The notes under the pieces: model-generated | The model's database searches: none | What the model saw: the letters and a program-made list of their open reading frames with translations, nothing else | What the model was told of the DNA's origin: nothing | Assembly: GCA_963718915.1 (NCBI GenBank) | Contig: CAVRAI010000012.1 | Location: 16,305-48,304, forward strand | Length of the DNA: 32,000 nt | Direction: 5' to 3' | Source: an uncultured Chloroflexia bacterium | GTDB lineage: Bacteria; Chloroflexota; Ktedonobacteria; Ktedonobacterales; JADMIN01 | Shown: one piece after another, positions 1-32,000 of the stretch | How positions within the stretch are numbered: the first letter of the stretch is position 1 | Layout: every line of letters starts with the position of its first letter | Made by a program: the position numbers and the translations under genes

Positions 1-338
1 GCGGACTCGCGCCCCTTACGGCGGTGCGTCGTATAGAGCATCAGGTCGTACTGCATCGCCGAGAGTTCTTCGTCCACGCCGCGCGCGATCTCACCGAAAT
101 ACTCGACGGTGAGACTGTGGACGAGCAATCCAATGATGTTCGACTTCCCCCCGGCCAGACTACGCGCCTGGAGGTTCGCCACATAGCCAAGCTCCGCCAT
201 CGTCCGCAGCACTCGCTCGCGCTTATCGGCGCTGACACCCTTATTGTTGATGACCCGCGAGACCGTCGAGTAGGAGACATCCGCCTCGCGGGCCACATCG
301 AAGATGGTGACATCCTGGGTGGGGAGCTTGCGTACCAT
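1..338 (-). CDS. LacI/GalR-family transcriptional regulator, N-terminal part (gene continues beyond left edge)
   Basis: Reverse-strand ATG at 338-336. Translation MVRKLPTQDVTIFDVAREADVSYSTVSRVINNKGVSADKRERVLRTMAELGYVANLQARSLAGGKSNIIGLLV... is a canonical LacI HTH followed by the start of the sugar-binding core. Absent from the ORF track because it is edge-truncated. Confidence 0.85.
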   Translation of the reverse strand, partial: MVRKLPTQDVTIFDVAREADVSYSTVSRVINNKGVSADKRERVLRTMAELGYVANLQARSLAGGKSNIIGLLVHSLTVEYFGEIARGVDEELSAMQYDLMLYTTHRRKGRES

Positions 339-350
339 GGCACTCTCACT

Positions 351-366
351 TTGCAAGCGCTTGCAA
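351..366. promoter_or_regulatory. LacI-type operator (perfect 16-bp palindrome)
   Basis: TTGCAAGCGCTTGCAA lies just upstream of the LacI start and fits the LacI/GalR operator consensus TGnAAnCGnTTnCA. Confidence 0.7.
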
Positions 367-453
367 CGGTTTGACGGAAGGATACCAGTGAACCTGCCAT
401 TCGTCAAGCCCCCTTCGCAAAATTCATAGCGAAATCCCTGATTTTATGGGCAT

Positions 454-822
454 TCATATATTGTCGAGATTGCAAAACATACACGTGGTCGAGGTTGCAT
501 TGCCGAGTGCTCTTGCAAGCGCATTCATAACGGTGTGACGGTTGAGGAAGGCCAGAGAGGACGGCGCTGACGTGCCCCACATGGCGCGTTGGGGCGTTGC
601 CATCAGCGCTGCGCTATCAATGCCCATCTGGTGCGGATGCCAGTCGGGCCGCACCGTGTCCCTGTCAACAACTGCCTCAATAGCCGCCAGGCGCCTGGGC
701 GTCATCATATGGTCCGAAGGTCGTATCTCTTCACGAGCACATACCCACCGTATATCTCGAATCCCCACCATTTTTTGCACTTTTGGCTCATGGCGGTTGA
801 GGAGAGACTTGTTACGATGCAC
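454..822 (-). CDS. hypothetical protein (weak call, possibly a gene remnant)
   Basis: Only ORF of any length in 400-1000. No recognisable motif, lower GC than neighbours, no clear RBS. Confidence 0.2.
   Translation of the reverse strand: MHRNKSLLNRHEPKVQKMVGIRDIRWVCAREEIRPSDHMMTPRRLAAIEAVVDRDTVRPDWHPHQMGIDSAALMATPQRAMWGTSAPSSLAFLNRHTVMNALARALGNATSTTCMFCNLDNI
514..527. promoter_or_regulatory. second candidate LacI-type operator
   Basis: TGCAAGCGCATTCA has one mismatch to TGnAAnCGnTTnCA and lies 150 bp from the first operator. Confidence 0.35.
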
Positions 823-1106
823 CGCGTGCCATAACGGTCAGACCAGCATGATTGCCCGCGCAATCTTCTGGAAAGGAGGCCTAACCTCAAGGTGAGGTCT
901 GGTTCATGGCTGACGCCAGGGAGACCGCCCCCAAGCGGGATAGCGCACCCTCGGACGCGCAGTGGTGAGCGTCCGTAGCGGTCATCTGTTGCCGTGTGAA
1001 GGAGTTGCTGGAGTCTGGAGTAAGGCAGGAAAGAGGGCATCTCCGCGAGCCGCCACGGAGTGGAGAGGAGGTGGAAAAGTTGTCAGATCGCGGAGGGAAC
1101 CTTCAT

Positions 1107-1826
1107 ATGGTCGCAACGCGGCCAGCGAAGACATTCCGCCAACGCCTCTATGACTTCCTGGATCATCGGCGCGATATGATCGCGCTCGTCGTCGTCCTGC
1201 TCCTGTTGCAGGCGCCTATCTACCTGCTCAGCAACGGCCTTACGATCAATGACGTCCTGCGCGAGAGTGGCCTGTCAGGTGGCGCGACGGGTGGTAGTTC
1301 CACCGAGGCGGGCGGACCCGACTGGCTCGCGATCCTCATCGCGACCGCGGCGGTCATCTGCCTAGTATTGGGCCGCCGCGTCTGGCTCCGATGGCTGACG
1401 ATCATTGCGGCAAGCATCCAGACGCTCCTGGTGATCCTGTTTACACTTGTACTTGTCGCCACTATCGGTCTCAAGGCGCAGACTGGAGTGCGCTTGCTGC
1501 AAGACAGCGTGGTGGTCTGGGTAAGCATCACCATGCTGTTCGCGCTCTGGTACTGGCTGATCGAGAGCGCCTCTGCCCAGGAGAAGGCCGCTGGAAAAGC
1601 CCACGACATCGTGTTCGCCGAGAGAGACCTGGCGACGTCGGCGGAAAGCGCGTGGCGGCCACACATCATCGACTACGTCTACCTGTCCTTCACTATCAGC
1701 ACCAGATTCAGTCCAGGTTCAGCGATCATGCTCTCCCGCCGGGCGAAGCTGATCCAGATGCTCCACACCATCCTGTCCATACTCGTTCTGCTCGTGATCG
1801 CGGCCAGAGCCGTCGGCATCGCGTGA
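1107..1826 (+). CDS. DUF1345-family integral membrane protein
   Basis: GGAGGG is 8 nt upstream of ATG 1107, inside track ORF 996-1826. Multiple TM helices. The C-terminal IIDYVYLSFTISTRFSPGSAIMLSRRAKLIQMLHTILS resembles the DUF1345 signature (DFxYFSFTIGxT...). Confidence 0.7.
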   Translation: MVATRPAKTFRQRLYDFLDHRRDMIALVVVLLLLQAPIYLLSNGLTINDVLRESGLSGGATGGSSTEAGGPDWLAILIATAAVICLVLGRRVWLRWLTIIAASIQTLLVILFTLVLVATIGLKAQTGVRLLQDSVVVWVSITMLFALWYWLIESASAQEKAAGKAHDIVFAERDLATSAESAWRPHIIDYVYLSFTISTRFSPGSAIMLSRRAKLIQMLHTILSILVLLVIAARAVGIA

Positions 1827-1876
1827 TCGCGGCCAGCGCTGTGAATGACCACAAACGATGACCAAGGAGGATTGCA

Positions 1877-2326
1877 ATGTACGATCAACAGCCCGCTCAG
1901 CCCCATCGACCCGTTTTCCTCACCATCCTGGCGATTCTCGCCATTATAGGCGGCGTGCTCTCGCTGCTGGGGGCGATCTTACTCTTCACCTCTGGTGGCG
2001 CTGGTGTCTTCGCCAGCGGCGGGCAAGCTGCCTATGTCACTGCTGGCATTGTCCTCGGATTTGTCGGGGTGATTTTGCTCGTCTCGGGTATCCTCGACCT
2101 GGCATTCGGGATCGGGACGCTTCAAGGCCGCGTCTGGGCCTGGATCCTTGGCATCCTGGCTCAGGTTCTCACGCTGCTCTCGGCGCTGATCGCCATCATC
2201 AGCGGCGTGTTCAACCACAACTTCGGCGGAGCCATTAGCAGCAATATCGTCTCGATCATCATCGCGGGGATCATCCTGTTCTACCTCAATTCAAGGCAGG
2301 TCCGAGCATACTTCGGACGTAGATGA
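1877..2326 (+). CDS. small polytopic membrane protein (4 TM), unknown function
   Basis: AAGGAGG (1864-1870) is 6 nt before the ATG. Hydrophobic helices throughout. C-terminal IILFYLNSRQVRAYF is shared with the next gene. Confidence 0.75.
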   Translation: MYDQQPAQPHRPVFLTILAILAIIGGVLSLLGAILLFTSGGAGVFASGGQAAYVTAGIVLGFVGVILLVSGILDLAFGIGTLQGRVWAWILGILAQVLTLLSALIAIISGVFNHNFGGAISSNIVSIIIAGIILFYLNSRQVRAYFGRR

Positions 2327-2550
2327 GCTGACCCTGGCACAAAACTTGATCTTCATCTCTGAACATGTCGTCTCTATTGGAGTACTCGCGGGAGTCGCTA
2401 CCACGTCACCTGTTGAATACCCAATGGAGATGGCAGAGAGGCATGAAGTGGCGAGCGGCGACGAGCGGCGACGAGCTTGACTGGCCGTTCTGAACCAACG
2501 CGAGATCAACGCCAGCCTCGTGTGCAATCGTGATGAGAGGGAGCACGCAG

Positions 2551-3126
2551 ATGAAACGGCCACGCGGAGTGATGATTATCGGCTGCCTGCTACTCATACA
2601 AGGATTACTCTTGAGCGGGATCGTCGTTGTACTCGCCGCGGCCATCATCCTGGCTCTGAACCGCCAGTTGCCCCGCGAGCTTGCTGTCAGCATCGAAGGC
2701 ATCTCACCACTGGACTGGGCAAGCGTCGCCGCGAATGCAGTCGTTGGCATTCTCTCGCTCGTCGGCGGGGTCGCGCTCTTGCTGGTGCGCCCATGGGCAT
2801 GGACATTGGCGCTGTTAGTGCAGGGGTATTCGCTGGCCGTCGATCTATGGAGCATCTATCAGGGTCACACGCCCTATCTGGAGATGCTCGTCCCCATTGT
2901 CATTATTTTCTATCTCAACACGCGCTCAGTGAGTCGTTTCTTCGAGAACCTGCGACGCCATACGGACGGGCAAGCCCAGAGTGGGCCCGCTACTCCAAAC
3001 GCCCTGAATGGTCTGAATGCCACCGCTGGGACGATTACAGCAACGGGAGGCGCGGTCGTGGCGCCATCAGGGCGAACCCCACCAGACCAGCGGACAGTGC
3101 GGCAAGAAAGCCCACAACGCTCGTAA
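2551..3126 (+). CDS. small polytopic membrane protein, paralog of 1877-2326 with Pro/Thr/Gly-rich tail
   Basis: GAGGGAG is 7 nt before ATG 2551 (track ORF begins at 2530). Same TM layout as the previous gene. Motif VIIFYLNTRSVSRFF matches IILFYLNSRQVRAYF. Confidence 0.7.
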   Translation: MKRPRGVMIIGCLLLIQGLLLSGIVVVLAAAIILALNRQLPRELAVSIEGISPLDWASVAANAVVGILSLVGGVALLLVRPWAWTLALLVQGYSLAVDLWSIYQGHTPYLEMLVPIVIIFYLNTRSVSRFFENLRRHTDGQAQSGPATPNALNGLNATAGTITATGGAVVAPSGRTPPDQRTVRQESPQRS

Positions 3127-3127
3127 C

Positions 3128-3290
3128 ACCTCAGTATATTCGGTGACAACTCCCCACGGCTACAGCCGAGGGCTTCTCAGTTCACCCGGCAGCCCATCGG
3201 CTCCCGTCCCTGAAGGCAGTGCCCCTGCCTGTAGTGCTACTTCTACTCGTAATCCGGCCTGTAAGATATTCTTGGCGGCATTCACATCGC
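3128..3290 (-). ncRNA. predicted omega/right-end RNA of the TnpB element (position inferred)
   Basis: In characterised TnpB systems the guide RNA scaffold overlaps the 3' end of tnpB and the right end. Here the 3' tail and downstream sequence contain stem-loops such as CCCTCGGC-TGTA-GCCGTGGGG. Boundaries were not determined. Confidence 0.3.
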
Positions 3291-4395
3291 GGTCTTCGAC
3301 CAGACCGCAGGAAGGGCAGATATGCGTCCGCACGGAGAGGCTTTTCTGGACGTACTCCCCACATCCGCTGCACTTCTGGGTCGTGAAGCGCGCAGGGACT
3401 CGCACCACCTCATGACCGGCTCTCTCAGCCTTATCTGTGAGGATGTCGAGAAACGCGCTCCAACTGGCGTCGTGAATGCTCTTGGCCAGGTGATGGTTCT
3501 TCACCATCCCTGCCACGTTCAGGGCTTCTACGCAGATGCGCCCGTAGCGCTCCGCGTACTGCTTGGCGGTCTTGAAATGGAAGTCACGGCGCTGGCGACC
3601 CACCTTCAAGTGCTTGCATGCAACCACACGGTTGGCCTTACGCCTGCGGTGACTCCCTTGCTTGCGGCGGCAGACGGTGCGTTGCGCGTGCGCAAGGCGT
3701 TTCTGCCCGCTGCGGTAGTAGCGCGGGTTCTCTACCACGCTGCCCTCCGAGTCGGCCAGAAAGACCTTCAGCCCCACATCCAGGCCAATGGCAGGATGCT
3801 CACAGTCCGCCTGCATATCCACCTGCGTATCCACCTGCGTATCCACCTGAGCGGGATGCGCCTCACCGAACGCATCCTGCGGTGTCGTCTCACAGACGAT
3901 CAGCACATACCAATGGTTGTCAGCCCGCAAGACCAGATGGGCCGTGACTGGCGTGCCCATCAGTGGACGATGCAACTTGATCTTGAGCAGGCGTCCCAGT
4001 TTGGCCGGGACGTGCAGATGTTTCCCGTCGGCATCAAGCCATACGTCGCGATGCGTTGCGTACTGGCGGAGTTGGATGCTGTGCCAGCGATTCGGCGTCT
4101 TGAAGCGGGGGAAGCCTGCGGGCAACCCCAGGTCTTTCATCTGCAAGAACCGCTTGAGCGCACGGCTGAGCCGATCCGCCAGCGTTTGCACGGTGGTCGC
4201 AGGCACGAGATCGCCGCCGCGTCCCTTGAAGTGCGCTGTCAGGTCATACTTCGAGGGGAACGTGCCGTTCGTCTCATACTGCGCTTTCAGGTTCGCCAGC
4301 ATCTCGTTGTAAATGGCCCGGGATGCGATCAGACAGGCCATCAAGTGCTGACGCTGGACGCAGTTAGGATAGAGCCGGTACTCAAACGTTCGCAT
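3160..4395 (-). CDS. tnpB: TnpB (OrfB) RNA-guided endonuclease/transposase accessory protein
   Basis: 411 aa starting MRTFEYRLYPN. RuvC triad contexts are IGLDVGL, CVEALNV and DRDVNAAKNI. Zn finger CSGCG...CPSCG is present. Typical OrfB_IS605 architecture. Confidence 0.93.
   Translation of the reverse strand: MRTFEYRLYPNCVQRQHLMACLIASRAIYNEMLANLKAQYETNGTFPSKYDLTAHFKGRGGDLVPATTVQTLADRLSRALKRFLQMKDLGLPAGFPRFKTPNRWHSIQLRQYATHRDVWLDADGKHLHVPAKLGRLLKIKLHRPLMGTPVTAHLVLRADNHWYVLIVCETTPQDAFGEAHPAQVDTQVDTQVDMQADCEHPAIGLDVGLKVFLADSEGSVVENPRYYRSGQKRLAHAQRTVCRRKQGSHRRRKANRVVACKHLKVGRQRRDFHFKTAKQYAERYGRICVEALNVAGMVKNHHLAKSIHDASWSAFLDILTDKAERAGHEVVRVPARFTTQKCSGCGEYVQKSLSVRTHICPSCGLVEDRDVNAAKNILQAGLRVEVALQAGALPSGTGADGLPGELRSPRL
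3805..3850. repeat. 12-bp tandem repeat (about 3.8 copies) inside tnpB
   Basis: ATCCACCTGCGT repeated at 3817, 3829 and 3841 (partial), with a degenerate copy at 3805. Encodes QVDTQVDTQVDMQ in TnpB. Confidence 0.9.
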
Positions 4396-4549
4396 GCTCT
4401 AGTGGTAGTACATAGGGCACGCGAGTATCAAGTGTGCGGTACTGGTGTGGTGCGGGTGTCGCCTGAGGGCGACCGGGCTTTCACTCCCATAGCTGCGTCA
4501 GATCTGAAGCAAGGGGCGCTCAGCCCGATTCTCAGGGAGGCAGGTAGAG

Positions 4550-6391
4550 ATGACCATGCAACAACTCACCGGCAATGATCTGACGCTGTTGCGGCGCTTT
4601 GAGCCCGCCCTGTGTTTCAACCGGGGCGAGCAATTCTTTCCGATGAGCGCCGACCTCTATTTGACCCAGGCCAGTCTCTGGATCCATCGTCCCGACGCCG
4701 ATCCAGAGATACTTGTGCCGCCTGGCAAGCTGGATGATGCGGCTCTCACGCAACGGTGGGAGGAGATTCCGGGCGCCGTCTACTATCTGCGCGTCGCGAA
4801 TGCCGCGTCGCTCGCCGAGGTTCGGGCGTTTCGCCATAACTCGACCTTGCACGACTTCCACACAGGGCCAGGACGCCTCGTGCGGGTAGGCTTGCTGGCC
4901 CGCTTCCTCGATCTGTTTTTCTCGCTTTCCCTGCTGCTGCGTGGCAACACGCCGGGTGGCTTGGCTGTCGGCGCAGCGCAGCGCTATCACGCTGTCGAGC
5001 AGGCCGCGGGAAGCAAACGCGGAACCTGGTATCATGGACGGGTCGTGCGCCAGCACGGGTACATCGCGCTGCAATACTACTTCTTCTACGCCTTCAACGA
5101 CTGGCGCTCGTCATTTCACGGCGTCAACGACCACGAGGGCGACTGGGAGATGGTGACGGTCTACGCCGCGGAGGATACGTCTGGCCAGATCCAACCGTGT
5201 TGGATGGCCTGTTCCGCCCATCTGGGCGAGGGAGACGACCTGCGCCGCCGCTGGGATGATCCGGGGCTGGAACGTATCGGCGAGCACCCCATCGTCTATG
5301 TTGGCGCTGGCTCACACGCGAATTACTTCTTTCGTGGCGAATATATGCCTGCCGTCGAAGTGCCTTTCACCCAGCCACTGGCACATGCCTGGACAGAGGT
5401 ACGCCGCCTGTGGGCGCGCCTTGGTCAGGGCGATTCCCTCGGCCCGCAAAAAACGCGAGAAGGCATTCACATCCCGTTTGTCGACTATGCGCGTGGCGAT
5501 GGGATGCGCGTTGGACCTGGTCAACCGCAGACGTGGCAGGTATGTCTACTCCAGCCAACCGCGGAATTGCCCGCGCCGCCATGGGTGGACAATTATCGTG
5601 GCCTCTGGGGACTGCGTAGCGGCGATCTGCTCGGCGGCGAGGATCCTCCAACTGGGCCGCGATTCGACCGAAGTGGCGGGGAGCGGAAACGGTGGTACGA
5701 TCCAATCGGCTGGAGCGGGCTTGATAAAACACCACCACCCTCGGACGCGCTGGCAACCCTTGAGCGCCAGCAGCAGCGACTGCGCGAGCAGCGCGTTGAC
5801 CTTTCCCACACGATTGACGACGTGACCGCCCAGTTGATGGGATTGGAGATGGAGGTAGCAGCCCAACGAAATACATTCTCACGCGCGGAAGCCGTCAAAG
5901 CGAGGCGCGAGCTTGAGAAGATGGATAAAGATCTCACGCAGCTCAAGGCTGATCGCGCCGCCATTGATGTCGCTGAGGAGCAATGCGCCACCTATGCCGG
6001 GCGCCTGGCATCGGGAGACCCCGGCGACCCACGCGCGCATCTCCACGCTCCCGACCTCCCGGTGAGCGCGGCTGACCTGCGGTTGGGTCGCCTGGCGGCC
6101 ATCTGGAGCGCGGTGAGTGTTGGGGTGTTACTCCTGGGTATGGTGGTGCTGGCGCAGTTTTTCCCACGCATCCTGATTCCGGGGGCAGCGGTACTCTTAG
6201 GGGTGTATGCATTCATCGAGGCGCTCTTTCACCGAACCCTCGAGGGCCTGATTCGCGGCATCGCGGTGGCGCTGGCGGTGGTGGCCACAGTGGCGCTCAT
6301 CGTCCAGTTTGCCCTGCCGCTGCTGCTGGCGCTGGTGGTAATTGTGGGGATCTTCATCCTGGTGGAGAACGTGCGTGAGTTGATTACCTGA
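4550..6391 (+). CDS. Vps62/DUF946-like domain protein with coiled coil and C-terminal TM helices
   Basis: GGGAGG is upstream of ATG 4550. FFPMS near the N-terminus, YYFFYAFNDW and HEGDWEMVTVY resemble the Vps62/DUF946 HxGDWE core. A coiled coil spans about residues 400-480, followed by 3-4 TM helices. Confidence 0.6.
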   Translation: MTMQQLTGNDLTLLRRFEPALCFNRGEQFFPMSADLYLTQASLWIHRPDADPEILVPPGKLDDAALTQRWEEIPGAVYYLRVANAASLAEVRAFRHNSTLHDFHTGPGRLVRVGLLARFLDLFFSLSLLLRGNTPGGLAVGAAQRYHAVEQAAGSKRGTWYHGRVVRQHGYIALQYYFFYAFNDWRSSFHGVNDHEGDWEMVTVYAAEDTSGQIQPCWMACSAHLGEGDDLRRRWDDPGLERIGEHPIVYVGAGSHANYFFRGEYMPAVEVPFTQPLAHAWTEVRRLWARLGQGDSLGPQKTREGIHIPFVDYARGDGMRVGPGQPQTWQVCLLQPTAELPAPPWVDNYRGLWGLRSGDLLGGEDPPTGPRFDRSGGERKRWYDPIGWSGLDKTPPPSDALATLERQQQRLREQRVDLSHTIDDVTAQLMGLEMEVAAQRNTFSRAEAVKARRELEKMDKDLTQLKADRAAIDVAEEQCATYAGRLASGDPGDPRAHLHAPDLPVSAADLRLGRLAAIWSAVSVGVLLLGMVVLAQFFPRILIPGAAVLLGVYAFIEALFHRTLEGLIRGIAVALAVVATVALIVQFALPLLLALVVIVGIFILVENVRELIT

Positions 6392-6453
6392 GGAACAAGG
6401 CCGCGCCAGTGCGACACGGCCCTGCTCCACCCTGCTCCAAACGGCGAATCGCG

Positions 6454-7611
6454 CTACCGGGTGCTGTGCATCGGCATGATAACGTAGACATAGTCGCTTT
6501 CGTTGCTACCTGGCTTGATAACGCCCGGCTGCTGAGGCGTGTTCAGTTCGAGCGCCACGGTTGGCGTACCGATGACACCCAGCACATCGGTCAGATACTT
6601 GACATTGAAGATGATTTCCATCCCTGGTCCATCCACAGCTGCTTCTCTTGTGGTGGTCGTGTCGCCGTTCTCCTCCGCCGTCGCCACCAGAGTCACGCCG
6701 CCCGGCATCAGGCCACCATTCTCGCCCTCGGCAACTTTCAGCCGCACGATATTGGCGCTATCACGCGCGAAGATAGACGCCTGTTTAGCCGCCTGCTGCA
6801 GTTGCTCTGTAGGCATCGTTACACGGGTGGTGTGGCCCTTCGGCAAAATGACCTCGTAGTTGGGGAACTGCCCGGCGATCAGCGTCGAGACCAGCTCGAG
6901 GTCGTCGCCGATGCGGAAGAGCACCTGGTTGCGGTTTGGCGTCACGACGATATAGACCGTGCCCTCGCCCGGCATCACCTTCGCCAACTCCGTCAACGTG
7001 CGCGCGGGGATGAGCATATCGTTGACGGGCGCGTTGTCCTGGCCACCCGTCTCCTCCAGCGCGGTCGAGCGTACCGCCAGCCGGAAGCTATCCGCGGCGG
7101 CGAATGTCAGCCGCCCCTCGCTCACCCGCGCCAAAACGCCGGTGAAGACCGGGCGGGCGTCATCGGTGGCGGCGGCAAAGGCCACCTCGGCGATCATTGC
7201 CCGCAGCTCCGCCACACTCACCATCAGCGGCGGCTGCCCACCGTCGGCCGTCGGGATCGCCGGAAACTCGCCCGGCTCCATCCCGCGAATCGTCGCCTGG
7301 CTGCGCTGGTCACTCACCTTCAAGCTCTGCCCCGACGGCTGCAACGCCAGCGTGACCTCACTCGGCGGCAGCGTGTTGACGAAATCAGTCAGCAGCCGCG
7401 ATGGGCTGGTGGTGCTGCCCTCCTCCTGGATATTGGCTGGCACCCAGCAGGTGATGCCGATCTCCAGGTTGGTGGCGGAGAGACGCAGGCGACCATTCTC
7501 GGCGGCCAGCAGGATATTGGAGAGAATCGGCAGTGTGCTCCGCGTCGAGACGGCATGGCTGACGGTGGAGAGTCCTCGGGCCAGGTCTTGCTGCTTGCAG
7601 GTGAGCTTCAC
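6454..7611 (-). CDS. dnaN: DNA polymerase III beta sliding clamp
   Basis: VKLTCKQQDLARGLSTVSHAVSTRSTLPILSNILLAAENGRLRLSATNLEIGI... is typical DnaN. GTG 7611 is preceded by GAGGAGG with 6-nt spacing. The track ORF extends to 7701, but that N-terminal extension looks spurious. Confidence 0.92.
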   Translation of the reverse strand: MKLTCKQQDLARGLSTVSHAVSTRSTLPILSNILLAAENGRLRLSATNLEIGITCWVPANIQEEGSTTSPSRLLTDFVNTLPPSEVTLALQPSGQSLKVSDQRSQATIRGMEPGEFPAIPTADGGQPPLMVSVAELRAMIAEVAFAAATDDARPVFTGVLARVSEGRLTFAAADSFRLAVRSTALEETGGQDNAPVNDMLIPARTLTELAKVMPGEGTVYIVVTPNRNQVLFRIGDDLELVSTLIAGQFPNYEVILPKGHTTRVTMPTEQLQQAAKQASIFARDSANIVRLKVAEGENGGLMPGGVTLVATAEENGDTTTTREAAVDGPGMEIIFNVKYLTDVLGVIGTPTVALELNTPQQPGVIKPGSNESDYVYVIMPMHSTR

Positions 7612-7761
7612 GGGCGGCCTCCTCAGATGGAATGTATACATATCAGAACGGATGATGGGTATACCAGGCAACGCATCGGCGATGATCGCGACGCGCTTCA
7701 CAAGTATACCCTGCTCCCTATCCTTTCTCCGTATGCCTAACCCATCTGGTAGTCCGCCTCT

Positions 7762-8233
7762 TTAGAATGGCTTGAGCACCATCAGCCAGAGGATGATCAG
7801 CAGGCCGATGCCGCCGGTCAATGTCGGCAGCCACGGACGCAGCGCCGCCAGCGCCTCCGGCAGGCGCTCGGAGACGACGGACTCATCGATGGTGGTTGGC
7901 CCGGTGAATCCGACCGCTATGCGCGCCTTGCGGAACGCTGGCCCCGTGAAGGCCGACATCAGAATCCAGATCACCACAAAGACGCCGAGCGCCGCCCAGA
8001 TCCAGCCCATCGACCACCAGTTCCCACGAATCCGGCAGCGATGCCGCCGATCAAAAGCAGAGGAGCGAGAAGGTTGACGCCATGACGGCGCTCGCTGAGA
8101 GGCCAAGCAGCGCCCGAATCGCGTGGATATCTTTTTCACGCTGCACGCGGAAGGCGACGAATACCGAGACCCCATGCGCCAGCAGGAATCCGAAGACGCC
8201 GAGCACATGCAGAAAAACGAGCCACTGATACAA
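7762..8233 (-). pseudogene. DUF2269-like integral membrane protein, apparently frameshifted
   Basis: MYQWLVFLHVLGVFGFLLAHG...STFSLL (8233-8051) continues as LLLIGGIAAGFVG in a second frame and NWWSMGWIWAALGVFVV...LKPF (to 7762) in a third. This implies two 1-nt shifts within about 40 nt (8022-8062). Confidence 0.5.
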
Positions 8234-8335
8234 ACCAACACCTCCTTATGCGGACATTCAGGGAGAAACCCAAAAGGTCCGCAACATCCATACCTCACAG
8301 CACACAATCTCCGGACGCGGTTGCGCCATGTCTGT

Positions 8336-8376
8336 AAGATATATCTTGTTATAACGGAGTGAGTCGGAAGGGTCAA
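8336..8376 (-). promoter_or_regulatory. sigma70-like promoter plus abutting 12-bp palindromic operator
   Basis: On the minus strand: TTGACC (8376-8371), 17 nt, TATAAC (8353-8348). It is immediately followed by the perfect palindrome AAGATATATCTT (8347-8336), about 100 nt upstream of the DUF2269-like start. Confidence 0.5.
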
Positions 8377-8417
8377 CTGTCCTTTTGGCCAGCGGTCGGC
8401 AGTGGGGTGAGACGCGA

Positions 8418-8708
8418 TCAGCGGCGTGCGGCGCGGGCTGACTGGGGAAACCGCTGGGCCGAGCGGGCGCGTGCCCTGGCAGCCTCTTCGGCGCGATCCT
8501 TCGGCGGGGCGTTCGTCTCCAGCGCGGTGAGGAGCTTCTGGGCGACGGCGGCGATCTCGTCAACGGCGGCATGAAACGCCGCCTCATTCGCCTGAGAGGG
8601 CTTGCTGAAACCACTGATTTTGCGCACGAACTGCACCGAGGCCGCGTGAATCTCGTCCTCGGTGGCGGGAGGCTCGAAGTTGAAAAGCGGCTTAATATTT
8701 CGACACAT
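8418..8708 (-). CDS. DUF2277 family protein
   Basis: MCRNIKPLFNFEPPATEDEIHAASVQFVRKISGFSKPSQANEAAF is the hallmark N-terminus of DUF2277. Confidence 0.85.
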   Translation of the reverse strand: MCRNIKPLFNFEPPATEDEIHAASVQFVRKISGFSKPSQANEAAFHAAVDEIAAVAQKLLTALETNAPPKDRAEEAARARARSAQRFPQSARAARR

Positions 8709-8761
8709 AGCGATTCTATGACCTCCATTGGGCTGAACGAGCGCCTGTACACCATAGCATG

Positions 8762-11040
8762 CTAGCGCGCGAGGGCGTCACCCTCGCCAAGCGCCAGCCG
8801 AATCAGCGTATCGCGTGGGGCAGCCAGCCCCGCCGTCCAGGCGCGCTGATAGTCTTCATCACTCAGCGCTACACGACATCCGGCGAGCGCATGCTCGAAC
8901 GCCTCCTGTTCGGCAGGCGGACGTGGCGTGTGGCCTCTGGCGCGTAGTGTCTCGGTTCCGGCGCTGATGGTCACCGCGCGGATAGAGTTGCCCTCAGCGG
9001 CGTCGAGCGCCGCGACGGCTTCCAGACACCACGTCAGGTAGACATCGCTGCCGAAGGTGCGATAGAGCGTCAGCGCGTTGCCATAGTGCTGGCGCGCCTG
9101 CGGTCGCGCTGCTGCGCGAACGCGAGCAGTCCCAGATGCGTCTCTGCCAGCGCCTCGCCCCAGAGCGAGCCGATCTGGCGGACAACCCGTAGCGCCTCCT
9201 CATGTAGCGCGACCGCGTGCGGCATATTCCCCTGCGCCTGTGCGCTCTGAGCCCGGAAGCCGAGCGCTGTACTAAGCGCGTGCAGGTTGCCGCTCTTGCG
9301 CGCCTGCGCCAGACCCTCGTCAAAGAGGCTATCCGCCTGTGTGACATCACCTCTGCGCTGGGCAATCTGCCCAAGTATCACAAACGCATTGCTCATACCT
9401 TCGGCATCGTCCGCCTCGCGGGCTGTCCGCAATGACTCATCCGCCAGTGTAGCCGCGTTCTCAGTCTCGCCGCGATCATAGGCCAGCCGCGCGGCGCCAA
9501 AGAGCGTATTGGCGCGCAACGAGGGTGACGCGGGCGTCTCGCTGGCGGCGTCGAGCGCGAGAAATGCCTCCAGCCAGCCGCGCATCTCGGAGAGCAGCCC
9601 ACTGAGATACCAGATGCGGCCAAATCGCGCCAGAAGCTCCATGCCTGCCGCGCCCCTGCCCGCGCCGCGCGCCCAGGTTAACGCCGCCCGCACGTTAGGC
9701 ATTTCGCGCACCAGCGACGCCTCATCGCCCTCGAAGCCCGCAAAATAGGCCGCGTGACGCGCGGCACAGTCTTCTTCTTCGCCGACTGCGCGCAAACGGT
9801 CACGGGCGTCGTCGTGAATCGTCGCCAGCATCTCGTAGCGCGCCGCGCCATCCGCCTGGATGCGCATCCGCAGCAGACTGGCGTCCACCAGCGCGATCAC
9901 ATCGGGCAGCAGATCGCGCGCGGCATCTTCCGCTGGAGAGCAGACCGCCTGAATGGCTGGCAAGGTGGCGCCGCCAGCGAAGACCGCGAGATGGCGAAAG
10001 AGCGCCTGGGCGGATGGCGGCAACAGGTCATAGCTCCATCCGATGGTATGGCGTAGTGTCTGGTGGCGCGCTGGCATATCACGCGCGCCGCTCTGCGGCA
10101 GCGTCGCCCCGACGCTCAGCCGCAGGCGCAGATCCGCGAGCGAGAGCGCGCCGAGCTGAGCGGCGCACAACTCGATGGCCAGCGGCAGGCAGTCCACCTG
10201 TTCGCAGACAGCGGCAACCTCCGCCGGAGCCAGCGGCAGATCGTCGCGGATTGTCGTGGCGCGGGCGGCGAAGAGCGTGGTGGCGTCGGGGAGCGCCAGC
10301 GGTTCGATGGCCAGCGATTGCTCGCCGCGCAGGCGCAGTGGCGTGCGGCTGGTGGCCAGCAGCGTGATATTTGGACATGCGGCCAGCAAGTCAGCTAGAA
10401 GCGGCGCGCACGCCACCACCTGCTCTATATTGTCGAGCAGCAGCAGCATATTCTGGTTGCGCAACGCCTCCGAAATCGTAACGAGCAGCGCGCCTGTCGG
10501 TGACTCGCGCAATCCCAGCGCCTGCGCCAGCGCCGCCGGAACCAGCGTCGCGTCTTGGATGGGCGCGAGGTCAACGAAGACCGCGCCCGCCACAAACTGG
10601 CTCTCTGACTCGCGGGCAAGCTCCAGCGCGAGGCGTGTCTTGCCAACACCTCCCGGCCCGGTGATCGTGAGCAGGCGTGTCTCGGCGTGTCGCATGAGCC
10701 GCAGCCCGCGCAACACATCCTCCGCACGGCCAATCAGTGGTGTGGGCGGCAGCGGCAGGCGCGTACGCCCCGCTGGAATCGCTACGGTGGCTGGTGTCGT
10801 CTCCAGTTCGGGATGCGCGGCGGCAATCAGCGCGGCGCGATCTCCCGAGGAGAGGTCGAGCGCGGCGGCGAGTAGCTCCAGGGTCTCGGCGCGTGGGGTG
10901 CGGTTGATGCCGCGTTCGAGGTCACTCACGGCTCGGACGCTCACATTCGCGCGGGCAGCCAGCGCCTCCTGGGTGAGACCCGCGAGCGTGCGATAGCGCT
11001 TGAGCAGCGCGCCAAACGAATGCGATGAGTCTATCGCCAT
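8762..11040 (-). pseudogene. XRE-HTH / NB-ARC (STAND) ATPase / TPR regulator with one frameshift near the C-terminus
   Basis: Start MAIDSSHSFGALLKRYRTLAGLTQEALAARANVSVRAVSDLERG (HTH). Walker A GPGGVGKTRLAL, Walker B LLLLDNIEQV, then TPR repeats. The frame breaks at about 9095-9110 and continues as ARQHYGNALTLYRTFGSDVYLTWCLEAVAAL...GEGDALAR to 8762. Confidence 0.75.
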
Positions 11041-11221
11041 GACAATCGTAATCCTGATGACCAATCTACCGCATATCTCCGCGCGATGCCAGCATGATAG
11101 CACACCGTACCCGGACGCAAGATGTGGGAAAGCTGTGGGCGCTCGTCATGGTCTGTACCCAGTTGTGTGGGCATACTTGTCCTCAGGTGGAACAGCGAAT
11201 TGTTACCGAAAGGAGCGGGGT

Positions 11222-12088
11222 ATGAGTAATCCACAGAGTGACCCGGCGGCCATCGCGATTCAGGCGGGGCGACAGCAGGTTTGGAATGACGTGGCGCGCG
11301 ACTGGAGCGAGACACAGAAGATTCTGGCTCCGGCGGCGCAGGTTGTCAGCGACCGATTGATTGCGCTGGCGCATCTGACTACCGGCCAGCGCGCGCTCGA
11401 TGTCGCCACAGGCGCAGGCGATCCCGCGTTGACGGCGGCTCAGGTCGTGGGGCCGTCGGGATCGGTGGTTGGGGTTGACCATGCGCCGCAGATGCTCGAA
11501 ATGGCTCGGCAGCGCGCCACGGCGGCAGGGCTAAGCAACGTCACGTTTCTTGAAGGGAACGCGCAGACGCTCGATCTGCCGCCACAGAGCTTCGACGCCG
11601 TGCTGTCGCGCTGGGGGCTGATGTTTTTCATTCCGCTCGTTCCCGCCCTCGTGGGATTCCGGCGGGCGCTGCGTCCTGGCGGGTATCTGTCCGCAGCCGT
11701 CTGGGGCACACCCCAGCAGGTACCGTTCATCAGCGCGAGTTGCGCCGCCGTCATGAGTCAGCTTGGTCGGCCACTGCCACCCCCCGACGGGCCTGGCCCC
11801 TTCAACCTCGCCGATGCGGGCAAACTGGCGCAGAGTCTGACCGAGGCCGGATTTTCCAACGTCCAGACCGAGTCGCTGACGATGAGCGTTACCTTTCCCT
11901 CAACGGATGCGTTCGTCCGCGACCAGCGCCTGGCCAACATGCTGGTCAAAACGGTGATTGAGCAGCAGCCCGAAGACCAGCACGCCGCTCTCTGGGAGAC
12001 CGTCGCCCAGACGGGAGCGCGCATGGCCAATCCCGACGGCAGCATCACGCTGCACAATCTCTGCGTCTGCGTCTCCGGCCAGGCGTAG
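11222..12088 (+). CDS. class I SAM-dependent methyltransferase
   Basis: AGGAGCGGGG is upstream of ATG 11222. Motif I is ALDVATGAGDPAL, followed by VVGVDHAPQMLEMAR and DAVLSRWGLMF. Confidence 0.85.
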   Translation: MSNPQSDPAAIAIQAGRQQVWNDVARDWSETQKILAPAAQVVSDRLIALAHLTTGQRALDVATGAGDPALTAAQVVGPSGSVVGVDHAPQMLEMARQRATAAGLSNVTFLEGNAQTLDLPPQSFDAVLSRWGLMFFIPLVPALVGFRRALRPGGYLSAAVWGTPQQVPFISASCAAVMSQLGRPLPPPDGPGPFNLADAGKLAQSLTEAGFSNVQTESLTMSVTFPSTDAFVRDQRLANMLVKTVIEQQPEDQHAALWETVAQTGARMANPDGSITLHNLCVCVSGQA

Positions 12089-12192
12089 CGCGTCTGGGGG
12101 GAGCGGGCCGCAGGCTGAAGACCCGCGGCTCATCATGCTCGTTCCGTTCCCGCGAACTGGTGTACAGATGTACAGAGTACGGGACGAGCAGG

Positions 12193-12236
12193 TCTGGCTC
12201 CCCCTCACCTTGTGGGAGAGGGGGTTGGGGTTAAAG
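12193..12236. repeat. REP-like palindromic element, copy 1
   Basis: TCTGGCTCCCCCTCACCTTGTGGGAGAGGGGGTTGGGGTTAAAG lies between the convergent methyltransferase and MFS genes. Near-identical to the reverse complement of 22441-22486. Confidence 0.7.
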
Positions 12237-12237
12237 T

Positions 12238-13836
12238 CTACTCTCCGACGTAGGCTGGCTCGCGCGGCGTCGCCTCTTCGCCACGAGCCTTGGCCTCCTT
12301 CGCCGCCTGCACCGCCGGGTCGCGCCCGACGAACAGCGCCAGGATGGCACAGAGGCCGCAGGCGATCATGACGAACATGAACGTGTCGTTCAGGCCAAGC
12401 GTGGTCGCGTGCTGTATACCGCAGGCTTTGATGGCGTCCATATGCGCAAGCAGGTTCTGTGGCGTCGGGATCGTCACGCCCGCCGCTTTGATACAGGCGG
12501 CGGCGATACCCGTCGGCGGGCGCTGCTGGAATGCGGCGGCGATATCGTTGCCATGCGTGGTCGCGCTCTGTGTCAGATAGGCCGTCAGAATCGCCACGCC
12601 AAGCGCCGAGGCCACCTGTCGTGTCACGTTCACCAGCGACGAGGCGCGCGCCATCGCACGGTTGCTCACCACCGAGAGCGCCAGCGTCTGGAGCGGAATG
12701 TTAATCAGACCCAGGCCCAGCCCGCGCATAATCAGGTACACCTGGAGCGATTGTCCGGTCGTATTCACGTCCAGATGCGCGAAGCCCCACGTGCCCGCCG
12801 TCACCAGCACGAAGCCGAGGAAGGCCATGATGCGCGGCCCGACACGGTTATAGAGCGCGCCCGCGACGACTGTGGCCACGGCGGCGGCAAGCCCCTGCGA
12901 GATCAGAATCTCGCCTGCCGAGAGCGGCGTCAATCCCTGCACCTGCTCGAAGAAGTACGGCAGCAGGAAGAGACTGCCGAAGAGGAACGCGCCCAGCGCC
13001 CACATCAGCACATTCGAGATGGTGAAGGTGTAGTTCTTGAAGAGCCGCATATCCATCACCGGATCATTCGAACGCAGCTCGACAATCACAAAGGAGATCA
13101 GCATCACGATGCCGATGCCCAGATAAATCTGCACGGTGTGGTCGCCCAACCCATGCGCGCCTGCCTGGGTTATTCCATAGACCAGCGTCGTGAAGCCGCC
13201 CATCGCCAGCACCAGGCCAAGCAGATCGAAGCGGTTGCTGGCGGCTGGCGCATCGCCCATCGCCGCCTGGTCTGCCGCGCGCCCGCGCAGGAAGACCGCC
13301 GCCAGCGTGAAGGCAATCACGCCGATGGGCAGGTTGATGGTAAAGATCGCATGCCAGTCAAAGGTGGTCGTTAGAAAGCCGCCGATGGTCGGGCCAAAGG
13401 CGGGGGCCAGCAGAATTGGCACGCCGATCACTGCGGAGGCCGGGCCGCGCTCCGTCGGAGGGAAAACGCGGTAGATGATCGCGAACGCGGTCGGGAAGAG
13501 CGCGCCGCCGCCAATGCCCTGCAAGACGCGGAAGGCGATCAGCGCGGTATGGGTCGGCGCAATGGCGCAGAGGGCGGAGCCAATCGTGAAGACCGCCAGT
13601 GCGCTCAGGAAGACGGTCTTGGTGCCGATGCGGTCGGCGAGGTAGCCTGTTACCGGAATGATGGCCGCCTGCGCCAGGAAGTAGGCGGTGGCGACCCAGG
13701 TAATCGTCGCAAAGTCGGTGTGGAAGGCGTGCGCCATCTGGGGCAGCGCCACGCTCACAATCGTGTTATCGAGTACCGCCATGAACAGGCCCAGCGCCGT
13801 AATCAGCGCCGCCTGCCACTTGTAGTCCAGCCTCAT
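12238..13836 (-). CDS. MFS transporter, DHA2 (EmrB/QacA-like, 14-TMS) drug/H+ antiporter family
   Basis: 532 aa. LFMAVLDNTIVSVALPQM, GYLADRIGTK and FRVLQGIGGGALFP motifs. GAGGGGGA RBS. Confidence 0.9.
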   Translation of the reverse strand: MRLDYKWQAALITALGLFMAVLDNTIVSVALPQMAHAFHTDFATITWVATAYFLAQAAIIPVTGYLADRIGTKTVFLSALAVFTIGSALCAIAPTHTALIAFRVLQGIGGGALFPTAFAIIYRVFPPTERGPASAVIGVPILLAPAFGPTIGGFLTTTFDWHAIFTINLPIGVIAFTLAAVFLRGRAADQAAMGDAPAASNRFDLLGLVLAMGGFTTLVYGITQAGAHGLGDHTVQIYLGIGIVMLISFVIVELRSNDPVMDMRLFKNYTFTISNVLMWALGAFLFGSLFLLPYFFEQVQGLTPLSAGEILISQGLAAAVATVVAGALYNRVGPRIMAFLGFVLVTAGTWGFAHLDVNTTGQSLQVYLIMRGLGLGLINIPLQTLALSVVSNRAMARASSLVNVTRQVASALGVAILTAYLTQSATTHGNDIAAAFQQRPPTGIAAACIKAAGVTIPTPQNLLAHMDAIKACGIQHATTLGLNDTFMFVMIACGLCAILALFVGRDPAVQAAKEAKARGEEATPREPAYVGE

Positions 13837-14069
13837 GCCATTGTCCCCCTCTACCCACCAGAAAACCCACAGCCTTCCGGCGTTGTCGTCGTACGTTATC
13901 GCTTGAGAACCGGGAAATCTTCACGCTTCGACGCGGTTAGTGCAACGGACGGTGTTGCGTGGAACGCATCGGGATGATGCTGATGCTGCTGCCATCGCAG
14001 CCAAAGTAGCTAGAGTAGCCATGCGGGCACAGAGAGACGCCGTTGTGACTCAGTGCGAGTGGATTTGTT

Positions 14070-14110
14070 AAGATATATCGTTTTATAACGAAATATATCT
14101 TGGTCGTCAA
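14070..14110 (-). promoter_or_regulatory. sigma70-like promoter for the MFS gene overlapped by a 9-bp-arm inverted repeat
   Basis: Minus strand: TTGACG (14110-14105), 17 nt, TATAAA (14087-14082). Arms AAGATATAT (14070-14078) and ATATATCTT (14093-14101) bracket the -10 element. Confidence 0.55.
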
Positions 14111-14187
14111 GGGGCGCGGAAATTCGCTGTCGCTCGCATGGAGAGAGGCCAGCGTGTCTCAGCGCCTGATGGCGCTACACGATGACG

Positions 14188-14958
14188 CTACGATGAGCCT
14201 TCCTGTTGTAGCGCCATGGGAGCGGGATCCATCAGCGCATGGATAGCGAATGAGGTGAGCTGGTCGCGCGCGTGCTCCAGCGCCTGGGGCGACGAGAAAT
14301 CGACGCCGCCAAAGATCGACTCGTAGTTTGGGAGCGAGAGCAGGTGAATCAGCACCATGCTCTTCACATGCGCCATCGCCACGTAGGGATCGACTTCCTT
14401 TCGGATAAGACCCGCCGCCTGCGCCCGTCCGATGAACTCGGAGATGGGTTTGACCCAGACAGGACACACTTGTCCGCCGCCACGCTTCGCCTCGATGAGC
14501 GTGCCCCAACCTTCCGCCGCCTCCCAGGCCAATATCCGGCGGAGATGTGGATGCGCCACCAGATGATCGAAGTGCCAGCCCACAAACGTCTCAATGAACG
14601 AGCGCACGTGTCCGGCGTCCAGCGGCGATTCCGGGTTCCCTGCCGCCGCGAGCAGCATCTCTGTCCGCTGGAACTCTGATTCGTCGCGTTGCATGCAGAC
14701 GACCTCGCGATAGAGGCCCAGTTTGTCGCCGAAGTAGTGAAAGATCAACGCTTTGTTATAGCCCGCCGCCTCGGCGATGGCATCCACCCGCGCCCCATCG
14801 AAGCCGTCGCGGGCGAAGATCTCTTCCGCCGCGTTAAGGATGGCCTCGCGCGCTACGGGCGCCTCGCGTTCGCGCCGGTCGGCCCGCGCCACGCGGCGTT
14901 CGCGCGCGGAGAGCCGTTCGCTCCGCTGCTGCTCCCTGACATTCCCCTGCGCGGCCAT
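14188..14958 (-). CDS. TetR/AcrR-family transcriptional regulator
   Basis: REAILNAAEEIFARDGFDGARVDAIAEAAGYNKALIFHYFGDKLGLY is a TetR HTH. GGGGAGG RBS. Lies upstream of and co-directional with the MFS gene. Confidence 0.9.
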   Translation of the reverse strand: MAAQGNVREQQRSERLSARERRVARADRREREAPVAREAILNAAEEIFARDGFDGARVDAIAEAAGYNKALIFHYFGDKLGLYREVVCMQRDESEFQRTEMLLAAAGNPESPLDAGHVRSFIETFVGWHFDHLVAHPHLRRILAWEAAEGWGTLIEAKRGGGQVCPVWVKPISEFIGRAQAAGLIRKEVDPYVAMAHVKSMVLIHLLSLPNYESIFGGVDFSSPQALEHARDQLTSFAIHALMDPAPMALQQEGSS

Positions 14959-14975
14959 TGACTGCCTCCCCGCAA

Positions 14976-15004
14976 TTAACCATCTGGTTAAACTAACTGG
15001 TTAG
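14976..15004. promoter_or_regulatory. two adjacent palindromes, candidate TetR operators
   Basis: TTAACCATCTGGTTAA (14976-14991) and CTAACTGGTTAG (14993-15004) lie directly upstream of the TetR start. Confidence 0.5.
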
Positions 15005-15163
15005 ATACTATGCCAGTCACAGGTGGACACGTCAAGGGTCGGAGCGCGAATATACATCATAATGCGATGCATTCATCACGTACAGGGATGTGCGCATGAG
15101 TGCGTATGAGTGCGTATGATGGCTGCGCGTGATTGTACGGAAGAAAAGAGGAGCCAGACACCA

Positions 15164-15544
15164 ATGATGAAGGTCATTACCGCGCCTGATGCGCCAGAGC
15201 CTATCGGGCCGTATGCGCACGCCATTCAGGCCAACGGGTTTATCTTCTGTTCGGGGATCGCGGGCGTTGATCCACAAACGCAGGCGCTGGCGGACGGTCT
15301 GGAGCATCAGACGCGCCAGATTCTGCGCAACCTCCAGGCAATCCTGGCCGAGGCGGGCAGCGATCTGGCGCAGGTCGTCCAGGTCTCCGTCTATCTGAAA
15401 GATATGGGCGACTTCGCGCGGATGAACGCGGTCTATGCGGAGCTATTTGGCGCGCACCGGCCCGCCCGCACCTGCGTCGAGGTATCCAACCTGGCGAAGC
15501 CGGGCGCGCTCATCGTGATGGATCTCATCGCGCTGGCGGCATAG
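15164..15544 (+). CDS. RidA/YjgF/L-PSP family reactive-intermediate deaminase
   Basis: MMKVITAPDAPEPIGPYAHAIQANGFIFCSGIAGVDPQT...ARTCVEVSNLAKPGALIVMDLIA is typical of RidA. AAGAGGAG lies upstream. Confidence 0.9.
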   Translation: MMKVITAPDAPEPIGPYAHAIQANGFIFCSGIAGVDPQTQALADGLEHQTRQILRNLQAILAEAGSDLAQVVQVSVYLKDMGDFARMNAVYAELFGAHRPARTCVEVSNLAKPGALIVMDLIALAA

Positions 15545-15550
15545 CGCTGC

Positions 15551-16888
15551 TCAGCTAGACAGGCTCGCGGCTATCTGTCTGAGGATGTCTGCTGACACGG
15601 GACCGTTTGTAATGAGGCCGTATTGCAGGGTACCGTCGTCCCATGAGAGACTGCGCTGTTGCTCAGTTTTCTCTACGTCTCCCAGCCACCACACCTGATG
15701 GTAGCTTACTGTCGAGACACTTGAGAATGCGCCAGGCGCATCTGGAGAGGATGGAAGCGGAGGTGGCGCGCCGGGTTCCATGGACAAAGGCCCGGATGGA
15801 TTGTGCGGAATCATCAACAACTCAAGCCACGTACCATCAGGATTGCGATAATTCAGGGTAACAGCACAGCGCTGCCCACACCATGCCTCGTCTACGTCAA
15901 CCCGTGTCAGCACGGCGCCATCAGGCAGATAGCTGGGCTGGGGGATGGTGAAGGGCAGATTCCGTTGCGCGTCCGCAAATTGTTGCGATACTGGCACAGT
16001 GGTGGGAGGCGCGATAGTGGCCGCGCGGACGAGTGACCAGCCATTGGCGCCAAGCAGCGCCACCAACAGAACCAGGCCGGCGAGCATGGATGCGGATAGA
16101 CGTCGCACCCCATGAGCAGCAGTGGCCACGCCACGCACGGCGCGGATGGTGGATGGAGGACGGCCCAGAGCATGGGCGTCGCGCATGTGGGCCGTTCGCG
16201 CGCCAAGCCAGGCGGCGAGTACCGCGTAGGGCGCAAGCAACCAGATCGGGACGATGACTGGAAGCATCGCCAGCGGCCGGATAAACGAATTCGTGTAGAC
16301 GATTGCCGGCAGAAGAAATGGCAGCCCGACGACGACGCCCAGACCGAAGGCTAGGCCCGCGCGCCTACCACTACTTGCGCGACTCCCCAGTACAAAGGCG
16401 ATAGCGCCGAAGAGCGCCAGGATCAGTAACGCCGCCCATGGCCCATCACGCAGCACATAGAAAAGGCCGAAGGCGAGCGGCGAGGCGGTGAAGAGCAGGT
16501 TGCCGGGCGATCCGTCTATAGTATTGAGTTGATGGTCAGTGGCCATCTGAACGAGAAAAGGGAAGGTGACGAGGGTCCACACAACCCATATAGTCAGCGC
16601 GCCCAGCAAAATGCCCCACACCATCCGTCGCAGATCCCAATAGACCGGCAGCGCTGCGTTGATCGAGCGGGCCGTCACTGTGACCGAACCGAAAGACGCG
16701 ACCGCGCGCGTCTCCGCCTCGGCTTCTGTGGCGCCGCGAGCCGTTTCAGCGGCGGAGGCCTCTTCCAGGTGGCCACGTATCTCTTCGAGGATGGTCGCGC
16801 GCTCGGCTGGCTCTACGGTGAGCCGGTTCGCCAGGGCGGCGAGATAGGCGTCAATGGTGGCGCTGGACATGCGCTCGCGCGATGTCAT
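15551..16888 (-). CDS. PadR-associated membrane protein (DUF1700-like N-terminal module, polytopic, C-terminal extracytoplasmic domain)
   Basis: ATG 16888 overlaps the PadR stop (ATGA). N-terminus IDAYLAALANRLTVEPAERATILEEIRGHLEEA, then about 6 TM helices. Confidence 0.7.
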   Translation of the reverse strand: MTSRERMSSATIDAYLAALANRLTVEPAERATILEEIRGHLEEASAAETARGATEAEAETRAVASFGSVTVTARSINAALPVYWDLRRMVWGILLGALTIWVVWTLVTFPFLVQMATDHQLNTIDGSPGNLLFTASPLAFGLFYVLRDGPWAALLILALFGAIAFVLGSRASSGRRAGLAFGLGVVVGLPFLLPAIVYTNSFIRPLAMLPVIVPIWLLAPYAVLAAWLGARTAHMRDAHALGRPPSTIRAVRGVATAAHGVRRLSASMLAGLVLLVALLGANGWSLVRAATIAPPTTVPVSQQFADAQRNLPFTIPQPSYLPDGAVLTRVDVDEAWCGQRCAVTLNYRNPDGTWLELLMIPHNPSGPLSMEPGAPPPLPSSPDAPGAFSSVSTVSYHQVWWLGDVEKTEQQRSLSWDDGTLQYGLITNGPVSADILRQIAASLSS

Positions 16889-17247
16889 TCGGCTCCCTCC
16901 CCGCTCAGGCGCTCGGTGCCGAGCACACGGCCAACGGCGCTCGAAAACGTGGCCCAATCCTGCAATGCCGCACGCAACGCCTCAACGCCGCGCGGCGTCA
17001 GGTGGTAATAGCGGCGACGGGCGCCCTTGCGCATTTCCGCGCCCCCCTCATCCTGTTCCCAGACGCCCTCAATGAGCTGATCACGCTCGAAGGCGTGAAG
17101 GATAGGGTAGACGGCGGCATCCTCGAAGGTGAGTTCTCCCTGGCTGCGTTCGCGCAAGCGCTCGGTGAGTTCGTAGCCGTAGCTGGGGCGCTCGTGCAGC
17201 AGGTGGAGTATCAGCAGGCCGAGCGAGCCTTTTTTCATCTCGCGCAT
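16885..17247 (-). CDS. PadR-family transcriptional regulator
   Basis: LLILHLLHERPSYGYELTERLRERSQGELTFEDAAVYPILHAFERDQLIEG...RRYYHLTPRG. Confidence 0.9.
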   Translation of the reverse strand: MREMKKGSLGLLILHLLHERPSYGYELTERLRERSQGELTFEDAAVYPILHAFERDQLIEGVWEQDEGGAEMRKGARRRYYHLTPRGVEALRAALQDWATFSSAVGRVLGTERLSGEGAE

Positions 17248-17269
17248 GACTATACCGCGCTTTCCAATA

Positions 17270-17288
17270 TATCTAAGACTCTTAGATA
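17270..17288. promoter_or_regulatory. palindrome upstream of PadR, candidate operator
   Basis: TATCTAAG-ACT-CTTAGATA lies 23 nt upstream of the PadR ATG. Confidence 0.5.
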
Positions 17289-17386
17289 CAAGTGAGTATA
17301 CAGGCGGCGAGGGAGTGTGTCAAGGGGGCTAAGAGAGTGGGGGTAGGGGGCAGTTCGCCAGGGGTGGATAGAGCGGCGCTCGCTAG

Positions 17387-17582
17387 CTATTTATCGTTCA
17401 GATACTCCAGTGCCTCTGCCTGCTCCCGCATGACTCGCTCGACAGCGTCGTGCCATTCGGGCGATAATTGTGGCTGGCTGCCCCAGCACTGTCTGCATGG
17501 CGGCGGCGACCCGATCCTGTTCCTCAGGGGGCAGTTTGGCAATCTCATCTATGACACTTTGCAAGCGATCCGAAATCATCAT
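17387..17582 (-). pseudogene. small addiction-module-component-like gene, frameshifted
   Basis: MMISDRLQSVIDEIAKLPPEEQDRVAAAMQTVLGQP then shifts frame at about 17470 to PQLSPEWHDAVERVMREQAEALEYLNDK*. Total length is 196 nt, which is not a multiple of 3. Confidence 0.35.
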
Positions 17583-17642
17583 CCTGCTCCTCTCGCGTCG
17601 GTCGCGAACACCCTCAGCCTACCACCAGGGCACGATATCCCG

Positions 17643-17696
17643 CTACCCTTCACGGTTGATCGTCAGGTCATGCGGCATATCGTGAACCTCGCCCGC
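17643..17696 (-). pseudogene. remnant duplicate of the 3' end of the ThiF/E1-like gene
   Basis: Reverse translation AGEVHDMPHDLTINREG* compared with the real gene end AEVRENYSITLRDLTINREE* (19623-). Contains the 17-bp repeat. Confidence 0.45.
17653..17669. repeat. 17-bp direct repeat, left copy
   Basis: CGGTTGATCGTCAGGTC is identical to 19633-19649. Confidence 0.95.
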
Positions 17697-17758
17697 TGGC
17701 TGTGGTATTCTGGCTATAGCGGTAGTTCCAATTGTAGACTGCATCGCGAGGTCTTATC

Positions 17759-18088
17759 ATGGGCATTGACTCCAGCTCTGCTCCCCAGACTGACCCTTCT
17801 CATAATGGCCCGTCAATCGACCGGGCGCGCATCGTGGCCATCCTGCGCACTTATGGTGTGCTACATGCCAGCCTGTTCGGGTCGGTTGCGCGCGGTGAGC
17901 AGCGGACGGATAGCGATATTGACCTGCTGATTGATCTGCCGCCAGGCGCATCGCTGATGGATGTCTCCCGCCTGGGTCTGGAATTGGAAGATGCCCTGGG
18001 TCGCCCCGTTGACCTCGTGACTTCGTTCGATGCGCTGCATCCTGTTATTCAGGAACGCTTGCGTCGCGAAGAAGAGGTATTGCTGTAG
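17759..18088 (+). CDS. minimal nucleotidyltransferase (MNT/Pol-beta superfamily), orphan
   Basis: LFGSVARGEQRTDSDIDLLIDLP is the GSxxRGE...DxD NTase motif. No HEPN partner follows. Confidence 0.8.
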   Translation: MGIDSSSAPQTDPSHNGPSIDRARIVAILRTYGVLHASLFGSVARGEQRTDSDIDLLIDLPPGASLMDVSRLGLELEDALGRPVDLVTSFDALHPVIQERLRREEEVLL

Positions 18089-18182
18089 TGGCCAATGATG
18101 AGTCCAAATAAATAGGTTGTGACACCGAACCCAAAATATAGTATTCTATGCTTGCTCAATCGATTATCGGTGGGAGGTTGCA

Positions 18183-19474
18183 ATGCCACAACAAGTACGT
18201 GTTTTTGTCAGCCATCACCACAGCCCCACTGAGGATACATTCACAGGGTTGCTCGTAAGGGATTTGGAACGGGCGCAAGCAGATGTCTGGGTTGATAAGA
18301 ACGAGATACAACCTGGCGAGGATTTTCAAAGTAGAATCAACTCTGGATTATTAGGTCGACAGTACCTCGTCCTCGTGATGACCCCAGCGGCGTTAGCGTC
18401 GAAATGGGTGCGACAAGAAGTGGCAGCGGCAAATGCTCTCTGTAACAATGGTCAGATGAGAGGAATTATTCCCGTTATCGCAGAACCATGCAGCGAAAAC
18501 GACATACCACCGCTATGGGGCACATATCTTCGTCTGGATGCTACTAAAGACTATACTGCCGCAAGGGATACGCTCCTTCGTACCCTTGGATTACAGCTCC
18601 CTGTTGAACATGAACAGCCTGTGTTCTCATTTCGTTCCCAGGGAGGTATGAAACCGAACGAAGAGATTTGCGGCTGCAGAGTGGTTGAGCCTATCGGTAA
18701 TGGCGACATGGCTATCGTCTATAAGGCAGAACAGATACATGTGGGTAATCGTACGGTAGCCATCAAGATTGTCTATTGCAGCGACCCCAAATCCGTTCGC
18801 GGTTTCCAGCGTGAAGCGAGTATCCTTGCCTCTTTATCACATCCCAATATCGTCCATGTCTTCGATATGGCGTGCAGGGCGACTTCGTATACCTCGTCGT
18901 GGAGTTCATGACGGGCGGTGATCTGCGCAAATACCTCAAGCGCCAGGGCTTCCTGACCCCAGAGCGCGCCGTCGCGATTGCCCACGATGTCGCTCTCGGC
19001 CTTGGTTGTATCCATGATCACGGTATCGTTCACTGTAATGTCAAGCCCGAAGACATTCTCTTGAACGACTACGATGGACTGGCCAAGCTGTCCGACTTTG
19101 GCACCTGTGTATCAACTGACCATGACGAGATTGAGTATAGCGCCATTACCAGTATGTCGCTTGAAACTGTCCGATACTATGCCCCCGAACAAGCGCAGGG
19201 CAAGAGAGTGACGCCCGCCAGCGATATCTACATGTTGGGCATCGTGATGTATGAGATGCTCACGGGCACGGTGCCCTTCGACGGCAATACGCCGGTCGCA
19301 GTGGCGATGCGCCATATTCAGGATATCCCTGAGCCGCCTTCGCATTTGAACCCAGCGATTCCACACGAGTTGGAGTGGATCATCCTGCGCTGTCTCGAAA
19401 AAGATCCACGCAACCGCTATCTCAACGGTAACGAGCTTGTCAAGGCGCTCGATCAATATCAACAGGGGAGATAG
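18183..19474 (+). pseudogene. TIR domain - Ser/Thr protein kinase-like fusion, interrupted by a 1-nt frameshift at about 18866
   Basis: N-terminal TIR: VFVSHHHSPTEDTF...SKWVRQEV. Kinase: IGNGDMAIVYKA, VAIK, FQREASIL, HPNIVHVFD, then the frame shift, then YGVQGDFVYLVVEFMTGG, IVHCNVKPEDILL, SDFG, YYAPE. GGGAGG RBS. Track ORFs 18183-18911 and 18872-19474. Confidence 0.8.
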
Positions 19475-19622
19475 AAGCGCTACACTTGAAGCATTTGTCT
19501 GCTGGGCGCGCAGTATCGGCAGCCATTTACAAACCAAGTAGAAACCGAGTGGCAATGATTCCCTACCAACCGAGTAATGCTGAGCAACATCGTGTATCTG
19601 GTGAAATAGTATTACCCATCCC

Positions 19623-20291
19623 CTACTCCTCGCGGTTGATCGTCAGGTCGCGCAGGGTGATCGAGTAGTTCTCGCGCACCTCCGCCAGCAGGAAGCGCAG
19701 CGCCACCTCCGCGCCGAGCGCCACCACCAGCAGCACCAGATTGCGCGCCAGCGGATAGGCGCAGACATCCGGCGCGACGATATCGCCGGGGACACGGTAG
19801 CCCTCGTTCCAGTGGATCTCGCCGTAGTCGGTATGCATGCCAAGGTGCAGGCAGGGGCGTTCGAGGGTGGCGCAGGTGTCGGTGACGAGGCGGCGCGAGG
19901 CCGAGGTATCGAATGTATCGAGCGCAAGGTCGGCATTGCGCAGCAGCTTCGCGGCGTTACGCTCGGTCAGCGGCTGGCTTGCCACCACGAGTTCAACGCC
20001 GGTCGCGCGGTAGCAGCGGGCGCGTAGCGCATCCACCTTGAACGCGCCGATATCGCCCTCCTCGTAGCTCTGCGTGCCAAGGTTGTGCTGCTCGACGCGG
20101 TCGAAGTCGATCACTGTCAACTGGCGGACGCCCTGGCGTAGCAGGTGTTCGGCGAGATGCGAGCCAAGCGCGCCCGCACCACACAGGACAATGCGCGCCT
20201 CCGCCAGTCGCGCCAGCGCCTCGTCGCCGCGATAGAGCGCCTCGTGAATCAGCGGGCCATGCTGGTCGGGTCTATCGGGTCTATCAGGCAT
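19623..20291 (-). CDS. ThiF/MoeB/E1-like adenylyltransferase-fold protein (short form)
   Basis: RIVLCGAGALGSHLAEHLLRQGVRQLTVIDFDRVEQHNLGTQ is the Rossmann nucleotide-binding motif of the ThiF family. The start overlaps the upstream gene by 8 nt. Confidence 0.8.
   Translation of the reverse strand: MPDRPDRPDQHGPLIHEALYRGDEALARLAEARIVLCGAGALGSHLAEHLLRQGVRQLTVIDFDRVEQHNLGTQSYEEGDIGAFKVDALRARCYRATGVELVVASQPLTERNAAKLLRNADLALDTFDTSASRRLVTDTCATLERPCLHLGMHTDYGEIHWNEGYRVPGDIVAPDVCAYPLARNLVLLVVALGAEVALRFLLAEVRENYSITLRDLTINREE
19633..19649. repeat. 17-bp direct repeat, right copy (inside the 3' end of the E1-like gene)
   Basis: CGGTTGATCGTCAGGTC is identical to 17653-17669, 1980 bp away. Confidence 0.95.
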
Positions 20292-21066
20292 AGCGAGGCT
20301 CCCTCCGCCGGGCGAAGACCCACTGCGACGCGCCCTGAACGATGACCGTCACGATGATGGCCGCGACGAACGCGGGCAGGATTCCCGCCGGGACAATCAG
20401 TGTGCCCGCGACCAGAAAGAACGACGCGAACGAGAGCAGCCCCACCAGCAGCCCGCGCAGCAGCCGGAGCGCCGCCGCTGTTCCCGCCTGCGCTTGGGTG
20501 AAGGTGGCGAGCACCGTGCCAAAGATCGGAAACGGCGCCAGCAGCCCGGTGAGGTGCGGGCCAAGCTGAGGCGCGGCGCCAGTCAGCAGCAGCACGAAGA
20601 CCGTGGCGACCACCATCCGCGCGGGAATATCCCATATAGGCGGCGTCATAGCGACAGTATCTTTGACCGGGATACGCGGGAAGAGCGCCAGCGCCAGCGC
20701 CGCCACCACGACGCAGAGCGCGAATGCCAGCGCCAATGGGAGGATGGCCAGTTGCAGCAGCGCAGTCGCCGCGAGAAAGACGAGCCAGCTTGCGAGCAGC
20801 GCGCCGGGCCAGCGCCAGCGGAGAGCCGCCCAGGCATACGTCAGGCAGAAGATGGCCACTGAGATGGTGCCGAAGATGATGCCACGCGCGGTATCCGCCG
20901 CGAAGATTGTGCCGTTTTGCAGCGCGAGGATCAGCAGCACTGGGCCGGAGGTCAGTGGCAGCCCGACGAGCAGCCCGCTCACCGCCGGACCCCACCGCCG
21001 ACCCGCCACGCTCACCAGACCAATCAGCGAGGGCGTCAGCAACGCCTTGAGGAAGAAAAGACTCAT
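20284..21066 (-). CDS. polytopic membrane protein with two DUF3147-like halves
   Basis: MSLFFLKALLTPSLIGLVSVAGRRWGPAVSGLLVGLPLTSGP is repeated as ARMVVATVFVLLLTGAAPQLGPHLTGLLAPFPIFG. An alternative start lies at 21081. Confidence 0.65.
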   Translation of the reverse strand: MSLFFLKALLTPSLIGLVSVAGRRWGPAVSGLLVGLPLTSGPVLLILALQNGTIFAADTARGIIFGTISVAIFCLTYAWAALRWRWPGALLASWLVFLAATALLQLAILPLALAFALCVVVAALALALFPRIPVKDTVAMTPPIWDIPARMVVATVFVLLLTGAAPQLGPHLTGLLAPFPIFGTVLATFTQAQAGTAAALRLLRGLLVGLLSFASFFLVAGTLIVPAGILPAFVAAIIVTVIVQGASQWVFARRREPRYA

Positions 21067-21104
21067 GTTTCCAGTGTACATGTATCGCGCTAGCCCCGTC
21101 GCAT

Positions 21105-21479
21105 CTATGCCGCGGAACCCGCCGATTGACCGTGGGCGAAGAAAGCCAGGAACGCGACGACTCCAACCATCACAAGCAGGGTGAGGATACCAAGGAGAAA
21201 AGCGATCCAGGCGATGCGGCTCCCGCCGCTGCTATCCCTGAGCACCAGGCCAGCCAGGAAAGTAGCGAAGATTGGCAGCGGCCACTCGAAACAAAAGAAG
21301 ACCGTATAGATTGACCCGACGACGATATCGCTACCCGCGCCGGGGATGCGCGCCAGCGTCATGATCGCGTTGACGGCCACAGTCAGCGGCACGATGAGCG
21401 CGAGCGCTAATGCGATCCACGCGGCGACGCGCTGTCGTCTGGGCGACGCGACCGGCGCGGGATACATCTCCGATGTCAT
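21105..21479 (-). CDS. small membrane protein, unknown function
   Basis: MTSEMYPAPVASPRRQRVAAWIALALALIV... with 4 TM helices. The track ORF extends to 21572, which would overlap the upstream gene by 8 nt. Confidence 0.55.
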   Translation of the reverse strand: MTSEMYPAPVASPRRQRVAAWIALALALIVPLTVAVNAIMTLARIPGAGSDIVVGSIYTVFFCFEWPLPIFATFLAGLVLRDSSGGSRIAWIAFLLGILTLLVMVGVVAFLAFFAHGQSAGSAA

Positions 21480-21564
21480 GGCGCCCCACCCTTTCGTAGC
21501 GGATGAACCCTTGATCGCCGAACCATACAGACTATATGACACACACGCCCTGCCTGCCAGTCTA

Positions 21565-22425
21565 TTACTCATCGCCTTCTATCTCGTCGCCGTAGCGGGG
21601 GATGGGCTGGCCTGTCGCCTCGCGCATCACGCTGACCATGCTCGTCAGGTCGAAGCGGGCGTCCTGGCCGGAGAGGCAGATGCCCGCCGTCAGCACCGAG
21701 AGATCGCTCTTGCGCACCGTGCTGACACTGCGCTCGTCCCCGACCATGTAGGCGACGGTGTAGCTGTCGTCGCGCTCGGTGAAGGCGATCAGACGACCGC
21801 CAGCGTGCGCCAGCGCAGTGGCCAGACGTCCGACGATGCCCGCGCGCTCAGCCTCGGACACCAGCGTCCGCGCCCAGGCATAGGCCGCGCGCTCCTCGGC
21901 GGATAGTCCCGACTTGCGCAGATCTTCGGTCGGCGTTCCGGCATCGAGCGCCGCGCGCAGGTAGGTTGCCAGCGCCGGATTGCGCCGGTTGTCGCGTCGC
22001 TCGTACCAGAAGAAGTGGCCATCGAAGCGGGCAAACACCGTCTCGAAGGGCTGGATGCCTGCCTCAGCCAGCAGCACTGGCGCGGGACCGCTGAGCTTGA
22101 GGCCCTTCTCGCCCTGGCTGGCGGGCAGCGCGTACCACTGATGTCCTTCGCGCGCGACAACGATCAGCCGCAGCGCCGGGAAGAGCTTGAGGTAGGCGGC
22201 AATCTCCGCCAGTGTCGCCGGACGGATGAGTTGCGCCGTCTTCAATGTCTCTGGCCGCAGCACACCCCAGCCGGTGAAGCGCTTGCCCGTCACCCGCAGC
22301 GTGCAGACGATGCCCGCGATGCGCACGATGACCCCCCGCCCCGGTAGCACGGGCGCCAGCACCTCGCGCTGGAGGAAGTCGTTTTCGGCGGCCTCCAGCC
22401 GGTTGAGAATGTCATCGATGCCCAT
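21565..22425 (-). CDS. hypothetical protein, 286 aa, no recognisable domain
   Basis: AGGAGG is 9 nt upstream of ATG 22425. Coding-like composition. Sits between the vWA gene and the membrane genes in the same operon-like string. Confidence 0.7.
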   Translation of the reverse strand: MGIDDILNRLEAAENDFLQREVLAPVLPGRGVIVRIAGIVCTLRVTGKRFTGWGVLRPETLKTAQLIRPATLAEIAAYLKLFPALRLIVVAREGHQWYALPASQGEKGLKLSGPAPVLLAEAGIQPFETVFARFDGHFFWYERRDNRRNPALATYLRAALDAGTPTEDLRKSGLSAEERAAYAWARTLVSEAERAGIVGRLATALAHAGGRLIAFTERDDSYTVAYMVGDERSVSTVRKSDLSVLTAGICLSGQDARFDLTSMVSVMREATGQPIPRYGDEIEGDE

Positions 22426-22431
22426 AGCGGT

Positions 22432-23268
22432 TTACCTCCTGACCTCACCCCCATCCCCCTCTCCTGTGGGAGAGGGGGAGCCAGAGTGGAGCAGCCCACG
22501 CGCGCCCAGGCGGCTGATCGCAGCGGAGACGGCGGGACGATTGCTCGCCAGCCGCGTCGCCAACTCGTCGAGGCTGTCGTTGGGATGATCCCTCCGTGCT
22601 GCCAGTACCGTGCGGTCGAACGCCAGGTTGCCGAACTCCTCCACCAGAATCGCCTGAAGCGAGGCGATGGCGTCCTGGCCCTCGGATCGGTCGCGCCAGA
22701 TGGCGAAGAACTCACCGCCAGTCAGGTTGCTGAGCGCGCTGAACGACGACTCGACGCCACTGGTCAGCCCCAGGGCGTAGAACGTCACGCGCGCCTCCTC
22801 GGCTGCCGCCGTCACGCTCTCGATGGTCTCGCCACAGGGACACCCGTGTGGGAAGCCATCGCCACGTCCCCCGACGCCATGCGGTGGCGAGTCACCCACC
22901 AGCACCGCCAGCCGACGCGCGTGTGGCCGCCATGCCAGCTCGCGCACCGCCGCCAGCATACCATCCAGCACCGATTCCGGCCCATCGCCGCCGCCGTTGG
23001 CCGTCAGCCCGTTCAGCGTTGCGCGGGCGGCGTCGAGATTGGCGGTGAGGTCGTAGGCGCGGAAGGGCAGCGGATCCTGCGGCGGGTGGTCGCGGTACTC
23101 GACGATACCCAGCCGCAGGCTGACCTCATCCGCCAACAACAGCGCGTCGATCATGGCGATCATGCGCTGCTGCGCGCTGGCGATGAGGCCGGTCATGCTG
23201 CCGGTGGTGTCCACCACGAAGGCGAGATCGAGCGCAGACACCTCGTCAACGCTCATATCTCCGGTCAT
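22432..23268 (-). CDS. von Willebrand factor A (vWA) domain protein with C-terminal wHTH-like segment
   Basis: MIDAS motif VVDTTGSM, GGGDGPES, VLVGDSPPHG. C-terminal DELATRLASNRPAVSAAISRLGARGLL. The ATG overlaps the upstream stop (ATGA). Confidence 0.85.
   Translation of the reverse strand: MTGDMSVDEVSALDLAFVVDTTGSMTGLIASAQQRMIAMIDALLLADEVSLRLGIVEYRDHPPQDPLPFRAYDLTANLDAARATLNGLTANGGGDGPESVLDGMLAAVRELAWRPHARRLAVLVGDSPPHGVGGRGDGFPHGCPCGETIESVTAAAEEARVTFYALGLTSGVESSFSALSNLTGGEFFAIWRDRSEGQDAIASLQAILVEEFGNLAFDRTVLAARRDHPNDSLDELATRLASNRPAVSAAISRLGARGLLHSGSPSPTGEGDGGEVRR
22441..22486. repeat. REP-like palindromic element, copy 2 (inverted relative to copy 1)
   Basis: Contains the perfect hairpin CCCCCTCTCC-TGTG-GGAGAGGGGG. 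Its reverse complement aligns with 12193-12236. It supplies the last ~18 codons (SPSPTGEGDGGEVRR) of the vWA ORF. Confidence 0.7.
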
Positions 23269-24854
23269 GACGCCTTCCTTTCCGGCAGCGGGTACTCCAG
23301 AATCTCCATCAGCAGATCGACCATCGACGGCCGCTGGAGCAGCGGGATCAGGTTCGGTAGCGCGTAGTAGTCGCCGCTGAACGTGAAGACACTCGGCGCG
23401 ATGCCCAGGCCGGTGCAGGCGCGCTCCAGGATGTTGGAGGAATGCCCCACCTTCACCAGAATCACGTCGGGCCGGGTCTGCGTCTCCTCGCTGTAGGCCT
23501 TGTAGGCGTTGGCGAAGAGCGGCGCCTGGTTCTCACCCTCATCGGTGACGAGGATGAACTGCTCGACGCGCTGACCCTTGCGCCGCATCATCTCGATGGC
23601 CACGCCACACGACGTGCCGCCGCCCGCGGTGATGCCCGTCAGCGCCTTCTCCCACTCCGACAGAGACGCGCCACTGGCCTCGATGGGGTAGGCGATGGTG
23701 TCGAAGGCATAGGCGAAGAACTCCGCCTCGATGATGGACGAGATCATCGCGCCCAACTGACGACCTACCTCGATGGCGACATGCATGGATCCGCTCTTGT
23801 CCAGCAACATCGCCGTCGAGCGCGTGATGCGCCCCTTGGCCTTCACCTGCGCCTCGGTGATGGCATCCAGCTGCTCGGCCAGCTCGCCGGAGACGTTGGC
23901 CGCCTCGACCGCGACCTTCGCCTTGTAGGCGGAGACGCGCTTGTCGCTCTTGGCCGCCTCCAGCTTCGCCTCGATTAGCGCCTTGACGTCCTCGTTGTCG
24001 AACGCGCCACGCGCCTTGAGCGAGCCGATGTTGTTGATGACCTCCTGTGGGGTCATCACCTCAACCAGCGCCGCCAGCACCGTCGGCGACATCTGCTTGA
24101 CGAGCGAGGTCGCCACCCGGTACGGGATGTGATGCTCGACCAGTGCGCGCGCCTGCTCGGCGGGCGTCTCGGCCTGGCGGATAGCCCGCATCGCGGCGAA
24201 GACGCTGCCCTCCGGCGGCTCCTCGCCAAAAAGCACCGCCTGCGCCCGCCCGGTGGGGCGGATGTGCAGCCCAGCGTAGAGTCGCTTGATGGCCGCACGC
24301 GCATGCAGCACCGCCTGATCGAACTTCTCGACATGCGCCTCGCGCTCGCGCAGGTAGCGCTCGATCTCGGTGCGCATCGAACGTGGGACGTTGACGAAGA
24401 GGCCGACCTGCTCGATCTTCGTCTCCATCGGCACGGCAGGCTTGCGGGATGCCTTACGACCGCGCCGACCAGTGGTCCCGGCCGCCGGAGTGGCAGCCGG
24501 CTCAGGCGCGCTTGCCACTGTGGCTGTTGCATCCGCCACGGGCACACGCCGCTTCACCTGGTGGCCCTTAATGAAGTCCACCACGCGGGCAAGCTGGTAC
24601 GGTGGCAGGCGACGCATCAGCGCCAGGCCAACGTCGCGATGCCCCTCCGCCTGCGAGAGGCAGAGGCAGATCACAAACATCTCCTGGTGGTCGCGCACCT
24701 CGCCGTGGTCGGCATACCACGCGGCCAGCCGCACGTAGAAGCGCGGATCCCGCGTCAGGATTTCCTGGTGCTGAGGATACAATGCGGTCAGGTTGCGGTG
24801 TGGCGTCGTCAACAGCGTGTTGAGCAGGTCCAGCCGCAGGTCACGCTCGGTCAT
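23265..24854 (-). CDS. Ro60/Rsr-like protein (TROVE-like helical N-domain plus C-terminal vWA)
   Basis: 529 aa. DPRFYVRLAAWYADHGEVRDHQEMFVICLCLS...RRLPPYQLARVVDFIKG resembles the TROVE pattern of Ro60. C-terminal vWA motifs LLDKSGSM, TAGGGTSCG, FILVTDEGEN and PDVILVKVG parallel Ro60 DVSASM, AGGTDC, FTDNET and AKLIVCGM. GGAAGGGAGGG RBS. Confidence 0.6.
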   Translation of the reverse strand: MTERDLRLDLLNTLLTTPHRNLTALYPQHQEILTRDPRFYVRLAAWYADHGEVRDHQEMFVICLCLSQAEGHRDVGLALMRRLPPYQLARVVDFIKGHQVKRRVPVADATATVASAPEPAATPAAGTTGRRGRKASRKPAVPMETKIEQVGLFVNVPRSMRTEIERYLREREAHVEKFDQAVLHARAAIKRLYAGLHIRPTGRAQAVLFGEEPPEGSVFAAMRAIRQAETPAEQARALVEHHIPYRVATSLVKQMSPTVLAALVEVMTPQEVINNIGSLKARGAFDNEDVKALIEAKLEAAKSDKRVSAYKAKVAVEAANVSGELAEQLDAITEAQVKAKGRITRSTAMLLDKSGSMHVAIEVGRQLGAMISSIIEAEFFAYAFDTIAYPIEASGASLSEWEKALTGITAGGGTSCGVAIEMMRRKGQRVEQFILVTDEGENQAPLFANAYKAYSEETQTRPDVILVKVGHSSNILERACTGLGIAPSVFTFSGDYYALPNLIPLLQRPSMVDLLMEILEYPLPERKAS

Positions 24855-24915
24855 TGGATATCCCTCCCTTCCTGGGAAATTGCAGGCTTACAAGCCTCAC
24901 TCTCTTGGCCATAAA

Positions 24916-24925
24916 TGAACGTTCA
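24916..24925. promoter_or_regulatory. 10-bp palindrome in the leader of the Ro-like gene
   Basis: TGAACGTTCA lies about 65 nt upstream of ATG 24854. A second palindrome AGGCTTACAAGCCT lies at about 24883-24896. Confidence 0.3.
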
Positions 24926-24965
24926 CTTTTATTCCGAACACCATGCGTCGTGGTGGGGGAGGCAA

Positions 24966-24987
24966 GCCGTAGCGTAAACGCTACGGC
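24966..24987. other. perfect 9-bp stem / 4-nt loop hairpin between the small gene and the Ro-like gene
   Basis: GCCGTAGCG-TAAA-CGCTACGGC, extendable by GGGGAGG/CCT(A)CCCC. No U-tract on either strand. Confidence 0.6.
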
Positions 24988-25137
24988 GAATTTCCTACCC
25001 CTCACGCTCTGGCCTATTCGCCGGGGCATTCATGCTCCGGCAGGCTCACCCTACGACACCGTTCGGGGTAAATTCGTAACGTTCTTCAACCGCCAGCCGT
25101 CGCGGCGTGTCGCATCAAGGCCGGGATTGCTACCCCA

Positions 25138-25377
25138 TCACCCGAAGACAGCCTCCGGGCGGACGGTGATGTTGCCGTTCTCGTGGCGCTCGACCACGTA
25201 CGGCGCGAATCGGCCAACCGCTACGTCGAAGTAGTTCGCCAGGGCGCCCAGCACCTCGGCCTCGCTGGCATCCGGCGCGAGATGGAGCGCGCTCAGCGGC
25301 ATCTGGCGGCTCACACCCTCGAAGCGGACGTGCAGCATCGGCTCGGTCGGCTCGATACGCTGGATTGGCTCTGCCAT
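25138..25377 (-). CDS. small (79 aa) protein ending in Gly; possible beta-grasp/ubiquitin-like fold (speculative)
   Basis: GGAGGAGG is 6 nt before ATG 25377. MAEPIQRIEPTEPMLHVRFEGVSRQMPLSALHLAPDASEAEVLGALANYFDVAVGRFAPYVVERHENGNITVRPEAVFG*. The predicted strand-strand-helix-strand-strand pattern was judged by eye. Confidence 0.65.
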   Translation of the reverse strand: MAEPIQRIEPTEPMLHVRFEGVSRQMPLSALHLAPDASEAEVLGALANYFDVAVGRFAPYVVERHENGNITVRPEAVFG

Positions 25378-25670
25378 ACGATTCCTCCTCCTTCCGCGAA
25401 GTCGCGCGGAAAAACAAAATGGACGTGAGAGCGGCTGCCCCCACGTCCGACACCGCGCACACGCGCTCATCCTCCCGTGGGATGTGGCAGACCGACAGCC
25501 AGGCTATTGAGCGGGCACGAATAGCTATGCGCGTCCGCTATTGCTGGTTGTCGCCAGATGATGGATTTGGCCATCGTCATCTGTTCCACAGTCGGTTTCC
25601 TTGTCATCCATTGGGTACTGGCGCGTCTCGCCACGGCGCCGGAGGAATCGCTATCGCCCTCCGGCTGCAT

Positions 25671-25713
25671 CAGCTAGCACACCACAGCAGGCGATTGTCA
25701 AGGGCAATTTCAT
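25671..25713 (-). promoter_or_regulatory. promoter-like module homologous to the RNA-cluster promoter P2, pointing toward the small gene and Ro-like cluster
   Basis: Minus strand reads ATGAAATTGCCCTTGACA-19 nt-(GTGC)TAGCTG. The 15 nt ATGAAATTGCCCTTG are identical to 28813-28827 and GTGCTAG is shared. The -35 is a perfect TTGACA but the spacer and -10 are suboptimal. Confidence 0.4.
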
Positions 25714-25940
25714 CCGCTCGGAAAAGTGGGAGTGGCTATTGAAGCAGGTAGAGGGAAAAATCGGGGACATGGAAGAGATTCGATGCCCGCAGTTTTACCC
25801 GCTCGATTCACGCTTTACAGGCAGTAGCCAAGCTCTTTGTCTATGCCTGGAACCGCCGCCAACTCTTCCGTCGCCAGCATCCCCAGTACCCGGTCCAGGT
25901 CTTCCAATTCATCTCCCCGTAACAATAGCCACTCCCTTTT

Positions 25941-26600
25941 TTAAGCCGTTTCACTGAAGACCGGCATCAATATCTCATCTACCAGCAACTCCAACTGGCG
26001 CGCGTCAATCGGGGTCCGGTGCAGCAGATATTGCATACGAATCAGGTCGAACGGCAGGCGTAGCGCGAACTCGCTCACATCCTTGAGCTTCTCGCTGCGC
26101 ACCCTGGCAAAGTCCAATACTTTCCGTATCGCGAGGATGTTTTTCTTGACCGCGTTCTGGCCGATTGCCACCATCGTCGGGCTATTCTGGCTCATCTCGA
26201 AGAGCATCGCATTCATGATTTCCGGGCCAACTTCAATGTAGAAGCGTTGATACAGCGTCAGCATGCACAGCAAATCGCCGCGCAGGCTCCCTGTATCCTC
26301 GATCATGTCAATGAAATCGCCGCCCAGCGCGTGCAGCAACTTCTCCACCACGATGTCGTGGATCAGCTCGAGCGGCGTCTCCCAGCGGCGATAGAGCACG
26401 GTGCGGCTCGTCTGCGCTGCCTGTGCGATCCTCTGGAACGTCAGGTTCGTGTACCCTTCGGTCTTGATGATGTCCTCGACTGCCTGATAGATGCTCTCGG
26501 TCAGCGTGTCGCCACGCCTGCGCGTGTCTCTGCGTTCAGCCTTCTCGATTTTGCTAGCTCTCGCAGATTTATCGACCTTGATAGCCGTCTTGCTCACCAT
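25941..26600 (-). CDS. TetR/AcrR-family transcriptional regulator
   Basis: GGAGG is 8 nt before ATG 26600. IYQAVEDIIKTEGYTNLTFQRIAQAAQTSRTVLYRRWETPLELI is a TetR HTH. GC is visibly lower than the surroundings. Confidence 0.9.
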   Translation of the reverse strand: MVSKTAIKVDKSARASKIEKAERRDTRRRGDTLTESIYQAVEDIIKTEGYTNLTFQRIAQAAQTSRTVLYRRWETPLELIHDIVVEKLLHALGGDFIDMIEDTGSLRGDLLCMLTLYQRFYIEVGPEIMNAMLFEMSQNSPTMVAIGQNAVKKNILAIRKVLDFARVRSEKLKDVSEFALRLPFDLIRMQYLLHRTPIDARQLELLVDEILMPVFSETA

Positions 26601-26665
26601 AGGATGTGCCTCCTCACCATACTCTGCCCTCATTTTGCCACATCTCTGCCACTTTTGGGTACATC

Positions 26666-26728
26666 TTGCACTTTATTTCGTGGTGAAGTACAATGTGTAC
26701 CGTAATAGGGTACAATATGTACCGTAAT
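26666..26728 (+). promoter_or_regulatory. MFS promoter with two tandem palindromic TetR-type operators
   Basis: TTGCAC (26666-26671), 17 nt, TACAAT (26689-26694). Direct repeat of GTACAATGTGTACCGTAAT (26688-26706) and GTACAATATGTACCGTAAT (26710-26728), each containing a GTACA-N3-TGTAC palindrome. Confidence 0.65.
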
Positions 26729-26742
26729 GAGGCGAGGCAAGC

Positions 26743-28260
26743 ATGGTAAACACAACAAACACGCAAGAGCAAACAAACATGCAGGAGCAACAAGAAAAGG
26801 CCATCCCTGGCCACATCATCGTGTTGGCGTTGATTATGGTGCTGGGGGCGGTCCCGCCGATGCTGGACACCACCATCGTCAACATCGCCGTCAACGACCT
26901 CTCCCAGCAGTTTAACGTTCCGTTCGTCACGACGCAGTGGGTGGTGACGGGCTATGTCCTGGCGCTGGCCATCGCCGTGCCGTTTTCCGGCTGGCTCATC
27001 CAAAAGTTCGACGGCAAGCGCATCTTTATGAGCACGCTGGGTCTGTTCCTGGTCGGCAGCCTGTTCTCCGGCCTGTCATGGAACATCGAGAGTCTGATCG
27101 CGTTTCGCGTGGTCCAGGGCTTCGCGTCCGGCCTGCTGATTCCGACGCTGACGACGCTGCTGGTGCAGCTCGCGGGCAGCAATAAGCTCGGGCGGCTGAT
27201 GTCTATCGTGAGCGTCCCTATCGTCTTGGGGCCAATCGTGGGGCCGGTCATCGGCGGGCTGATCTTGCAACGGCTGACGTGGCACTGGCTGTTCTTCGTC
27301 AATCTGCCCATCGGCGCGGTGGCCCTTATACTGATGCAGTGGAAGCTGCCTAAATTCGCGCCCACGAATACTGCCGCGAAGCTCGACGTGCTCGGCATCG
27401 CGCTGCTGGCGCTGATCTCTGGCATGTTCATCTTCGGCGTGACCGAGATCAGGGGAACCGACACGCAGACGCTCGGCCTCGGCGCACTCATCGCGGGCGC
27501 CGTGGCGACGCTGTTGTACCTGCTCTACGCCTGGCGCCAGGCGGGCCACGCGCTGATCCCGCTGGGCCTGTTCCGCTCGCGGAACTTCAGCGCGGCGTTC
27601 GCCTCGCTCTTCCTGGCGGGCTTTGCCACCAACGGGCCGATGCTGCTACTCCCAGTCTTTTTCCAGAATGTGCGCGGGCTGGACGCCATCACGGCGGCGC
27701 TCTGGCTGATTCCGCAGGGCGTGGGCATGCTGCTGACGCGCTCGCCCATCGGCAGGATGACCGATAGGTTCGGCGCGCGGCTGGTGGTGCTCCCGGCCAT
27801 TGCGATTATCATCGTCGGCACGCTGCCCTTTGCCTTCTTCGACGCGACGACGCCGACCTGGCTCATCTGGCTCGCCCTGCTTGTGCGCGGCATAGGTATT
27901 GGCGGCTTCACCATCCCGGTGATGACCGATGCCTATGTGGGCATGCCGAAGCCACAAATTCCGCAGGTCAGTATCGCTACGCGCATCATCAATAATGTGG
28001 GCGCGGCCTTTGGCTCCGCGCTGCTGGCCACGGTTGTCACGAATGCCTTCGCCGGGCCGAGCGCCGGGCTGGCGGGCCTCACCAGCGCCTACCACGCTGG
28101 CTTTCTCTTCAGCCTCGCCTTCACGGCCATCGGTATCCTCCCCGCCGCCTTCCTCACCAACAGACTCGCAACGTCGAAGGCAGCGTCGAAGGCGGATGCG
28201 AAGCCGGATGCCATGGAAGCGATGCTGGAGGAGGAGAACGCAGCCTACAGCGTCGAGTAA
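26743..28260 (+). CDS. MFS transporter, DHA2 (EmrB/QacA-like) family
   Basis: 505 aa. MLDTTIVNIAVNDL, GWLIQKFDGKR and FRVVQGFASGLLIP motifs. Divergent from the TetR gene. Confidence 0.9.
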   Translation: MVNTTNTQEQTNMQEQQEKAIPGHIIVLALIMVLGAVPPMLDTTIVNIAVNDLSQQFNVPFVTTQWVVTGYVLALAIAVPFSGWLIQKFDGKRIFMSTLGLFLVGSLFSGLSWNIESLIAFRVVQGFASGLLIPTLTTLLVQLAGSNKLGRLMSIVSVPIVLGPIVGPVIGGLILQRLTWHWLFFVNLPIGAVALILMQWKLPKFAPTNTAAKLDVLGIALLALISGMFIFGVTEIRGTDTQTLGLGALIAGAVATLLYLLYAWRQAGHALIPLGLFRSRNFSAAFASLFLAGFATNGPMLLLPVFFQNVRGLDAITAALWLIPQGVGMLLTRSPIGRMTDRFGARLVVLPAIAIIIVGTLPFAFFDATTPTWLIWLALLVRGIGIGGFTIPVMTDAYVGMPKPQIPQVSIATRIINNVGAAFGSALLATVVTNAFAGPSAGLAGLTSAYHAGFLFSLAFTAIGILPAAFLTNRLATSKAASKADAKPDAMEAMLEEENAAYSVE

Positions 28261-28332
28261 GGCTAGCGCGTTCCATGTCCCCGATGCTATCACCGACCCG
28301 CTTCTATAGCCACGCCCGGAAAAGTCGCGCCC

Positions 28333-28361
28333 TTGCGGATAGACCCATCATGTGCTAGACT
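28333..28361 (+). promoter_or_regulatory. promoter P1 of the first RNA triplet (A-X1-B)
   Basis: TTGCGG (28333-28338), 17 nt, extended -10 TGC-TAGACT (28356-28361). Same layout as P2, 492 bp downstream. Confidence 0.55.
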
Positions 28362-28373
28362 GCCTGACTGATA

Positions 28374-28500
28374 GAGTTGTCTGCGCCCTCACCTGGGATG
28401 CATACATGCGCGGGTTCGATTCCCGCTACGCCCACCACGCGGGCGTATAGTTCAATGGTAGAACACAACACTCAGCCTCGCGAACTCGCGCGGATGACTC
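28374..28500 (+). ncRNA. tRNA-mimic (YrlA/Y-RNA-like) module A
   Basis: 13-bp basal helix 28374-28386/28488-28500 (3 G-U pairs). T-arm GCGGG-TTCGATT-CCCGC (28410-28426). Acceptor TACGCCC / loop ACCACGC / GGGCGTA. Then TA and D-arm GTTC-AATGGTA-GAAC. Confidence 0.6.
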
Positions 28501-28508
28501 TTTGCCAA

Positions 28509-28621
28509 CATGTCCCGTATCCTCACAGCGGTTGCATACAAACGGGCTGAACACCCACTGGTTTTTGCAACCAGTTTCCCGCAAGGGATTCTCTTCGCGA
28601 CCGAAACTTGTGCGGGACATG
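28509..28621 (+). ncRNA. variant module X1 (same family, non-tRNA hairpins of tRNA-like dimensions)
   Basis: 9-bp closing helix CATGTCCCG/CGGGACATG. Hairpins GGG-CTGAACA-CCC, ACTGGTT-TTTGC-AACCAGT (7 bp) and TCCC-GCAA-GGGA. Shares the 5' CCTCAC..GCATACA and 3' CTTCGCGA..AACT motifs. Confidence 0.5.
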
Positions 28622-28652
28622 GCATAATAGCATGTGGCATCAATCGTGATTT

Positions 28653-28801
28653 GGCCGGGCGCGTCCTCACCAGCGTAGCCTACATTCAATCCTCAAACTG
28701 GAATCGCGGGTTCGACTCCCGCCGCCCCTTCGGGAGCGTAGTCTAGTGGCCCAGGACGCCAGTACCTGAATACACTGCTTCGCGAACTCGCGCGCTCGGC
28801 C
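28653..28801 (+). ncRNA. tRNA-mimic (YrlA/Y-RNA-like) module B
   Basis: 11-bp basal helix GGCCGGGCGCG/CGCGCTCGGCC. Anticodon-stem-like ACTGG/CCAGT. T-arm GCGGG-TTCGACT-CCCGC. Acceptor capped by TTCG. D-arm GTCT-AGTGGCCCA-GGAC. Confidence 0.6.
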
Positions 28802-28824
28802 CATCGCGTGTCATGAAATTGCCC

Positions 28825-28853
28825 TTGCGCAAGCGTGCGCCATGTGCTAGACT
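28825..28853 (+). promoter_or_regulatory. promoter P2 of the second RNA triplet (C-X2-D)
   Basis: TTGCGC (28825-28830), 17 nt, TGC-TAGACT (28848-28853). The downstream CATGTGCTAGACTGCCTGACTG is identical to P1. Confidence 0.55.
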
Positions 28854-28865
28854 GCCTGACTGGTG

Positions 28866-29002
28866 GAGTCGTCCGCGCCCCCACGAGGGAAGCATACAAC
28901 CTACAGTTGCGGGTGCAAATCCCGTCGCCTCGACCGCTTCGAGGCGTAGCTCAATAGCAGAGCATCGGCAGTAACTGCTTCGCAAACTTGCGCGGACGAC
29001 TC
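28866..29002 (+). ncRNA. tRNA-mimic (YrlA/Y-RNA-like) module C
   Basis: Perfect 13-bp basal helix GAGTCGTCCGCGC/GCGCGGACGACTC. T-arm GCGGG-TGCAAAT-CCCGT. Acceptor CGCCTCG / loop ACCGCTT / CGAGGCG. D-arm GCTC-AATAGCA-GAGC. Confidence 0.6.
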
Positions 29003-29041
29003 ATCCCAACCGATATCATTCGCACAGATGATCCATGGCGG

Positions 29042-29160
29042 CATGCCCCGTATCCTCACAACGGTTGCGTACAAACTGGGCTTGAAACCCCCAAACTGGC
29101 TGTAAACCAGTTCCCTGATAAGGGATCTCACATCTGCGACCGAAACTTGTGCGGGGCATG
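29042..29160 (+). ncRNA. variant module X2
   Basis: Closing helix CATGCCCCG/CGGGGCATG carries a compensatory T-A to C-G change relative to X1. Hairpins GGG-CTTGAAA-CCC, AACTGG-CTGTAAA-CCAGTT and CCCT-GATA-AGGG. Confidence 0.5.
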
Positions 29161-29180
29161 GCTTTCGCGAACAACGTCGG

Positions 29181-29302
29181 CGCTGGGCGCGCCCTCAACT
29201 GGGAAGCGTACATACACTGCGGGTTCGACTCCCGTCGTCTCCACCTTTTGGGGATGCTCACTGGTCACGTATTTTCCGCTTCTCGAACTTGCGCGTCCGG
29301 CG
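29181..29302 (+). ncRNA. tRNA-mimic module D (D-arm degenerate)
   Basis: 11-bp basal helix CGCTGGGCGCG/CGCGTCCGGCG (2 G-U pairs). T-arm GCGGG-TTCGACT-CCCGT. Acceptor CGTCTCC / loop ACCTTTT / GGGGATG. Confidence 0.5.
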
Positions 29303-29343
29303 CGTCCGCGTTTCCTCCTCCCGTATCCTCGCCCCGCGGTGAA

Positions 29344-29373
29344 TTGACGCCCCAGACGCCGCGCTCCTATACT
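29344..29373 (+). promoter_or_regulatory. sigma70-like promoter of the downstream PEGA-like gene
   Basis: TTGACG (29344-29349), 18 nt, TATACT (29368-29373), about 47 nt upstream of ATG 29421. Confidence 0.55.
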
Positions 29374-29420
29374 ACCCTGTGAGCCGCTGAACACCCTGGC
29401 CGACAGGAAAGCTACCGCCG

Positions 29421-30794
29421 ATGGAGATGGATGACGATTTCGAGCTAGAAGTCACCAATCTGGATACCGGCGAAACGATACGCCACCCACTTGCCCACAA
29501 CGCGCCCGCTGAGCCGGGACGTGATGATAACAACGATGCTAACGATGACAACGATGACAACGACGATGGCGACGAGCTGACGCCCGACCCATCCAGGCCG
29601 GGGCGCCGCAATCGTCTGCGGGCGGCCATCGTTGCTGGTGTCGTGTTGCTGGCGGTTGCGCTGGTCATCGCGACCAATCCGGCTGCGAACTCGTCGCTCT
29701 ATACCGTCTTTCGCTTTCCGACGCCCGTGCCCTCGCCCACTCCGCTGCCCGGTGGCGACATTGTTTACCTTGGCCGGGCAGCCCCGTGGGGCAGTGTCAC
29801 CATCGACGGCAAGAAGTCCGCGTTCACCAATCCAGGCACGACCATCTCGTGGATCAAGCTCCCTCGCGGCCGCCATACCATCGCGGTCATACAGACGCCA
29901 TTTCCCGCGCTGCACTGCACTATCTCTATGCCAGCCCGCCTGAGCGACACCTGCCCGCTCTTCTCGCCTATCGACAACCAGGGCGAGCAAATTGGCGCCG
30001 GACCGAACTTTCCCGGCGGCGCGCGTTTCGTTGACCTGGGCGCGCGTTTTAGCCTGCTGCCACGAGACGCCCAGGATGCGCTGGTGGCGGCGGTCAAAGC
30101 CGAACTGACGCAGCCGAGCACGCCAATGACACTCTATCCCGGCGACCACTATCTCCGCGATGACGGTACATTAGCCGTGGCGGATACCACGCTCCAGGCG
30201 ACCTTCATCCCAACGCTTCTGCTGCCCGCCCCGGAAATCCCGTCGGATAGCTCGTCGTGCATCTCGTTCTGCGATGTCTCTGGCGTAGACGTGGGAGGCA
30301 ATGCCACCTGGAATATCATCGTCTCGATGTTGGGAAGCTGGCATGTTGCCACCCCCGACGGTCAGGTGCTGACGGAAAGCTCGCCGATGTACGTCAGCGA
30401 TCCGCTGTATGAGGCCTTTTCGGGATCGATGCAGGTCACGATGAGCCTGCTCTGGACGGGGAGATGGCAGGTGAGCGCACAGAACGGCTTTGGCGGCGCA
30501 TGGTCTCCGACCTGCCAGACCGCGGAGACGATGACGAGCGCCAATCTGGGGAAGAATCAACTCACCATCCTGGGCATGAATACTGAGTATGGGAGCACGG
30601 CTGAACAGGGTTGTGTCGTCGAAATCACGCCCAACAATCCGAATGCCAACAGCCCCATCGACCTCCTCTATCGTTTCGGTGTGCTGCTCGCCGCCAACGA
30701 TATCGCCCATCGCACGTTTCCATCGCTCCCGCGGGCATCGGCAGCCGAGCGGATCGCGGCGCAACGGCTTCTCACGCAGTCCTATCCCCCCTGA
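29421..30794 (+). CDS. single-pass membrane protein with acidic N-terminal tail and PEGA-like extracytoplasmic domain
   Basis: 457 aa. DDNNDANDDNDDNDDGDE low-complexity stretch. TM LRAAIVAGVVLLAVALVIA. APWGSVTIDGKK...LPRGRHTIAV is PEGA-like. Conserved Cys pattern shared with the next gene. Confidence 0.75.
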   Translation: MEMDDDFELEVTNLDTGETIRHPLAHNAPAEPGRDDNNDANDDNDDNDDGDELTPDPSRPGRRNRLRAAIVAGVVLLAVALVIATNPAANSSLYTVFRFPTPVPSPTPLPGGDIVYLGRAAPWGSVTIDGKKSAFTNPGTTISWIKLPRGRHTIAVIQTPFPALHCTISMPARLSDTCPLFSPIDNQGEQIGAGPNFPGGARFVDLGARFSLLPRDAQDALVAAVKAELTQPSTPMTLYPGDHYLRDDGTLAVADTTLQATFIPTLLLPAPEIPSDSSSCISFCDVSGVDVGGNATWNIIVSMLGSWHVATPDGQVLTESSPMYVSDPLYEAFSGSMQVTMSLLWTGRWQVSAQNGFGGAWSPTCQTAETMTSANLGKNQLTILGMNTEYGSTAEQGCVVEITPNNPNANSPIDLLYRFGVLLAANDIAHRTFPSLPRASAAERIAAQRLLTQSYPP

Positions 30795-30810
30795 TGCTGA
30801 CGTACGTAAG

Positions 30811-32000
30811 ATGGAGAGCTTGAGACACATGAAAGAACCGGAGAGCGACTTCGAACTTGAAGCCACCGATCTGTATACCAGCGCAGCCATGAGCCACCCC
30901 CTCGACGAGAGCGCCTCGACACGGTTGGAAAAGCAAGGCACAGGGGGAGCGCCGCCGCCAAAGACCCAGCGCCGTATGCGCATGGTGATGGTTGCCAGCG
31001 TCGTGCTGCTGGCAACGCTCCTGGTGGCGTTGGTTAACCCGACATTGCGCTCCGCCGTCTCGCTCGCCTTCCGCCCGGCGCCCACACCATCGCAAACACC
31101 GGCGCCCGATGCGAATCTAGTGTTTCTGGAAAGCGGCGCTCCCTGGGGCGCATATTCACTGGATGGCCTTGAGACGGCGCCTCTGATACAGCCGGGGTCG
31201 CGGGTATCGGCGGTCTGGATCAGGCTGACACCCGGACGCCACACGCTCCAGGTGAACCAGCCGCCATTTGCCACGCTGAAATGCACGATCAGTCTGCCCG
31301 CCGTCCGGAGCGATACCTGCCCACTCGTCTCGCGACAGGCCTTCTCAGGAACCTACTTTAGCAACGGGCCAGGCGATCCGATCAACGGCCGGGTCATTGA
31401 CCTTGGCGCGCGTTTCGACCGCCTGGTGCCTGCCGCAGCCGCCGCGCTGGTGGATGCCATTCAGGGGACGCTGGCGCTCACGAACGAATCAACTGAGATG
31501 ATGGCGGGTGACCACTACCTGCGCGATGATGGCAGCGTCGCCGTCGCGTCCGCGCCACTACAGGCCACACTGCGCCTGGCGTTGGCTCCTCCCGATACAT
31601 CGGCTCCATCGGAGAGCGCCCGCTGCCACTCATTCTGCGATACGCTGACAGACCATAACCGTACTGGCGAAACAGGCGGCATGTGGAGTCTGGCGGTCAC
31701 ACAGCAGGCATACTGGCGCATCGCCACCATCGATGGGCAGGTCATCGCCAGCCATGCGCCACTCTGGCCGAGCGTAGCGCCCTACGACATACTGACCCCA
31801 AACGTGGGGAACCTGTATTCAGCATTCGATGTGCGCTGGGATGGGTCGTGGCATATTCTCAGCCAGGGGGATTTCAGCTTTGGCGACCCAGATCCATCCC
31901 TCCGCAAGGTCGCGATTGAGATGGCCAGCGCGCTCCTCAAAGCGACGCCAGGAGTTGAAAGCAGCGCCATGAACGCGTTTGACGGCGCTGGCCAGGGCTG
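30811..32000 (+). CDS. paralog of 29421-30794 (runs off the right edge)
   Basis: Open frame from ATG 30811 (alternative 30829) to the window end. ...DFELEATDL..., TM MVMVASVVLLATLLVAL, APWGAYSLDG...LTPGRHTLQV, PPFATLKCTISLPAVRSDTCPL, GDHYLRDDGSVAVA. Absent from the ORF track because it is edge-truncated. Confidence 0.8.
   Translation, partial: MESLRHMKEPESDFELEATDLYTSAAMSHPLDESASTRLEKQGTGGAPPPKTQRRMRMVMVASVVLLATLLVALVNPTLRSAVSLAFRPAPTPSQTPAPDANLVFLESGAPWGAYSLDGLETAPLIQPGSRVSAVWIRLTPGRHTLQVNQPPFATLKCTISLPAVRSDTCPLVSRQAFSGTYFSNGPGDPINGRVIDLGARFDRLVPAAAAALVDAIQGTLALTNESTEMMAGDHYLRDDGSVAVASAPLQATLRLALAPPDTSAPSESARCHSFCDTLTDHNRTGETGGMWSLAVTQQAYWRIATIDGQVIASHAPLWPSVAPYDILTPNVGNLYSAFDVRWDGSWHILSQGDFSFGDPDPSLRKVAIEMASALLKATPGVESSAMNAFDGAGQG

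Follow-up and report, generated by a model that had tools for sequence, protein, structure and literature searches.

A putative Ro60-like gene within a cluster of seven co-directional genes in an uncultured Chloroflexia bacterium raises the question of whether the encoded protein is indeed related to Ro60, which of the neighboring genes belong with it, and what such a unit might do. The window, that is, the whole stretch of 32,000 nucleotides that was analyzed, contained the seven genes at positions 19623-25377, and the ORF coordinates bore out that all are located on the minus strand. In 5' to 3' order on that strand, they encode a 79-aa ubiquitin-like (Ubl) candidate (25138-25377), the 529-aa Ro60/Rsr-like protein (23265-24854), a 278-aa protein with a vWA domain and a MarR-like wHTH tail (22432-23268), a 286-aa OB-fold/Cys protein (21565-22425), a 155-aa membrane protein (21105-21572), a 265-aa polytopic membrane protein (20284-21081), and a 222-aa minimal ThiF/E1-like adenylyltransferase (19623-20291). 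The junctions reported from the sequence-only reading were recovered, namely a 4-nt ATGA overlap at 23265-23268, which couples translation of the vWA-wHTH gene to that of the Ro-like gene, a 6-nt gap at 22426-22431, and an 8-nt overlap at 20284-20291 shared by the genes for the 265-aa membrane protein and ThiF. A fourth junction, missing from that reading, is an 8-nt overlap at 21565-21572 between the genes for the 155-aa membrane protein and the 286-aa protein. As had also been claimed, RtcB and RtcA were not found in Pfam scans of the other large ORFs in the window. The surroundings of the cluster also contain TIR-kinase, STAND NTPase, MNT, and TnpB genes.

The 529-aa protein had no match to Pfam TROVE, NCBIfam or PADLOC models, or to PDB entries in single-sequence searches. 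Its AF2 model (pLDDT 82.4, pTM 0.72) was compared with the PDB using Foldseek. The top 13 matches were all to Ro60, Rsr, or TROVE structures and extended over 530 to 600 columns (E 3e-11 to 1e-8, TM about 0.6), whereas the E-values for matches to the vWA domain only were worse by at least about 500-fold. The sequence identity to Ro60 structures was just 12% to 15%. A family profile searched against PDB sequences gave Rsr 2nvo as the best match (E 0.031), with a collinear alignment through the DVSGSM / GGTDC / TDNE motifs. All of the Ro-like motifs previously pointed out could be located, including the helical segment RRLPPYQLARVVDFIKG and the DKSGSM, GGGTSC, and TDEGEN motifs, which were invariant or nearly so among 46 to 89 homologues. 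The MIDAS site is intact (D352-x-S354-x-S356, T414, D438), and a disordered basic insert covers residues 106-142. The family comprises more than 2581 homologues, none of which has a Pfam domain and of which those with names are nearly all called hypothetical; in one relative an intein is located inside the MIDAS motif. The full-length match of the modeled fold to Ro60/Rsr exclusively thus agrees with the proposed Ro60 kinship, and the identification of the protein as a real, unannotated, and highly divergent Ro60-type RNA-binding ring with a C-terminal vWA domain is well supported by the predicted structure.

To define the partners of the Ro-like gene, we compared 95 related loci, with locus sets that represent the best 80 matches, from Chloroflexota, Planctomycetota, Abditibacteriota, a cyanobacterial megaplasmid, and phage contigs of up to 595 kb. 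The conserved unit consisted of a small protein ending in FG, a Y-like RNA, the Ro-like protein, the OB-fold protein with a GICL motif, a Prok-JAB protein in about half of the loci, and ThiF/E1. Gene order is kept in relatives: the small protein, the Ro-like protein, the 286-aa homologue, and ThiF followed each other in this order in 37 of the 51 loci with both flanks. In viral contigs seeded on the 286-aa protein, the Ro-like gene was located upstream in 13 of 14 cases and ThiF was likewise present in 13 of 14; the cassette was found in a 595-kb phage record and in IMG/VR contigs of up to 572 kb. The coupling is not obligatory, since 6 of the 51 loci contained a Ro-like gene with no Ubl or E1 genes nearby. 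Amino acid sequence identities across phyla were unusually high (52% to 67%), and clustering of the ORFs in the loci revealed no conserved gene family besides the cassette components. We conclude that the core is made up of the Ubl-like, Ro-like, 286-aa, and E1 proteins plus the Y-like RNA, and that the module is horizontally mobile. The proposed seven-gene functional unit was not borne out, in that neither the membrane proteins nor the vWA-wHTH protein are conserved partners, but the Ro identity, the association with RNAs, and a partner set different from the Rtc type (Ubl, E1, the OB-fold/Cys protein, and JAB in relatives) all stood.

The vWA domain of the 278-aa protein was confirmed (Pfam VWA_4 2.4e-10, VWA 1.6e-8), whereas its wHTH-like tail resembled MarR below the cut-off (MarR_2 4.6e-4). 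In 14 of 83 loci, which belong to several phyla and some of which lack Ubl and E1 genes, the corresponding gene adjoined the Ro-like gene; it was present in 8 of the 62 loci with adequate downstream sequence and is an occasional accessory. Both membrane proteins were confined to three close Ktedonobacterales relatives (loci L005, L006, and L039). No family match was obtained for the 265-aa protein, and none above threshold for the 155-aa protein, whose position corresponds to the Prok-JAB slot of other lineages. JAB has been lost from the window, where the two co-translated membrane proteins are a Ktedonobacterales-specific replacement in the JAB slot.

The ORF of the Ubl candidate spans 25138-25470, and its homologues favor the ATG at 25377, which gives a protein of 79 aa with the terminus RPEAVFG-stop. 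In 51 of 53 orthologues the C-terminus was (V/I/T)FG or FYG directly before the stop codon, and H16, R18, G21, S23, R73, P74, A76, and G79 were invariant. A homologue was encoded in 54 of the 70 loci with sufficient upstream flank. Searches of Pfam and of PDB sequences gave no match and no detectable similarity to known β-grasp families; it is a candidate ubiquitin-like protein and the predicted substrate of the E1. That the latter is a ThiF/E1-like enzyme, as suggested before, was evident from its Pfam ThiF match (2.1e-28). Its adenylation motifs are intact, and the conserved features include GxGAxG, DxDRVExxNxxTQ, K85, DxFD, C147, and C177. NCBIfam models for ThiF, MoeB, and SAMP-E1 matched it, best those for ThiF, all below equivalog cut-offs, and it also matched the E1 part of PADLOC E1-E2 models; no other component matched any PADLOC model. 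Downstream sequence of 5 kb or more was available for 62 loci, of which 49 encoded ThiF, 51 the 286-aa homologue, and 28, about half, JAB. The JAB proteins scored 44 bits against Prok-JAB (cut-off 25), contained the JAMM motif, and had desampylase as the best NCBIfam match.

The AF2 model of the 286-aa protein (pLDDT 79.8, with low confidence around Cys250) places N-terminal OB/S1-like β-barrels before a long helix and a four-strand sheet, and Foldseek returned weak matches only, to the barrels of RNase II, S1, exosome-cap, and eIF5A proteins. Cys250 is invariant within the motif aGICLxGxDxxFDLxSLV, which is kept even in viral homologues with 23% to 42% identity. Searches with hhalign, Pfam, and PDB profiles gave no support for kinship to E2 enzymes, and no PP-loop or Fe-S-type motif was present. 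We regard the protein as a candidate for an RNA-binding adaptor or an E2-like carrier; the arguments for the latter are a motif of 5 residues, the topology of the model, and the location of the gene within the operon.

Six Y-like RNAs were identified on the plus strand. RNA A1 (28375-28499), recognized from its fold, repeat families, and a match to Rfam YrlA (34.8 bits, E 5.6e-5, gathering score 69), consists of an outer stem, a CCUCAC/GAACUCG internal loop, an inner stem, and a permuted tRNA-like apex with a T-arm, an acceptor-like hairpin with an ACCA loop, and a D-arm. A2 (28655-28799; 27.2 bits) and A3 (28866-29002; 28.7 bits over the full model, fold z-score -5.7) were likewise supported by YrlA and by their folds, so that 3 of the 6 RNAs had sub-threshold YrlA matches (27 to 35 bits). 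A4 (29180-29303; fold z-score -3.8) has a T-arm and an acceptor-like hairpin but no D-arm, and this part gave weak tmRNA-type Rfam matches. B1 (28509-28621; fold z-score -4.5) and B2 (29042-29161; identified also by its fold) are 85% identical and carry the module motif; B1 has the same stem/loop/stem module as A1 with an apex that is not tRNA-like. All six are closed by a terminal stem of 12 to 13 bp and share an outer stem, an internal loop (5' CCYCAC, 3' RAACUYG), and an inner stem, below a variable apex that is often a tRNA mimic in permuted or canonical order.

Copies of the 5' RNA motif were detected at 39 of 87 loci, 50 of them on the strand of the Ro-like gene and 10 on the opposite strand. 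Most were located either upstream of the Ro-like gene, at a distance of 150 to 1600 nt, or shortly after ThiF. Double changes were observed in 13 of 15 pairs of the module. For the covariation test, the RNAs were detected with our own motif, and the instances used were those whose outer stem reached 6 bp or more, a selection that biases helix 1. In this test, 83.7% of the cells were paired versus 59.7% after shuffling, with a score of 0.62 versus 0.21 and 0 of 500 shuffles as high. The suggestion that the RNAs at 28.4-29.3 kb are part of the module gained support from the YrlA matches and from the matching RNA module beside the Ro-like gene in distant phyla. In the window, the array is located 3.5 to 4.4 kb from the Ro-like gene on the opposite strand. 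The intervening segment (25941-28260) contains a TetR gene on the minus strand (Pfam TetR_N and TetR_C) and an MFS transporter gene on the plus strand, and its GC content falls to 0.555. In two relatives (L004 and L006) the array is about 430 to 500 nt from the Ubl gene, with no space for such a pair. The TetR/MFS pair is an insertion that splits the cassette from its RNA array, and not a member of the system.

The strongest contextual signal, absent from the sequence-only reading, is the linkage of the cassette to long tRNA arrays, a megaplasmid, and huge phages. Co-directional tRNA genes upstream of the cassette occurred at 4.68 per 10 kb, as compared to 0.06 to 0.26 in control regions, an enrichment of about 18-fold. 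Arrays of 13 to 33 tRNAs were found at five loci (L002, L049, L060, L071, and L085), and in the Kovacikia minuta megaplasmid the cassette is located directly downstream of a 33-gene array.

On balance we favor, if by a modest degree of confidence, the reading that the locus encodes a divergent Ro60-Y RNP coupled to a minimal apparatus for Ubl activation and conjugation, which is mobile and elsewhere travels with supernumerary tRNA arrays. We infer a mechanism in which the RNP and Ubl conjugation together act on tRNA or RNA quality control. The Y-like RNAs would be bound by the Ro-like ring through their conserved stem module, whereas the OB-fold protein would bind either their tRNA-like arm or actual tRNAs. 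After adenylating the terminal Gly of the Ubl, the E1 would pass the Ubl to a cysteine; this may be its own C177, Cys250 of the OB-fold protein in the role of an E2-like carrier, or both. From there, the Ubl could be joined to the RNP or to proteins on Ro-captured RNAs, and JAB, where present, would reverse the attachment. Physiologically, the system might survey or turn over tRNA-like RNAs that are damaged or in surplus under translational stress or tRNA-targeting attack. Counting against this reading, the window contains neither JAB nor a tRNA array, no tRNA genes being present in it, and its RNA array is distant and on the other strand.

Conjugation could also be secondary, with the Ubl and E1 serving as a sulfur-carrier pair of the ThiS/MoaD, TtuB-TtuC, or SAMP-UbaA type, the thiocarboxylate being used to thiolate tRNAs or tRNA-like Y RNAs and the OB-fold/Cys protein acting as RNA-binding sulfur acceptor or transferase. 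Thiolation of tRNA and conjugation go together in the SAMP and TtuB systems, and such a role would fit the minimal ThiF type of the E1, the absence of a recognizable E2, the desampylase-like JAB, the strong link to tRNA genes and tRNA mimics, and the RNA-binding-type barrels with an invariant Cys. We nevertheless consider it unlikely, given that the carrier ends in Phe/Tyr-Gly rather than in the Gly-Gly of known sulfur carriers, that the ThiF scores are far below equivalog cut-offs, that neither a PP-loop nor an Fe-S-type motif is present in the 286-aa protein, and that ORF clustering gave no conserved family outside the cassette.

A role in conflict comparable to that of Bil or CBASS-Cap2, instead of housekeeping RNA quality control, also has a low probability. 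In such a role, the Ro-Y RNP would sense foreign or cleaved RNA and the Ubl would be conjugated to proteins of the invader; in phages, the cassette would serve in counter-defence or superinfection exclusion. Bil operons have the order Ubl ... E2 - JAB - E1, which is paralleled by the order Ubl ... (E2 slot) - JAB - E1 of the cassette. The patchy, horizontal spread over phyla, a megaplasmid, and huge phages, the PADLOC E1-E2 matches, and the defence-like genes near the window cassette point in the same direction, as does the view, expressed in the abstract of PMC12803027, that phage tRNA arrays are anti-defence. However, the generic E1 domain alone matches any PADLOC model, the defence-like neighbors are not retained alongside the cassette at other loci, the cassette showed no effector-type domain, and the high protein identities across phyla are atypical of fast-evolving defence genes.

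That the 529-aa protein is merely a vWA protein with an unrelated helical N-domain in a chance cluster, for which the missing sequence-based matches, the low identity to Ro60, and the lack of conservation of the membrane proteins and, in most loci, of vWA-wHTH could be cited, is highly improbable and already contradicted by the full-length Ro60/Rsr fold matches with far better E-values than the vWA-only ones, the collinear if weak Rsr profile match, the core order shared by dozens of loci across phyla and in phages, and the conserved, covarying RNA adjacent to it.

No description of the Ro-Y/Ubl cassette was found in the searched literature, and its closest counterparts are matched in part only. 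With bacterial Rsr and its YrlA/YrlB RNAs (Salmonella rsr-yrlBA-rtcBA and the Deinococcus Rsr/Y RNA/PNPase RYPER), the locus shares the ring-plus-vWA fold with MIDAS and several nearby small RNAs with a long 5'/3' closing stem, an internal loop, and a tRNA-like module of T-arm, acceptor-like hairpin, and D-arm, an architecture that fits the description of Y RNAs in PMC4201824. It differs in that the protein is missed by Pfam TROVE and the RNAs fall well short of the YrlA gathering score, in the stem/loop motif and the canonical rather than permuted tRNA-like part in some relatives, and in the partners, which are Ubl, E1, JAB, and the OB-fold/Cys protein and not RtcB, RtcA, or RtcR. A structural neighbor is phiRo60 of Thermus phage phiLo, with Yrl1 and Yrl2 (9l5y and 9kop, E about 1e-8 to 1e-10; PMC12135203). 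According to the available text of that paper, phiRo60 is phage-borne, with Y-like RNAs located upstream of the gene and found partly via a CGAA motif, and many of the RNA copies here carry CGAAC in the 3' loop strand; operon or genomic context is not mentioned in that text. The identity of phiRo60 to the Ro-like protein is only about 15%, and the family described here occurs chiefly in huge phages and bacterial chromosomes.

The cassette also resembles prokaryotic Ubl-E1-E2-JAB operons, Bil among them, in the small protein with a C-terminal Gly, the ThiF-type E1, the Prok-JAB, and the order Ubl ... X - JAB - E1 with an invariant-Cys protein at the E2 position. Unlike these, it has no recognizable UBC/E2 domain, the sequence of the Ubl candidate is unrelated to known families, and genes for a Ro60-like protein and an RNA have been inserted into the operon. 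No association with vWA or Ro is mentioned in the account of such operons by Iyer, Burroughs and Aravind (2006, PMC1779556).

The tRNA L-arrays are, according to the paper that describes them, horizontally transferred and located in neighborhoods enriched in RNA-processing genes; ThiF, Ro60, TROVE, or ubiquitin are not mentioned in it, and hypothetical genes are left unnamed. The cassette of the relatives is located directly downstream of, and co-directional with, 10 to 33 tRNA genes, unlike that of the window, which has none.

Archaeal SAMP/UbaA/HvJAMM1 and Thermus TtuB/TtuC are E2-less, dual-function Ubl systems that resemble the cassette in having a minimal E1, a JAMM protease, and a functional tie to tRNA. 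The carriers of these systems have a Gly-Gly terminus and function together with PP-loop thiolases and sulfur donors, neither of which turned up in the cassette, and the systems are not known to contain Ro60 or Y RNA. Lastly, the MIDAS of Rea1/Midasin binds the UBL domains of Ytm1 and Rsa4, and eukaryotic Ro60 pairs with Ro52 (TRIM21); purely by analogy, the cassette places a vWA/MIDAS gene beside that of a putative Ubl with an invariant acidic tail residue (RPE-A-V-F-G), and pairs a Ro60-type protein with what may be ubiquitin-type machinery.

We consider it highly probable that this locus encodes a divergent Ro60 protein together with its own Y-like RNAs, and that both belong to a conserved mobile cassette, which also contains genes for a ubiquitin-like candidate (Ubl), an E1 enzyme, an OB-fold protein with a conserved cysteine and often a Prok-JAB peptidase (JAB). 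The Ro60-like identity of the 529-amino-acid protein (23265 to 24854, minus strand), which the sequence-only reading had proposed, was supported by full-length structural matches to Ro60, Rsr and TROVE proteins and by a retained MIDAS motif. An AlphaFold (AF2) model built on 46 homologues had a pLDDT of 82.4 and a pTM of 0.72, and the predicted structure showed the architecture that characterizes Ro60 and Rsr, in which helical (HEAT-like) repeats form a ring and a C-terminal vWA domain closes it. The 13 best Foldseek matches of the model in the PDB were all Ro60, Rsr or TROVE structures, with 530 to 600 aligned columns, E-values of 3e-11 to 1e-8 and TM-scores of 0.57 to 0.62, and were followed by isolated vWA domains with E-values that were at least about 500-fold worse.

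The Pfam TROVE model gave no match to the protein even at an E-value of 0.1, and the best match of the family profile to PDB sequences, D. radiodurans Rsr, had an E-value of only 0.031. The profile alignment to Rsr was collinear through the MIDAS elements DVSGSM, GGTDC and TDNE. With DxSxS...T...D in the vWA domain as the definition of the MIDAS, the residues D352, S354, S356, T414 and D438 were invariant or nearly so among 46 to 89 homologues. Judged from its model, the protein is a Ro60 by fold and not by the Pfam TROVE profile. It belongs to a large hidden family, for which a single search gave more than 2581 matches and which forms 968 clusters at 50% identity. None of the members contained a Pfam domain, and the named ones were nearly all called hypothetical. 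Because the fold matches Ro60 but the TROVE model does not, surveys that define Ro60 by Pfam TROVE (PMC4201824) would miss this family. Searches with the Ro-like, 286-amino-acid and 79-amino-acid proteins in Pfam, NCBIfam, PADLOC and PDB (phmmer or profile) yielded nothing above threshold, and in PHROGs the Ro-like protein had a weak match to an "RNA-binding protein" family and nothing else.

It was also noted that in a Ktedonobacterales metagenome-assembled genome (MAG) a Hint/intein domain was located exactly within the DxSxS element of the Ro-like protein (L030:811-2214; ...LLDK/CVVGSTLICTEYG...), and that this protein is named "Hint domain-containing protein" in the database (entry P0081). 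Residues 490 to 529 of the Ro-like protein (23265 to 23384) form a strongly conserved extension after the vWA domain, F.GDYYALPN..P.L..PS...L..EI...PLP.R, which may serve as a docking site for a partner.

The Ro-like gene is one of seven co-directional open reading frames at 19623 to 25377 on the minus strand, and the arrangement described in the sequence-only reading was borne out, including the 4-nt ATGA overlap at 23265 to 23268, the 6-nt gap at 22426 to 22431 and the 8-nt overlap at 20284 to 20291; a further 8-nt overlap was found at 21565 to 21572. The assignment of the 222-amino-acid ThiF/E1 protein (19623 to 20291, minus strand) agreed with Pfam ThiF at an E-value of 2.1e-28, and for the protein suggested to combine a vWA domain with a wHTH-like tail (22432 to 23268, minus strand) the vWA domain was confirmed by Pfam, with a MarR-like wHTH below threshold. 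Generic E1 similarity was all that NCBIfam, PADLOC and PDB sequence searches added for the proteins in the window. As had been stated, no RtcB or RtcA gene was present among the other large open reading frames scanned, and ARAGORN identified no true tRNA genes in the window. The best matches, at 93% to 95% identity, were Ktedonobacterales MAGs, which places the window in that order within the Chloroflexota. The two membrane proteins (21105 to 21572 and 20284 to 21081, minus strand), which had been counted as parts of the cluster, were restricted to three close Ktedonobacterales relatives and were rejected as core components.

Neighboring genes for a TnpB/IS605 OrfB protein (3160 to 4395, minus strand), the DnaN beta clamp (6454 to 7701, minus strand), an HTH-NB-ARC/STAND-TPR NTPase (9070 to 11103, minus strand) and an MNT-type nucleotidyltransferase (17759 to 18088, plus strand) were not conserved with the cassette. 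The TnpB, STAND and MNT genes and a neighboring TIR-kinase gene were considered as parts of the system and rejected for lack of such conservation. The TIR domain and Ser/Thr protein kinase, at 18183 to 19474 on the plus strand and convergent with the ThiF gene, were split over two overlapping frames (18183 to 18911 and 18872 to 19474); either the gene is frameshifted or its sequence contains an error.

To describe the conservation of the cassette we used 95 non-redundant loci from three sets: the best 80 genome loci obtained with the Ro-like protein as seed, from Chloroflexota, Planctomycetota, Abditibacteriota/Armatimonadota and a few others; one phage record and two plasmid records; and fourteen IMG/VR viral contigs obtained with the 286-amino-acid protein as seed. 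Among the 62 loci with at least 5 kb of downstream sequence, 51 encoded a homolog of the 286-amino-acid protein, 49 ThiF, 28 JAB and 8 the vWA-wHTH protein, and the small protein (Ubl) was encoded in 54 of the 70 loci with at least 2.5 kb upstream. The full core, consisting of Ubl, the Ro-like protein, the 286-amino-acid homolog and ThiF, was present in 37 of the 51 loci with both flanks. Six of these loci contained the Ro-like gene alone, mostly in Gemmataceae, often with a Y-like RNA still present. Zavarzinella formosa is a cultivable carrier of the Ro-only type. The complete genome of Abditibacteriota bacterium IAD-21 contained two full copies of the cassette (L045 and L061), both preceded by genes for tRNA-Tyr and tRNA-Ser, and only one with the vWA-wHTH gene. 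In another locus (L001:11613-19742) the cassette was split by a transposase fragment and a carotenoid-biosynthesis cluster located between the 286-amino-acid gene and ThiF.

The sequence-only reading had tied the Ro-like gene to RNAs at 28.4 to 29.3 kb, and the comparison of related loci strengthened this connection. No Rfam family matched the window at gathering thresholds, and a permissive scan gave three matches to YrlA (RF02553) of 34.8, 28.7 and 27.2 bits against a gathering score of 69. We identified six RNAs of about 115 to 145 nt at 28375 to 29303 on the plus strand, in the order A1, B1, A2, A3, B2 and A4, each closed by a stem of 12 to 13 bp formed by its two ends. The four type A RNAs contained, in permuted order, a T-arm, an acceptor-like hairpin and in most cases a D-arm, and the two type B RNAs had another apex; this permuted tRNA-like module was found in A1, A2 and A3, partially in A4, and was absent from B1 and B2. 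The six RNAs were arranged as two A-B-A triplets, each preceded by a TTGCGG/C-17 nt-TGnTAGACT box of the extended -10 type (28333 to 28361 and 28825 to 28853, plus strand), which by its sequence is a likely promoter; a generic promoter scan listed neither box. The position of a box ahead of each triplet indicates that a transcription unit of three RNAs was duplicated in tandem.

All six RNAs shared a module with an outer stem, an internal loop with CCUCAC as its 5' strand and (C)GAACUYG as its 3' strand, and an inner stem ending in ...RGC-NUACA. Using a motif devised in this analysis, we found the 5' part of the module in 39 of 87 related loci, with 50 copies in the orientation of the Ro-like gene and 10 in the opposite one; most were located 150 to 1600 nt upstream of this gene or immediately behind ThiF. 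Both helices covaried: 83.7% of the cells were paired compared with 59.7% after shuffling, the covariation score was 0.62 compared with 0.21, none of 500 shuffles scored as high, slid controls had 30% to 47% paired, and 13 of the 15 pairs contained double changes. Since an outer stem of at least 6 bp was required for the inclusion of an instance, the inner helix, with 89.9% paired, provides the unbiased test. In L019 and L026 the apex was an almost complete tRNA-like body with canonical order, in the window and in L052 it had the permuted YrlA-like form, and in L008, L043 and L085 it consisted of plain hairpins.

This design shows the modularity of Y RNAs, combining a predicted protein-binding stem with a variable effector arm. 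We regard the RNAs as a new Y-like class in which tRNA mimics, permuted or canonical, are joined to a conserved protein-side module, and which offers a comparative handle on the purpose of the tRNA-like arm in bacterial Y RNAs. In the window, the RNAs were located 3.5 to 4.4 kb from the Ro-like gene, beyond a TetR/MFS pair, in keeping with the proximity of Y RNA genes to the protein gene, within 4 kb in Chen 2014. In two close relatives (L004 and L006) the array was directly divergent from the Ubl gene, and the TetR/MFS pair (25941 to 28260) has been inserted between the Ubl gene and the array in the window. A candidate RNA in the 283-nt spacer between the Ubl and Ro-like genes was rejected; it folds stably, but the ribosome-binding region alone was conserved among close relatives.

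The cassette was also linked to genuine tRNA genes. Over the 6 kb upstream of the Ro-like gene, the density of co-directional tRNA genes was 4.68 per 10 kb, compared with 0.06 to 0.26 in control regions on the opposite strand or downstream. At least one was present within these 6 kb in 26 of 70 related loci, and at least 10 tRNAs were found in 9 of the 70. Arrays of 13 to 33 tRNA genes were located directly upstream of the Ro-like gene in L002, L049, L060, L071 and L085, the last on a 1.2-Mb Kovacikia megaplasmid, and a 595-kb phage record and viral contigs of 111 to 572 kb also contained the complete cassette, again beside tRNA genes. Two unusual tRNAs were noted, one with a four-base anticodon (gaaa) in a huge-phage locus (L084:6492-6567) and a tRNA-SeC that separated the Ubl gene from the Ro-like gene in a viral contig (L089:6898-6969). 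Long tRNA arrays undergo horizontal transfer, and one Anabaena array was induced by translational stress (PMC8421152); that paper mentions neither ThiF, Ro60, TROVE nor ubiquitin. That many long tRNA arrays on chromosomes, in huge phages and on a megaplasmid have a conserved protein and RNA cassette at their end suggests that such arrays bring their own RNA-surveillance device.

The Ubl candidate (79 amino acids; 25138 to 25377, minus strand) had no significant relative in profile searches against PDB sequences and Pfam, and its conservation pattern looks compatible with a beta-beta-alpha-beta-beta fold. In 51 of 53 orthologs the protein ended in FG or YG immediately before the stop codon (...RPEAVFG in the window). 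The E1 protein retained the adenylation (nucleotide-binding and Mg) motifs and two conserved cysteines, and its best score against the NCBIfam ThiF/MoeB equivalogs was 92.8 bits, short of the cut-off of 159. By clustering all open reading frames we identified JAB, a Prok-JAB protein of about 140 amino acids that is encoded between the 286-amino-acid gene and ThiF and is absent from the window; it scored 44 bits against a cut-off of 25 for PF14464, contained a JAMM motif and resembled desampylase. An HMM search of the window and its close relatives detected no JAB apart from a 55-amino-acid remnant just upstream of ThiF in L001, and in the lineage of the window the slot was occupied by the two membrane proteins. 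In a Chloroflexia MAG (L010:9716-10120) no stop codon followed the ...VFG end of Ubl, which continued in frame into the Ro-like protein through a basic linker of 23 codons; this is either a natural fusion, in a locus with a JAB gene, or a long-read assembly error.

We favor the interpretation that Ubl would be activated and conjugated to the Ro-Y RNP or its clients. The main alternative is that Ubl and E1 serve in sulfur transfer or thiolation. The Ubl terminus argues against this, the penultimate residue being Phe or Tyr and not the Gly of the Gly-Gly end of sulfur carriers, as does the lack, in the clustering of open reading frames, of a conserved sulfur-transfer gene in the cassette. If conjugation is the function, the cassette would act in tRNA or RNA surveillance during translational stress or a tRNA-targeting attack; a dedicated role in defense or counter-defense is possible.

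In the favored conjugation pathway, the 286-amino-acid protein (21565 to 22425, minus strand) would be an RNA-binding and possibly E2-like carrier. Its model contained OB/S1-like barrels, whose matches to RNase II, S1, exosome caps and eIF5A were all weak; after the barrels came a long helix, a four-strand sheet, a Cys loop and a helix. The best-conserved feature of the family was an invariant Cys250 in the motif aGICLxGxDxxFDLxSLV, even at 23% to 42% identity. In its motif, its topology and its gene position before JAB and E1, the protein is reminiscent of an E2. Pfam searches with 43 members gave no match to E2/UBC or Prok-E2, hhalign aligned only 5 residues with three human E2s, and no E2 was among the matches of the C-terminal-domain profile to PDB sequences; the E2 relationship is at present hypothetical.

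A more specific arrangement, which we put forward as a speculative and rather improbable one, is that the Y-like RNA is the scaffold of a Ubl ligase, in which the stem would dock in the Ro-like ring, the tRNA-like arm would recruit the OB-fold protein, and Cys250 would carry Ubl in the manner of an E2 for attachment to cargo captured by the ring. The targets could be the RNP itself, a protein trapped on a damaged tRNA or, conceivably, an RNA 3' end. A small number of recombinant proteins and in-vitro transcripts would suffice to test these interpretations.

The cassette was undescribed in the literature that we searched for TROVE or Ro60 together with ThiF, E1, JAB, ubiquitin-like proteins or tRNA arrays, and may have been described elsewhere; co-mentions in an Asgard-virus preprint and an eLife paper were unrelated to it. 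It represents the first genomic link that we could find, in prokaryotes and phages, between a Ro-Y RNP and genes for the activation or deconjugation of a ubiquitin-like protein. If the scaffold arrangement is true, a function could be assigned to the tRNA-like domain of bacterial Y RNAs and also to the protein genes that accompany tRNA arrays, and the cassette would represent, in prokaryotes and phages, an equivalent of the pairing of Ro60 with Ro52 (TRIM21), which has long been debated.

Follow-up and report, generated by a model that had tools for sequence, protein, structure and literature searches.

Six tandem RNA modules with a shared handle and largely tRNA-like heads, linked to a gene for a predicted Ro60-fold protein

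A gene-free block of 1 kb within the window, the whole 32,000-nt stretch of DNA analysed here, holds six tandem RNA modules on the + strand, spanning 28374-29302. Their fold is under selection on this strand, conserved, and genomically linked to one protein family. The block probably consists of six small ncRNA genes that follow the logic of Y RNAs, with a constant handle, a variable head and a Ro60-fold protein as partner. The genes would form two duplicated units, each made up of a promoter and three modules (P1-A-X1-B and P2-C-X2-D). The features are collected in Table 1.

Table 1. Features of the RNA array and the neighbouring cassette (positions in the window; bits refer to covariance model R1, built from modules A-D).
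Feature	Position	Strand	Description
Remainder of operon	19623-23268	-	the three genes listed next plus two lineage-specific ORFs (Pfam, tblastn, Foldseek)
ThiF/E1-like adenylating enzyme	19623-20291	-	
286-aa protein (u286)	21565-22425	-	
vWA protein	22432-23268	-	
Ro60-fold gene (predicted), 529 aa	23265-24854	-	helical ring plus vWA domain with DxSGS MIDAS (DKSGS)
Small ORF, 79 aa	25138-25377	-	strong Shine-Dalgarno, ends ...RPEAVFG-stop; directly upstream of Ro-like gene
TetR and MFS insertion	25728-28317		separates array from Ro-like cassette; Pfam TetR, MFS
Promoter-like P1	28333-28361	+	TTGCGG 28333-28338, 17-nt spacer, TGc-TAGACT (-10 = 28356-28361); 12 nt before A
Module A	28374-28500	+	handle and permuted tRNA-like head; fold z -3.59; 134.3 bits
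A, T-arm	28410-28426	+	GCGGG-TTCGATT-CCCGC
A, acceptor hairpin	28427-28447	+	TACGCCC-ACCACGC-GGGCGTA (7 bp, loop ACCACGC)
A, TA linker	28448-28449	+	
A, D-arm	28450-28464	+	GTTC-AATGGTA-GAAC
Module X1	28509-28623	+	handle and degenerate head (GGG-CUGAACA-CCC; 7-bp hairpin; UCCC-GCAA-GGGA); fold z -5.22; 27.0 bits, handle only
Module B	28653-28801	+	handle and permuted tRNA-like head (UUCG-capped acceptor; D-arm GUCU/GGAC; closing stem CUGG/CCAG); fold z -2.71; 110.1 bits
Promoter-like P2	28825-28853	+	TTGCGC, 17-nt spacer, TGc-TAGACT; duplicate of P1
Module C	28866-29002	+	perfect 13-bp basal helix and permuted head (acceptor CGCCUCG-ACCGCUU-CGAGGCG; D-arm GCUC/GAGC); fold z -5.49; 144.6 bits
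Module X2	29042-29162	+	X1 paralogue, 81% identity; fold z -4.84; 42.4 bits
Module D	29181-29302	+	handle, T-arm and acceptor (GGGGAUG/CGUCUCC with G3.U70, loop ACCUUUU), without D-stem; fold z -4.44; 127.6 bits
X-type 5' handle remnant	29319-29332	+	TCCCGTATCCTC; direct repeat identical to X1 handle segment

The covariance model R1, run without filters, found exactly six modules in the window, and direct reading of the sequence agrees with the positions and strand that the initial annotation had assigned to them. The only other signal above about 14 bits in the 32 kb was an echo of C on the reverse strand (25 bits). The remnant downstream of D has no 3' half to match it. A repeat search returned the perfect 13-nt inverted repeat of module C and a direct repeat of 58 nt (86% identity) that covers P2 at a spacing of 492 nt, in line with the proposed duplicated 492-bp layout. 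The 3' motif CTTCGCGAACTCGCGCG, said to be common to all modules, does not extend to X1 and X2, which carry CCGAAACUUG instead. Six tandem copies were also held to be unusual; the copy number stands, but tandem arrays are common in this RNA family and not specific to the window. As for the promoters proposed earlier, a generic sigma-70 scan called neither P1 nor P2, and the same promoter/terminator scan gave no terminators. The element TTGCRN-N17-(TGn)TAGACT, however, is kept before homologous modules in two relatives, L001 (two copies) and L003, where the sequence farther upstream diverges, and this conservation suggests that P1 and P2 act as promoters.

Every module is closed by a helix of 12-13 bp and folds with z-scores of -2.7 to -5.5 on the + strand; on the minus strand each of the six folds less well (-0.9 to -4.3). 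The three differences between the basal helices of A and C give U-G, G-U and U-G pairs on the + strand, exactly as had been claimed. All six modules share a handle, in which the closing helix leads through an asymmetric loop into a second helix. The inner CGYRC/GYRCG part of the closing helix is conserved in sequence, the loop sets CC..AC opposite ACUU, and helix 2 (AAGC/GCUU) is followed by an invariant UACA, giving the signature CGYRC-CC..AC ... AAGC-UACA // GCUU ... ACUU-GYRCG. Across 150 homologous modules from about ten phyla UACA, ACU and CC..AC are invariant in 148-150, so that roughly 20 handle nucleotides do not change between phyla, and the outer helix covaries freely. In the alignment of these 150 modules, which was fitted to the covariance model, standard pairs occupy 93.4% of the pair-by-sequence cells (one pair in one sequence each) versus 35-48% in controls with the pairing partners slid by 1-3 columns; double, compensatory changes occur at 36 of 37 pairs, and the observed values were reached by none of 500 shuffles. 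An unfitted MAFFT alignment of 20 modules, analysed with RNAalifold, likewise gave the basal helix, helix 2, T-arm and acceptor stem, with compensatory changes at 24 of 33 pairs. The handle of the X type is conserved in seven copies from the window, L001 and L003. Together, the strand asymmetry of the G-U pairs and the strong covariation of handle and head pairs in the relatives bear out the selected + strand fold that the initial annotation had postulated. At 115-149 nt the modules agree with the general definition of a Y RNA (80-150 nt, a long end stem and a conserved segment by an internal loop). A kink-turn reading of the internal loop was rejected on inspection because tandem G.A pairs cannot form.

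The heads of A, B and C resemble circularly permuted tRNAs, with a T-arm, a capped acceptor stem, UA and a D-arm following one another; in B the acceptor stem is 6 bp long and bulged. This order had been assigned to D as well, where it breaks down for want of a D-stem, and the D head therefore looks like the tRNA-like domain of tmRNA. X1 and X2 contain only a T-like hairpin of 3-4 bp, a 6-7 bp hairpin and one of the GNRA type. In A, C and D the acceptor stem has 7 bp, stacks on a T-stem of 5 bp and is closed by a loop that starts with a discriminator-like base followed by C(C), with ACCA encoded outright in A; the 7-bp acceptor and ACC-loop features are missing from B, X1 and X2. The permuted head is conserved and covaries among 100 heads of the family, 79 of which have UA as linker; the T-loop reads UUCGANU in 59 and UUCRANU in 78, and the acceptor loop begins with ACC in only 13. 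ARAGORN found no tRNA and no tmRNA in the window, as had been anticipated for intact tRNAs, and neither intact nor partial anticodon arms; the Rfam tRNA model RF00005 had no match there at or below its gathering threshold. Lacking an anticodon arm, the permuted heads are unable to decode, and a reading of the modules as permuted tRNA genes is ruled out for the same reason.

The gene at 23265-24854 is the candidate partner of the modules, by analogy with known Ro60-RNA complexes. An AF2 model of its 529-aa product (pLDDT 79) was compared with the PDB by Foldseek, and the top 13 matches are all Ro60, Rsr or TROVE structures (E 4e-10 to 6e-8, TM 0.55-0.66), with an alignment that spans the full length over about 550 columns. 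No Pfam family matched the sequence even at E values up to 10, TROVE (PF05731) included, and nothing was found in NCBIfam, PADLOC or, by phmmer, among the PDB sequences. A profile of the family reached TROVE proteins in the PDB sequences only at an insignificant E of 1.2. In PHROGs, the vWA part alone weakly matched a family whose annotation is RNA-binding protein, and one distant family member (P0321) passes the Pfam vWA_Ro60 model with 28.7 bits at a cut-off of 27.7. The protein thus appears to have the Ro60 architecture of ring, vWA domain and MIDAS and to be a Ro60 homologue at the level of the fold only; the Ro60-like gene noted earlier is upheld in that sense, as the predicted structure matches Ro60/Rsr ahead of all else. 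In a library of 1.8 billion proteins this Ro-like clade comprises 1,366 clusters at 50% identity (E up to 0.001), distributed over Chloroflexota, Abditibacteriota, Planctomycetota, Cyanobacteria, Myxococcota, Bacteroidota and Acidobacteriota as well as sulfur bacteria (Parabeggiatoa, Thiomargarita), huge-phage contigs and plasmids.

The 79-aa ORF, found through synteny alignment, is present at 56 of 82 Ro-like loci; the C-terminus reads invariantly ...RPEAV(F/Y)G, and 52 of 55 proteins end exactly at the glycine. It has no Pfam match and a weak, borderline similarity to uL23 (E 0.014); size, residue pattern and terminal glycine would be compatible with a ubiquitin-like protein. By tblastn, 38 genome loci encode the 286-aa protein and 36 encode ThiF, and each of the eight viral loci has the two together. 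Weak Foldseek matches to S1, exosome-cap and eIF5A folds predict an S1/OB-like fold for u286, and the ThiF-like enzyme matches E1 folds of the Uba4/MoeB/TcdA type. In the window the array lies on the opposite strand, 3.5 kb from the Ro-like gene, a gap caused by the insertion of the TetR and MFS genes, which appears in this genome only; its flanks are contiguous in L001, L003 and L019. The closest relatives have the array about 0.8 kb from the Ro-like gene, and in other phyla the two adjoin on the same strand.

Searching 74 protein-anchored genome loci gave 186 model matches (E up to 1), with a module at no fewer than 58 of the loci, nearly always on the strand of the Ro-like gene. Modules lie up to 1.5 kb upstream of this gene in 30 loci, between the small ORF and the gene in 34 and directly after the ThiF gene in ten; they also occur in four of the eight viral loci, a 595-kb phage and a cyanobacterial megaplasmid. 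Among the 150 best matches, which cover genome loci only, 24 of 82 Ro-like loci have no module, a count that includes all eight viral loci, and many of the other loci are incomplete. The array itself had no blastn match in collections of phages and plasmids. When viral contigs were scanned for exact occurrences of the 5' handle signature, 13 matches came up, of which the covariance model confirmed one; the 5' handle pattern alone is therefore unspecific. In cyanobacteria, Bacteroidota, the megaplasmid and huge phages, the Ro-like gene and the handle modules lie at the end of co-directional arrays that comprise 13-33 tRNA genes, and modules can be interspersed in long tRNA arrays, as on Kovacikia plasmid pA.

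By analogy with Ro60/Rsr-Y RNA complexes, the handle would serve as docking site for the Ro60-fold protein, although the 79-aa protein with its weak uL23 likeness or the S1/OB-like 286-aa protein could be the handle binder instead. Following the same analogy, the tRNA-shaped heads would recruit or occupy factors that recognise tRNA, candidates being RNase P, CCA-adding and modification enzymes and the S1/OB-like and E1-like proteins of the cassette. The outcome may be a set of alternative RNPs that survey or repair RNA, probably in conflicts between phage and host or with mobile elements. For A, C and D, with their 7-bp acceptor and ACC(A) loop, cleavage by RNase P and CCA maturation into two-piece RNAs can be predicted from the YrlA RNA of M. 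smegmatis, which likewise has a 7-bp acceptor stem, is a substrate of RNase P and acquires CCA (Chen et al. 2014, PMC4201824); the ACC loops pointed out earlier hence have a precedent.

The same features could be read as a processing cassette, in which the handle is a leader-trailer stem for nucleolytic release of the head and the Ro-like protein is a mere neighbour or acts on the released species, the products being two-piece tRNA-like heads, maybe aminoacylated, or in other phyla tRNAs with odd anticodons. Handles at other loci indeed enclose non-permuted, tRNA-like bodies that ARAGORN and Rfam call tRNAs, and both the interspersion in tRNA arrays on plasmid pA and the acceptor and loop features of A, C and D, with G3.U70 in D, fit this idea. 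Stems of this kind usually conserve structure, however, not some 20 invariant nucleotides across phyla; the permuted heads are non-decoding, few of them start the acceptor loop with ACC, and the handle is strictest on the X-type heads, which are not tRNA-like. As the handle furthermore accompanies the Ro-like gene where no tRNA genes are nearby, as in the present window, we regard a processing cassette as unlikely. That the block is the debris of a former tRNA array, with T-arm and D-arm fragments adjoining by chance, is scarcely credible. The heads do look like tRNA halves, genuine tRNA arrays adjoin related cassettes, and T-arm-then-D-arm cases arising from tandem tRNA genes were discarded as false positives by Chen et al. 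2014 (PMC4201824). Here, though, what links the acceptor strands is a short loop and not an intergenic spacer, the G-U pairs are strand-specific, ARAGORN finds no whole or partial anticodon arms, and decay is contradicted by a covarying handle that closes every module and is conserved in about ten phyla, with covariation in fitted and unfitted alignments alike.

Inverted repeats bound each module and the cassette is mobile, occurring in phages, plasmids and many phyla, as would suit palindromes, MITEs or integration and recombination sites that act as DNA. On the opposite strand, however, each G-U pair would be an A-C mismatch; folding is strand-asymmetric, the internal tRNA-like hairpins covary, and the orientation relative to the Ro-like gene is fixed in nearly all loci. 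With no target-site duplications and no further copies in the window, DNA-level repeats are very improbable. A cis-regulatory leader, T-box-like or an attenuator, is suggested by the CDS at 29421-30794, which lies directly downstream of the array on the same strand, an arrangement kept in L001 and L003. Yet this CDS is confined to the closest relatives and does not accompany the modules in any other phylum; between it and the array there is a separate promoter-like site, and six autonomous closed modules are unlike any known leader, which makes this function hardly conceivable.

Beyond ncRNA genes of Y-RNA logic, there is a slim chance that the window contains one copy of an undescribed, widespread and horizontally mobile RNA-protein system acting on the tRNA pool. 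Its parts would be the Ro60-fold ring protein, the 79-aa protein, the S1/OB-like protein, the E1/ThiF-like enzyme and tRNA-shaped RNAs with interchangeable heads (permuted, tmRNA-like, non-permuted with odd anticodons, or degenerate) on one universal handle. Such a system, which huge phages and megaplasmids would carry for use in conflicts between phage and host, might provide decoys or sensors for tRNA-targeting toxins, or a platform for quality control and repair of acquired tRNA arrays. At its boldest, this reading has RNase P and CCA addition mature the heads, which would then be charged with an amino acid (head D bears G3.U70, the identity pair for alanine) or else with the 79-aa protein, whose C-terminal glycine the E1-like enzyme might attach to form a protein-RNA conjugate.

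Knowledge of bacterial Ro60 and Y RNAs stems from a handful of organisms, and surveys covered only genomes in which a TROVE protein is annotated (PMC4201824). The present locus points to a second clade of predicted Ro60 fold that sequence searches have missed, with an RNA family of its own that would use a different, near-invariant docking signature, several RNAs per locus and swappable heads, among them both circular permutations of the tRNA fold. It may serve as a natural experiment on RNA recognition by a Ro-type ring and on the purpose of a tRNA-shaped module. It would also connect particles of the Ro type both with tRNA arrays spread by horizontal transfer and with an E1-like enzyme; the literature searched mentions neither link. 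These RNAs, none of which Rfam currently calls, could be annotated by means of the handle signature and the covariance model.

Cassettes of the relatives adjoin arrays that resemble the L-arrays, long horizontally acquired tRNA gene arrays (PMC8421152), whereas the present window has no tRNA genes; the L-array paper makes no mention of Ro60, TROVE, ThiF or tRNA-like RNAs. The two-piece tmRNA (RF04321) shares with the modules the order of T-arm, acceptor 3' strand, ACC(A), linker and acceptor 5' strand, and module D further resembles tmRNA in having G3.U70 and lacking a D-stem, but the modules contain no mRNA-like domain. The Rfam model tmRNA_permuted reached 22.7 and 22.2 bits on T-arm and acceptor only (threshold 47), the latter score on module D, which also gave sub-threshold 17.6 bits with tmRNA. 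Because the scores are below threshold and a tag reading frame is absent, a tmRNA reading was rejected; ARAGORN likewise called none.

The closest known RNA is YrlA (RF02553), likewise of about 115-150 nt with ends paired in a long stem; its distal part is also a permuted tRNA mimic, in which T-arm, closed acceptor-like stem, UA and D-arm follow one another, and it too occurs in phages. A YrlA gene is expected within 4 kb of a Ro60 orthologue and on its strand (Chen et al. 2014, PMC4201824); the array lies 3.5 kb from a gene of predicted Ro60 fold but on the opposite strand. YrlA is the only Rfam family with a significant match on the modules, covering the T-acceptor-D region of the head, which supports the YrlA-like architecture proposed initially. 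The scores, 34.8 bits for A (E 1.5e-5), 28.7 for C, 27.2 for B (full length) and 15.3 for D, fall short of the gathering threshold of 69, at which no Rfam family matched in the window; homologues in L001, L005 and L010 scored 32-38 bits, and none of nine further loci reached the YrlA threshold. The modules also differ in GNCGAAN0-1G (CGAA), the proposed Rsr contact of canonical bacterial Y RNAs, located near the 5' end in YrlA, which none of the six has: a regular-expression search found no GNCGAAN0-1G in them or on the + strand of 28301-29400, and among the 150 family members CGAA is present in the 3' handle of just 18. Judged by these scores, the absent motif and the different invariant signature of the handle, strict YrlA membership fails. 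Further differences are a candidate partner without a TROVE sequence match, copy numbers of up to 6-8 per locus against about 1.3 per genome on average (355 RNAs in 276 genomes; Chen et al. 2014), and a handle that also bears non-permuted tRNA-like and non-tRNA heads. The array would thus belong to a separate, previously unrecorded RNA family, an earlier description of which is possible in Burroughs and Aravind 2016 or the Sim/Wolin reviews.

With RYPER (Ro60/Rsr-Y RNA-PNPase) and the Ro60-Yrl1/Yrl2 pair of phage phiLo (PMC12135203) the locus has in common a HEAT-repeat ring with vWA domain, as predicted here, and adjoining small RNAs; by analogy, the stem of the RNA would dock the protein and its distal module recruit a partner. 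Whereas the published Yrls were identified by their CGAA motif (PMC12135203), the present family does without it, and its cassette brings candidate partners of its own in the S1/OB-like, E1-like and 79-aa proteins.

The gene-free block of about 1 kb holds six tandem modules on the + strand, putative small-RNA units named A, X1, B, C, X2 and D, and direct reading of the sequence places them where the initial annotation had put them (see table). In all six, the 5' and 3' ends pair on folding into a helix of 12-13 bp, folding of the + strand is 2.7-5.5 standard deviations lower in energy than that of shuffled controls (n=6), and the reverse complements fold more weakly than the + strand (6/6). 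The basal helices of A and C differ at three positions, which give U-G, G-U and U-G pairs on the + strand and mismatches on the opposite strand, as had been described, and repeat analysis likewise found the perfect 13-nt inverted repeat of module C and the 58-nt direct repeat which, at a spacing of 492 nt, spans the sequence upstream of A and C. Pairwise identities of 70% (A-C), 81% (X1-X2) and 60% (B-D) are consistent with the duplication of a unit of three modules. Run unfiltered, a covariance model made from A-D recovered the six modules and no others in the 32 kb. At 29319-29332, the window carries TCCCGTATCCTC, the same sequence as the X1 5' handle; it has no 3' partner and is probably the leftover of a seventh module.

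Positions of the modules, of the genes of the Ro-like cassette and of related features at other loci
Feature	Location	Strand	Remarks
Module A	28374-28500	+	direct reading of 28100-29600
Module X1	28509-28623	+	direct reading
Module B	28653-28801	+	direct reading
Module C	28866-29002	+	direct reading
Module X2	29042-29162	+	direct reading
Module D	29181-29302	+	direct reading
Six-gene operon	19623-24854	-	Ro60-fold, vWA, 286-aa, two lineage-specific ORFs, ThiF/E1-like
Ro-like ORF	23265-24854	-	529 aa, C-terminal vWA-like region, DKSGS MIDAS motif
79-aa ORF	25138-25377	-	strong Shine-Dalgarno; within longer 110-aa ORF 25138-25470
Non-permuted heads	L040 6889-7235; L031 6030-6169, 7729-7865		
Non-permuted heads	L014 2320-2464, 2870-3020; L046 9336-9475		
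tRNA arrays with Ro-like gene	L030 4412-9438; L046 4416-9440; L097 5393-9409; L062 6371-8785		
tRNA arrays with Ro-like gene, further loci	L064, L043, L036, L075		

Every module combines a constant handle, made up of basal helix, asymmetric loop and helix 2, with a variable distal head. The basal helix, the loop CCUCAC, a second helix and (G)CAUACA are common to the 5' handles of all six, and GCUUC...GAACU(C/U) precedes the closing strand on the 3' side. The motifs proposed as shared by all modules are found in six on the 5' side, whereas on the 3' side X1 and X2 retain only the loop (G)AAACUU; their second helix is also unlike that of the other modules in sequence. The heads of A, B and C consist of a T-arm with a loop of the UUCGANU type (UGCAAAU in C), a capped acceptor-type stem, UA and a D-arm of 4 bp. 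In A (loop ACCACGC) and C (loop ACCGCUU) the acceptor stem measures 7 bp, while that of B has 6 bp, is bulged and is capped by UUCG. Module D carries a T-arm and a 7-bp stem GGGGAUG/CGUCUCC with loop ACCUUUU and the pair G3.U70, which is the alanine identity pair. The order T-arm, acceptor, D-arm assigned to four modules holds for A, B and C but not for D, which has no D-stem and whose head looks like the tRNA-like domain of tmRNA. Its orthologue at another locus (L001 6446-6577) shows the same acceptor GGGGAUG/C(G/A)UCUCC with G3.U70 and loop ACCU, likewise has no D-stem, and matches Rfam tmRNA with 26.6 bits. X1 and X2 retain the handle and bear a head of three hairpins, one T-like (GGG-CUGAACA-CCC), one with a stem of 6-7 bp and one of GNRA type, which are kept in seven copies from three genomes.

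Among the 150 best matches to the covariance model, 93.4% of the pair-by-sequence cells are standard pairs, compared with 35-48% when the partners are slid by 1-3 columns, and both-sided changes occur in 36 of the 37 pairs (1,430 cells); none of 500 shuffles reached the observed pairing values. As the alignment behind this count was fitted to the model, we also gave RNAalifold a plain MAFFT alignment (20 modules, at least eight lineages), from which it recovered the basal helix, helix 2, T-arm and acceptor stem unaided, with compensatory changes in 24 of 33 pairs. Both covariation analyses back the fold, and the proposed selection of a + strand fold is borne out: the modules are structured RNAs under + strand selection. 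The outer basal helix is free to vary across modules, whereas the inner handle elements CGYRC/GYRCG, CC..AC, ACUU, AAGC/GCUU and UACA are invariant in 144-150 of the 150 modules, a sequence pattern indicative of a site for protein binding or tertiary contacts.

The Ro-like protein encoded in the divergent operon found no match in Pfam, NCBIfam, PADLOC or PDB sequences, and its more than 2,500 homologues are neither annotated nor assigned Pfam domains. In a Foldseek search of the PDB with an AlphaFold2 model of the protein (30 homologues as input, mean pLDDT 79), the 13 best hits were Ro60/Rsr/TROVE structures, including human Ro60, Xenopus Ro60, D. radiodurans Rsr and Thermus phage phiLo Ro60, all aligned over the full length with E values of 4e-10 to 6e-8, TM scores of 0.55-0.66 and identities of 12-15%; isolated vWA domains rank below all of them. 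At the sequence level, the comparison of the family profile with TROVE proteins was non-significant (E 1.2), and one distant family member passes the Pfam Ro60-type vWA model. The gene's earlier label 'Ro60-like' can accordingly be kept for the predicted fold but not for the sequence family.

Relatives of the Ro-like protein were searched in one genome per species, yielding 74 loci from Chloroflexota, Abditibacteriota, Planctomycetota, Cyanobacteria, Myxococcota, Bacteroidota, Acidobacteriota and Spirochaetota as well as the sulfur bacteria Parabeggiatoa and Thiomargarita. Candidate culturable carriers are Zavarzinella formosa DSM 19928 (L015), Sulfidibacter corallicola M133 (L042), Abditibacteriota IAD-21 (L022/L023), Kovacikia minuta CCNUW1 (L097) and Laspinema sp. 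D2d (L030). Across the 74 loci, the covariance model gave 186 matches at E up to 1, the best cross-phylum score being 88 bits. At least 58 of the 74 carry a module; counted over the 150 best matches, the arrays comprise 1-7 modules. This substantiates the suggested linkage to a nearby Ro60-like gene. Nearly all modules are co-oriented with the Ro-like gene; they lie at most 1.5 kb upstream of it in 30 loci and directly 3' of the last cassette gene in 10, and the divergent layout of the window recurs only in L001, L003 and L027. Ro-like protein and modules also occur in viral contigs from IMG/VR (97-390 kb; L075-L082), in the published 595-kb uncultured phage genome LR756511.1 (L096) and on the 1.2-Mb Kovacikia minuta plasmid pA (L097), and the cassette with modules and tRNA genes on the Dolichospermum plasmid NZ_CP051207.1. 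Its presence on huge-phage contigs and cyanobacterial plasmids shows the system to be mobile.

The operon's vWA protein has a MarR-like tail, the two lineage-specific ORFs encode 155 and 305 aa, and the model of the 286-aa protein (pLDDT 84) gives weak matches to beta-barrel RNA-binding folds of the S1, exosome-cap and eIF5A kinds. Both this protein and ThiF are present with the Ro-like gene in 36-38 genome loci and 8/8 viral loci and are missing from the cyanobacterial and Bacteroidota loci; together with the vWA protein they are candidate partners. In 56 of 82 loci, among them cyanobacterial ones and 7/8 viral contigs, the 79-aa ORF precedes the Ro-like gene and shares its strand. Its product has no Pfam match and a weak uL23-like profile match (E 0.014), and ends on ...NITVRPEAVFG-stop in the window, in line with the invariant family ending ...RPEAV(F/Y)G-stop, exactly at Gly in 52 of 55 cases. 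Size and terminal Gly suggest a ubiquitin-like substrate of the E1-like enzyme.

Upstream of the 79-aa ORF, the non-coding stretch 25381-25727 is for the most part conserved in L001, with the strongest conservation at 25381-25510 and 25655-25716, and contains a hairpin CCGCG-AAGT-CGCGG beside the ribosome-binding site; no handle module was detected in it, and it may represent a 5' UTR or regulatory element. By synteny, the adjoining block 25728-28317 with TetR (25941-26633) and MFS (26743-28260) genes is an insertion relative to L001, L003 and L019, where about 0.8 kb separates the Ro-like gene from the start of the array. A second TetR/MFS pair is located at 12238-14958, and two proteins of conflict-system type are encoded at 18183-18911 (+; TIR domain with a protein-kinase fragment) and 9070-11103 (-; HTH-NB-ARC/AAA-TPR, STAND-type).

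In other phyla, a tRNA-like body sits on the handle with its parts in the normal order: an acceptor-like stem of 5 bp (CAUAC/GUAUG), then D-, anticodon- and T-arms. These non-permuted heads are called tRNAs by ARAGORN and Rfam, many with the bacterially unusual anticodons UUA, AUU, ACA, ACC, AUG and AGG. At many loci, same-strand arrays of 13-33 ordinary tRNA genes, interspersed with handle modules, end at the Ro-like gene, resembling the horizontally acquired L-arrays, whose description leaves a Ro-like gene unmentioned (PMC8421152).

The handle is constant, the heads are variable and the modules are linked to a Ro60-fold gene. By analogy to Y-RNA stems on Ro60, the handle would dock the Ro-like ring, and the heads would engage tRNA-recognising factors. 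Transcription would be driven by two promoter-like elements, one per module triplet. Of the promoter-plus-triplet layout described earlier, the promoter-like sequence TTGCRN-N17-TGnTAGACT shows conservation across three genomes, but a generic promoter scan does not call it. Decayed tRNA genes, repeats acting at the DNA level and a leader for the downstream CDS (29421-30794) are all contradicted by covariation and strand asymmetry. The product of that CDS has 457 aa, an acidic N-terminus and no Pfam match; the CDS comes after the array in L001 and L003 only, and its absence outside the closest relatives further speaks against a leader. Between array and CDS sits a good + strand sigma-70-like site (29344-29373; TTGACG, 18-nt spacer, TATACT; 10/12 matches).

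The only serious rival is a processing cassette with the heads as product and the handle as a leader-trailer stem, for which the non-permuted heads and the mixing of modules among tRNA genes elsewhere speak; it leaves unexplained some 20 invariant handle nucleotides and the X modules, which keep the handle most strictly. The observation made in the initial annotation is confirmed and its interpretation supported. The array represents a new form of the Ro/Y-RNA kind, for which protein binding, processing and function are inferred. In the literature searched, which did not extend to several relevant reviews, no paper ties Ro60/TROVE to ThiF, tRNA arrays or multi-copy Y-RNA arrays. Size, conservation and mobility make the array system well worth experimental follow-up.

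As anticipated, ARAGORN detected no intact tRNA in the window, nor a tmRNA, and Rfam gave no match there at curated thresholds. At permissive thresholds, YrlA, the tRNA-like bacterial Y RNA, is the sole significant family on the modules, covering the T-arm/acceptor/D-arm part with 34.8 bits in A (E 1.5e-5), 28.7 in C, 27.2 in B and 15.3 in D, alongside weak permuted-tmRNA matches on A and D. Scores are about half the Rfam YrlA threshold of 69 bits in all lineages checked. YrlA is defined by its tRNA-like module, the motif GNCGAAN0-1G near the 5' end as presumed Rsr contact, Rsr binding and a location within 4 kb of the Ro60 orthologue on the same strand; the survey (355 RNAs, 276 genomes) covered only genomes with an annotated TROVE protein (PMC4201824). 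The window modules possess the tRNA-like module, whereas the motif is missing from all six (CGAA is rare in the handle across the family, 18/150) and their Ro-like protein, unlike the YrlA partner, is not recognisable as TROVE. With motif, Rfam score and protein all differing, the window RNAs lie outside the YrlA family as defined, but the YrlA-like reading holds for architecture and context, in which they resemble YrlA-type Y RNAs. Loops of permuted heads start with ACC in 13/100 and ACCA in 6/100, and for these the direct precedent is M. smegmatis YrlA, alone among published YrlAs in having an acceptor stem of 7 bp; RNase P cleaves it both in vivo and in vitro, and it gains CCA (PMC4201824). 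By analogy, RNase P and the CCA-adding enzyme may process A, C and D to their mature forms.

What the first reader, a model, noticed from the sequence alone, without database searches (positions are those of the whole stretch)
28509..29340. X modules: family members where the tRNA elbow is replaced by hairpins of the same dimensions, plus a truncated third copy
X1 and X2 sit between the tRNA-like modules. They keep the family 5' motif (CCGTATCCTCACAGCGGTTGCATACAAAC) and 3' motif (CTTCGCGACCGAAACTTGTGCGGG).

Internally they carry three hairpins that mirror T-arm, acceptor and D-arm sizes without tRNA sequence identity:
- a 3-bp stem with a 7-nt loop
- a 6-7 bp capped stem
- a 4-bp stem with a tetraloop (GCAA in X1, GATA in X2)

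The 9-bp closing helix shows a clean compensatory change: ATGTCCCG/CGGGACAT in X1 versus ATGCCCCG/CGGGGCAT in X2. The hairpin stems differ in sequence but keep their pairing.

A third, truncated start of an X unit (CCCGTATCCTCGCCCCGCGG, about 29318-29340) lies just before the promoter of the next gene. Each X presents CCUCAC in a small loop closed by CCG/CGG. I cannot match X to any RNA class I know.
Basis: seen in the sequence. Interest (0 to 1): 0.65.

Follow-up and report, generated by a model that had tools for sequence, protein, structure and literature searches.

The report
Y-RNA-like genes beside a hidden Ro60
X1 and X2 are real, conserved small structured RNA genes that most likely partner a previously unannotated, highly divergent Ro60-like protein encoded 3.5 kb away, making them unusual members of the Y RNA kind whose variable part looks like tRNA anticodon arms rather than a tRNA elbow.

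Summary
X1 (28509-28621) and X2 (29042-29160) are about 85% identical, fold far better than shuffles, and have 23 full-length homologues in Ktedonobacterales-type contigs.

The shared 5'/3' "family motif" is a constant handle:
- a terminal stem;
- an internal loop, CCUCAC(N) opposite AACUU;
- a second stem of about 8 bp;
- a GCRUACAYAC linker.

Its two stems covary strongly across phyla. The handle carries interchangeable inserts: permuted tRNA top halves (the A and B modules here), normal-order tRNA-like domains, a sarcin-ricin-loop copy, and the three-hairpin X insert.

Handle RNAs lie next to one protein family in 7 of 9 independent contexts. The window's copy (23265-24854, minus strand) has no Pfam TROVE hit. 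Its AlphaFold model matches full-length Ro60/Rsr structures (TM about 0.6). It sits in an operon with a ubiquitin-like protein and an E1.

X is therefore best read as a non-tRNA-like Y RNA. It resembles YrlB, or Yrn1 with its three stem-loops. Two X hairpins carry 7-nt loops of the form YU-NNN-RA, the anticodon-loop pattern, with a variable middle triplet.

It fails two tests for canonical bacterial Y RNAs: it lacks the GNCGAA motif and has no Rfam hit. The "truncated third copy" is only a degenerate remnant. Protein binding and function are inferred, not shown.

The parts
28509..28621 (+). X1 RNA module. Parts in order: stem 1 5' strand 28509-28520; internal loop CCUCACAG 28521-28528; stem 2 5' strand 28529-28535; linker AUACAAAC 28536-28543; hairpin 1 28544-28556; hairpin 2 28557-28575; hairpin 3 28577-28588; stem 2 3' strand 28597-28603; loop AAACUU 28604-28609; stem 1 3' strand 28610-28621.
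   Evidence: Fold z-score -5.3. Coordinates. X model R2 scores 108 bits. Handle model R1 scores 55 bits.
29042..29160 (+). X2 RNA module, same architecture as X1. Hairpin 1 is 29078-29090 (loop CUUGAAA). Hairpin 2 is 29095-29111 (loop CUGUAAA). Hairpin 3 is 29112-29125.
   Evidence: Fold z-score -5.25. R2 scores 141.6 bits. R1 scores 56.6 bits.
28374..28500 (+). A1: handle plus a permuted tRNA-like insert (T-arm, 7-bp acceptor hairpin whose loop holds ACCA, D-arm).
   Evidence: Rfam YrlA hit of 34.8 bits, below the family threshold of 69. Matches the handle pattern.
28654..28800 (+). B1: handle plus a permuted tRNA-like insert with an extra variable-arm hairpin.
   Evidence: Rfam YrlA hit of 27.2 bits, full model length. 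Found by the motif scan.
28866..29002 (+). A2: handle plus a permuted tRNA-like insert.
   Evidence: Rfam YrlA hit of 28.7 bits. R1 scores 57.5 bits. 13-bp perfect terminal stem (inverted repeat I4).
29182..29303 (+). B2: handle plus a T-arm and an acceptor hairpin with G3.U70 and ACC, resembling tRNA-Ala or the tmRNA tRNA-like domain.
   Evidence: R1 scores 56.1 bits. Weak Rfam hits to tmRNA and permuted tmRNA. The G3.U70 pair is read from the sequence.
28333..28361 (+). Promoter-like element P1: TTGCGG, 17 nt, TGc-TAGACT. It sits just upstream of A1 and probably drives an A1-X1-B1 transcript.
   Evidence: 58-nt repeat shared with P2 at 86% identity (direct repeat D4). Conserved in L008. Its function as a promoter is inferred; the consensus scan did not call it.
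28825..28853 (+). Promoter-like element P2: TTGCGC, 17 nt, TGc-TAGACT. It probably drives an A2-X2-B2 transcript.
   Evidence: Same evidence as P1.
29320..29339 (+). Degenerate remnant of a module's 5' handle (CCCGTATCCTCGCCCCGCGG).
   Evidence: 11-nt identity to the X 5' motif. No covariance-model hit. Comparable CCTCAC-like remnants occur in homologous spacers.
23265..24854 (-). Divergent Ro60/Rsr-like protein, 529 aa: a helical ring domain plus a C-terminal vWA domain. It is the presumed protein partner of the handle.
   Evidence: No Pfam or NCBIfam hit. The AlphaFold model has pLDDT 81.9. The top 13 Foldseek PDB hits are all Ro60/Rsr/TROVE structures, with E-values 4.5e-10 to 3e-7 and TM-scores 0.56-0.70. 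Homologues lie next to handle RNAs in other lineages.
25138..25470 (-). Small ubiquitin-like candidate ending ...RPEAVFG. It is homologous to the 76-aa ORF that precedes the Ro-like gene in other loci.
   Evidence: The 76-aa gene is listed.
19623..23268 (-). Rest of the operon: a vWA protein (22432-23268), an unknown 286-aa protein (21565-22425), an unknown ORF, and a ThiF/E1-like protein (19623-20291).
   Evidence: Pfam results. PADLOC E1 match. The same gene order occurs in L058; JAB-containing variants occur in L054, L055, L057 and L059.

Best explanation
X1 and X2 are two paralogous non-coding RNA genes of about 113-119 nt, belonging to a Y-RNA-like family.

**Transcription (inferred).** Each X is the middle unit of a three-module transcript, A-X-B, driven by a duplicated promoter.

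**The handle (shown).** Every module shares a conserved handle formed by pairing its 5' and 3' ends. The handle consists of a terminal stem, an internal loop (CCUCACN opposite AACUU), a second stem of about 8 bp, and a GCRUACAYAC linker.

**Protein partner (inferred from co-location and by analogy with Ro60-Y RNA complexes).** The handle is the docking site for the divergent Ro60-like protein encoded at 23265-24854.

**The insert as effector or display module.** In A and B the insert is a permuted tRNA top half, as in YrlA. In X it is a three-hairpin, cloverleaf-shaped domain without T- or D-loop sequences. Hairpins 1 and 2 carry 7-nt U-turn-type loops of the form YU-NNN-RA, like anticodon loops. 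Their middle triplets change freely between homologues while the flanking loop positions and the stems stay fixed.

**Proposed role (speculative).** X would tether the Ro-like protein, and through it the operon's ubiquitin-like/E1 machinery, to a factor or RNA that recognises anticodon-arm-like hairpins. It could also occupy or gate the Ro-like protein, as canonical Y RNAs do.
For: **X is real and conserved.**
- Fold z-scores are -5.3.
- There are 23 full-length copies scoring at least 100 bits, against 59 bits or less for everything else.
- 94.8% of cells are paired, against 41.6% or less when partners are slid. 16 pairs have changes on both sides.

**The handle is a shared structural unit.**
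- In 21 diverse handles, 90.8% of cells are paired and 15 of 19 pairs show compensatory change.
- The covariation score is 0.683, against 0.224 in shuffles (0 of 500 reach it) and 0.21 or less when partners are slid.
- The handle model finds only the array in the window. It finds nothing in loci that matched the search pattern by chance.

**Link to the protein.**
- Handle RNAs abut a homologous gene of about 500 aa in L027 and L048.
- The window, L011, L035/L041, L013 and L008 carry the same gene near their arrays.
- In L055, L057, L058 and L059 the arrays follow the Ro-like operon on the same strand. L052/L053 has a handle module just upstream of the gene.

**The protein is Ro60-like.**
- Foldseek's top 13 hits are all Ro60/Rsr/TROVE structures, aligned over the full length, with TM-scores 0.56-0.70.
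- A family profile weakly hits a TROVE chain in the PDB, E = 0.38, colinear.
- One family member has a sub-threshold hit to PF25045 (Ro60 vWA domain), E = 2.6e-4.
- RtcB and tRNA arrays are nearby in L059. This matches the known association of Rsr with RtcB (bioRxiv 10.1101/312249).

**Precedents in known Y RNAs.**
- Bacteria carry two or more Y RNAs per locus, one tRNA-like and one not, processed from one precursor (PMC4201824).
- The Yrn1 effector domain has three stem-loops (bioRxiv 10.1101/312249).

**Anticodon-like loops.** In hairpin 2, loop position 1 is a pyrimidine in 9 of 9 distinct variants and position 2 is U in 9 of 9. Positions 3-5 have 1.3-2.0 bits of entropy. Position 6 is a purine in 8 of 9 and position 7 is A in 8 of 9. 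Similar loops occur in L027, L057, L058 and L059 modules.
Against: - There is no expression, processing or binding data. Binding of the handle to the Ro-like protein rests on genomic association and analogy.
- The conserved 5'-strand motif of bacterial Y RNAs (GNCGAAN0-1G, PMC4201824) is absent. CCUCAC is in its place.
- In the window the gene is 3.5 kb away on the opposite strand, with a TetR gene and an MFS transporter gene in between.
- Some handle RNAs have no Ro-like gene within the DNA held: the L004 type and the sarcin-ricin-loop type.
- Two Ro-like loci, L054 and L056, showed no handle RNA.
- Another operon protein could be the true partner.
- Much of the covariation in X comes from few lineages and from the one distant L027 sequence. 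Hairpin 1 is invariant, so it is untested by covariation.
- Some X3-type loops can be drawn as longer stems with 3-nt loops, so the anticodon-loop reading is not universal.
Confidence: 0.68

Rival explanations
1. X is a decoy or sentinel for nucleases or toxins that attack the translation apparatus. The array would display cleavable mimics: anticodon loops in X, tRNA top halves with CCA in A and B, and the sarcin-ricin loop in a separate module elsewhere in the genome. Attack on the mimics would be absorbed or sensed. The Ro-like, ubiquitin-like/E1 and RtcB-type machinery would deal with the consequences. This could be a sub-mechanism of the best explanation rather than an alternative to it.
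For: - Inserts copy known toxin targets. One copies the sarcin-ricin loop exactly, CCAGUACGAGAGGAAC. Others are anticodon-like loops with fast-changing triplets.
- The L004-type tRNA-like modules differ almost only in the anticodon loop.
- Large tRNA arrays and RtcB lie beside the operon in L059 and L052.
Against: This is purely inferential. No toxin or nuclease gene is consistently linked. Variable loop triplets may simply be unconstrained. PADLOC finds no known defence system apart from generic E1 and JAB similarity.
Confidence: 0.12
2. X is a decayed tRNA-like module: a pseudogene copy of a neighbouring Y-like unit that lost its T- and D-loops. On this view it persists only because it lies inside a transcribed array and has no function of its own.
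For: X shares the handle and the cloverleaf layout with tRNA-like modules. A degenerate remnant does exist at 29320-29339.
Against: - Two to three X paralogues are kept per array, across 19 distinct sequences.
- The handle is nearly invariant, with 0.00-0.26 bits of entropy per position.
- The hairpins keep pairing through compensatory changes.
- Non-tRNA multi-hairpin modules also occur in distant arrays: L055, L057, L058, L059 and L027.
Confidence: 0.07
3. X is a trans-acting antisense or kissing-loop regulatory sRNA. It would use its two U-turn loops to pair with target RNAs, independently of any Ro-like protein. Alternatively it is a cis-regulatory leader for the downstream 457-aa gene.
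For: 7-nt loops beginning YU are typical rapid-pairing loops (established knowledge of YUNR U-turn loops in antisense RNAs). A conserved gene of about 460 aa follows the array in Ktedonobacterales contigs.
Against: - That gene has its own promoter-like site after the array.
- In other lineages the arrays are followed by unrelated genes.
- The loop triplets change between close relatives, which would keep changing any target.
- This reading leaves unexplained why the handle is shared with tRNA-like and sarcin-ricin-loop modules.
Confidence: 0.06
4. The modules are copies of a small mobile or repetitive element, of the MITE or REP type, rather than RNA genes.
For: Tandem, repeated units with terminal inverted repeats.
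Against: - In the window, copies occur only in this one array.
- There is no transposase.
- Covariation preserves RNA helices, including G-U pairs that work on one strand only.
- Strand and position relative to the Ro-like operon are conserved.
Confidence: 0.02

Closest known systems
Bacterial Y RNAs that are not tRNA-like (Salmonella and M. smegmatis YrlB, D. radiodurans Yrn2) and D. radiodurans Yrn1
   Same: - Small RNAs closed by a long stem that pairs the 5' and 3' ends.
- Modular: a protein-binding stem plus a variable second domain.
- Encoded in multi-RNA clusters with a tRNA-like sibling next to a Ro60-type gene, and made from polycistronic precursors (PMC4201824).
- The Yrn1 effector domain has three stem-loops (bioRxiv 10.1101/312249), as X does.
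   Different: - The handle has CCUCAC opposite AACUU instead of the GNCGAAN0-1G or GGUCCGA 5'-strand motif. Only the 3'-strand ACUUG resembles the YrlA consensus (alignment).
- The partner protein is not detectable as TROVE by sequence.
[quoted passage not shown] X is a four-way junction with anticodon-like loops.
- No binding data exist for X.
YrlA (Rfam RF02553), the tRNA-like Y RNA
   Same: The neighbouring A and B modules have the YrlA layout: stem, variable region, T-arm, closed acceptor hairpin, D-arm, stem. They give sub-threshold RF02553 hits. X shares their handle.
   Different: X gives no RF02553 hit even at E = 10. It has no T- or D-loop sequences. Its hairpin order fits a normal, non-permuted cloverleaf.
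Ro60/Rsr (TROVE + vWA) ribonucleoproteins
   Same: The nearby 529-aa protein is predicted to adopt the full Ro60 fold, ring plus vWA. It co-occurs with stem-closed small RNAs. RtcB is nearby in one lineage.
   Different: - Only 12-15% identity to solved Ro60 structures, and no Pfam TROVE hit.
- It is embedded in an operon with a ubiquitin-like protein, an E1 (ThiF-like) and often a JAB peptidase. I could not find this arrangement described for Rsr loci.
tRNA anticodon stem-loops and tRNA-like mimics
   Same: Hairpin 2 has a 5-6-bp stem and a 7-nt loop. The loop has a pyrimidine at position 1, an invariant U at position 2, a purine at position 6 and A at position 7. Related handle RNAs carry complete D-arm, anticodon arm and T-arm sets that ARAGORN and Rfam call tRNA.
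   Different: X has no acceptor end, no elbow-forming T- or D-loop, and long junction linkers of 8-11 nt. ARAGORN finds nothing in the window.

Membership tests
Y RNA (functional class: RNA partner of Ro60/Rsr) | Physically bound by the Ro60 orthologue | not testable with these tools
   Needs immunoprecipitation or a gel-shift assay. Only genomic association is available.
Y RNA (functional class: RNA partner of Ro60/Rsr) | Encoded close to a Ro60 orthologue. Chen et al. 2014 (PMC4201824) used within 4 kb on the same strand. | tested here: inconclusive
   In the window the Ro60-like gene ends 3.5 kb upstream but on the opposite strand. It is Ro60-like by predicted structure only. In L027, L048, L055, L057, L058 and L059 the handle RNAs are adjacent on the same strand. 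In L011 and L035 they are adjacent and divergent.
Y RNA (functional class: RNA partner of Ro60/Rsr) | [quoted passage not shown] | tested here: met
   12-bp terminal stem, internal loop and 7-bp stem, supported by covariation. The insert is a separate three-hairpin domain.
Bacterial Y RNAs as defined by Chen et al. 2014 | Conserved GNCGAAN0-1G motif near the 5' end (the proposed Rsr contact) | tested here: not met
   The 5' strand reads ...CCCGUAU-CCUCACAG-CGGUUGC... with no GNCGAA. All 21 handle variants have CC(U/C/A)CA instead.
YrlA (Rfam RF02553) | Score at or above the family's gathering threshold of 69 bits | tested here: not met
   X1 and X2 give no hit at E up to 10. A and B modules score 15-35 bits in the window and up to 45.7 bits in L008. 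No handle module in six related loci reaches the threshold.
YrlA (Rfam RF02553) | tRNA-like T-arm and D-arm with conserved loop sequences | tested here: not met
   X has no GGUUCGA-type T-loop and no D-loop. A1, A2, B1 and B2 do have them.
tRNA | Cloverleaf with acceptor stem, D-arm, anticodon arm and T-arm, detectable by ARAGORN or Rfam RF00005 | tested here: not met
   ARAGORN finds 0 genes in the window. No RF00005 hit.
Ro60/Rsr (TROVE) protein family, for the nearby 529-aa protein | Pfam TROVE domain (PF05731) detectable by sequence | tested here: not met
   No TROVE hit at E up to 10. Only a sub-threshold PF25045 (Ro60 vWA domain) hit in homologue P0062, and a profile hit to a TROVE chain in the PDB at E = 0.38.
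Ro60/Rsr (TROVE) protein family, for the nearby 529-aa protein | Ro60 architecture: alpha-helical ring plus C-terminal vWA domain | tested here: met
   AlphaFold model with pLDDT 81.9 and pTM 0.71. The top 13 Foldseek PDB hits are all Ro60/Rsr/TROVE, with 542-603 aligned columns and TM-scores 0.56-0.70. This rests on a predicted structure, not a solved one.

The most novel reading that the evidence does not exclude
X and its sibling modules may be the RNA subunits of an undescribed ribonucleoprotein system, widespread in Chloroflexota and found in some other phyla.

In this reading, a cryptic Ro60-like protein is coupled to a ubiquitin-like protein, an E1 and a JAB peptidase. It uses a family of Y-like RNAs with one constant handle. 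The exchangeable inserts copy pieces of the translation apparatus: anticodon arms in X, tRNA elbow and acceptor with CCA in A and B, and the sarcin-ricin loop in separate modules.

The RNAs would act as decoys, sensors or adaptors. They would link damage to translation RNAs, or attack on them, to RNA quality control and ubiquitin-like tagging.
Probability: 0.25. Interest if true: 0.9.

Novelty: new variant of a known kind. Interest (0 to 1): 0.72.

Why it matters
Bacterial Y RNAs have so far been found by looking next to genes annotated as TROVE. That approach cannot see this system, because its Ro60-like protein escapes Pfam and NCBIfam and is labelled "hypothetical". The protein family has at least 2,581 members at E of 1e-5 or better.

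If the reading is right, three things follow:
- The range of Ro60-Y RNA partnerships is wider than thought.
- The RNA-binding handle can diverge completely on its 5' strand.
- One protein can be served by arrays of up to eight Y-like RNAs whose variable modules mimic different translation RNAs.

The physical link to a ubiquitin-like conjugation cassette, and in some genomes to RtcB and large tRNA arrays, suggests a testable connection between RNA surveillance and protein tagging in bacteria.

For the X modules specifically, the finding turns an unclassifiable structured RNA into one with a candidate partner protein and clear experiments.

Tried and rejected
- **tRNA or tmRNA genes.** ARAGORN finds none in the window.
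- **Known Rfam family.** No hit at gathering thresholds. X has no hit even at E = 10.
- **Ribozyme or known loop motif.** I checked by eye for hammerhead (the CGAAAC in X), kink-turn, SRP and 5S rRNA similarity in the handle. The other defining motifs are absent, and A and B modules have only GAACU there. Nothing convincing.
- **Canonical Rsr nearby.** Pfam scans of 20 window ORFs found no TROVE domain. This was misleading until the protein was found through RNA-adjacent genes in L027 and L048.
- **Proteins next to the Burkholderiales-type modules and L009, L010, L016.** They are an alpha-amylase family protein, zinc-ribbon proteins and unknowns. None is a shared partner.
- **Exact-sequence look-up of the downstream 457-aa protein.** Not on record.
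- **Viral contigs.** One pattern match (L020), rejected by the handle model.
- **Pattern-only matches.** L001, L002, L005, L006, L017-L020, L023, L024, L029, L031, L039, L042, L047 and L049 are chance matches by the handle model.
- **CRISPR-DR28 hits** in L008 and L035 fall inside the Ro-like coding sequence, so they are false positives.
- **PADLOC.** No known defence system.
- **Plain MAFFT alignment of X** misaligned hairpins 1 and 2. I replaced it with a model-guided alignment.
- **Literature.** Five full-text searches on TROVE, Ro60, ubiquitin-like and ThiF timed out. One DOI was not held. The check for prior description therefore rests on the full-text search for "YrlA" and on two papers I read.
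Full report
**1. What is in the sequence**

The interval 28333-29340 lies between an MFS transporter gene (26743-28260) and an unknown 457-aa gene (29421-30794). It holds two tandem units of about 500 nt. Each unit has a conserved promoter-like block (TTGCGN, 17 nt, TGc-TAGACT) followed by three RNA modules:

| Module | Coordinates |
|---|---|
| A1 | 28374-28500 |
| X1 | 28509-28621 |
| B1 | 28654-28800 |
| A2 | 28866-29002 |
| X2 | 29042-29160 |
| B2 | 29182-29303 |

ARAGORN finds no tRNA, and Rfam finds nothing at gathering thresholds. With relaxed thresholds, A1, A2 and B1 hit the Y-RNA-like family YrlA (RF02553) at 27-35 bits, and B2 at 15 bits. All are below the 69-bit threshold. X1 and X2 hit nothing.

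**2.

- X1 and X2 are 85% identical.
- Each folds into a 12-bp closing helix, an asymmetric internal loop (CCUCACAR opposite AAACUU), a 7-bp helix (CGGUUGC/GCGACCG) and a junction with three hairpins.
- The z-scores are -5.3, and no shuffle out of 200 folds as well.
- The cited U-A to C-G compensatory change is real.
- CCUCAC is not a hairpin loop closed by CCG/CGG. It is one strand of an internal loop flanked by two covarying helices.

**3. Homologues exist**

I made one scan of 185,579 species-representative genomes and one scan of metagenome contigs, using a pattern built from the shared motifs. I then searched the fetched loci with a covariance model of X.

- The model finds 23 full-length X copies plus one truncated copy, all in contigs labelled Ktedonobacterales or "Chloroflexia". 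They score 100-142 bits.
- The next best hit scores 59 bits, and all other modules score 50 bits or less.
- The 19 distinct X sequences form two to three paralogue groups per array, and all keep the three hairpins.
- On the model-guided alignment, 94.8% of cells pair, against 41.6% or less when partners are slid. 16 pairs change on both sides.
- The counting tool warns that such an alignment leans towards the model's structure. Several of the double changes come from the single distant L027 sequence.

**4. The "family motif" is a constant handle with exchangeable inserts**

I removed the inserts from 21 diverse modules and aligned what remained. The common layout is:

- a terminal stem;
- CC(U/C)CA(C/A)N opposite (R)ACUU;
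- a stem of about 8 bp;
- GC-R-UACA-Y-AC.

Pairing is 90.8%. 15 of 19 pairs show compensatory change. The covariation score is 0.683, against 0.224 in shuffles (0 of 500 reach it) and 0.21 or less for slid partners.

A covariance model of the handle recovers modules with different inserts through local alignment. It rejects all loci that had matched the search pattern by chance.

The inserts fall into these types:

- **(a) Permuted tRNA top halves**, as in YrlA: the A and B modules here. A1's acceptor hairpin loop holds ACCA. B2 has G3.U70 plus ACC.
- **(b) Normal-order D-arm, anticodon arm and T-arm**, which ARAGORN and Rfam call tRNA although the acceptor stem is replaced by the handle. These are L004, L012, L016, L034, L036, L048 and L059. 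The anticodon loop is the most variable part.
- **(c) An exact copy of the sarcin-ricin loop sequence**, CCAGUACGAGAGGAAC, in L010, L021, L033, L037 and others. That this is the universal loop sequence of 23S rRNA is my own knowledge.
- **(d) Multi-hairpin, non-tRNA inserts.** X belongs here, as do modules in L027, L055, L057, L058 and L059.

**5. What the X insert looks like**

Hairpin 2 is a 5-6-bp stem with a 7-nt loop. Among the 9 distinct variants:

| Loop position | Content |
|---|---|
| 1 | always a pyrimidine |
| 2 | always U |
| 3-5 | 1.3-2.0 bits of entropy (GUA, GUC, AUU, UUU, CGA, UGA and others) |
| 6 | a purine in 8 of 9 |
| 7 | A in 8 of 9 |

This is the anticodon-loop pattern: Y32, U33, N34-36, R37, A38 (established tRNA knowledge).

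Hairpin 1 (GGG, 7 nt, CCC) mostly follows the same CU-NNN-AA form. Hairpin 3 is a short stem capped by GCAA or by longer loops.

The order linker, hairpin 1, hairpin 2, hairpin 3 and the lengths of the hairpins match the normal-order tRNA-like modules of type (b), which share the UACA(A/U)AC linker. I therefore read X as a cloverleaf-shaped relative. It kept an anticodon-arm-like hairpin but lost the T- and D-loop sequences that form the tRNA elbow. I do not read it as T-arm, acceptor and D-arm look-alikes in permuted order.

Some X3-type loops can alternatively be drawn as longer stems with 3-nt loops, so this reading is a hypothesis.

**6. The protein link**

- Handle RNAs in L027 and L048 directly abut, on the same strand, genes of about 500 aa with a C-terminal vWA domain. 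The two proteins are 57% identical.
- tblastn finds the same gene in the window at 23265-24854 on the minus strand (529 aa, 49% identity). It also finds it beside the arrays in L011, L035/L041, L013 and L008.
- The family has at least 2,581 members, all named "hypothetical".
- Pfam and NCBIfam give nothing for the window protein.
- An AlphaFold model built from a 40-sequence alignment has pLDDT 81.9 and pTM 0.71.
- In a Foldseek search of the PDB, the top 13 hits are exclusively Ro60/Rsr/TROVE structures: human and Xenopus Ro60, D. radiodurans Rsr and a Thermus phage Ro60. They align over the full length, with E-values 4.5e-10 to 3e-7 and TM-scores 0.56-0.70 at 12-15% identity.
- Weaker sequence hints agree. 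A family profile hits a TROVE chain in the PDB at E = 0.38. One homologue has a sub-threshold hit to the Ro60 vWA domain.

**7. Co-occurrence**

I fetched contigs for seven further diverse homologues.

- Four have arrays of two to five handle RNAs in the gene-free gap just after the operon, on the same strand: L055, L057, L058 and L059.
- L052/L053 has one handle module and 13 tRNA genes immediately upstream of the gene.
- L054, a short contig, and L056, where a transposase disrupts the operon, show none.
- Counting the Ktedonobacterales arrangement, L027 and L048 as well, 7 of 9 independent contexts have handle RNA beside the gene.

The operon itself is conserved:

- a 76-aa protein ending ...RPEAVFG, which looks ubiquitin-like (window copy 25138-25470);
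- the Ro-like protein;
- one or two unknown or vWA proteins;
- often a JAB peptidase;
- a ThiF/E1-like protein (window 19623-20291).

L059 also has RtcB and about 33 tRNA genes upstream.

In L035 and L011 the array and the operon are adjacent and divergent. In the window a TetR and MFS transporter gene pair lies between them.

**8. Interpretation**

Known bacterial Ro60 (Rsr) loci encode two or more Y RNAs: one tRNA-like (YrlA) and at least one not. They are often cut from one precursor. Each is closed by a 5'/3' stem that carries the Ro60 site, and each has a second module that binds an effector (PMC4201824; bioRxiv 10.1101/312249). The Yrn1 effector domain has three stem-loops (bioRxiv 10.1101/312249).

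The array here has that design, so X is best explained as the non-tRNA-like Y RNA of a divergent Ro60-like system.

- **Shown:** the RNA structure, its conservation, the shared handle, the Ro60-like predicted fold, and the genomic association.
- **Inferred:** that the handle binds the Ro-like protein rather than another operon protein; that the modules are processed into separate RNAs; and what the X insert binds.

**9. Membership**

X does not meet two sequence-level definitions of known families. It lacks the GNCGAAN0-1G motif that Chen et al. found in all bacterial Y RNAs. It also gives no RF02553 hit.

The protein fails the Pfam TROVE test but meets the architectural one. I therefore file X as working like a Y RNA and as a new variant of that kind, not as a member of YrlA or YrlB.

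**10. The "third truncated X"**

The stretch 29320-29339 shares CCCGTATCCTC with the X 5' motif. It has no 3' partner and no model hit.

Homologous spacers in L003, L014, L030 and L032 carry a comparable CCTCAC-like remnant just upstream of the -35 box (TTGACG) of the next gene. It is probably the decayed 5' end of a lost module, not a functional unit.

**11. Novelty and limits**

A full-text search for "YrlA" returned 26 papers since 2018. None describes this handle, these arrays or this protein family.

Other literature searches timed out. A prior computational description of TROVE-like proteins in ubiquitin-like operons therefore cannot be excluded.

All homologues come from metagenome-assembled contigs. 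No expression data were available.

Noticed in passing
window 19623-25470 (minus strand): Conserved operon: a small ubiquitin-like candidate ending in FG, the cryptic Ro60-like protein, a vWA protein, an unknown 286-aa protein and a ThiF/E1-like protein. In other lineages a Prok-JAB peptidase is also present. A Ro60-type protein coupled to a ubiquitin-like conjugation cassette is unusual.
   Followed up: partly
L010 1180-1302 (-); also L021, L033, L037, L038, L043, L045, L051: A stand-alone handle RNA whose insert contains CCAGUACGAGAGGAAC, the 23S rRNA sarcin-ricin loop sequence. It is found in the same metagenome-assembled genome as an A-X-B array (L008 and L010 are both DASUHD01). It is not next to a Ro-like gene in the DNA held.
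   Followed up: partly
L004 4213-4335, L012 2579-2700, L016 173-295, L034, L036, L050: Near-identical handle RNAs in contigs binned as Burkholderiales or Xenobia. They carry a full D-arm, anticodon arm and T-arm but no acceptor stem. They differ almost only in the anticodon loop (GAU, UUG, a 6-nt loop and others). ARAGORN calls them tRNA-Ile, tRNA-Gln or undetermined.
   Followed up: partly
L059 1016-5520 and 5566-6708; L052 5023-6957: Large tRNA gene arrays lie just upstream of the Ro-like operon: about 33 tRNAs in L059 and 13 in L052. In L059 an RtcB RNA ligase gene and HNH genes lie there too.
   Followed up: no
window 29182-29303 (B2) and 28374-28500 (A1): B2's acceptor hairpin has G3.U70 followed by ACC, the alanine identity pair also found in tmRNA. 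A1's acceptor is followed by ACCA inside the hairpin loop. Cleavage by RNase P could expose tRNA-like 3' ends, as reported for M. smegmatis YrlA.
   Followed up: no
window 25941-28260: A TetR regulator gene and an MFS transporter gene sit between the Ro-like operon and the RNA array. In L035 and L011 the operon and array are directly adjacent and divergent, so this pair looks like an insertion.
   Followed up: partly
window 29421-30794 (+): An unknown 457-aa protein with an acidic N-terminus and one predicted membrane helix follows the array and has its own promoter-like site (29344-29373). Homologues follow the array in all Ktedonobacterales-type contigs, but not in other lineages.
   Followed up: partly
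window 18183-18911 (+) and 9070-11103 (-): A protein with a TIR domain and the start of a protein kinase domain, and an HTH protein with NB-ARC/NACHT and TPR domains. Both are typical of conflict or signalling systems. They lie upstream of the Ro-like operon.
   Followed up: no
L008 340-363; L035 2790-2813: Rfam CRISPR-DR28 hits just above threshold (36.5 bits against 35) fall inside the Ro-like coding sequence. They are isolated single hits, so most likely false positives.
   Followed up: yes
L057 14753-14837; L059 array end: In low-GC relatives the last module's terminal stem is followed by a run of U. The handle stem may therefore double as an intrinsic terminator. No such U-run follows B2 in the window.
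   Followed up: no
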